Below, in pieces: positions 1 through 64,000 of a stretch of DNA of 64,000 nucleotides. Under the pieces are notes generated by a model. That model was not told the origin of the DNA and made no database searches. It worked only from the letters and a program-made list of their open reading frames with translations. The DNA is from Aplysia californica. Taxonomy: Eukaryota. The stretch is taken from assembly GCF_000002075.1 (NCBI RefSeq), contig NW_004797308.1, positions 240,342 through 304,341 on the forward strand, written 5' to 3'. Position 1 is the first letter of the stretch; each line of letters starts with the position of its first letter. The translations under genes and the position numbers were made by a program.

Positions 1-10640: not shown

Positions 10641-13600
10641 GTAAGTTTGTTTTAAACTGAATTCTTGAAATGTGCATGCTCAGTAAAGAAAGATATATAT
10701 AATTTTGACCCTTCTTCAGTTTTGAAGATGTATATATAGGCCTCTATACATACATGATATATAAAGTTGCTGTCACACAAAAAAAAGGGACTACAACTAC
10801 AACGTTTTTCATACACCCTGTAATTATAAAGCAGGGTCAGGTAGATTTATTCATTTTTCTTGCACCACCAGCAATATGTAACTTAAAAATAAATTTTGAT
10901 TTTTGATAATCAATGGTGACCTTTTTATACCTTCAATGCTAGGATGCATCCAGCTGTAGCCTCCATTATTCTAAGGACAGTCAAACCTCATTGTAACCCC
11001 CCCCATTGTATCACTAGCCTTGCCTACGGCCTGATTTTGCCTTTATACTATGTACGAAAAGGAACGGAGGGGGCTTTGGCCGAGCAGTTAATGCGCTCAT
11101 CTCCGAAGCGGAAAGTCCGGGTTCGAGTCTCGGTTCGGAAACTGATTTTTTTCGCCTCCTCCTGCCCACCTAGCAGTAATGGGTACCTGACTTCGAGTTA
11201 GGGAAGTAAAGGCGGCGTGGAAAGAAACCGGCCACCCTACCACAATATGCTGAAGGCCCAGGAAGTTGTCTCACTAACAAGGCAATACCCAATATCTGGA
11301 TCGGATGCGGGAACAACTTTACTTTTACGAAAAGGAACACCTGTGTATATAAATTAAATATATATATTATTTTCACCTTCACACCACCATCTGCCATCGG
11401 CCAACTGTCTGAGTTGCATGGTCCCTATGTAACTAATACAAATTTACCTCGCTATACCATCAGTGAACTTGCAGTCAGAGGTATACACTGCACACAGCGC
11501 ACATTACTCACTGGTTGGCTACTTGATAATCTTTCTCCCATGAGAAATAGATAGAAATAGAGAGAGAGAAGACTCTCGGCTCTGAATACATACATCACGG
11601 CGCACCGGCAGTGGAATTTTAGTTGCCGCGGGGGGTTCCCCGCCGGGCGCCTTATCACGTCGGGGTCACGGGGGTCAGCTCCCTGTCGCCACTCTGTCTA
11701 GGCCGACTTAATTTTTGGTACTTTTCAACGTACAATTTAAGGTGCATCCTGGTATTTATGGTAATTCTCATTTAGTGCACCCAAAGCACGCATTTCTGCT
11801 CTTGAGACTCAAAAAAGAACGGACGTTGTAACCTGTCTGGTTATTTCGTTAGACGCGCTGGAGTCGGCAATGCTAAATTGTAATTTTTTTGAGACTAGCG
11901 TGAATGAAAAAAAATCAATATAAAAAAAACCGCATCGTCAAAATCTGTCGAACTTTTGGAATATGAACGACATAACATTAGTGCAGATACTCAGAAAAGA
12001 TGGTATCTGCGCTTATAATAGAAGGCTGTAATTTTGCAATTTTATCCATCGGGCACACAATTCGCTACGAAGTAATTCCTCCAAATACAACTTTATGTGT
12101 CTAATATAATCATGAATATTCGCATATTTTCTCGAAAGTTTATAAAAGTTATCATGAAGTTTCTCAATGAAAAGTACAAATCGATTTTAGTGCTAGAATA
12201 TATCTTCAACGCAGATCTAATACACGAACAGTATCTGTTACACTCCAGAAATTGCTTACTTTTCTTAAAACGCGAAGTCTAGGTTTTGTAAGTTGACTGA
12301 ATAATAGGGATGACTTCTCGTAATTGGGTTATAAGAATAATTTCTAGCTTTCCAGGGACACTGAATCAGCACCAGACTTTTCCAGCTTTTTTTACGTTTC
12401 TATGACCATTTGCAATAACTGACAATGTGACTGATTTCTTTACATGCATAATTGTGTCAGCGCATATTTCCTACACAAAAACTAAGAATGAATGTTTTAG
12501 CTGTCGTTATTTTTATTCCATACTAGAAGTTTATCTCTACCCATGTATTTACACGGTTTTGTGGTTTTTTAAATCGCTTATTTTATATCTTTTTAGTTGT
12601 ATGCAGGCTGCCACAGACACAGCATGATTCATGAACAAACGCAGAGTAACTTTCTCTTGTTTAATAGTAAAATAACAGCGAACGCTGATCGTCTTTAGTT
12701 AAAATATGCAGATGTGCATCTTTCTTCTCTTATAACTTGACTATTACTACTACCGCAGATTTAAGATTTCTCATGGTAAAAGACATGATATTCGTAGTCA
12801 GTTTAACACAGAATTTGGAGAGATCTGTCGTGCCTTTTTTAAAATAACAATCATTTATTCATAACTTTGTAACTAAAATAGGACAAATTGGGTACTCTAC
12901 AAACACTTGTCTAAAACAAAAACTAAGGCACAGAAACTAACCATTCTAACGCAGAATAAATCTCAAGACATTGAGCTTTTAGTACATTCGCGTAATTGTT
13001 TGCTGTTTGGGATGGGGAAGAAGTTATATCGTTTTAAACATAGTCAAAAATGCGAACTTCCCGACCGACACCGGCAAAGTCGCCTCAGGGCTCATTAACC
13101 CCGTAACCCCGAGCCGGGGAGCTCCGGCGGGCTGCTGAGTCACGCGAACTAAAAGTAACAGAATCGGGCGAAAAGTGACGCCGTGACATGTGGATGTTCA
13201 TATATATAAATATATCACCAAGAAAAACACAGATTGCACAGCAGAATCATGTTCCTTAACTTTGGGCTATACAAGAGAGGAACTTGCTGCTAAACTGCTA
13301 GCCCAACTGTTCCGCCAACTTCATGACCATCCCAATGGTGGTAATATAATGAGGTTTGACTGTAGATTTATTTTGATGCATTGAAAGCGATAGCATTGTT
13401 TAAAAACCTTATTGTAGAGAAGTGATGTGCAGGGCCTTTATTTCCATTGAACATCGTTGAAAATGTCTACCTATTGTCGAGGGTAAAAATGGCAGTATTA
13501 GTATCAGACAGGTAGCCATCTTACACAGTATGATTATAATGTAAAAATAAGTAAGGGAGGAAATATATAGGTGGTTTTCTTATACAGGTGGCCGTTAAAG

Positions 13601-16600
13601 CAGGTAAGTAATGTTAGGGATTTCAGGACTTTCCTGAAAGATATGGTACAAATTTATCTCTTGTAAAATACGCATTGAATAAAATGGCAACTAGAGCACA
13701 CTTTGGGATTTTTATTTGAAAAGATCTTCTTGACTTGCTCTCATCATCAATGTAATTTGGTATTTTTTTCTGTTGGCTTAATGGTTTGTGCATTGCTCCT
13801 TTACAAAATTTTCTTTAAATCTTTTAAAAATGTCGTCCCCTCATACAAAAAAATCCCCATGTTTGTTTTAAATGCTATCCATTAACTCTAATAACTGTAT
13901 CCAGTGGCCCCTAAATTAACCTTCTTGCCTGTAGTACAGAGTAACATTGATATGTGAATACAACTTTCAATCAACTTTCATGTGTTTTGTATGCCTTACA
14001 CAGTATCAGTGGAGACTGACACCACAGAGAGTGTCTGTCAACGTGAGATTGTTGTCAAGGAGATCGCCTCAGAATATCATCTTGTTGTGGAACCAAAGAA
14101 CTGTACAGAGTGTGTTGACTTAGGTTCCTGTGCTGAAAGCCAAAATAAAAAAAGATGTACTTTTTCATTCAGTACTGTTTCATACCTCAAAGACTTTTAC
14201 AAGCTGTGTTTTGATGCTGCCCAGCAAGACTTGGACAAATGTGCATGTCCCCGTTCTGTGAAGAAAAAGAAACGGCAATCTTGTGGTCCACAGATCTTAT
14301 TTAAGGAGAAAGAGTCTGGGCACGATTCTTTGGAATCTGAGGACAGACATCGTGGAGTAAGTTGAGCCTTATCTTTTATGTTTTCAATACAAAACAAAAG
14401 TGGCTTTATAGATCTGTTTTCTTCCCTCTGTGTAATATTATATCATGTCAGGAAATACACAATGTTAACTTCTCTGGAATGGCGATGCATTTATGGGTCT
14501 ATCTCCACCTCTTCATTCGTGTAGTTCTTACGTCAGACTGAAATTTCTTACATTTTTGCTGAGCAATACATCAGTTTTGATTTTTCAAGGAATAAAGTTT
14601 AGCGTGCCAATGCCACAGTTTACCAGAAAAAAGAAAGGTGATCATACAGCATGTGTTCTAGGCAAATCCAAACAGTTGGACCGAACTGGTAATTTTGAAT
14701 CAATTTCATTTTTTATTTCTTAATATTTCAGTACAGTACGTTTTTGTTTTTTTATCTCCACCCACCAAGACTTTATAGAAAAGTGTAGAAGTTTTGGGGT
14801 AAATGAAAAGTCTTATTTCATTTTTTTTGTTGCATTCTATTTCATGTAATATAGATCAAGAGTAAGAATTTTTTAGCAGGACAAGAAATTAATTAAATGG
14901 GAGAGGCGACCTTCAAGGTCTATTTTTTATGATTGTTGCCCGAGATCAAATATAAGTCTAGCATCTGCATTTGTCACGGCAGCGATTTTTGGCCTTTTTT
15001 GATCCGCGAATCGCGGCCACGATTTTTGTTTTTTTTTCAACAAAAAACACCGCCGGGAAGAAAAAATAAATTAAAAACAACAACAAAAACTAGGAATAAA
15101 ATTCGTGGGAAAAAAAAAAGAAACCAAACCTCTTTACTTTAAGAAAGAAATTTTATTTTCACTTTCGTTTCACTTCGTCTCTTTCTCACTTGTTAACACT
15201 ACGTTGATTTGTAATTTTCATGTGAAGAATATAAGTAGGCGACATTACATACTATTTATATTGCTGTTTCTCTTTCATGTTTCCCTCTTTGTTGAGTTTT
15301 ATTTTGTTGGGGTGTTCATTTCTTTTTCTCTTTATTGTTCCGATGTGTTGTTTTTCCTTTTTTGTGTGTGTGTGTTTATATAGTGTAATGTTCTTCCCAT
15401 CTTTGAAAAAAAATGTGTTATAGTTGTGTTGCAGCGTGTCTCCACAAAAAACGAATACTGACACTGGTAGGCCTCATGTGTGTGATTCCAGAATTTACAT
15501 CTAATATCCTGTGCTTTTTCTTGAATAATATTACCCACGTTTAGTGTTAAAACGGCCAGTCTAAGGATGGGTTGTTGACACACGCCCTTATTTGTTAATT
15601 TTTGTGGTTGTTTATTTGCAGTTTTAATTTTGATTTCATTCTGTTGTGATACCTTTATTGTTCACGTTTTTACACTCTGTGTGTGGGTGGTTGTCGGGTG
15701 CTCTGATGTGGTGTGCTTCTTCTTTCCTGTTAAACATCTATCATCCTTATCTCCCCTTCTTTTTTTATGTTTGTTACTCTCTTGTAACATCTCTAATCTT
15801 CTGGCGCTCATATGACCTTTAACAATTGCGAGCGCCGTAAAACCCCTACTAAAACTACTAAGCTAAAAAATTAATGGCAACTTTTTTGGGCAACTTTTGC
15901 CATTTTTGTGGCAACTTTTGGACAAAAAAAATGGCAACAAATACAGATGCTAGATAAGTACACATATAAGTTAGGCATAGAAAAATCTCTTGATACATAC
16001 TTTTATTTTTGCATTGCTACAACGGTTGCTATGGAAATTGCCGCCATCTTGAAAATAAACAGTAAATTTCAAGTCCCTAAGGCTTTAATTCTTATTTACT
16101 GACAAAATTTGTCCAAATTTAGTGAGAGTATATTTGAACCAGTCCCTATCAACGTAAGAGACAGTATTGTTATGGAAGTGTTAAAGAAAAAAACAACAAT
16201 TTTCCCGTTGTATATAATAATCTATATAATATAAATCTTTTCAAAATTTTGGTTGCCTAATCGCTTGCCAACGGAAAACCATTATTTTTTTTAGCAAATA
16301 TCTCTCTGTTATGTTAATGGCAGCTTTGCCATCTATGTTTCCTGAAATTTTCACGTCAAAAGGATGAAAACTGAGGAACGAGCCGGGGACAAACTGCAGA
16401 AAAAAAGACATTTTGAGAAAAACGAAAGTTATTGTAAAAATTCACATTTTAACCCACCCTCATGTTTTCAAAGGCAATTTACGATGAGCTATTTTTAGAC
16501 AAAGAACTGGTTGACTTTAAAAAATCAACCAACATCTTAATTTGCATAGTTTGACACAAAATTGGCCAATCTGAGGGTCGCTCCTTCCGTTAACTCGCTG

Positions 16601-19600
16601 CACAGTGGCTGAACAAATAAATTGTGATGCTTTTAGAGTTTGGTATGAAAGAAAAGAGGTCATTTTTTGATGAAATGGTGTACATGTCTGTAAGTCTACG
16701 GCTACAAATGTTTAAAAAAAATAAAATTATAGTTGCTGCAAACTTAACTATTATGTCTTAGGTTTACTCAAGGAGGATATATAGTAAGGTCCGTGGTTTT
16801 ACCCCAAGTTGACAAAATTTCTAGTGCCAAGGTGAAGTTTACTCTTGCTCAATAATTAATTCTTTGATTTTACTGTTTAATATAAGATTTTTACAAAGAA
16901 GGCTATTTGTCAAATTAATTTTAAAATACCTTTAAGTACCACTCATTTGCTTTTCTGGAGGTGTTGGGTGCTTGGCACATGGCAATGTTTCTCTTTTGTG
17001 ATCAGTAGCCTGGACAGTGCTTTTGTTAATTCTTTATCATTCATGGATGAAATATTATTTTACTATTTCTTTCTTTACTTCTTCTCACTAATCAGTAATT
17101 CCTGTCATTGTTATTGAAACTATTCTGGGACTGTAAAGTAAATTTTAAAATGAAGTGTTTGTGTTTTTACGCCACCATCGACACAATTTAAATCATTTAG
17201 GAGGTTAGCTTCCTACCCTGCCTGTCAGGGCCAACCCAGGTACAACACCCCAGTAGAAAGACAGAGATTTTCCATTAAAAAATTTCCCCACTTGGGAATT
17301 TAACTCGGGTCTCCTGAGTGCAACAGCAAAACACCTAGCTACTACTCCAGAAACGTCAGTCTTTGGATTTAAGGACCACTGATCTGTCAGGATGACAGTT
17401 TAAACAATTCAACTTTTTCGATTGGAAAGTACTAAAATTATACAAAATATTGTGAGCGTTTTATTCTGGGGAAGGGGGAGGGGGGAATTATTTGGCTTTG
17501 AAATGTTGGTTAAGGAAAGGACATACTATAACAGAAAAACGGAACTCATTCATAATGTAATTCTTCTCTCTCTCCCCTCAGGCCTTAACATGTGCAAGAA
17601 GAAAGGGCCCGTCCAAATGTGTCTCCATAGATGGAGGCAGTCTGTCTATGGTGTACAAGGGTGGAGACTTTTGTGGAGTAAGCGGCTTTACCAAAGTGTA
17701 CTTAATGCCGGACGAGAGAAATTTGTGTAAGTAGAATTGTCAGGCTGTACAAATTTGTGGGTAGTAATAGAGAGGTATAATAGTCAACTAACTGCGGAGA
17801 ACAAATATTAATAAAAATTATAATGATAATAATAGTAATAATATAATGATGATAATAGTAATGATAAAACTTTGGCTTCACTTGCAACTTTAAGCAGATA
17901 CATTCATGTTTACGATTTGTACTTCAGTACTGGAAAAGTTTCAGTGAGCAAACTATAAAAGAAACTTTAGTGTAAAAGGTCTCATCTTCATGACTAAACT
18001 GGCGATAAAGAGAATTTGCCTCGTGGCACAAGCTAGATCACTCTTATAAGTGGAAAGATGAATAGCTTTGTTACTCTTCCTACACTAACATCTATTTTTT
18101 TATAATCAGGCCCATGGCCTGGCTCGTACTGAGTTACTTCCGTCCTGCCTGGTAATTAGGCTACATGTGACCTTAACTCTTTGGCTACCAAGGCATTTTC
18201 CACGCTGTGACCAAGGCATTTCTTAGTCTTAGAATTTCAGAAGTACCCCTGTTCTTCTTTTGTGTCTGATGGGCATAATTCCATCTGGAAGTCAGACATG
18301 TTATATACCAAAATGAAGCTAATTGAATGTAGAATATTTTCAATCTAATAAAAAAAAATTGAAAAAAATCATAAATCCAAACAAACATGGGAGAGCTGCT
18401 AAATCCAATCACTTCATGACTTGGTCATACTGAAGTATATCCAATTGTCTCTAACTGGGCCAAGTTTCATGCACAATGGTCAAGTATATAAAAAGTTGTC
18501 GCACTTTTGGTGAAATCACTCACAATGAAAAAAAGAGGAAAAAAACGCTGCACACACGCCCCTCTTTGCGAATCTTCATTCTCATCGCTGTCGCTGGTGT
18601 CCGACTCGGGTCGAACTTCATCACCTTCTACATCACTATCCGAAAGTATTGACAGTTCCTCATCAAACTTTTCCAGGGCTTTTGAAGCAGAAAAACGTTG
18701 TGACGGGGGGGGGGGGAACCTGATGGGTTATCAGCCATTTTGCCGTTGCTATGCGTGTAAACTAATTCGAGCAACACAGGGCGGGTCAAAAAAACATGAA
18801 AAAATGCCCCCAAAATAGCGGAATAAAACACAAAAGGCGCTAAATTCCTTCACTGCTTGACTGATGTATGGTAAGCAGAGCAGTTAAAAACATGAAATGG
18901 GAAGGTTGAGTCAAATTGTGGAAGGGAAAGGGAAAGAAAAGCGCGAACTGATAATTCGGCTCTTGGCCAGGAACTAGGAAGTTATGGAGCCCATAGATCG
19001 GCTCATGGTAGTCAAAGAGTTAAGACTTTCTTTGTTAGGTCCCTGTCCTTGATACTAAATAGCTCTACATTAGTCTTACTCTCAGCTGCTCCTGAGGAAG
19101 CCTACTTTTCGAAACGTCAGGCCAATTCAATAAACCAAATTTTATAAACATTTTTTATTTATAAAAAAAATAAATTTTTGTCTTCCAATCAATCAAGACT
19201 CTCCCTACCGACTCAGATTTTTAAACGATGACCAAAACTGGAAGTGTAACAAGCACAGCATCAACAGAGCTAAGCTTGAGAAAACTGGGGACAGATGGTT
19301 GAAAATTGCAACTTATCGATAAAGGAAATAAAAGAAATAAAATAGATAAAATGAATAAGTTATATTGTATTTATCCCCGTGGGGGAAATTTGAGTTACAC
19401 TGGCAAACATACATACATAAATGCATAATTAGAAATACATACATACATAAATATATCGGTACATACTTACATAAAAATAAACAATATTACACCAATACAG
19501 AACATTTTCAAAAACATGCCATTGCTGGTCGTCACTGTGTAGCACCCTGTTTTTTTTAACTAGGGTTGTCATGTCTTGCTCAAGGACACACATCAGTGAT

Positions 19601-22600
19601 CACCCTTTTGAACCGCGTGTCACTGACATTTGCTTAACGTTACTTTTGAGTCTGAACTCACTAGCCACTGGGGTACTCTGAGGACCAATTTCAAGACAAA
19701 ATGAAAGAAAAATAAGAATCAACACTGGTATAACGCCTGAAGCAAAGCAAGTTATGCAAAAGTAAGAATGCAAAAATTCAGTCGTTGCTCTCACTTCCAG
19801 TTTTCTGGCGTGCTTTGGGCTAATTTATGACTTGCGCCATCATTACAGAACATAAAATGTGGACCTGTTCAGCTCAAACACTGAGGTTAGTATTGGTGAA
19901 AAAGCATGAACAGCAACAAATAAGACGGATAGTACAGTTGACTACTGGCTTCTCAAACTCACCAAGACCATAATCTTTCTCTCATTTAATTTGCTGTAGT
20001 TTTAGGAGTCTAGACTGTTTTTAAGTAATGTCAGTGATGCTCAATAAATATTTTGTGCTACAAACTATAAACTATTAACTGTTCCAAATTGGGTTTTTCT
20101 AAAAGATCAGTGATAAGAAGTCGGTCAATTTTTCTTTAACCCTAGTTTCAGACACTATGATTGTTCGGTCCTCATCCTGCCTTTAAGGAAAAGTAAGTTA
20201 GTTTCTGGGCCCCTTGCTGTTTGGACTGACGCACAACCTCAGAGGTAGTCTGAGCAATGAGAACAGCCTACCCACCCTTTCTCTCATCTTCCACCTGTCT
20301 TTTTTCCTTCAATCACATTGTGGATGAATTTAGGTGTCATAAGTCTACACATGTAAGGGCCCACAGTGTTGCTTACCTACCGCATCCATTTCTTGTACCC
20401 AGTCTTTTTTAGAGCAATTACGCAACACACACTGCCCCGACTCACTCATAGCAGTGCCAATGTTAGACAAGTATTAGAGGTTTTTCTTTGTACCTGCTGA
20501 GGCCTTTCTAGGGACAGGTAAACAGAAGAATTTGACTCTGTCAGCGGCATCATATTTTATTAATTTAGTGAAAATTGTAGCATGAAAAAATATTCAAATT
20601 TCTTGTTTTTTAAATTTAGTTTTGCTGCCTTCATTTTTTTGGGGTTTTATTTGGAGTTTTAGAATTACTTTCCTAATCTGTTGCTTTAAATAGGTCATGT
20701 TGTGACTAGTTTTTATTTGTTTGTAGATTAATTTTTTGGTTTATTTATTCTATTGAGGGATGGGGGTGGGGATGGCTTTTCATTTTGACCAATTATTTTG
20801 GTTGCACATCTTTTTCACTGTTACAGCTTCGGTATTTGGTTGATAGAGCAAAGTGTACATATTTAAAGTCTCCTTATTCAGTAACCACAAAACAGAAATA
20901 ACCATAATTGGTATTAATGGAAAGCACAGACAAATACATTTTTTATCTGTTTATAATATTGTCAATATTATAACACATAACCAGAACTGAAAGAAAAAAA
21001 ATTGAAACAAATCTCATAAATGCTAAAATGAACATTCTATATCAACACTCAATGGTAAAATGTTAAAAAACACTTGACAGTAAGTGCGACATGAAATTCC
21101 TCACAAGTACAAGCAATTTGAATAAAACAATATAATGAGAACAGGTTTTATTTTTCTTTCTTCATAGCAAATGCTTGAAATGTGCTGCCTTCCCCTGGAC
21201 ACACTGGTTCACATGTCTAGCTATCACATTCTGGCAAGTGACTCGTGTGATTTTTAAAATCATTTGTCTTATTTCATTCTTCAGTTCTATATGATCTTGT
21301 GGGACACATTTTCCCTAAAGAAGTCCCACATAAAAAAAAAATAAGGTGGATTCAAGTCCAGGGAATGGGTTTCCTAGTTATTTCCTGTTCTCTAACTGAT
21401 ATCTTGGAAAACGTCTAGCAGCATGGGGCGAGTTGCTCTTGAGTGCGTGGCAGTGCTCCATCCTGTTGGAACCATGATTGCTGCACATCCACACCCCCTC
21501 TCTACAGAGGTGTTAGAAGTTGTCTGAGAATTGACCTGTAGTTAGTCGCATTATACCCAGTGCCCATTGGCACGATCGGTTCAGTTCGGTTTGGTAGGCA
21601 GGGATAGCCTAATTGAGGATGCAAAGCGACTGTCTTGGCAAAAACCAAATGCCCGACTCGTGGCCTCAAAAACAAATGCGTTGGTTTTCAAGGTCATGAG
21701 TTGGGCAATCGGTTTGTATTAGAGAACGGATCCCTCAATGGGCGCAGGGTAGTAGCTGTAATGGTTGCACCTGTCTGGTCTGGAAAGAAAAAGGGAACCA
21801 CTACTATCTCACTACTCATTGCCCACCAGGATAGGAGTCTGGGGAAATGGAGTGGACTCATAGTCACAATGTCAGGTTTCGTTGAATCCCACTAAACATT
21901 TGACAGTCTTTTCTTCGACGTGGAACTTTCTTTGGACCTAGTCCATAATCTATCCTAAGTTCACACACACACAGAAGAGTTGGTTTCATAACATTATTCA
22001 ATAATTTAAATTCTTATTTCCCTGGAGCGAGCCATTTGTACAACTTTTTGCTTGTTTTCAATTGAAGCAATTGTGCTGTCAACGGTCTTTTCCAACTTCC
22101 TCATCTCAACTGCTCAATGTAAGACTCAATCATACATCACTTTCCAGTATGGCATATGGCACAGTCTTACACTTAGCAGTGGATCTGTGTTCTGAATCTT
22201 ATAAGAGTAGAGATCATTCCTGTGCTGTTTTGTGCTCCCAGGATTTCCCTTTCTTTAATCAAGAACATCTGAAATCGCTTATTTTGACATGTTTGAGTGC
22301 TTTTCTTTTTGTCAGTGTAATAAAAATATTTTGTTGGTGTTTGGGCAAAATAAAAGAGTAAAAGAGAAGTGTTCCCTTATTTGTTTTTATTTTTAAAAAG
22401 ACTTTCAGTGATCTAAAAGTTTGATATGTACTTAAATGTATGTAAATTTCCTTAACACTTTGCAGTCACACAACTAGCAGTACAAAATACTCCATCTGGT
22501 CACCCAGCTAGGAGAGTGACTGCAACAGACTTCTCGGGCCTGGCGAAGTTTCTGCGCCAGATGACAGGAATGGATAATTTTCACCACCGCATTATTGCGC

Positions 22601-25600
22601 AGAGTGACCACAAAGTGTTAAATACACTGTTGGTTTCATTAAATCAGTGTGACTAGTATGAATATGTAGCCATTTGTTTTTTGTCCACATACTGTATTTT
22701 TTATCGTTTTACTTGACTAAGTTGAAGAATTAGTGAAAAAAGTGTATCATGACAAGTTGCCTCTCTCAAACAAATTTATCGAATGATATCTCTAGGCGTT
22801 GGTGGCCTAGTGGTTAGGCTCTCGGACTCGCAACCGTAAGGTCGTGGGTTCGAATCCCGTCAGGGACCCGACGTTGTGTCCTTGGGAAAGGCACTTTACA
22901 CGAATTTTCCTCACTTCACCCAGGTGGGAATGGGTACCCGGCTATAGACAGCGAAAGATCTTGTCAGTTTGTTAGTGTTTGAGCGCTTAATCAGCTGCTT
23001 GCACTGTATGCTTCCCGGGAAGCTGAGAATGTTTCGGAATGTTCTATGGTCTGCTGGGGTAATAATATAATGTAAAGCGCATAGAGCCTGCTGTTGAGCG
23101 GGGAATATGCGCTATACAAATGCTATTTATTATTATTTTTTATTATTTCTTCAAGAAAACAGCTTGTACCAATTGTAAGGGAATTTTGTTTACTTTTGTT
23201 GTTTATGGATTTTGTTGATATTTGTAGATTTCTCATTTCTTGTTTTGTGGGGGTTTTTTTGTTCCCCAGATGATTTGAGCAACTGGAGACGTTGCAATAT
23301 ATATACAAGTGGGGGCAAGGCCAAAGGAGTTCTTGTGTCGCAGCTTAGTCGTGGACTTGATGGCTTTCCTGAGCGGTGTTACAGGATGTTACATTCCCCC
23401 TGGTCTTCCAATAGCAAAAGTGGACAGTTTTGTTTCACCTTTGTTCATGCAGATTTTGTGCCACAGGGAGCAACACTTATGATACGCCATCTGTACTCTT
23501 TTGAATCCAGGTACCTACGTATAGTCGAAGTGATCCAATATGGTCGCCTATCATTGATGGGAAAAGTGATTATCTTAGACAGGTGGATGCTTTGGACAGT
23601 GTCATTATAGTAATAATATAGAAAAAACCAAAGGGATGAAGTAGGAAGTAGTCATTTTCACTGGCAATTGTCTTAAACAGGTCTTCAACCTGTTAGCGCA
23701 GGTTCAACAGTGTTTGTTTTTTAGGACATTGTAATTATTCAGGCTGTTTGCATGACTGTACATAATCTTAACATTTCCACTACCCGTGGTGTCAAAGTAT
23801 TTTGTGACACTGCTTATCTGTAATTTTTGTTCCTGGTACTCTATGCACTTCACATCCCAGTTTGATGCTCTGAGCTTGGCACCTTCTATAATGCCTACAT
23901 GTATGTCAGGTCTTCAGGTGATATAAACTGGGAGTAATCATGGCCTCAAGACGTCCTTTTTGTAAAGCAGTGATGTGGACTTTACAAAAGTAAAAGCGAA
24001 AGCCTCCTGTCAGTTTCATAAGCTGCATAGTTATGAAGAATAAAAATAATTTAGCTGTTCTTCTATTCTGTAGGTTTAGACATTGCTAATTTTGTCCTTT
24101 TAGATATAAAAAGTATTGAACCTGATGAACTTAATAACTTCTGTTAGACAGGCCACACATGATGTCTTTGCTCCTGACTTTATTCTTTTTATTTTTTTTA
24201 TGGCTAAAAAATGAAGTACCCATCTTTTTTAAACTCCAGGCATCATTTGAGGATTAAGATTTGTATTATTATATATTGTAAAAGCGTATTTCACTTTTTT
24301 CAGTAATAGTTTTGTGCTCTAAACTGCAAGGTTTATTATTATATTTTTGCGATGTACTTTACAGCATTTATTTGTATCAGGGCGTACAGGCATTGTCAGG
24401 TCTTCCCCTTAAGTAATGTTGCACAGTTTTTTCTGGGCCATTAGAGGTCATTTTGGTGTCCATGTCACTACTACTACAGTGAAACTAGTAGTATGATAAT
24501 ATTAGGGTTCCCTGCTACAGAATACCTTTCTTTTATAAGTCTTTCCAAGAAATTTCTAATAATATACACACTTATGTACTCTGCTTGTGCGAGTTTGAGT
24601 CAGTATATATGTTACAGTAAGAATGTGTACCTAGTGAATACGCGTAATCACTGAATATTTCAGTGAAAACGCGTAATCCCTGTTTCACTCGGAGATTTCA
24701 CGTAATCACTAAAATAATCAGGAATTACGTGAAATCTCTGAAAAATGGTCATGGTAATTACGCGTAATCCCTGATCAGACATGTGTAGTATAATATACGT
24801 TTGTAAAAGTTTATTCCTTAAAAAGTCANNNNNNNNNNNNNNNNNNNNNNNNNNNNNNNNNNNNNNNNNNNNNNNNNNNNNNNNNNNNNNNNNNNNNNNN
24901 NNNNNNNNNNNNNNNNNNNNNNNNNNNNNNNNNNNNNNNNNNNNNNNNNNNNNNNNNNNNNNNNNNNNNNNNNNNNNNNNNNNNNNNNNNNNNNNNNNNN
25001 NNNNNNNNNNNNNNNNNNNNNNNNNNNNNNNNNNNNNNNNNNNNTAAGCGTTTAAAAATTCTAAAAAATGATCAGGCACATACAAAATTGTATTGCTTGA
25101 NNNNNNNNNNNNNNNNNNNNNNNNNNNNNNNNNNNNNNNNNNNNNNNNNNNNNNNNNNNNNNNNNNNNNNNNNNNNNNNNNNNNNNNNNNNNNNNNNNNN
25201 NNNNNNNNNNNNNNNNNNNNNNNNNNNNNNNNNNNNNNAACAAAGCATTTAATTTTTTTAAATGGCAGACACCATTGTTGTTGTTGTTGTTGTTTCAGTT
25301 TTCAGTTAAATACTTAAGACTAAAATCCATCCAGGTCGTCACTTGTTACAACAATTGAGGCTGCTATGACAGTGTAAGTTACACCTAAGACCTGCTTTAC
25401 GGCATTTACATCGCCTTGAACTACAGTTTTTGGCACCAGTACAGTTGCATCTTATGAAGCCTTGTTCACCTGGAGAGGATTGAAATATCACCGCCGAACG
25501 CAGTGAAACTATTTTTTCGGTGTTTATGTCGTCAGTGTTCAGAAGATGCTAAGGGCACAGATCGAAATTATTTCTGGAATACAAACCACTGAGAATACCA

Positions 25601-28600
25601 GCTTTTACGGCTATCTTATATTTGTCCGTGTCTTCTCGTCTGTCAATTATGACACCAAGGATATTTCTAGCATCGCCTCTCCCTCGATCAACAAGTGGAA
25701 CTGGCTTACACACGTTGTCTCCTTGTTTGCCAGCTGACATATCTATGTTACAGTAAGAACACGTAGATCAATCTAGTTAATACGCGTAAACACTGAATAT
25801 TTCAGTGAAAACGCGTAATCCCTGTACAGTGGCGGGGGGCTATTACGTGAATTCACTGAATGCTCAGTAGTAAAAACACGTAAAATGATAGGTCTCATTT
25901 TAGGGATTTCGCTTAATCGCTAGAAATTTCAGTGATTACGTGAAACCCCTGAGTGAAACGGGGATTACGTGTATTCACTAAAATATTCAGTGATTACGCG
26001 TATTCACTAGGTACGCATTCTTACTGTAACATATACAAACTGTGTGCCACATGTACATCTAGATATTATTTTAAACCCCAGTACTACAAACAGAACATTC
26101 ATCTCTTATGGTGAACAATTTTTTTAAATCTTTGGTTTTGAATCAGATATAACCCAATGGATCAAATCTCTGCTATCCACACTCAAGTAAAAAAATATCT
26201 CTTCAGCTGAGGTAATAGCATTTCACTCTTAAATAAAATATTTTCACCTTCTTCTTCATAGCTTTTCCAGTAGTCTGACATTGCTTCTCGGACCTCTCTC
26301 AAATAAAACACTCAATTTCTTGCCATTCTAGCTGTCAATAAAAAAAACCTCTTGTCAGACTACAGTGGGACTATTGTTTTGTAGAGCTACCGGGACCATG
26401 AATTCTAAACCACTTTTACAAGTTGGTTTTCAAGCCTTACTTCTCAGGGCTATGCAGTTTTATCCATCTTAACTGAATTATCCTTCTTCTTGACATAAAC
26501 AGGAATTTCAGCTCCGAAAACCGTCCAACCATTGGTGAAGAGTACTGTTTAAAATGGAACTTCTACAATAGGATTGCGATCATCGTACGACCCAGATTTG
26601 GTGGAGATGCAGACCATCAGTACAAGCACACATTTGTACTCAGATATGAATTCAAAGGTAGTTTCAACTTGGTAGTTTCTTGCCTCAAATATTTGGTTTT
26701 AAAAAGAATCTGTCTTTTATTTCTTTTGTTTCTTTTTCTTTTTCTCTTTTTAACTCTTTATATCTCCAGCAAGCTGCTCCCAGCGGCTCGCCATCAGAAC
26801 CACTGTGCCGGTGAGCTGCTTACTTAAATTAGGCTCGGGCGCATTTTATGAAGACTTCATCGTCAAATTACTTTCCGACAATTAACAAAAACTAGTCTCT
26901 TTGTCCAGGAGATCATTCATTACATGAAGAACTATCAAAATGGGTTCACTTTTTTATTTTAATGACCCATTTAGTGACATAGTGTGTCAATTTTATATTT
27001 CGTTCCGGCATAGTGGGTTCCCCCCACGGAGATAAATAGTTAACTTTATTGAACCAATGTAGATTTTGCAGTGTTCCTCTTAAAGCAATGTACTGTTCTG
27101 AAAGTCAGAATCACATTCATCAACTGTTCTTTTTTGCTTATCGTCGCTGCAGGATTCTGAAGGGCTAACTCGGTTTCTGTAAGTTTTACGGGAAACTGAA
27201 AAAACTAAAAAGCAAGGCTATTATACACATTTTAGCTGATTAGAATCCAAAGTTTTGGATAGGTAAATCTGGCTGAAAGTTATTTATTGAATGTGTTGTG
27301 TGTGGTCAGTGAGAATTCAGAGAAAGAACGGAAAATGCATTTTCAAGAGTTAGTTGTTTGGAATCCTGCAGTGATGAAAAAGAAAAGTTGCCCAAAAAAG
27401 GAGAGCGAAAGTGTACGTATAATCATAAAAGCCCAAATTTACCCTTTCACATTTCCATTTGTTGATGTAAGATTCTACGTAGGAATAAGATTTACTTTTG
27501 CAGCATTAAAACTTGCAACCAGTACTTTTAGACCTTTTGTTCTGTTAAATTATGAAGAAGAAAATAGTGTGTGCTATTCATTTCTTGTGGATTAGGCTCA
27601 TTTGAGGACATGTTTGAAATGGATGGCTCTTTTGGAAGACTCACTACAGATAAATGTTAATCCATCAGCTCTATGTTGGTAAAGCTGACACTTCTGTGCA
27701 TTTAATTCTTTGACACATGTTTGTGTCAAATTTACAACAGCCAAAAAACTTCAGTGGCTGTCTATTGAAATGGTATTCCTATGTAATTTGAACAGTAATT
27801 GACAAGTGATTTTCTTGCAGTGACAAAGATGTTAAGTGAAACTTTGTGGTTTTATGAACATGTTTCCAGCTTTCTTTTTTTCGTAATATTTTCATGTCAA
27901 ATATTGTTAAAGTGAAGCACATATAAAAATATTAGCAAACTATGTTAAAGTTTTATGCTCACATGAGATACTAAAATAAAGCAAAGAGATTAGGTTTGTA
28001 CTGCAGTTTAAGAGATGCTACTACTTGAAAATACTATTGTCGCATAATAAATCCTTTAAGAAATTTTATTGGGTCCTTGGCAGCAAGTCACATATATGCA
28101 TGTTTGTTAACCTAGACATCCTCAACACCACAATTACTAGAGAAAGCAGCATTTGTCCAAAGATGAGGCTTATTGATGTTAACTTCTATATATAATATGT
28201 TGAATTATGGATTTTGTTCTGGACTTTTTCAATAATTGAGATTTAAATACGGACAAATTATTTCTTGAGCACAGGCAATAGATTCTACAGATTAAGAAAC
28301 TGAAATTTAAAACAATTTTCAACATTTTGAGAGTAGTACATCTGAACAACTGACCAATGATAAATAACATTATAGGCCTAGTAAATAAGTTTTGAATTGG
28401 ACCTTTTGCACAGGCACATATGTGAGGAGTAGGTAATGTCAGTGAAAACGTACAATTGTCTTTTCTACTTTGCAGCTGAAAAGAAACGTGACAAAGTGAC
28501 AACTTCATCTGGTGGCGACAATGAGGAAGAAGAAGAGGATGACGATGGTCCATCCACCCTGCTTATTGCTGTCTATGTGTTTGCACCAGTCGCATGCATT

Positions 28601-29887
28601 GTTTTTGTAAGGATGATGTGGTGTTATTGTTCTCAGAAAGCAAGAAATGTGGAATCACATTCCAGTGATTGTGAAGGTAATACAATTTAGCATTAAATTG
28701 CACTTTTTGTAATTTCATAATTTTTGTCAGTATCTTCAAAGCACAAACGGGATATTTTTAAGAAGGATAAAACGTACTTAACCAATTTGGGACTGATGTA
28801 TGATGAAGTTTGAAATTTCCTTTCTATGATTCCAGGGGAAGAAAGGAAAATGAATATGTTAACCATAATAAAGGAATGACGTATCTGTGACTAACTGTGA
28901 ATTATTCTGCGATATGTTATGATAGACATTTCTTCTATAATACAAAGTATTGCTTTTTCTTCTTAGAATCTTAGTGGCACAGTTTCTTTGTTAACTGTCA
29001 TACATAAAAAAAAAAAAAGTATTTGAGTCCACTTAACAGCAAAATATTTGAACCAAATTATGGTGGCTCTTTGACTTAAAAGATACAGTGCTTACTTCTT
29101 TTCCTTGCCTATTTGGATGTACCTATTATGAGCAGATAGTGTAGAATACTACATTTTTCTCATTTATCAATTCTCATCTCTAGTGTGTGTTGAGGATAAA
29201 GCATCTTACTGAGAGGAAATTGATAAAGACATACATATCTTTATTGACAAAAAGTATTTTGTATTTTAAAAAGTTTACATATTTCTTTGGTACCATTTAA
29301 ATGATAACCTGCCCCTTTATAATAAATTATAATTTTATTATATTTGACTAGTTTCAATTTTTAAAATTTAGTCAGGAATATTATGCTTGAACTGAATTGT
29401 ATATTAGTTGTTCTTCTTCCTGCTTCCAGACGGCTTGGCACTGAGAGATCCACCCCGATCTAATTACAATGATGAGGACACCAGGCTCTCTGCCTACGGA
29501 CGACATCAGAGTGATTCAAGTGACTCTTCCAGTGATGTTTCCATTACAGGCAGACCTCGGCCGGACACCCCACCACCTCCACAGCCATCTTCAAGAGGGA
29601 TAAGAACATCCCGTCCCGCGTCACCATCGACACGGACTGCAACAAGAAGTACAGCTAGACTTGAGCCTTCTGCACCATTAGAACCGGCCTCTTCTTCATC
29701 TCTTCCTCCATCATATGAGCAGGTGATGCATAGAAGAGGAAGTGAACTCGAGAGCCGCACACCTCCTGTCACGCCCAGTGTTGGTCCTGCTCCAGATGGT
29801 GAGGAGACTGAAAATCTCCCCCTTAATGCGGAGGAGAGTGTGCCCCCTCCTCCAGCTTATAGTTCTCTTTTCCCAGACCAGACCTGA
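10550..29887 (+). CDS. Gene A: uncharacterised single-pass type I membrane protein (signal peptide, 2 divergent CUB-like domains, acidic stalk, TM, PSAP/PPxY tail); join(10550-10640,14004-14356,17582-17726,23270-23510,26503-26657,28476-28676,29430-29887), 547 aa
   Basis: Seven exons joined by GT-AG introns of phases 1,0,1,2,1,1 give an uninterrupted 1644-nt frame from ATG 10550 to TGA 29887. The domain order is coherent, and the last five exons have homologues in gene B. Confidence 0.88.
11066..11325 (+). mobile_element. Full-length tRNA-derived SINE with 13-bp TSD
   Basis: A box tggccgagcagtt, B box ggttcgagtc, central aatgggtacctgac, (acttt)n tail; TSD tacgaaaaggaac at 11053-11065 and 11326-11338. 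Confidence 0.92.
11596..13185. mobile_element. Chapaev-like (CMC superfamily) non-autonomous DNA transposon
   Basis: CACGGCG...CGCCGTG termini, 4-bp TSD ACAT, GC-rich imperfect subterminal inverted repeats, no transposase ORF. Confidence 0.8.
14004..14356 (+). CDS. Gene A coding exon 2: first half of CUB-like domain 1 (VSVETDTTESVCQRE...RHRG)
   Basis: ttacacag acceptor and GGA|gtaagt donor, 353 nt, phase 1 to 0, Cys-rich; lies within ORF 13982-14365. Confidence 0.87.
14958..15953. mobile_element. Non-autonomous TIR DNA element (CTAG termini, 6-bp TSD ATAAGT), copy 2
   Basis: Colinear with 3385-4377; exact TSD ataagt on both sides. Confidence 0.9.
17155..17350 (-). mobile_element. Short tRNA-derived SINE family (other copies ~36370-36565 and ~49577-49780)
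   Basis: Three copies share gacacaattt...ccctgcctg(t/c)ca.ggccaa, with a reverse-strand tRNA-like B box at the right end. Confidence 0.7.
17582..17726 (+). CDS. Gene A coding exon 3 (ALTCARRKGPSKCVSIDGGSLSMVYKGGDFCGVSGFTKVYLMPDERNL)
   Basis: Long pyrimidine tract plus ctcag acceptor, T|gtaagt donor, 145 nt, phase 0 to 1. It is in a different frame from the listed ORF and matches the 145-nt gene B exon. Confidence 0.88.
18177..18882 (-). mobile_element. piggyBac-derived non-autonomous element with acidic transposase N-terminal relic
   Basis: TTAA flanks with imperfect TIRs; the minus strand reads RFSASKALEKFDEELSILSDSDVEGDE...SDSDENEDS. Confidence 0.5.
21250..21950 (-). mobile_element. Degenerate Tc1/mariner-superfamily transposase fragment
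   Basis: Minus-strand WFQQDGA motif (~21455-21475) and a SLDLNP..FF motif resembling SPDLNPLDFFLWG (~21330-21370). Confidence 0.65.
22796..23145 (+). mobile_element. Full-length tRNA-derived SINE with CORE-like centre and L2-like 3' tail
   Basis: tggcctagtggtt and ggttcgaatccc boxes; tgtgtccttgggaaaggcactt...aatgggtacc; tail tgtaaagcgc...gcgctatacaaat(tta)n. Confidence 0.92.
23270..23510 (+). CDS. Gene A coding exon 4: first half of CUB-like domain 2 (YDLSNWRRC...FCFTFVHADF...ESR)
   Basis: ttccccag acceptor, CAG|gtacct donor, 241 nt, phase 1 to 2; homologous to the 241-nt gene B exon. Confidence 0.88.
24610..26031 (-). mobile_element. Ginger2-type DNA transposon, deleted/composite copy
   Basis: TGT...ACA termini with long TIRs and TATA TSD. 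Minus-strand 25740-25340 encodes PLVDRGRGDARNILGV...YSRNNF...GFIRCNC...CSSRRCKCRKAGLRCNLHCH...CCNK, typical of the KRBA2/SCAND3-like integrase C-terminus. Confidence 0.85.
26503..26657 (+). CDS. Gene A coding exon 5 (NFSSENRPTIGEEYC...YKHTFVLRYEFK)
   Basis: aaacag acceptor, AAG|gtagtt donor, 155 nt, phase 2 to 1; absent from the ORF track; clear homology to gene B 55065-54905. Confidence 0.88.
26754..27039. mobile_element. piggyBac-like MITE (TTAA TSD), copy 1
   Basis: ttaa|ctcttta..tctcc ... ggagataaatag|ttaa; similar to 57035-57294. Confidence 0.75.
28476..28676 (+). CDS. Gene A coding exon 6: acidic stalk, TM helix (LLIAVYVFAPVACIVFV) and juxtamembrane WCYC
   Basis: tttgcag acceptor, AAG|gtaata donor, phase 1 to 1. 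Confidence 0.9.
29430..29887 (+). CDS. Gene A last coding exon: Pro/Ser-rich cytoplasmic tail with PSAP, PPSY and PPAY
   Basis: cttccag acceptor, open frame to TGA, ends VPPPPAYSSLFPDQT. Confidence 0.9.
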
Positions 29888-30004
29888 CCTTAATACAGAG
29901 AAACTGACCTGTGGGGGGAGCTGTGTCTCTGTTTTGCTACTACAAAGTTCAGTAATGATTGTTGTTGTACAGATTGTGCTCTATGCCCCCCTTGCACTGC
30001 AATA

Positions 30005-30008
<4 letters not shown>

Positions 30009-30059
<51 letters not shown>
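30009..30059. repeat. (TC)n microsatellite just downstream of the gene A stop
   Basis: Direct reading. Confidence 0.95.
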
Positions 30060-30060
<1 letters not shown>

Positions 30061-31044
30061 GGAGTGCTGACAGGTCTATAAAGCAGAGAGTAGCACTCAC
30101 CATTAGGCCACATCTTCTTCCTTCTCCTTAAGGTTAACATTTTTATCTGTGCTGTTTAATTACAAATCTCATGATATACCTGTCTTCTGTATTGTTGGGG
30201 GCCCGTACATTCTTCCTCTATTGTCAAAATTTAGAATTTGAGTTATGACAAAATATTGCTTGCACATGTGCAACCAATACCACAAAGCAAGAAACTACAA
30301 TTTCTAAAGAATTCAAATAATTGCTGGCCGATGATATCCTGCCAGCTTGTGTTTCCTTAATTAACTTGAGGTTTTCTTGACAGTTCATTCATAACACTAC
30401 ATAACAAAATATTTTCAATGTCTTATCTGAGTGTTAAGGTGACTCTCCATCATGGCTTTCCCTGGAACTGCTTAGCTGTAGAGAAAGTATGTCATTTGTC
30501 TTGAAGAAGGAGAGGGATAATTTTTAAAAATATAAGTTTAGTTTTTTCTCTGCTTTTCCAATGCTGAAAATTACCCGGTGGAACGGAGTCACCAAATATG
30601 TGCAGCAACACTATGTAGCCTGGCATGAAAGTTTTGTATATATCTGGACTATAGAGATGTTAGATTAGTCATTTAATTATGTTTGGCAGCATTTAAGTTA
30701 CATGGATTTCATTTGGTCAGTTTTCTTGAGCCTTGATGCTTTGCATGGATTCTTCCAAAGAGTAAGAGTCCAGATCCAGGTCATGTGTTTTCCTAAGCCA
30801 AAAAGAAATAATACCCGAGTTTTTTTCTGGATATTTCCAGGAAGTTTCTCATTTGGAAAGGTGATAGATATGGTTATTATTTATATATGCAAAAGTGAAA
30901 AGTTAATGGCTTTTAAAGATGTCAGTAATTTTGTAAATATTTAATGTGTCCAATGTGAAGTCATCCAGTTTATAAAGCTCAACTGTTGTGTGCAGATTTA
31001 GGTTCATTGATAGTCCAACATGCAGAGTGTTAGGGTTGCTTTGT

Positions 31045-31732
31045 GAAGTTCACGTTCGCCATTATTTAAGGTAAATGGGAGGATTTGTGCTATATTTGAA
31101 GTTTGCCATTATTCAATACAAATGTGAGGAGTTGTGCTATAATTAAAGTTTGCCAGTATTCATGATAAATGTGAGGAGTCTTGCTATAGTTCAAGTTTGC
31201 CATTATTCAAGACAAATGTGAGAATTCGTGCTAAAGTTTGCCATTAGTCAAGATGCATGTGAGGAGTCGTGCTATTGTTTACTTACTTACTTACTATCCG
31301 TTACGCCATCTGGCGTTTAGGGCAACAACGAAGGATCTTCAGCTCTGTCTGTTTTGGGTCATCTTGGTCAGCGTCCCTTGCGGCTTTCACTGCCAGCATT
31401 CATACGAGTCCCAAGGGACTCTGAAGGTCCATCACGTACAGAAATGGTTTCTCTTTATTGCTGTTTCCGTAACATATGATTTTTACCAGTCTGGGTTGTT
31501 AGCCCTGAGCTGAACCTCCGAAACCTGGAGGGCCGGTGGATCACGCTTCGTCTGATCTCTGCCCGTTGACCTGTCTGGCATGGGTGGCCCTACCAGGAGC
31601 ATTAGCTCCAGCCAGCGTAGTCCTTGGGGTCACTGAGGCACTCAAGCTCTCTAACCACAACAAGGTAGTCATCCACTAGAGAGGTGCTATTGTTTATTTT
31701 TACCATTATTCAAGATAAATGTGAGGAGTCAT
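31045..31732 (+). repeat. ~46-bp minisatellite (gtttgccattattcaagataaatgtgaggagtcgtgctata...), about 6 units, interrupted by a retroposon
   Basis: Units recur near 31053, 31101, 31148, 31195, 31236 and 31697. Confidence 0.85.
31282..31683 (-). mobile_element. Short non-autonomous RTE derivative (5' end fused to 3' end) with 13-bp TSD
   Basis: (TAAG)n tail on minus; RTE 3'-end-like sequence joined to RTE 5'UTR-like gttgttagccc...gacctgtctggcatgggtggccctaccagg; TSD gtgctattgttta at 31269-31281 and 31684-31696. Confidence 0.82.
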
Positions 31733-33069
31733 GCATATTCATTTGTCTGGTCTCAGTTATTGAGGCCCCTCCCACTGTTGACCAATAGTAATAGGTAACA
31801 AATTTTCAGCTGCTGGTGAGGTAAGCGTGTGATCCCTCATAACCCATAAGCCCCGCCTAGAACTCATACACAGATCGTAAGTGAGATGAGTGGTCACTGT
31901 TTACCCAATCTGTAACAAAGTAACAATGAACGTCAACATGAATCTGTGACAGAAACGTCGCTCATTCTCCAAGTGGTGGCGACCCATATGTTTGTTTTAC
32001 CATTGCACTTGGTCCTCTTTGTCTGACACATTTCGTTTTATTGTCACCCTTGCACTAAAGCAGCAACAAAAGGAGAGGGGGGGGGAGAAAGACACGCAAT
32101 GTAATAAATTATAATATTATGCACTATAAACGTCAGGAACAGATAGCGTAAGAGGAAACTGTTGGCGATAGTCATAGAGACGATGGACCAGCCATGTGGC
32201 TTTCCAAGCGACCACCCCCCACCGTAAATTTATGCAGAATCATTCTCTACATTCAGAGAAACATTTCTCTTGTGATTCGTTGAACAAGTACGTTATAAGT
32301 TCTTCGAGCGCAGCTGATTAGGCTTACTTGTCTAATCTTTAATCCTGTCTAGATCTAGTGTTTTACGCATCAGGCCTATATTTAACTAAACATTACAAGC
32401 AGTCACTCAAACGCCAGTCAGAAACCTTTCAAAGATACGTTTCCAGTGACTAATCAAAAAACATTTCAGTCCCCCCAACCCCCCCCCCCCAACTTTTCAC
32501 CGACCAGTCCTAGACCTATGTGTCAGTGGAAAGTTGGATGTGAAAACGCTGCCCATCACTCTTTCTTCGGCGTGAGGAGCACGCTCACCTATTTTCTAGG
32601 CATGTTTTACGCAAGCTGTGCAGGTTGTGGTGAAAATTTCCCCTTGTCAAGCTTAACCTGTTGGCGTGTTTTGCAGATCAGAGCGTGCGTTTAGAGGGAG
32701 TGACCGTGTGTTTGTACGTCTAAATTATATAGTAAAAAACCCGTCAGATGACGAAAGCGTGCGTTTGGGTGGAGTGTGCTTTTGTTTGGTGTGCGTTTAG
32801 GCGGAGACTACTGTACAACAATAACAACTACAACGCTGCTACCTTCAGTTACATGGGACTTCAGAAAGGAATGGTTTGTTTTCTTCATCTTGATCAGTCC
32901 TGCCTAAGACGGCCACCTGTCTTATTCGGCCACTTTCCTCCTTGGCAATGGGTAGCCGTCTTACACAGGTTCGACTGTATATGGATCCTAGCTTGAAAAA
33001 GGAAACAGTTATTGTGGATAAATGTTGAAACTTGCATTATTTCTACAAATATAAGTTTTTAAAATCACA

Positions 33070-33600
33070 ATTGCTTGTCACTTCTGCAGTTTTTCATTGT
33101 TCATTGTTTCTGGAAGCAACATCCCTGCACTCTGGTGACATGTCCATTGATGCTCCGTTGCTCTCTCCATAATGTCGCCAAGGGTCTTTCCACTGATTGT
33201 GCCAGTGCACATCTGGTTGAACATTCTTCTGTTCTTTCCTGCAAGGATGCCAGATTTTCCACTTCCTTTTTGTGTTCCCAAAAGCATCGTCCTCTCCACA
33301 GCAGTACCGGCCTCTGCCTCCCTATCTTCCTCCTCAATCAGCTGGCAAGAGAGACATTTCAGGATCTCGACCCTATCTGGTTGAACCGTATTGTCAACTG
33401 AGTTGGCCTCACCAGCCAGTCTGTCGGCTTTTTCATTTCCCCTTACACCTGCATGGCCAGGGCAGAAAATCCATGTGAGCAGTTATGAGTGGGTGAGCAC
33501 ATTCTACTTCAAGACTGAAGCACAATGTTCTTGTGAAATGCTGCCATTTCTGAATCAGGTTTCAGAAATTTCTGGTTCGTGTATCCGGAGACAGTAGACA
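33070..33600 (-). mobile_element. RNase H-encoding non-LTR retrotransposon 3' fragment
   Basis: Minus strand reads LTWIFCPGHAGVRGNEKADRLAGEA, the RNase HI C-terminal motif; frameshifted. Confidence 0.82.
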
Positions 33601-34130
33601 GATTCTTAAAAGGATAACATGTGTTATTACAGAGTCAAAACAGCTTAGATCTCCTTGTATTGAAATATTAAATACATTTTATGCGAAGTCTTTTACAGGA
33701 AATTTATGCATTTAATATATTTGCAATAGCTCTTATGGTTTGACAAACAATTTTCTGTCTTAAGTTAAGCAACATATGTCGTATGGCTATAATGTCACTT
33801 ACCTAGTCAAATTGAGACATCTCTCTGGCTCTGTGAAGGCTGCTGCTGAATATGTGTGAAAAGTATAATGTTGGTGCTCACTGATTTTATTTTTACTTTA
33901 TGTTCTTTCATTACTTACACTTACAACAATATGCGTTTGCATTTCCTCTCGCAAAAGAATTATATTTAAAAGTGGATGAAACCAAGGTAAAGCAACTTTT
34001 TTATGGAGATTTTCTTGTTATGTTTTAATTACATCCACTGCAATTAGATTGCTTGCAAGACATTTCCAAATTGAAAGCAATAATGTTAAGAACTCAGATT
34101 GAAAATGGAACTGATACGATATGCTTAATT

Positions 34131-34376
34131 GGTCGCTTTTAAGCAAAAGGGGGCTATCTCGAAAAATGCTGTTTTGAGGAAAATCGAAGGTAAAGTTTTT
34201 GTCCCTTGTTCAGTTTCTTTAAAAGACAAAGAGTTTTTTCTCAATAACCAAACAAATATACACACCAATGAAACCAAACTTCTCCTATAAGTAGGGTAAT
34301 GCCCACTTTTGGTGTAGGTCAAGATTTCTGGAAACCACCGAAATCTGGGTTAGCCCGCTTGTCCTTAAAAGCGACC
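34131..34376. mobile_element. MITE with 13-bp TIR and AATT TSD (Sola-like)
   Basis: aatt|ggtcgcttttaag ... cttaaaagcgacc|aatt. Confidence 0.75.
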
Positions 34377-34799
34377 AATTGTGCTTTTGCAAAACATTAA
34401 TTTCAAACTATTTATTAACTGATCAATAATTCTTTATGTATATCTGATTCCTTACTTTACTTAAAAGCCTGTCAACTGGGAGGACTCATAATCAGATTTT
34501 CGCCTGAAGAATGCATTATTTTACCTGTTTGAAATCAAAATACTCTTTGTTATCTTTATTATTTCTTCCACTGTTGTCTTTGTTTTAGAGTTGACTGAAA
34601 AGTCTTGCCTTCCAGATAATAATAATTATGCCACGAATGTAAACTTTATACCAAGTGAAAGTTTAGGATGTCTGCTATAGAATTCTACATTGATTATTTT
34701 TGTAAAAACATAGTTACCCATTCTATCAACACAGAGCACCTAGAAGCACATCAGCTTGAATTTCTGCACCGTTGTTGTATTGATTTCCCTAAATCTTCC

Positions 34800-35395
34800 C
34801 CAGTGCAATGACACTGGGGACAAATCTTGAGTTCACCATTATGACCCAGAAAACAAGAAATAATCCATGGAATTCAGACGTAGAGGCTCACCAAGTACCA
34901 AAAAGCTCAAATTTGCATTTTGTGCAAGGAAAGAGCTCTTGATCATGTTTTGGGATTCTGAAGGAATAATACTCATGGGATTCTTGGAGCAGGGTGATAC
35001 TGTCAACACTGATCGATATGCGGAGACTCTTCAAATACTTTGGGCACATCTATCCTGAATTTAGCACATTAAAAATACCGTTCTTTATCATGACAGCGCT
35101 TGTCCCCACACAAGCCTAAAGACTTAAGGTGCCAGTAGGGGACTATGATTCCACAATTTTGTCACAATTTTCTTATAGCCCAGACCTTGCCCCGTCTGTC
35201 TTTTTTTCTTTTTCTGAAACTTAAAGAACCCCAGAAGGAAAATCAATAGAATGATGCAGAAATTTAAACTCTGCTGTGTATAGACAGTCCAAAGGAAAGC
35301 CTTAGATTTTTGGCAGATGCAATGCACATGTAGTGTAGGCCGACCTGTTGCTTGTTGGCGCACCGGTGTTGACAGAGCTGGTGATTATGAGAAAA
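34800..35395 (+). mobile_element. Degenerate mariner (DD34D-type) transposase relic
   Basis: TGDKS*VHHYDPENK, FWDSEGII...LEQGDTVN..RY, HD.A.PH and YSPDLAP motifs, with stops. Confidence 0.9.
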
Positions 35396-38259
35396 AATAA
35401 AAGTAGAATCTTATAGCTGACATTCTGAGCTTTTATTTGGTGTAAATTTTAGTTTGTGGCATGATTATTTGGAAAATTATGATGTAGAAGCAAGACTTTC
35501 CAATCAGTCCATGTACATTTTGAATACTGCTTCCCTTTGATTTAAAACTGCACCTACCATGAATTTCATTGGTCCTTTCTTAAAGCTGTTGGGATTTTTC
35601 CCTTTTGTATAATTTTCATGTACCATACTATTTTGTTGTTGTTTGCTTTTGTGCTTTAAATGACCATCATCAGCCTTACTTAATAATGATAATAATAATA
35701 GATAGCATTTGTGTAGCACATATTCCCATTCAACAACGAGCTGTAGGAGAAGGGTGAAGAGTGACAGAGGAAATTCTTAGTCTGTCCCCGTAGTTTTATG
35801 CACCCCGAATAATTTAGCCAAATTTGATCATTTGTTTGATAATTTCTGATTATTTTCCTTTATCATTCTTTGTTAAAATTAACAGAATCGCATCACTTCA
35901 CGTTTTTGGGCTCAGTTTGCATAATATCAGAATTTTTCTTGCATAAAACGACGGGGACAGCTTAATGCTCGCGTTTTTGTTGCCCAATACTCAATATTCT
36001 AGTTAAGAGTGGCTTTTTATGTTAGTAGGACTATCATTGTAGATCTGTAGTGTTGTCCCCATTTTTGTGAGATATTTGCATTGTCTATTTATAGCTGTTT
36101 GCAAGTTTGAAGAATGAAGCTTTTGCTAAACATACGAGAAGATGGTGTGCTTTAAATAAAAAGGCAAATTTTATAATATTGGATAGGTCATAAAATCACC
36201 AAAGTATGTATGCATGTGTTTAGAGGAAAGCAATTATTAGACGTATTTCAGTAGAATGTAAAATATGATCCTTCACTGACTAAATAAGTCAGTGCATATA
36301 GATCTGTATAAGCTTCCATTTACAGAAAGCTCATGCTGGGTTTTAGGGAAGATTTTTTGTTGTTGTAGTGAAGGTGTTTTATGTCCCCACTGACACAATT
36401 TAGATCATTTAGGAGGCGGGCTTTGACCCTGCCTGCCATGGCCAATCCGTGCTGAGAGGGAACCAATATCCCAGCAGACAGCTCAAGATAATTGGTAAAA
36501 ATCAGGGATTCAAACTCAGGTCCTCTGCATATTATGGTGAAATGCTGAACTTCTACTACAGATGCCAGGTGGGAAGAAGTCATATTTAAAGCTTTTGTTT
36601 TTAAACTGGATAAAACAATGTTCATGGTCTGCGTTTATTCATCTCCTCTGGCATCTGCATTTTCTCCCCCCCCCCCCCCCTCTTTGTTCTGGATGGGATG
36701 GGGGATTGTCACTTTACATGAGTCAGTGGTGCTAAGTGATATATTGTCATAGTGCTGCCGATATGGCCTAACTAATTTTTTTCAGCTTTGAGATAATCAA
36801 GAAAACCTGATTTATTTTTTTATAACACACATTTTTCATTAAAAATGGAAGTGTCTAAATTCTAAATTAAGGAAAACAGCTCAGCACTTTTAACAAATTT
36901 TAATACTATATAATGCGCCAAATTGACAAGAATGACAAAACACTCACATTCCATCATAGCCTAGGTGTGTCTGAGGCCATAATGGCAGCACCATGACGAT
37001 ATAGAGACAAAAAGCTTTCTCTTTTAAATGATATTGTCTTACTGACAAGGTTTGTGGTGTGTTCATAAAAGTTGGATGTTTGGTTCTCTTTTGAGAAGAG
37101 TATATTTAATGTTTCATGTGTGATATTTACAAATGTTGTGCTATAAAAGAAAAAGGCTCATTTCAGAGTCTCATATTTCTTGCTGATGAAAATAGAATTG
37201 TTACAGTTTTTTTGTTGTTTTTTTACTGGATTTTCACTGTATGATACATTTTTGTGTACTTAACATATTACACACCGAGATGTTGTTTATTGGCTTTTTA
37301 TGTTGTTCACTGGGAAGCTTATTATAAATTTATCTTTAATGTCAAATGTGATGTTGAGGACAGGCGGGATTACAGTTTCTTAGCTGATGTTCTTTACAAC
37401 TTTTGCATCATTTGACAGTGTGTTCATGTGATAGACAATTCCATTTTTTGGTCATAAAACGTACAACACAAGCAATTAAGGATGCTTATTTATAACCAAT
37501 AATTACTTCCCTTGAACTTGTTCCCTGTTTGAGCTCTATTCTGATACTCAGCTGTTTTTGCCTACATTTTTATCTATTCTTTTTATTTATTAGCTTGTGC
37601 GCTTGTATCTAATTATGTGTGTGGCTTGGGAGAACTCATCCCAGATGTAGAAGGTTATTTTGAGACATTGTTTACAATATGTCTAGAACTTTACTTCTAA
37701 AGCTAATTAGGTCTTATGAAATAAGGAATGATAACCCATTTCTAAATCTTTAATTTTGCTCAAGTAATGTTCTTCTTAATATTTTTTTCATAAATCATTA
37801 TCGGGACATAAAATGGCCAGATTTTTACTTAACCTGAAATTGTTTATTACTGCGGGCAGACACTATTTTTTATGCTAAAGTCTGCTTTAGTATTTCAAAA
37901 GAAGGGAATTTACTGCCTTTTAGGGGGAGGGGGGGGCACTGTGCATGAATATTATTGCAACAGAAAAAACTGAAAACCGTGCATCTTTTGTTTCACTCTT
38001 TGAGGCAGCCTGACCGCACACAATTTTTAATGCTTTTTTCTCAAAACTTTTCTTTCGGACTCATGTGCCTTTTGAAGGTGCATTTATTTTGTTTGCAGAG
38101 TGTTCCAATTGCTTTCAAATAATGTGGAAAATGCATAAGAGAGAATAATTTGATGATATATGAAAAGTCAGCTAAGAAAAAGTTTGTCCCACTGTGGGGC
38201 CTCTTAGAGCCACTTTCAATATATGCAAATTTTACCCAGATTACATTGGAGCAGAAATA

Positions 38260-39195
38260 TGTGAGACAGCATGGTGAAATCAGGCGCTCGTCAAAATAAA
38301 GAAAGTAAAGAAACTGACTCTTTTTCGCTGATTTGGCAATTTTTATTGAAATTTTGTTTTTTGGCTCAACACCTTCTATGTCCATTTAGAAGCATTTCAG
38401 TGTGAATTATACCAAAGATACACATATACATAACAAGATGGTCCACTCAGCCAAAAAAGTGTGCTCTTTGCTTCAGATGGGGCCACAGTCTGTTTTGATT
38501 TTTCATTTCTCCTGAAGAAGAATAGGAAAAGCACCTCCTTGCGTGCGCAGATCGACTGCTGTTCATCAGCTGTTCGGGTTCGTTCAGTGCGGAGTTTTAG
38601 TTTTTAAAAATTTTAATGACCTCTCGCCTTTCATTCTTAAGTCAAATTAAACGAAGAAAAAAGTCGCCCCATCCTCCGGGAGAGGTTTTTTGTCAGCGTA
38701 ACCATTTTAAATAAGCGTTCTTCCGAAATTTGAATTCTTATTTTTTTAAAAACTTGTTAGTTTCGCTTTGATTTTTTTAACACAAGTAGGGTAACTCTGT
38801 TCGCAAAGGGTGCACATTTGCGAAGAGGGTGCCACCGAATTTTGAGGGCACTTTTTTAATTGGCTTGAAGAGAGGAGTGGACCCTCTTGTTATGTAGACT
38901 CTTTGATTATACTGAAAAATGTCGATTAAACGCACAGCAAATGTAAATTGTCAGTTTCTATTGACTTTAAGGTTTTGTAAATAACCAAACTTTGGCAGCC
39001 ATTTTCTCTTTAATTTTACCTCTGAAACCTGGCGATCCCCACCTCATTCAATTGTAAATATCTCGACATGTACTCCAGATAAATGGACAATTCTTTCATC
39101 CAAGGCAAGGCAAATGGACAAGCTTTAAGGTGATACTAATAACTCCATATGCCAAAAAAAATGACGAGCGTCTGTTTTCACCGCGCTGCCTCATT
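38260..39195. mobile_element. Unclassified TIR family 'ggtgaaatcaggcgctcgtc' (other copies ~51497-52282, ~60223-61388, ~61400-61778)
   Basis: Shared termini and internal ccaaactttggcagccattttct in four places; hosts nested insertions. Confidence 0.7.
38433..38890. mobile_element. TA-flanked MITE (ACAAGA...TCTTGT), copy 1, nested in the previous element
   Basis: ta|acaagatggtccact ... agtggaccctcttgt|ta; closely similar inverted copy at 58767-59231. Confidence 0.85.
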
Positions 39196-39294
39196 TATGA
39201 AGATTGCTTTCAATCTTTACAAATGAATCTCTGGATATATAAGACTGATTGCATGTGGTGAATGATCTTTCCAATAACTAAATGTAGAATACAA

Positions 39295-40578
39295 CTTAGG
39301 CACAACTTATCCTCAAATATCTCTTGAACAGGCTGATAAATGTCACCCGTACTTTGCACAGCACTTTGTATCAATTTATTTTATCTTAATCATATTTTTC
39401 CCACAATAATTTAGATTATAAAAAACTTTTCTTCATAAATTTATATAAAGTATTAAAAATCTCCATCATGGGTAAAAGGGGATTGTTCACAGCGCTTCTC
39501 GCATATATTTTGCTTACGCTTATATATGGCTTACGTCACAGCTCACCAATGACATTTTTTATTGGCGAAACTTGTTACAAGAAATTAATTTTATGATGAA
39601 CACTTTTTTTACACTAAAAGTTCTCTAAAAATGCATTCAATTTATATAAGCATAATGTCGTGATTAGAAAAAAATAAAGGACTTGTTTTTAAAAGCGATA
39701 TCGTCCCAGCTGTAAACCTTTAAACATTTGTAGAGAAACCACCCAATTGGGATTTTTAAAAAGTATTTATTAAGGAATTTTACTGAATACAACTAACAGG
39801 TGTTTACAAAAATGTTGATCAATTAAGACAAATTGATACAAGTCATTGTGCAAATTCTGAAAACATTTTGTCAATGGTTTAGGAAATATTTGACAATAAG
39901 TTGTGCCACTGTAGGCTTCCCTGTAGTGTGGTCAAAAATTTGTGGTGCAACTTATCCTCAAATATCTCTTTTAACGGGTGAATCAATGTCGTCCATACTT
40001 TGCATAGCAGTTTGTATCAATTTGTCTTAACTAAATCATATTTTTCTAGAACAATTAGGGCTAGATAAAAAACTTTTCTTCATAAATTTATATAAAGTAC
40101 TTGAAATCTCTGTCAAGCGTAAAATGGTATTGTTCACAGCACTTCCCGCTTCTCACACACATTTTGATTACGCATATATATATATGGCCTACGTCACAGC
40201 CCACCAAAGACAATTTTTACTTTCAGAACTTGTTACAAGAAATTATTGTTATAGTGAACACATTTTTGCACTAATGGCTCTCAAAACATGCGTTCAATTA
40301 GCATAATGTCCTGATTAGAAAAACCTGAAGGACTTGCTATTAAAAGCTATATTGTCCCAGCTGTAAACATTTAAAAATCTGTAGAAACCACCCACTTTGA
40401 TTTTTTATTAGTATTTATTACGGAATTTTCTAGAATATAGCTTGCAGGTGTTTACAAAAATGTTGATCTGTTAAGACAAATTGATACAAGTCACTGTGCA
40501 TAACATGGAGAACCTATGTTCGATAGTTGAGGAGATATTTGTGAAAATAAGTCGCTCCACGAATTTTTTACCACACTG
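39295..40578. mobile_element. Two tandem ~640-bp Tc1/mariner-type MITE copies (~39295-39910 and ~39924-40578)
   Basis: Colinear direct repeat; TIR agtgtggtcaaaaatttgtgg / ccacgaattttttaccacactg|ta. Confidence 0.8.
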
Positions 40579-41804
40579 TAATTTGAAGTGTCTGTGCAAG
40601 ATTGTATGATGTCACAAGTATTACCTATAGGTTAACTTAGGGATAAGACTTCTGCCTTTTATTTTAGGATAGATTTGACATGTATAAGAGATGGTCTCTG
40701 AATTTCATGTATAAATTTGTCACTGTGCAATTCTTTGAAATGTGCATGGTTACTCTCCACATATATCTCTACTTCCATTGATATTGTTGATTATCCACCT
40801 ATTGTTATGTAAATTTAAGTACAATTTTAATAAACTGTGCAAGGCTAACATTTATATAGGACTGTGAGTCAGCGAGTATATTTTCTTTCACTATACTATT
40901 GATTTCTTTTTAGATATCATAATATATAATGTACAATCAAACTTGCTCCAACAACCACCTTTCCAAGACAATCCCCTGAACAAATGTCTACTTCCTATGT
41001 CCACTTTTGTGCTTTTCCCGTATATCATACTGAAACCAAGATAACCACTTTGCTGCTTGGCAATGGATGGTTGTTTGGACAGGTTTGACTGTATGGAAAA
41101 TTATTTGAATATTATTTTGTGATATTGTGACCAGGTTAGAATCATGTCCTTGCTCACTGGATGGAGTATATTGACATGGAATAATGTTCTTGAAACTCCA
41201 ATAAAACTGTTTACTATCCATTTTATGAGCAAATATAATCAAAACTGGGTCAAAAGTCGTTCCCATGCAAACTGGGATTGGGGGTGGGGGTGGGGGGGGG
41301 GGGGGGTGCAGGGCAGGGCAAGTATCTCAAATTCAAGGAATCATTGCCAGCAAAGAAAGAGGAAAGAAGGCAGAAATTCAATCATGATGGTAAACCAATA
41401 AGAAGCAGCTGTGCACCGGCTACTTTTATACTTACGAAAGTGCATTGACTGTGTTTTTAGTTTTGTTTTGGGCATAAGCGACGAAAAAATAAGAGCAGTG
41501 AGTTTGATTTCAGTGCCTTGGAAGCCCTAGAAGAAGATCTAGATTGAAATCAAGATCACAGATAACTATGCTGCTAGCTATAGGTGAATTGAGTGACTAT
41601 GATGAGCTGCCGTCCGACGAAGAATTAGATTGATTGGTACTGTAGCTTGTGCACAATGCTTATTTAAAATTATTGTGTAAAATTATGAACTGTTTTTTAC
41701 CTGGCTCAATGCAAGTCAGGTGAGGAGTAGTGCACTGTGCAAGGCTACTGAGGGTGAATTTGGTCAAACGCATAACAATAAGGGAATAAGACTTGAATTA
41801 TAAT

Positions 41805-42149
41805 AATATTAGTAATAATAAATTGCATTTATATAGCGTATTCAATGCTCTATAGCGGGCTATGTGTGTTGGATGATGATTATTACCCCAGCAGACCCTA
41901 GAACTCTCAGAATCATTCTCGGCTTCCTGGGAAGCATACAGTGCAAGCAGTCAATAAAATGCTCTATCATTATCAGACTGACAGGATCTTTCACTATTTA
42001 TAGCTTGAGTACCCATTCCTACTGGGTGCAGTAAAAAAAAATTGTGTAAAGTGACTTTCCCAAGGACACAACATCAGGCCCTTGATGCGGTTTGAACTCA
42101 TAACCTTTCGGTCATGAGTCCAACAGCCTAACCACTGGACCACAGACGC
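41805..42149 (-). mobile_element. tRNA-derived SINE, diverged copy of the 22796-23145 family
   Basis: Reverse-complement match along the full length. Confidence 0.88.
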
Positions 42150-42664
42150 CATGTTACAACCCATTTTGTTGACCCTTTGACTTTTGAGTTCCAGCTCCCT
42201 GAACTGACAGGACTTGTGGACCTGAGCTGCTTAGTGACAACTGCTAGATTTACATTACTGCTGAGGTGTGCAAATCCAAAAGGATACAATAAATGCACAC
42301 CTGAGCCTATATATATATAGGGTAAAATACCCACAGTCACATACCAGATTCTGGACGTCTTGATGCAAAATAAGTGGGGTTTGTGAAACAATGGCATCAA
42401 TACATCAGTAGAAGAGACTATTATTACTATTAAGCTTCACTCTACTCATTTCCACTTCAAGCCTTGTCCTGTCCAATAATGAATTAATGTTGCAAAATAA
42501 TCCCTACAGACAACTAATGTACTTAACACTATGCTACACATCAACAAAAAACGTTAAATGAAGTCTTCCACACACAACAATTGCATGACTAACAACACTG
42601 TACTGGATACTGTAAACAAAAGTACTTGCCTTGGAGTAACTGGAATAACAAACATGATGGTTAC

Positions 42665-43200
42665 AATTTAGTTTAGTTTTAGTAGGAGTTTTACAGCACT
42701 ATTTTTTTTTTTCGAGTTCTACGGCGCTCGCAACTGCATACGGTCATATGAGCGCGTGGGACACAAGCTGGTTGTTATCACATAAAGCATTTTCAGTTTT
42801 GGTACGAATTAGTTTTGAATTTTGCCACGTGGTGGCCAAAGCCTATTCTTATCGATTTTAGGACCACCAAGGGATTTTTAATGTGCACAACTTTTACTCT
42901 AGACCTCCAAGATTTTTTTGCCCTTATCCGAGAAGGCTAGGTGTTCGATCCTACCTACTCTAAGATCAAAGCTGAAATACAGCAGTAGGAAGGTACCAGG
43001 AGTCGCAGTAGAAAGAGTCAGGAACCTAGAGGAAGGGGGAGGGGCAGAAAGGGGAGATGAAAGCAGATGAAAGAACATGACTAGAGAGCAGGGAAGGAGG
43101 TGAAAAGTGAACATTTCAGAGAATAAAGCTTTTCTGTTACTGTCAGGTTTTGAACTCGAGACCTATTAAATGAGCGGCAAACACAGTCCCTCTGAATCAT
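42665..43200 (-). mobile_element. Degenerate SINE-like element with an I/Nimb-type 3' stem-loop tail
   Basis: Tail gcgctcatatgacc...gttgcgagcgccgta..(actaaa)n on minus; B-box-like relic near 43150. Confidence 0.5.
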
Positions 43201-46200
43201 GAAAACCCCCTCAGCACTTTCAATACAAATACATTAGAGGTGCTACTAGAGTAACATGCAAAGAAAAGAAGGCGGAGAGGTAAGAATAACATTTTTTTTA
43301 TAATTATAGGAAAGAAGGAGCAAATCTCACAAGAATGCCCGTCAATAATGATAACAACAAACATATATATTTCTTTTTAAAAATCTGAAGCAACTTATGT
43401 GAATAGAAACTGTTTATTTCAAATTAAGTATATACATACACACTCAATTATATATTATTTCAATGTAGGTAAAAACAAGCGCATCACTCCAAGGGTATTT
43501 CATGTAGAATAAAACTTATCACAGTAATGTTTACTTTTGTTTTGAAAGATTTTATGTTTTCTACAAGCTAGCTCTTGCTTCCTTTACAATCACGTTCTTA
43601 AAGGAATACATGGCTTATAGTTAAATTATGCAGGTACCCTAAGTGTTTGAGGGCTTAAGGGTCATAGTTGAATTTAATATAATGCATATTGTGCGTTTTC
43701 TCTCTTTTTTAAAATTTTATTTTCCCTGCCAGATCCCACTGGACTGTAACTCTATACAAAGGAACAAGATACCATAACTGCTGTTAACTTTTTGAGGTCA
43801 TGGCATCAGTAAAAATAGGATATATAGATATGTACAAAACTCTTACTACACATTTGAAATCAAATCTTCTGTTTAACTGAAACATCCGTATGAACTTTTG
43901 AACTCAAAGCACACCGGCAACAAAAAACTGGCAAGTAAGTAGTTGGCATAGACTTTTTCCATTAGCATAGTTACTCATCGAAGTCAATGCGCATTGTTTG
44001 GTACGTCCATTCCAGGGAATTTTTCCATCTGAGAGCTCTTGAAACTCAAGTTTTCTCTAATCAAGAGCGAAAGAACTTTCAAACTTATCACCCAGATTGT
44101 CCTTAAAACCATGTTTTTCTAATATTATTATTGCCACAGGTGCCAACACATTTCCAAATTTAAGCAAATCTAATTTTTTTGTTTGTTTTATTATTATTTG
44201 ATCTAACTTATGAATTTTTTAAAAAAATCTCTCTATTTCAACTGAACTTCCCAGATTAACATTTACATGCACACATATTTTTGCTTTAAACTGGTAGTTT
44301 TAACAACCCTGGTTACAAATGTACAAGGTGTATTTTTATTTTACACTAGTAGCTCTCACGATTAAGGTGCGTATCTGTTCTCAAATGCTTTTTTCCATTT
44401 GTTTGAGATCAAACTACAAAGACTGAACTTCCCTGAAATGCACCGCATTATGTGGGGACATAAACAAAAATAGGTTTTCAGTCCAGTGGAATCTTAAAAG
44501 GGACACTTCCTTCTGTTTGGGGCTCTGCAGAATGGTTCTACCAAGCTGACGCTAATAAGGAGCTGGACATGTGGTTGACATGATCAGAAAGGTCCATCTA
44601 TTGAATTATACATTCCCATGAAGTAAGTACATTGTGAGTACAAAAAGAGCTGTACGGATAAAAACCAACAAATAAATACATGTGTTCGGATAAAAATAAC
44701 AACCCTAATTGCAAGAAAGCACAGAGGTGGAGGCAGAGCTGCCAATTTGGGAATGGGGAGATGATAGACATGACGGTTAGATCTTTCAGTGATGATGAGG
44801 GACACAAGTTTACAGACATGAACACTTTGCTTTAAAACTCCATACGTTAAGAATAGATTTTAAACATTTTTAAAGCCAGGAAGGTCCTTACTAAAGGAAT
44901 GGTGTGTAAGGTTTCTTACACTTATCTGAAATTTATTTACCTAAAGTGGACTAAAGTTCAGCCATTCAGTATCATAAGTAGAAAAAGAACAGCAGAGCAA
45001 AAAGTTCATGCAACCTAGTGCAAAAATGATCTCCCAACGCTGCAGAATTTATTACAATGAATATATAATGAATATACATAATTTACTGCTGGAACAATAT
45101 AACTTTCTTAGACATTTTTTAAAGCAGATATTTAAGAAGACAGAAAAAAAATGAAAACAGTAAAGTCAACTTTGCAGGGATATGAGGGACAAAGTGTCAC
45201 AACGCAAGACTATCATGTTGAATCCACGAGACTTGGCAGCTCTGCAGAGTGAATAAGCACATTACACAAGTATGGACAGATTTGTTTACAAAGTGAAAAT
45301 GTTTTTGAATTAGTAATATTAACAAAGGTTTAAAAGAATATGCCGATATGTGAGCCATTCTAAAAAAAAAGAACACTGCTGAAGTGCCTTTTTTCTACCA
45401 TCAGTGACAAACAACATAAAATGTGATTTTGTATAAAATCAAGCTTTTTTAACTACTAGGAAATGTTCAAATATACGGTCGAACTTGTCCATAGCTGTCA
45501 CTTAAGATCACAGAGAAAAGTTATCCTTATACTTATAGACAAGTGGCTGCTATGAACAGGAGCTGAGTTGTGGTCACCTATCTTTCCCTTTCATTTCCAT
45601 CAAAATTGTCTTCTTGTTTCTTTTAGTAGACGTTTTACAGCGCTCACATCTGGAAAAGGTCATATGAATGCCAAGGGGTGGATGTCAACAGAGAATTCCT
45701 TACAGGGAATCAGGTTTACTCTGCTCACCTCTCTAGCTTCAACAGCACACAGTTTGCTTCAACTATCAAGGCACCCCGGAAATAGCGGGTCACAAGAGTG
45801 TGACAAACATACATAAGAAGAAGAGAAAAAATGACGATAGTAAGGATTAGGAAAGAAAAAGCAGCTGTTCCCTGTTGCAGTTCAGGTGCAATTATAAGCA
45901 TGACATTGAAGAAAGAATCAACCCATTTACAATTATAACTCTACTGTGCAAAAGAACATGCTTAATGTCTCTCCTTAGGGAATGGCGTAAAGACACTTCA
46001 GTCAGTAACACTGCCCCGCGGGGTTAAAATTGTCATCTATCATAAAATCTTTTACTTTTTAAAAAAATATGCTGCCAACAGATTCAAACATCCTCGTCAT
46101 AGCGGTCATTCACAAAATACAAAACACAAGTGAAAACAAAACAAACAAACAAAATCCTACCCCCCCCTGTTAACTAAGTAGGCAGTGCATAGCCAGAAAA

Positions 46201-48935
46201 TAAGCCCAGCTACTTCTTTCTATTGACTGAATGTACATATTCAGTCTGAGAACAGGTTGACAAAAAACTTTTGTAGCAAGTGATAGATTAAAGCAGGTTT
46301 TGAGGTCAACGTGTCGTAAAATTGACTGAGGCAGCTTCATTGGACAGGGGCCATTTTTGACTTTTCAATGATTTTGGAAAGAGCTGTGTTAATTATTTTT
46401 GTTGCACCATTAAGAGGGTGTCTTTTACAAGCTCAGTTACCTGTACCAAACAGATTAGAAACTCGAAAAGTTCTCAAATTAATTGAAAAAAAAGGGTGCT
46501 AATAGTACCAGCAAGAAAACGTTCCAATAGTAGTTTGAAACATTTCCAATTAGACAAGGAGGTAACGATGTGAGGCTTGGTTGCCTCACTTTGTACGTCA
46601 CTGTGCTGCACTTTTTTTTACTGGACATTTAGGACCTCCCCATGTTGATCTCAAGAATGGAAAGTAATATATAGCATTTCCAAAAAAGAATGTATGCTTA
46701 TTTCAACAGGAATGATGTTCACTAGTTTCGTGTCTTTGAAATTAAAAAGCATCCTTAACACTTGTCTGTCATACTGTGATGGGTGCGGCACTCCAAGCAA
46801 AAACAGAGAAGTTAGAGATGTAAAAAAATTGACAGACTTTCGTGCATGAATTCATGCATGTTGTATCAGTTTATCTACTCAGCTTGAACAACTTAAAAAA
46901 AAAAAACATCCACTGTAAATCACATTAAAGTCAGAAAAGCCTAAAAATTGATTGTTTGAAAATGTAAGTTATTGCAACGCTGTAAAGCTGATCTCTTGAG
47001 AATTTCTCACATATTCATTATATATATATAAAGAGAGAAAAATATAGAAAGATAAATTGACATCCTTTAGAATAAATTTTTAAAAAGAACAACATCTTTT
47101 TAATAAAATTGTACCTTTCAGACAATACCTAAAAAAACATGATGGGGGGAAATATACAATAAAGTTGTAATGTATTTGTTTTATGTATATAAAAGATAAG
47201 CTGTGCAACTGGAATTTTCCCCAAGGCAAAAGATTTTGTAAAGTAATTAACATTCTCAAGCAGCTGCACACTTACATAGATGTATATATCTGCCTTTCAC
47301 ATAAATATCTATGCCTGAAAGTGACAACAGCTAACATTCTAGATAATCAGCTTCAAGCACAATGCCCTGAAAATATTCTGAAAAGACTGTTACACCAGTC
47401 AATAATATCTTGTATAACCATGGTAAGATACAGCAAAACCTAGTATGATCCCAGAAATCTGCAAACATTCACAAACATCCAACTTAGTAAAATATTTCTA
47501 TGCTTTTGCCCATATATTTGTTGCAGTACTTCAAAAGAACTTTACTCTTCTTTTTAATTATACAAGTCTAACAACAAATCGTTGATGTTGAAGAAGAAAT
47601 GACAAACACTTTTTTTTTCAGTAGGCCAATTTCAAATGTCTTTTCTACTCCAAAATCAGGTCTATAAACCAAAAGAACTATGTGTCTACAAGTGCTAAAT
47701 CTGGGTATAATGTACACAGGCCTGAGAAAAGGGTCCACAGGTGCAGTTCTTTGCATTCATACATGAGAAATGCTTTTCCTGATGACTCTGGGTTTTTTTC
47801 ACTTTTGAAAACATTTTCAGATACCTTAAATAGTTTTTTGAGATATGGCCACTTTTGTGAGTAAGGCATGCAACTACATTTGAAAAAAAAAAGGTTTCTT
47901 GTATATTCAACCTCAAGAGAAATGCTTGTATTTGTATCGCTTCTAAATGAACTAAGCTTATTTTCTTTTTTATCTATTAGGGAACTACGACAATGCTGGT
48001 ATCACAGGGCAAAGAAATGCTTAATTATAACAAACATGATGAATCGAAAACAAAATAATCACACTGGTCACTCATAATACAGAAATTATAAATAAAAAAA
48101 TGTTTCTGAAGTCAAGAACACAGTGACCAGACTGTTAGGGATTCACACTTGTTCCATTTGTTCCAAGCTAATAGGAATCCATGTGCCTGACTTTGGACAG
48201 GGGAGTTAACAAAAAAAAATTAAAACCGTATATAACATGCTGGAGTTCGTAAGGAAATGATAAATTAAGTGATCAGTTGTGAAAACTCAAAGCCATTTCA
48301 TTACATTACGTAACGAACATGAGTTTTTAAAAGTTATCAAAAACATACTACGGAGAAAAATGGGCATAAAATATTTAGTGAGGATAAAGTAAAATGACTG
48401 ATGAGGTGATATCTTGACGAATCTCGATTTCCCCAGTGTACAGTTGTTTACTTTATTCTACATTTTTCTCAAATTAGGCCCATGCAACTTCCGGACATAT
48501 ATGTAGGCCTATATAAATCATGAAACTTCATTGTCTTCCTGGCAAAGGTCAAATGACTCACTAGAATCAAAAGAAAGAACAACTTTTCTTAAGGATAAGT
48601 CTTTTTGAAAGATTCCATCCAAAACCTTCAATCAAAGTGCACAATTGTCATATGCACAACTTTACCCTTAAAATACGCAAAAGTATATTAGCAAAAATTT
48701 GTCAAGCATCTGAAATAAGCACATTACAAATGACACAGACTGAGCTTACCTTGAAATAGTGGTGAACTTTTGCCAAATCTTATAAACATACATTAATAAA
48801 TACAAGTATAAAGTATGTATGACGAAAATATTGCAACAATTAAAATCAGACCATATTTCATAAACTTCATTTCTTCCATGAGTACGACTCACAGTGTAAA
48901 TGCTACCTATAAATAAATTACCAAATACATGCAGG

Positions 48936-49029
48936 CACACACATACACACACACACACACACACACATACACACACACACACGCGCGCGCATAAAGCACG
49001 CACACACGCACGCATGCATGCACACACAC
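48936..49029. repeat. (CA)n/(CG)n microsatellite
   Basis: Direct reading. Confidence 0.95.
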
Positions 49030-49882
49030 TCAGATGCTAGTTGGTTTCCCAAAGCAAAACACAGACTTGTAGACTGGATACAGTCTTATGTCTCTTGGAA
49101 AAAAACCTTCCTTTGAGCCTTTTATACCTATACTGAGCTTTGTTATATAATTACACATAGACAATAACATTGCAAAGGAATTTTCGATAACATTCAAAGG
49201 ATGAATATTCTCTCCAAAGTCCTGCAGAGGAAGCCAAAATCAATTGTGACCTCTGCCACTGGATGTAACAGCAAAATAAATGTGTAAATAGACTGAGATA
49301 GAGGAAATGAATGGGAGCAAGGTCAAGGAGAAACATTATGTGGATGTAAAGGAATAAAGGCAACCTGATAAATATCAATAATGCAAGGCATCATGCAAAT
49401 ACAAGAAGGAGGGCGATAGAAAAGGATATAAAAATAAAAACAAGTAGCTGTCATTTTTATTAACCTCGTGAGACCAATTTCATGGTCTACCACTAATAAG
49501 CAACTGTCATGAGAAAATCATGTCGTATAGTATTTTAAAAATAGTCTCCCAATCTTTTTTTTTTCTCTTTTTATGTAGGTGTCATATGCCCCTGTGGACA
49601 CAATTTACATAATTCAAGGGGTGAGCTTCCATCCTGTCTGTCAGGGCCAACTCAGGCTGGGAGGGACACAAAGTCTGGGCAGAAAGACTGCGATACTCAA
49701 TAAAAATTCTCCTTATATGGGAATTGAACCTGGGTCTTCTGCAGGTGACGTCAAAGCACCACTCGCGACACTACAGATGCCTGTCTCTATCAGACTTAAA
49801 CCCGCCATTCATATGGGAATCTGCCAATGTAAATGGCAGACTCCATAAAAAAGAGAACTACAGTGTTGTTGTTTTTTTTTAA

Positions 49883-50197
49883 CCCTCCAAGCGTCACTAA
49901 CACTACACCAGTGGTGTCAGGGGAAATTACATGATTTCACCATATCATGTTGGGAATTGCTTGAAAACAGGCAAAACAAGCGAGCAAAGGCCTGCATAAA
50001 CCTACTCTTTTAGAAAGTAAAATGCAAATACGAAGTAGAGCTCATAAAATGTAAAAGAGTTGAAATATTTGACGATACTTTAAAAAAACAAGAAAAATGA
50101 ACCCAAATAGGAATTCAAATTATGGCTGATTAATTCATCAGGGACACCTCACAAAGAAACCAATGATGGATTTAATCAGCGGTCGACACTAGGAGGG
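49883..50197. mobile_element. piggyBac-like MITE
   Basis: ttaa|ccctcc ... ggaggg|ttaa. Confidence 0.65.
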
Positions 50198-51579
50198 TTA
50201 AAAACGAGGAACCTATTTCGACATTAAGTGATCAAGTGATGAAGCAAGCACTTCGACAAGACAGAGGGCCCACAGTTTCAATATCTCACGATATTATAAC
50301 ACGTGCTTGAAAACTCGTCCAACGATGAAGGCGAATTAGATCAATACTATGGGTGCAGTAGTAATAATATAGAAAGCAATGACAATGATGCTTGTGATGA
50401 AGATTCAAATATGGAATTAAGCCCAAGCCTGGGTCTAAGAGCGGAGGTAGAGAATGTGGTTCTGCAACAGCTGGTGAGGGGTGATGTGGGCAGGGATCCA
50501 TGATGGACTTTAAATTATTGGTATACCAAACAAGAATACTCGCATTGGTTTGAAGGTAAATCTCTTACACATATTATGATCAAATTTTATACTTTTCTTT
50601 TCTTCTATTCATCATTTGTTTGCTATCACCATCCATCGGTTTTTGTTATCCATTTGTGTTCTTGAAGTTCTTGCAGACTTTTGCTCAAAAGGCCAGGTTC
50701 AAAAAAGTTTTATAGGATCAGGAGGTTAATTAGTTCTTACAGCTGTCCTTTAGTGATATGAATATGAGAGCAATAAATGTTCACACCATCTACTTTCTCT
50801 ATTATTTTTTTGTCTACAACCAGCCAAATTTTCCTAAAATATCATATACTTGTATATTTGTATGCGTGCCACACTCTCCCACCACCCCAAAGTCCCTTTG
50901 TGAACTTTGGGGTTTCAAAGAATATGAAAATAATGTGTCACACAAGTGTATAATAATCATACAATTCACAATGTGTAAACTAATCATTAGCGTGTACATA
51001 ACAATGTATTAAACAAATAAGGCAAAGCATGGAGATAAATACATAAAAGTGAATATATAATAATACCCGCTTAGCTGTGTATCATAAACAAATAAAGGCT
51101 ACATGGTCAAAAGGTACAAATAATATTGTCATTACACATTTAATGATATATAAGTAGGCCAATATATAAATATATATGTTAAAAAAATATTGAAAGTTAT
51201 GCAGTTTCAACGCTAGCCCTCATTCAGTTTGCAACTCGAAATTTTCAGCTTCTTTCCTTCTGAAACAGTTATTTTGTAACCGTGAACACTCAGTAATTTT
51301 GCCTCGTTCATTATACATCTTGGAGCTTTTAGCCATTTTCCCTTTAAAACAGTTATTTTGTCACTGGGAACAGTCAGTCATATACTCTGCCTCTAGGAAG
51401 ATACAAGGAATCAGTCATTTTCTTACCTAGAAAAATCCTTTGTTTCACCTCTGGGGAAAAGTCACATTACTTCTGGGAACAAACAAAATGTCAGTTGTGT
51501 CACGACGCGGCGGAATCAGGCGCTCGTCAATTTTTTGACATATGAAGTTATTGGTATCATAATTTTAAAGCTTGTTCAT

Positions 51580-51945
51580 TTGTCTTCATCCTCATCAATG
51601 CCTTTCACCCCTGGCAGGGTATAGGCCACATACAAGCTCCTTCCGTTTACCTCTGTCCTGGGCCATCCTTCCTAGTTCGTTCAAAGTGAGCTTCATCTCT
51701 TTCATGTCCCTTTCCACGCATCTCCTCCATGTTTCTCGTGGCCTACCCCTGATTTGTGCTCAAATGAAAAGCTCCCCCTCTTTCATTCGCTTCTGTCCAG
51801 ACTGGTTCAAGAGGGTCTCGCTGATTCCCAGTATGTGAAGGTGGTATCAGTGCATTTCTTAGAGGACCTGTGCAGTTTTTCCAGCTTCATAAAGGGTCCT
51901 AACGTTCCACGATTCAATCCGGAGAGACTTGGACTTGGATGATGG
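51580..51945 (-). mobile_element. Internally deleted RTE LINE (APE N-terminus joined to 3' end), nested in a TIR element
   Basis: Minus strand reads IESWNVRTLYEAGKTAQV...LHILGISET...QSGQ, then directly GRPRETWRRCVERDMK, then a (tga)n-like tail. Confidence 0.8.
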
Positions 51946-53330
51946 TGTGTCTTGCTTTCGGTGAAAATAATACTCATCTCTCAGGAATAGAAGTAGAGAT
52001 ATTTTCTATTAAAAGAGGTGGGGGTCGCCTCATTTCAGAGATAAAATAAGCAAAAAAATGGCCACCAAAGATTGGAGATTTCCAAAGCTTCAAAGTCCTT
52101 AGAAACTAAATTTACATTTTTGTGCCTTAAATCAAAGTTTTTCAGTAAAATCCGTACAGAAATGCATCTTTAAATGGACCTTAAAGGTGCTGAGTCCAAA
52201 AAAAATAAAAATTCAATAAAAATAGCCGAAGGGAAAGAAAAGTGCCAGTTTCTTTGATTTCATTATTTTGAAAAGCGCCTGATTTCACCACAATGCCTCA
52301 CATTTTGCCTTTTGAATGAAACAGTCCCCCCCCCAAATAGACCCATCTCTTCGTGGTGGGGGGGATTAGTACTCTTCAAATAGGAAAAGAAAAAGAGGAA
52401 GCTAACGGGTCAAGGGGTGACCCTGAAAAGAGACATATTACTTTACTATGTTTCTTACTCTTTCTATTTATTGTTTTTATTGTTTTACTTTATTACATTT
52501 ATTAGCTTTTCTTTTCTCCTCTCTCCATCGACAACCTTTCTTTGACCTGGAGTTGGGACGGGTATTGGTGGGGTGGAAAGCAGAGGTTCATTGTCAGCAC
52601 TGTACTGGATATGACTTTATGTAGGGAATACCCAGCTACATACATGTATTAAGCATGCACTTATCGGAGAGCCCTATGACTGTGGAGAAGGTGCAGAGAC
52701 CATTTGCGTCTTGCTTGTTGACAACATTAACCCTCTGGAATCTGCCATGCCTTCCCCTGCCCCCATCTCTCGGATGAGAGGAATTGGTTGCTCTGAGAGG
52801 AGGGGGGGGGGGGGGGAAATCTAGCTTCCAATTGGTATTATTATTACTATTAGTATTATTATGATTATGTTATAATTTTTGTATTTCAACAACACACAGC
52901 AACTATGCTCTTAATAGTGTCTTTCTCTTCTTTATCTCCTTAAAAAACTTCTCAACATAATACAACAGACACCAACATACCCATTCATTTTTCTTACAAT
53001 CTGTCTGTGATGGAGTTGGGTTTTTGTTTGTGGCATTGCACCTACAGCCACTGCTTTATCTCCTACCCTGGGATGGAAGGAAAATCACAGAACCACCAGT
53101 TTTAGAAGCTATTCACAAATAATAGAATCCCATACGAGCTGAGACGCTGCCTCGGTAATCAAGGTCTCCCCCAGGTCTTAGTGGGCAACCAAGCTGGCCT
53201 GGTGGATGGTTATTGGAAGAAAAAGAATGAAACAGTCAATTTGTTTCTGGGATAAACCTGCAATGTACTTCTGAGTGAGAGAAAATGTTTTTCTTTAGTG
53301 AAGAACCAGTCATTCTGCTTCTGAGAACAA

Positions 53331-53701
53331 CTATTTTTTATCAGGGAACAAATCAGAGTATACTGGGGGAGGGGGAACTTGTGATGGAGGCAGAACTGAG
53401 CTGCTTTGGTCATTCAGATCTGTGACATCATTAAGAGGAGGAGCAGACGCATGAGATGGTCCAGCCTCTGGCTCTTCAACCGTCAGCTTGTCAGAACGTG
53501 AGTTTGACCGCGGACAGGCTATTGCTACTTCCACAGTTGTGTCTGCTGCCGAAGGTTCTACTAGCTGGTTGACGCTGGTATCTGCTGTGGTGTTGAGGGG
53601 TGTATCCATCGCAGCAGACTGTGTGGCATTGTAGGATACAAGTGGTGTTTGACTTGCTAATGGATCTCTGTTGTAGAAAGGTCGCATTTGCGCACTGTTA
53701 C
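53331..53701 (-). CDS. Gene B last coding exon: cytoplasmic tail ending VPPPPVYSDLFPDKK
   Basis: ttttgtag acceptor, open frame to stop, terminal motif nearly identical to gene A. Confidence 0.9.
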
Positions 53702-56700
53702 CTACAAAACAAAAAACAAAAATGTACTCTCAGGTATCTGGAAAATATTAGTCTCAGTCTGCCTTGATTAAATTAAGCGAAGACAAAATCATTTTTGACT
53801 TTACAGGCCTGTTGTGACAATTTTAAAAAAATTGTATAAGAAAATTTGTCATGAAGTGCTTAAGTAAACAGAGTAAAATCATGATTTTAGAATCTACTTA
53901 TCCACATCCATTGCAAATCAAGTTATAATAACAAGCAACCAAGAAAACGGCTGAGAAAAACAGACCATGCCATATCAAGTAGCAAGAAAAGTAGTGTGCA
54001 TGACACACTGTATTTTTTACTTTTTTAATGCCTTACTGTAAAACTTTCCCAAACCAGGGCACTAAGTACTCCAGTCAGACATTTATAGGAAATGTGTTTG
54101 AGGTGACGAGCAAAAGACTCCCCTCAAATTAAAAACTGGAATTTCACTGAGCCTGTCACAATCAGAAGGCACAAAATGTATAAGAGAAATGAAAAAATTT
54201 AAGCTATACTAACCTCCTTTTCTGTTGGAAGTATTATCTCCCTCACGGGAGTACCTCTTAGTAAGGCTGCCTTTGCCTTTTATACACATGTAATAAATAA
54301 TGAACAGAATGAACAGAAAAGTCAACACAGCCACAATGATGATTTTTGTAACCAAGCCATCACTGTCGTCTTCATCTGCATCAACATCCTCTTTTTCACC
54401 AGGGTAGCTTGATTTAGGGTAGTCTGGGTTCCGATTATAATTCCTTTTCGTCACTGAAAACAAATATCACAGGCAAAAGAGAAACATCAAAATCAAGAAA
54501 ACTACAATGGAGAGCAGGAAACTATAAACCACAAAGAGCAATTACAATTAGCAATTATTAGAACAGTAATAACCTAGAACTTCTTTTTAAAAACTATAAG
54601 GTCTAAGACAGCAAAGATATCATTTCTCTCTAAAAATAGGTGTAAGAGTGAAAATTAAAGATATTCACTTTCTTCATTTGATCTGAAGAGCCCTAGAAAG
54701 TAAATGCGCCTACAACTGGAGACACTCCAACTTTAGAATCAGCAAGAGATGACAGAGAGACATTTTGTGAGTCCTTGAGAACTCCCAAAACATATCACTC
54801 TTCCAAACTACACACCATGCTCTAGACAGGTGACAAAACATTTCCTTTTCATTCTTCATTGTAAACAAAGGTTTTCAAAAAAGTAGGGAAGGGAAAAATC
54901 ATACCATTGAAGCTATACTTGAGAAGAAATGAGTGACGGTAGCCATTTCCTTCACACTTCTGGCTGTTCTTACAAGGCTTTATTTTTAACTCTGCTTCTG
55001 TGAAGCCCAAGATAAGTATACAGTACTCCTTTCCAACGTTTGGTTTCGACGTGTGGTTGAATTCTCTGTCAGTTCATAAGAGAGAAAAAATTAATTCAAT
55101 TCCTTTAACACTGATAAAAAAAGGCTGAAATTATAATGCAATGATACGTAAAAATTAGTTGCATTGCAGGTTGAAGATCAAGCAGTCGACTATCCCTGAG
55201 GTTTAGCTGGGGAATGAAAAGAAAGAAGAAGACAAGGCTCATTTTATGGGTGCCTTTTGCTATAAATTCAATATTTCCGTTCCAGAGTCACATGTTATAG
55301 TACTATTGTTTTCTTACAAGTTAATTACTTGTTGAATGATTGGTTTACCTTTCACTATCTACCAAATATGGTGGAAAAGAAGTGGCCACAAATCAATGAG
55401 ACCACAGAGTTCTGCCCACAAAGCCAAGTAAGAGCTGGTGGTTCAAATGGGGTCAGGGACTAAAAAGCAAGAGGAGACAATTTATTTACAGGCTCAGGTG
55501 TGAACCGAAGTATATGATGTGCGTCCAACAAGCTGGGGCAAAGGCCGACCTGCTTGACAGGAAAATCAAAGTCAGACAAAGAACCAGAAAGAAATGAGGC
55601 AAGACATAAAAAACTTTCCTACAATAGGAACATAATCAGCATATTCGTGGCCAGGAGCCCATACTTAAATCATGCCATGACCTGATAATAAGGCTGTAAA
55701 AAGTTACATTTTAATAGTTAGCTTACATTATAATCAAAGCTTGTGACTGCCAATGAGAGAGGCCTGAAAGGGGTGAAAGATGTATTTATGCGCCAATAAA
55801 ACAGTTTTGAGAGTTGTGGACACTGCTCTTTGGTGATTTCATGAACGTTCATAAGGCTTACATGATCTATGGGTGAATTTGACTGCGATATATTCCCAAA
55901 ATTAAAGAAGGGAAGCAGTGATATTTGATAATATAGATGCTTCACCCCTGTCAACAAGAAGATACATATTGCTAGCAGCATGATTCAACGGAAGTGACGA
56001 AATTTTCGAAAATCACTTTTTGATCCATTTATGTAGTACAGCCTTTTGATACACCTAATGTTAAAATCCCGAATTTGAAAGATTACTGCAAAGTGTTTTC
56101 AATCCTTCAGTAAATCAATTGCCTATATCACACAGGTCCCCAATTTCCATGTGATTCAACCGCCCAAGTGCCAGTTTTGCAGCAGCCGGTTGAGGTGTTC
56201 ACCTGTCGTGTTGGCGGCGTGACCCACACGACTGTGGCCTTTGTCAAAACAGACTAAGGATAATATCAAAACAACCTTTGCTAACCTTGACTCAGATCAA
56301 ACCTTATCAATAGCCAGAAGATTTTGTCAAGGCAGTTTGCTTAATTTATAACGAGGTTTGGTAGTGTAGTTGAGAAAGGGCAAGATGGCATCAATTAATA
56401 TATGTTAATACTGACTCTACCATGTTGGTAAATTGTGGCACAAGCTACTGACTCATGGATTTTTAAAAAGTGTATGATTGACAGCTAAGGGGCGCTTATT
56501 TCACATTCGGTACAACAGCTGGAAAATATTTTTATCATAATTTTTCATGCTTCTTAATTTACTTTAAGAGTGCGCCCCTTGCTGTGTCCGTCAGGTAGCA
56601 TTCTTGAATCATTGATTAGTTAGCCAGTGTTGGGTAGATGATGTTTAATTTGTCACTCGAAAAAAAAAAAGCAACTCATTAACATATCCGCCCTGAAAAT

Positions 56701-59700
56701 TCTCTCTTCTACAAACCTTCAACTTCAACTCTCAAGCTCTACTCTTCAATTTGAAACAAATCTCATACAATCTACCTATATGCAAAATGATAAGTTTGAA
56801 TACAACTGCCCTCACACAGTGGTTATTTCTGACTTTTAATATTGCAACGACAGTTTACGTGACTTAGAGATGGGAGCTGCACGACTGTCATATTAGCGGA
56901 GAGCAGAAAAGAACAAGCCATTCTGTGTAAGTAATTCTTCGACAAACTTAACAAAATTGCTTTCCCATTGCTACAGACAGAATATTGGCAAAATCTATCT
57001 TGACTATCACTTTCAAAGTCTCAGAGCCCTTTACCTCTTTATCTCCAGCAAGCCGCTCCCAGCGGCTCACAGTCAGAACATTCCTTTATGACGACTTCAA
57101 CATCAAATTACTTTTCGGCAATTGCAGAAAACAGGTTTCTTTTACCGGACGTTCATTCATTTGATGAAGTACTATCATAATAGGTTCGCTAGTTTAGATT
57201 TAATGACCCATTTAGTGACGTTTTTTTCCATTTTAGAATTAGTACCAAAAAAGGGCCCTGGCGTAGTGGGTTTACCCCCATCAGAGATAAAGAGTTACAG
57301 AGAGTACCAAAGAAACCTGAAAGAGTCACTTAGAGAGAGATATTAAAAAGTAGCAACCTGTTGCTGTATGTGTCAGAAGGATCAATGTGATGTAAGCAAG
57401 GTAGGAGAAAGAATCTAACATGAAGCTTGCACAAAACCAAGTGGATGGGACCAGGACTTGAAGCGGATTTACTGTTAGTATGGCGTTGAATGAATTTGGT
57501 GCACTATAACATAACAGGACCAAATAAGCTGTCTATTTTTTTTTTAACTTGGTAAGCAAAGATGTGAAGTGTCATGTTTGGCACCAAGGAGAAGGATCAT
57601 TGATTGCCAATGAAATCTCTTCTTGTGTCAGTAACTTCCTGGAGGATCCTGCAGATGCTAATTAATACGCCCCGTTCATTATATACAGAGATGGCTGTAC
57701 TTATCAGACCACAACGCTATCTTGCCAAATGCAATCAGTGACATTTGTACCAGATAGAGCAAAATTGGTGAACACCAATACTTTGAAAAAGAGAAAATGC
57801 AAATGGAAGTGGATAGCACACACAGTGTAATTGAAAAATGGTCTGGTCAATGTGCTCATGGATAATCTTGAAAGTTTTTAAGAAAACAAGACAATATCAC
57901 CCCCCCCCCCCCCCTTCCCCTTTGATGTTCGGTTTCTGGACCATTCAGACCACACTGAAACAAAAACGACCCTGTTGTCACACACAAACGTTTGTTGCCT
58001 TTGATACACACTGAACAAAAACAAATTGAATGTTAAGGTGAATGGTCTTTTTTAACGACTCCATGAGGCTCAAAACAGTCCTGCCTCATATGGCCCAACC
58101 AAATAACTGAAATAATTACTCTTAACTTTATAATTACTCTTACATTCATTATGATTTTCTTTAGTCAATAACTCAAACAACCAAGTAATCATTGGCACTC
58201 ATCTGGTGACGTTGATTAAAGTGATTCAAACACCTAGATGCTGTCATACTGTCACTTAAGTGGTTGAATCACGCAGATTTTGGTAGGTCTAAACCGCCTA
58301 GGTCCAGTAACTTATGTAAGAAAGTTTTTGTTTTTTTAAAGTTAGTTACAGACCAGCATCCTACATCATATATCTGAATTTCAGCTTCATAGGCACGAGT
58401 ATAAAGAAATAAAACAGTTTTTTGCTTCTCCTGAAAAATTTGTCTCTTGGCACTTAGGCAGTTGAATCACGCAGTCATGGACAATGATAATTTTAAAACA
58501 TAATGAAGGGTTATTGGTAGGTACATTCATAGAATCTTAATTGAGGAAAATGTTAACAAAAGTAATATGGTACCATAAGAAACGAACTTCTAATACCAGA
58601 CCAAGGACAGCATACATCTATCCAGATTTCACATCATAATCACATCATAACAAAAACAAACAGAGACCTCCTCAAGTAACTAGCCCCAACAATGTTTTAT
58701 TCACTTGTTGTACTGCATCTTCTAATCTCCCCAGAACATGTTGGACTGTACCAAAGAGTCTACATAACAAGAGGGGCCACTTCTCTCTTTGAGCCAATTA
58801 AAAAAGTGTCCTCAAAATTCGGTGGCTCCCTCTTCGCAAAAGCGCACCTTTAACGAACAGAGTTTTCCTACTTGAGTTTAAAAAATCAAAGTGAAACTAG
58901 CAAGTTTTTGAATTAATTTCGGAAGAACGCTTTTTTAAAATGGTTACGCTGACAAAAAAACCTCTTCCGGAGGAAAGGGTGATTGTTTTCTTCGTTTAAT
59001 TTGACTTTAGAATGAAAGGCGAGAGGTCATTAAAATTTAAAAAAAATAAAACTCCGCACTGAACGAACCCGAACTGCTGATGAACAGCAGTCGATCTGCG
59101 CACGCAAGGAGGTGCTATTCCTATTCTTCTTCTGGAAAAACGAAAGAGAGCTTCAAAACAGACTGCAGCGCCATCTGAAGCAAAGAGCATACTTCCTGCG
59201 GACACTTTTTTGGCTGAGTGGCCCATCTTGTTATTTACTATCTTTGACTGTACACCATATTGGCCATTACCTTTGCGGTTCCTGCAGACTTACCTTTGGC
59301 CATATAATGCAGAGGGTTCAACAAGAAGCCCAGCACCACCAACAGGGAAATGTGCACTGAGAAATGTGAAACAGATCCTTGCCACATCATCCATAAGAGA
59401 AATAAAGTGAGCCACTGTGAGATTACAGAAAGAAGGACTGTCAAGCTGTTCCATCTCGCCATAATGTGACATGACCATTCCACTTTTTGACCGTATCAAA
59501 CGTATGCCTTTTGAACACTTGTCTCTCAACGAAACTGAAACAATACGAAGACAAAAAAACAAAACTTAGAGAACATTCAGCAAGAGTAGCACAAATGCTT
59601 ATCAGATATTGTAATAGGTTTTGAATCCAGACTTGTCAATAAAAAAAAGTCACTCCCATTCTACATATTGCAACCTAATTTATAATGAATTCTTGAATTC

Positions 59701-62700
59701 TGACATAACAAAGACCCGCAATCAACGAAAAGAAGCCGATATCGAGTTTGACAAGCAAGGGATTATCAGTTATCAAACTAGAAATATCATATTACATTAC
59801 ATCAGATACAAACTACAAACTAAAGTATTTTGAATGAAAAAAAAAAAAAGGAAAGGTGATACAAAGTGTAAGCCAACTCAAGAAAGTGACAAAAGAGATA
59901 AATACAACTACACAAAGAAATCACATGTGGATCTGGGAGAGAGAAAAAGATATAAATATTTTCATGACATGTAAGGGAAGGATGTACTCCAACAGAATTC
60001 AAATATAGATCGAACTTAAAATTAGAGAAACTGAATAAATCGTAAGTCTTCCTGACAATTATGATGTATGTAACTTCTCACTGAAAAAAAATAAATTTGT
60101 AGAATCAGTTTATAAACTAATCGGCCTTAAACCTCTTTGAATAACAATAATTATCCCATAATCAAGATTATAGAAAATGATGATCAAGATCTAAAAAGGC
60201 CTCTGTTTGAGCATACTCATATGTGAGACATCAAGTCAAGGTGAAATCAGGCACTCGTCAAAATAATGAAATCCGAGAAATCTGCATTTTTTTTGGCCGT
60301 TGGCCAATTTTTTTCACCTTTTTTTTTTAGACTCAACACCTTTTATGTCCATTAAAAGCACATTTCTGAGAGGATTATACGGGAAAACATTGATTAAAGG
60401 CACAAAAGATGTAAATTTTCAGTTGCCAAGGACTCTCAGGCTATGGAACTTAAGGGGGGGGGGGGGGGGGGCTACACCTGGAGGCTATCTCGCTTATTAC
60501 TGGACCGAATTTTACCAACTTTCACACATATAACAAGCATATAGTAAGGAATTTAAAAATCCGCAATCAAATTTGAGAAAAAAGTTTCGTTTCCATGGAT
60601 ACGCCGCCATATTGGATTTTATTGACATGTCTTACGTAATGAATACCGCACTTATCGCTAATGGAAATTGATTGTTTTTTTGCATGCGTGTTCACAAACA
60701 TTAGATCTAAAATTTTGTCTGTTGTTTTTTTCCTAAACGAATTTGAAAATTTTTAATGAATTTTTTGCTGAGGTAGCATTCAAGTTTGCGAAAAATCCAT
60801 GAAAATCCACACTCCAGACACCACCAACAAAAATCTATTCCATATATCAAAAATTCAACAGACACATTTTTAGTATTACCTCTTCTCTTCACTCTGTGAA
60901 AATTTCATGAAGATTGGATGAAAATGGTGGAGTTATTCAAAAAAGTATAGAGAAAAGTCGCGTTTTGAGAAAACGGCCAATAAAGAAAAATAAAATTCTG
61001 ACTTTTGGAGGAAATGGCGGTTACAAACATGCCCGGTATGGGAAAAAATACGGTTTTTGGGGGTTCTTTTGCGATGACATAGTTGTAGGAGAGGCTGAGG
61101 AAGCTAAAAATGCCTACAACTCAAATTCCATGATTTTGAGCCGAATTTTGACTTCGGGGGTGTAGCCCACCCCTTAAGTTACCAAACTTTGGCAGCCATT
61201 TTCTCGCTAATTTTACTTCTTAAACCAGGCGAACCTGACCTCCTTCAATCGCTAATATTTAGACTTTTATTCAACATAGACGGATATTTGTTTCACCGAA
61301 AAGAAGGCAAATGAACAGGCTTTAAGATGATACTGATAACCCCAAATGCCCAAAAACAATGAGCTCTTGATTCTACCGCGTCGTGGCAGGTGTTTAAGCA
61401 AAGGAATCAGGCGCTTGTCAAATTTTAGGCTTGTGGATTTATTAGTATCATCTGAAAGCCGATTTATTTGCCTTGTTTATAAAGGGAATAAATATCTATC
61501 CATCTTGAATGGAACTTAAGATATCTGCGATTGAAGGAAAAGAGGTCGCCTGGTTTCAGTGGTGAAATTAGGGAGAAAATATGACAGCCAAAGTTTGGTA
61601 ACTCCTTAGCAATGTTTTTCAGTAAAATTCCATGGAAATGTGCTTTTAAATGGACATAAAAGAGGTTGAGCCAAAAAATAAAAATTTGATAAAAATTTCC
61701 AAACTGACAAAAAAAATGCCTGTTTCTCCAATTTCTGTATTTTTAACGAGCGCCTGATTTAGCCATGTTGCCTTACATATATTTTTGCAATATTCATTCT
61801 GTATAATACAGCTGGCTGATGAATATTTCTTTGTACGTTTGTACTAAAAAAAACCCTGACACATCCAAGGAAATGAAGGAGGAGTGTTAAGTAATATATA
61901 TGCCCAGACTATGAAGTATGTACTGTACAACAAAGAAACTTGAAGAATGTGATTTTTATCCCTCTGGAATACTGCATGTGGAGTTTTGGGAAAATTCAAT
62001 GAGCAGTGTGAACTTCAGAGCACTTTCAGAGAACTAAGTTCTTGAATACCATAAGATAACGCCATCTACAGTGTTAAAAATCATAGTGGAATCTTTTGAC
62101 CTTTTGAATATGGAAGTGGTTATTCTCAACCCGGGTGAGATAACCTATATGTCTCGCAAACCTCACCCCCTCCCTTGTTTTACCGGAAGTGACCCAAGAG
62201 GGATCAGGGCAGAGGTTACCGGGGCTTCCACAGAATCGTGTTGGTATCTGAACAGACATACATCTAGATCTAGATATCCAGTCACAGTGAGGGTTGTCAA
62301 ATTGGAGCCAAATTCCAAAAAATTTGTCTCTTTTAGATCGCGTCTGGCCTGGAGAATTTCATTTGGCTCTCTGGCTCCTTATTTGGCTCCAAACTCCAAA
62401 TGTTGAAGAAGAAGGGGACAGAAGAGGCAAGAAAAAAAAGAAAAGAAAAAGAAAGAAAAGACAAAAAATGAAAGTGAAGAAGAGCTTGGATTGTTCAAAA
62501 TTATTAAAACTAGTTAACAAGTTTTAACGCCCTCGTCCATTTGGTCTGAATATTTACAACCCTTCAACCATTGTGCAAGAGCATAGTCTCGTCCTCGTGT
62601 CTTGTTACGTTCGTACACGCTCTGTACCTTCAACCATAATTTATTGTGTGCAGAGAGGCCAGCCATCGTTAAGTGTGTCGGTAGGGAGCCTTTTTTTTTA

Positions 62701-63347
62701 TAGGAGAGGCGAAAAATGTTTTTACATTATTGTTATTCGTTCCCAACCAAATGCGGTAAGCCATCAAGGGCCTAGGAGATTTAATCGGCCTGTGAGAGGC
62801 CAGGGGGGAGTCCTCACCTCATGCCCACACCAGGGTGGGAGCTATTCTCATCGGGGGAGGGGGGGGAATAGCGAAACATGGGTTATTCTCACCCGGGGTG
62901 AGAATAAAGGTGGCCTATGAATATTGCTTTAGGAAGCGTTAACCCTTACAGCTGTGGGCTATTTGTAGCCCTACTTTCCTATGTAGAAAGAAGCATTGTG
63001 AGAGTTGAATTCCTTTTTTCTAACTTGCTTCTTTCACAGTCAGGGTAAAGAATGATTGAAACACCCCTCAAGACTAAATACAGTCAAAATATATAAGCAG
63101 GAGAGAGAAAACAACATGGAAACAATAAAAAAGTAAAAAAGAGAACAGATACTAAAGCAATGTAAACTCATGAGAAAATAAGTAAAATCATAATTTACTT
63201 ACTGGCCTCTTTCCGTTTTTTTTCTACAGTGATTGTGGCAGAGCTGTTTACTTGACAAAAGTCATGGTTCTTGAACGTTAGTACAATTCCACCATCCTCA
63301 GTGCATGTCTTTGTGGGTTGACCAAGTTCGCTGGGACAAATTGGAGG
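53331..63347 (-). CDS. Gene B (5'-partial): paralogue of gene A; complement join(63347-63203,59534-59294,55065-54905,54453-54214,53701-53331), 385 aa visible
   Basis: Five exons with GT-AG introns of phases 1,2,1,1 (same as gene A) give one open frame to the stop at 53331. Cys and motif conservation with A is visible in each exon. Confidence 0.88.
54214..54453 (-). CDS. Gene B stalk and TM exon (EDVDADEDDSDG-LVTKIIIVAVLTFLFILFIIYYMC)
   Basis: ttttcag acceptor, GAG|gttagt donor, phase 1 to 1, strong hydrophobic helix. Confidence 0.9.
54905..55065 (-). CDS. Gene B exon (EFNHTSKPNVGKEYC...YRHSFLLKYSFN), homologue of A 26503-26657
   Basis: ctgacag acceptor, ATG|gtatga donor, 161 nt, phase 2 to 1; not in the ORF track. 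Confidence 0.88.
55978..58474 (+). mobile_element. Decayed Sola1-like DNA transposon
   Basis: Terminal inverted motifs (c)atgattcaac / gttgaatcacg, two at each end. 57570-57840 reads VWHQGEG..ANEISSC...DGCTYQ..N...QMEVDSTHSVIE with frameshifts. Confidence 0.7.
57035..57294. mobile_element. piggyBac-like MITE copy 2, TTAC-flanked, nested in the Sola1-like element
   Basis: ttac|ctctttatctc ... gagataaagag|ttac. Confidence 0.75.
58767..59231. mobile_element. TA-flanked MITE copy 2 (inverted relative to 38433-38890)
   Basis: ta|acaagaggggccact ... agtggcccatcttgt|ta. Confidence 0.85.
59294..59534 (-). CDS. Gene B exon (ISLRDKC...ICFTFLSAHFPVGGAGLLV...GQR), homologue of A 23270-23510
   Basis: tgtttcag acceptor, AAG|gtaagt donor, 241 nt, phase 1 to 2. 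Confidence 0.88.
60454..61173. mobile_element. Kolobok-like non-autonomous element (TTAA TSD, GG...CC termini), nested
   Basis: ttaa|ggg...gctacacc and ggtgtagcccacccc|ttaa; the host element sequence resumes after it. Confidence 0.72.
62118..62907. mobile_element. Unclassified repeat with palindromic termini, copy 2
   Basis: Both ends carry the hairpin ttattctcac-ccgg(g)-gtgagaataa within a ~35-bp TIR; the body matches 9236-10190. Confidence 0.75.
63203..63347 (-). CDS. Gene B exon (PPICPSELGQPTKTCTEDGGIVLTFKNHDFCQVNSSATITVEKKRKEA), homologue of A 17582-17726
   Basis: tttttatag acceptor, CCA|gtaagt donor, 145 nt, phase 0 to 1; shares C, G, DGG, K and DFCxV with A. Confidence 0.87.
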
Positions 63348-64000
63348 CTATAAAAAAAAATTATAATTAACAATAGGACAAAAAAATTATTCTTTGAGAA
63401 AAAAAAGCAAGCAGGCATAAAAGCTAACAAGCTGTGCTGTTCTGAGAGAGTACATTTTTCTTTTTGTTTTGCCTAACATCTTCTGAAGGTGAATGGAGTG
63501 CACTTAGGTAGAGAAAGTACAAAGGGCATGGTGGATACCTCATTCTTCCTCTGAAGAAGTGCATCAACTTCCATCCTTACTACTAAACAAGACCAAGCTC
63601 TCATACCTCCACTGATATTATAGAGACTTGCTCGTATAAACTATGTAGACAGTTCTAAAAGGGTAAGCTGGGTGAGATCCTTTTAAACAAACAGTTGTGA
63701 ATGTATTAGAGCATAGCACTGTTGAGTATTAAGGGCAAATCAGAATTAAGGACCACAACACAGTTGTGCAAAGCAGTTGATGACGCTTCTATTCGTGAGC
63801 AACTGCATTTAGGGTTCTAATACAAAAAAGCCAGTATGAGCAAGCAAAGGCCTTGCCCCTGAAAAAACTAACAATAATAAATGTACAGGTTTATTGAGAA
63901 CACACATATCAAGTTGCTAGAATGCTTCCCCAAATAGCACTATCATCCAACCTCCTGATCAGACAGGTTGATAGGATCACAAATCTTACGGTCCAAAATT

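What the first reader, a model, noticed from the sequence alone, without database searches (positions are those of the whole stretch)
29666..29887. Gene A tail combines PSAP with two PPxY motifs, a 'late domain' set
Seen: LEPSAPLE (PSAP 29666-29677), LPPSYEQV (PPSY 29705-29716) and VPPPPAYSSLF (PPAY 29849-29860); both tyrosines are also in YxxPhi context. Established: P(S/T)AP binds the TSG101 UEV domain (ESCRT-I), PPxY binds NEDD4-family WW domains, and the pair occurs in ARRDC1, LITAF/SIMPLE and viral Gag/VP40. Inference: this could be a cargo receptor linking an extracellular ligand to ubiquitin/ESCRT-dependent lysosomal sorting or vesicle budding, rather than a kinase-type signalling receptor.
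Basis: partly seen in the sequence, partly recalled or inferred. Interest (0 to 1): 0.7.

Follow-up and report, generated by a model that had tools for sequence, protein, structure and literature searches.

The report
Sea-slug CUB receptor with ubiquitin-ligase tail
The three short motifs are real and sit in the inside tail of a spliced sea-slug membrane protein; its family of eight genes always keeps an end motif that likely recruits ubiquitin ligases to send membrane cargo to lysosomes, while the PSAP motif proposed to recruit the vesicle-budding machinery is found in only three of the eight tails.

Summary
Observation confirmed. PSAP, PPSY and PPAY lie in the last exon of a seven-exon gene equal to Aplysia californica LOC101853762 (547 aa: signal peptide, two predicted CUB-like domains, one transmembrane helix, 174-aa tail). 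The last two splices show in contigs of 3 of 4 runs laid. No orthologue outside Aplysia was found, so I tested paralogues: five tandem genes (23-27% identical to gene A) and three on other contigs. A terminal PPxYxx(L/V)F is kept in 8 of 8 long tails; P(S/T)AP occurs in 3 of 8, and reads PSAP, PSAP, PSPP, PWAP at one alignable site in four related tails. PSAP alone arises in 6% of shuffled tails. The YxxPhi context matches the known extended PY motif and is not separate evidence for AP-2. Aplysia has WW-HECT ligase genes and a TSG101 with 12 of 15 PTAP-contact residues kept. Best reading: a lineage-specific PY-motif membrane adaptor/receptor that likely recruits NEDD4-family ligases for endolysosomal sorting, like Commissureless/PRRG4; PSAP is an optional, unproven extra. 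Binding, cargo and vesicle release are untested. A new domain arrangement of a known kind; modest interest.

The parts
10550..10640 (+). Gene A coding exon 1: hydrophobic N-terminus, predicted signal peptide (second ATG at 10586)
   Evidence: matches P0001 residues 1-30
14004..14356 (+). Gene A exon 2: first part of CUB-like domain 1
   Evidence: one contig of run X5 covers it at record 268-621; AG/GT ends; fold
17582..17726 (+). Gene A exon 3: end of CUB-like domain 1
   Evidence: its 145 nt fill the 145-nt gap in the X5 contig (record 622-766); equals P0001 149-196
23270..23510 (+). Gene A exon 4: first part of CUB-like domain 2
   Evidence: X5 contig record 767-1008; VIA Z 9-11 to CUB domains
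26503..26657 (+). Gene A exon 5: end of CUB-like domain 2
   Evidence: spliced in contigs of X5, X4, X19
28476..28676 (+). Gene A exon 6: acidic stalk, transmembrane helix, juxtamembrane WCYCSQK (the only tail lysine; cysteines are palmitoylation candidates, inferred)
   Evidence: joints; hydropathy; helix H355-387 in the model
29430..29887 (+). Gene A exon 7: Pro/Ser-rich tail, predicted disordered, with stop codon
   Evidence: pLDDT under 50 for residues 404-531
29666..29677 (+). PSAP (context RLEPSAPLEP; P0001 475-478): candidate TSG101 UEV site, not kept in most paralogues
29705..29725 (+). PPSYEQV (P0001 488-494): internal extended PY motif, like PRRG4 LPSYEQAV and Comm LPSYDEAL
29849..29872 (+). 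PPAYSSLF (P0001 536-543): terminal extended PY motif, the family-wide conserved element
   Evidence: 8 of 8 long tails
53334..53702 (-). Paralogue gene B (P0003) last exon: terminal PPVYSDLF, no P(S/T)AP (it has EPSAA and ASAPP)
54212..54454 (-). Gene B transmembrane exon
54906..55067 (-). Gene B CUB-like domain 2 exon (second part)
59293..59532 (-). Gene B CUB-like domain 2 exon (first part)
63204..63347 (-). Gene B CUB-like domain 1 exon (second part); the gene begins beyond the window end

Best explanation
Gene A is a spliced single-pass membrane protein of an eight-gene Aplysia family, with two predicted CUB-like domains outside and PY motifs in its tail, that likely recruits NEDD4-family ubiquitin ligases to sort itself or a bound membrane partner to endosomes and lysosomes. 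Shown: gene structure, motifs, a terminal PPxYxx(L/V)F kept in every long-tailed paralogue, and WW-HECT ligase and TSG101 genes in the genome. Predicted: the CUB-like folds. Inferred: (1) the fast-diverging ectodomain binds a ligand or neighbouring membrane protein; (2) the two PY motifs engage tandem WW domains and activate the ligase; (3) because the tail has one lysine in 174 residues, ubiquitin would fall mainly on the partner, so the protein would act as an adaptor; (4) the PSAP would add a direct ESCRT-I contact in this paralogue only (about 40% likely to be functional) and is not the family's core mechanism.
For: Terminal PPxYxx(L/V)F in 8 of 8 long tails, although gene A's tandem paralogues are only 23-27% identical to it; chance of PPxY in all 5 cluster tails 4e-7 if independent. 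All 7 PPxY in the five cluster tails are followed by a hydrophobic residue at Y+3, the extended PY form that binds NEDD4 ligases in ENaC (passage of PMC2582799) and in Comm/PRRG4 (passages of PMC5578492). Four contigs carry WW exons upstream of HECT exons on the same strand (C283, C413, C460, C510). Comm works as a PY-dependent Nedd4 substrate adapter for Robo1 (abstract of PMC12101832). Tail K:R is 1:17 against 27:22 in the ectodomain (Fisher p 0.0002). Domain 2 matches CUB folds at Z 9.1-10.9, rmsd 2.6-3.3 A over about 105-113 residues; domain 1 matches CUB models at TM 0.52-0.62 in 9 of 10 rows.
Against: No binding, localisation or cargo data. PPxY also binds non-ligase WW proteins (MAGI binds PRRG4; YAP-type proteins, recalled). 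The lysine deficit is confounded by a GC-richer last exon (0.53 against 0.41-0.45) and is not shared by P0008 (8 tail lysines) or gene B (6). Paralogues share ancestry, so the 4e-7 figure overstates independence. One annotated member (P0006) has a 20-aa tail with no motif. The fold model is middling (mean pLDDT 59.9, pTM 0.50), and there is no sequence-level CUB match.
Confidence: 0.6

Rival explanations
1. One reading: PSAP and PPxY work together as a viral-style late-domain set, so the protein recruits TSG101 directly and drives its own entry into intraluminal vesicles or budding microvesicles, like ARRDC1, SIMPLE or SCAMP3.
For: Combination rare in shuffles (0.00023). Context RLEPSAPLEP has E at -4 and +2 as in HIV-1 PEPTAPPEE, and resembles phage-display binder GRVVEPSAPPWEGP; positions +2/+3 are key for tight binding (PMC11670305 passages). 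Two other paralogues have PSAPP(M/L)EES and one of them also PTAP; P of at least 2 of 5 cluster tails carrying P(S/T)AP is 0.018. Aplysia TSG101 keeps 12 of 15 listed contact residues. A lysine-poor tail would suit ubiquitin-independent ESCRT entry.
Against: P(S/T)AP is absent from 5 of 8 tails and changed to PSPP and PWAP in 2 of 4 alignable tails while the terminal PY stays. PSAP alone arises in 6% of shuffles. Gene A lacks the +1 proline found in the HIV, Ebola and phage-display ligands. Three lysine-poor tails (P0002, C182, C260) have no PSAP. Aplysia TSG101 differs at T96, P139 and P145.
Confidence: 0.2
2. Signalling or scaffolding co-receptor: the CUB-like pair binds a ligand or channel (as neuropilin, Kremen or NETO/SOL proteins do), and the PY motifs only set the receptor's own turnover or bind non-ligase WW scaffolds.
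For: The best fold matches are ligand-binding co-receptors (Kremen Z 10.9; neuropilin a1a2 and cubilin CUB pairs align over both domains). A large disulfide-rich ectodomain (11 invariant ectodomain cysteines) is more than Comm-type adaptors carry.
Against: A shared fold shows no function. The only tail feature kept across the family is the PY motif. No tail ended in an [ST]-x-[LIV] PDZ-type sequence among the six proteins tested.
Confidence: 0.13
3. Immune recognition cluster: a tandem array of divergent single-pass receptors under pathogen-driven selection, like the Biomphalaria polymorphic transmembrane clusters, with tails that internalise bound ligand.
For: Five tandem, highly diverged paralogues and no detectable relative outside Aplysia; PTC1/PTC2 are clusters of diverse transmembrane genes (passages of PMC10875847).
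Against: Allelic difference is low: 1 difference in 354 nt and 0 in 242 nt of ectodomain exons in one contig, and 0 in 156 nt of exon 5 in three contigs. No homology to PTC genes was tested or found; 'CUB' does not occur in that paper's main text.
Confidence: 0.07

Closest known systems
Commissureless / PRRG4 / Shisa-like PY-motif transmembrane adaptors (PMC5578492 passages, PMC12101832 abstract)
   Same: Single transmembrane helix; poorly conserved tail with two PY motifs; the internal PPSYEQVM resembles PRRG4 LPSYEQAV and Comm LPSYDEAL.
   Different: No Gla or Shisa Cys-rich ectodomain; two CUB-like domains instead. No Pfam match for P0001; gene B's Comm hit is 12.4 bits against a cut-off of 27 and covers only the transmembrane region.
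ARRDC1, SIMPLE/LITAF, SCAMP3 (PMC3667717 and PMC9882979 passages)
   Same: One P(S/T)AP plus PPxY motif(s) in one cytosolic segment; SCAMP3 is an integral membrane protein with both.
   Different: No arrestin, LITAF or SCAMP domain; type I topology with an ectodomain; PSAP in only 3 of 8 family tails.
SUSD6-TMEM127-WWP2 complex (PMC12720080 and 10.64898/2026.06.29.735340, search listing and start of abstract only)
   Same: Membrane adaptors with PY motifs bring a NEDD4-family ligase to a surface protein for lysosomal degradation.
   Different: No sequence relation tested; no co-adaptor or substrate is known here.
CUB-domain type I receptors (neuropilin, Kremen, cubilin; NETO/SOL and CDCP1 recalled)
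   Same: CUB-like beta-sandwich fold, here predicted as a tandem pair.
   Different: No Pfam CUB match and no profile alignment to canonical CUBs; no room for LDLa, FV/VIII, MAM or kringle domains; tail dominated by PY motifs.

Membership tests
PY-motif single-pass NEDD4 adaptors (Comm/PRRG/Shisa-like functional class) | One transmembrane helix with PY motifs on the cytoplasmic side | tested here: met
   (cytoplasmic side inferred from the N-terminal signal-like stretch)
PY-motif single-pass NEDD4 adaptors (Comm/PRRG/Shisa-like functional class) | PY motif conserved while the rest of the tail diverges | tested here: met
   8 of 8 long paralogue tails; orthologues not found
PY-motif single-pass NEDD4 adaptors (Comm/PRRG/Shisa-like functional class) | WW-HECT ligases present in the organism | tested here: met
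   WW and HECT exons co-located on C283, C413, C460, C510; gene models not assembled
PY-motif single-pass NEDD4 adaptors (Comm/PRRG/Shisa-like functional class) | PY-dependent ligase binding and down-regulation of a partner protein | not testable with these tools
   needs pull-down and trafficking assays
Commissureless / PRRG / Shisa protein families (by descent) | Family domain (Comm, Gla, Shisa Cys-rich) | tested here: not met
   0 Pfam families for P0001 at E up to 5; only sub-threshold, mostly transmembrane-region hits in 5 paralogues
PSAP+PPxY ESCRT-recruiting proteins (ARRDC1, SIMPLE/LITAF, SCAMP3; viral late domains) | P(S/T)AP and PPxY in one cytosolic segment | tested here: met
PSAP+PPxY ESCRT-recruiting proteins (ARRDC1, SIMPLE/LITAF, SCAMP3; viral late domains) | P(S/T)AP conserved among homologues | tested here: inconclusive
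   3 of 8 paralogue tails; PSAP, PSAP, PSPP, PWAP at one alignable site; gene A's own site cannot be aligned to the others; no orthologues
PSAP+PPxY ESCRT-recruiting proteins (ARRDC1, SIMPLE/LITAF, SCAMP3; viral late domains) | TSG101 with an intact PTAP pocket in the organism | tested here: met
   Y63, Y68, N69, I70, T92, S94, M95, K98, V141, F142, S143, R144 kept; T96, P139, P145 differ; D34 not checked (residue list)
PSAP+PPxY ESCRT-recruiting proteins (ARRDC1, SIMPLE/LITAF, SCAMP3; viral late domains) | PSAP-dependent TSG101 binding and vesicle release | not testable with these tools
   whole Aplysia UEV domain is split over exons and was not available as one protein
CUB domain | Sequence match to Pfam CUB | tested here: not met
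   the family's contigs are absent from the 83 genomic CUB hits; hhalign probability 0.4%
CUB domain | CUB beta-sandwich fold, domain 2 (residues about 195-331) | tested here: met
   VIA Z 10.9 Kremen, 9.7 GPR126, 9.6 C1s CUB2, 9.6 meteorin; rmsd 2.6-3.1 A over 105-113 residues; predicted model
CUB domain | CUB fold, domain 1 (residues about 30-195) | tested here: inconclusive
   Atlas TM 0.52-0.62 to CUB parts in 9 of 10 rows, all under the naming bar; aligns with tandem CUB pairs over 205-213 residues at high rmsd; not folded alone
CUB domain | Calcium-binding acidic triad | tested here: inconclusive
   no alignment to canonical CUBs obtained; by eye the E..C.YD loop (recalled consensus) is replaced by a short loop in all six aligned proteins
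Biomphalaria-type polymorphic transmembrane cluster | Very high allelic diversity in ectodomains | tested here: inconclusive
   0-1 differences per ectodomain exon in 1-3 contigs; too few individuals, and contigs drop variants

The most novel reading that the evidence does not exclude
A lineage-specific family of CUB-CUB receptors evolves its trafficking fate by gain and loss of a TSG101 site on top of a fixed NEDD4 site: PSAP-bearing, lysine-poor paralogues such as gene A capture an extracellular ligand and bud with it into extracellular vesicles, while PSAP-less paralogues send cargo to lysosomes.
Probability: 0.08. Interest if true: 0.65.

Novelty: new variant of a known kind. Interest (0 to 1): 0.3.

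Why it matters
PY-motif membrane adaptors set surface levels of receptors and channels (Comm-Robo is the model case). An undescribed eight-gene family that joins PY tails to tandem CUB-like ectodomains in Aplysia, a standard neurobiology animal, would be a candidate for ligand- or partner-selective receptor removal, and its paralogues with and without PSAP form a natural comparison of PY-only against PY-plus-PSAP sorting. The motif logic itself is well known and nothing functional is shown, so the interest is modest.

Tried and rejected
Orthologue search: exon 2 against longer proteins gave only P0001 (1 of 31 candidates). phmmer over 1.84 billion representatives gave 7 hits: six Aplysia family members and one bacterial repeat protein (P0007), dropped as a low-complexity match to the tail. 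Profile searches with A1 and A3 returned one protein each and missed known paralogues, so their blanks are weak. Absence of orthologues is therefore not shown. Pfam, PDB sequence searches and hhalign to three Aplysia canonical CUBs gave no significant match. Genome-wide base rate for overlapping P(S/T)APPxY codons: 58 matches (10 from one tandem repeat) against 53 for a permuted pattern and 49 and 52 for reversed controls; no enrichment, dominated by chance; of 30 loci read, two (L107, L112) look coding by eye, unverified. Raw RNA runs X21-X23 had depth near or under 1 on the exon bins that are free of repeats, which says nothing about where the gene is expressed; no listed holder is on record as RNA. 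AP-2 YxxPhi as independent evidence: rejected, since the same residues form the extended PY motif. The open frame at window 62077-62358 is not a gene B exon. No complex was predicted: WW-PPxY is a textbook pair, and the whole UEV domain was not available as one protein. Earlier findings: none returned. Literature: 0 papers name LOC101853762; 0 papers held 5 of 6 terms for a CUB/PPxY membrane E3 adaptor; the 6 papers listed do not appear from their titles and abstract openings to concern this family. Supplements were not read and subscription journals are not covered.
Full report
Observation. The three motifs are at the stated places in one open frame ending at 29887: PSAP 29666-29677, PPSY 29705-29716, PPAY 29849-29860; both tyrosines are followed by a hydrophobic residue at +3. 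In 200,000 shuffles of the 174-residue tail, P(S/T)AP appears in 6.2%, two PPxY in 0.48% and the whole set in 0.023% (post hoc). PSAP alone is therefore weak evidence; the PY pair is stronger.

The gene. Contigs of 3 of 4 runs laid on the 3' part (X5, X4, X19; three studies) skip 26658-28475 and 28677-29429 at GT-AG ends; the raw-read run X23 was too shallow. One 1964-nt contig of X5 also covers exons 14004-14356 and 23270-23510 with a 145-nt gap that equals exon 17582-17726; these 5' splices are inferred from record coordinates, not listed joints. The seven-exon model equals stored protein P0001, named by its source as Aplysia californica uncharacterized LOC101853762, 547 aa. It has an N-terminal hydrophobic stretch, a cysteine-rich ectodomain, one transmembrane stretch and a Pro/Ser-rich tail predicted disordered. 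There is no kinase or other Pfam domain.

Ectodomain. The AlphaFold2 model from six sequences is middling (pLDDT 59.9, pTM 0.50). Residues about 195-331 match CUB domains of Kremen (Z 10.9), GPR126 (9.7), C1s (9.6), meteorin (9.6), neuropilin, spermadhesin, TSG-6 and PCPE-1 (9.0-9.1) at rmsd 2.6-3.3 A. Foldseek's first two rows are neuropilin-2 and cubilin, but with low TM-scores and many SID-1 rows. Residues 30-195 match CUB parts of predicted models at TM 0.52-0.62 in 9 of 10 rows, all under the Atlas naming bar. No sequence-level CUB match exists. I call both domains CUB-like by fold, the second more securely than the first.

Family. No relative outside Aplysia was found (the last two missed known paralogues and are weak). 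Inside the genome there are five tandem genes on the window's contig (P0002, P0008, gene A, gene B on the minus strand of this window, P0009) and three more ectodomain loci on C36, C182 and C260; searches with P0003 and P0002 added none. Gene A is 22-27% identical to the other five aligned proteins. Eight long tail exons were found. The C260 tail follows a second transmembrane exon 18 kb beyond P0006's, and its link to an ectodomain is not shown; P0006 as annotated has a 20-residue tail without motifs and is not among the eight.

Motif conservation. All 8 tails have PPxYxx(L/V)F at or near the end. All 7 PPxY in the five cluster tails have a hydrophobic residue at Y+3. P(S/T)AP is in 3 of 8: gene A (RLEPSAPLEP), P0009 (RYPSAPPMEES) and C36 (RCPSAPPLEES and RPTAPRW). 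Four tails align at 49-66% identity; at the homologous site they read PSAP, PSAP, PSPP and PWAP while PPxYxSLFPD is invariant. Gene A's PSAP cannot be aligned to that site. The chance that at least 2 of the 5 cluster tails carry P(S/T)AP is 0.018: suggestive, not decisive.

Partners. Aplysia TSG101 exons on C147 keep Y63, Y68, N69, I70, T92, S94, M95, K98, V141, F142, S143 and R144, and differ at T96, P139 and P145 (contact residues from passages of PMC11670305). That paper gives +2/+3 as key flanks; gene A has E at -4 and +2 like HIV-1 PEPTAPPEE but lacks the +1 proline. Four contigs carry WW exons upstream of HECT exons, consistent with NEDD4-family ligases. Presence of partners makes binding possible but does not show it.

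YxxPhi. The extended PY motif PPxYxxL is the NEDD4 site of ENaC (one passage of PMC2582799), and gene A's PPSYEQVM resembles PRRG4 GLPSYEQAV and Comm GLPSYDEAL (passages of PMC5578492). The hydrophobic residue is thus expected from WW binding alone and is not separate evidence for AP-2, though dual use is possible.

Lysines. The tail has 1 K and 17 R against 27 K and 22 R outside (p 0.0002). This fits an adaptor that brings the ligase to a partner rather than a substrate, but the exon is GC-richer (0.53) and two paralogues have 6 and 8 tail lysines, so it is weak support.

Mechanism. Most likely (0.6) the protein is a PY-motif membrane adaptor or endocytic receptor: the CUB-like pair binds a ligand or membrane partner (inferred), the PY motifs bind WW domains of a NEDD4-family ligase (inferred from conservation and known specificity), and ubiquitination leads to ESCRT sorting and lysosomal removal (established pathway; Comm-Robo1 in the abstract of PMC12101832). 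The PSAP may add a direct TSG101 contact in this paralogue (about 40%). The full late-domain reading, with PSAP-driven vesicle entry as the main job, gets 0.2; a co-receptor whose PY motifs only set its turnover 0.13; an immune cluster 0.07, since ectodomain exons showed 0-1 allelic differences in the few contigs seen.

Comparison and novelty. PSAP with PPxY is known in SIMPLE/LITAF and ARRDC1 (passages of PMC3667717) and in the membrane protein SCAMP3 (passages of PMC9882979). PY-bearing membrane adaptors are a known class (SUSD6/TMEM127 from the search listing only). Gene A belongs to none of these families by descent. What appears undescribed is the arrangement, CUB-like pair plus transmembrane helix plus PY tail, as an eight-gene family: no paper in the held library names the locus and none held 5 of 6 terms for such an adaptor. 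Verdict: real feature, interpretation partly supported, new variant of a known kind, interest 0.3.

Noticed in passing
G000:C38:179796-342436 (includes the window): Tandem cluster of five paralogues with the same exon layout; gene B is inverted relative to the other four.
   Followed up: yes
G000:C260:28120-29691 (L061): A second transmembrane exon and a PY-tail exon lie 18 kb beyond P0006's transmembrane exon with no family ectodomain exons found between (N runs intervene); either alternative 3' ends giving short- and long-tailed isoforms, or a partial duplicate.
   Followed up: partly
G000:C38:354458-354724 (L027): Extra copy of P0009's transmembrane exon downstream of the cluster, with no tail exon found.
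   Followed up: partly
G000:C36:895705-895818 (L050): The terminal PPAYDSLFPD stretch is duplicated just behind the stop codon.
   Followed up: no
window 14261-14275: Basic KKKKR within an insertion of about 14 residues found only in gene A's domain 1; possible cleavage or glycan-binding loop, untested.
   Followed up: no
window 28595-28639; P0009 residues about 340-350: Juxtamembrane cysteines (WCYC in gene A; a run of eight cysteines in P0009, similar in C36 and C182), candidate palmitoylation sites.
   Followed up: no
P0009, C182, C36, C260 tail exons: A conserved PVFVHP(T/S)QS...YQT block and a [ST]AP-x(1-3)-[WY] element in four tails; PPAW replaces PPxY in two.
   Followed up: no
window 344-730, 5390-6569 and 33081-33482 (minus strand): Fragments that look like non-LTR retrotransposon reverse transcriptase and RNase H by eye.
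   Followed up: no
window about 34900-35400 (plus strand): Degenerate stretch that looks like a mariner-type transposase by eye.
   Followed up: no
window 15760-15860, 22800-23100, 26910-26950: Short high-copy repeats with very high read depth from many other loci.
   Followed up: no
L107 (G000:C147:1030527) and L112 (G000:C210:39640): Open frames with overlapping P(S/T)APPxY in a coding-looking context; L107 has a second PPSY seven residues on.
   Followed up: no
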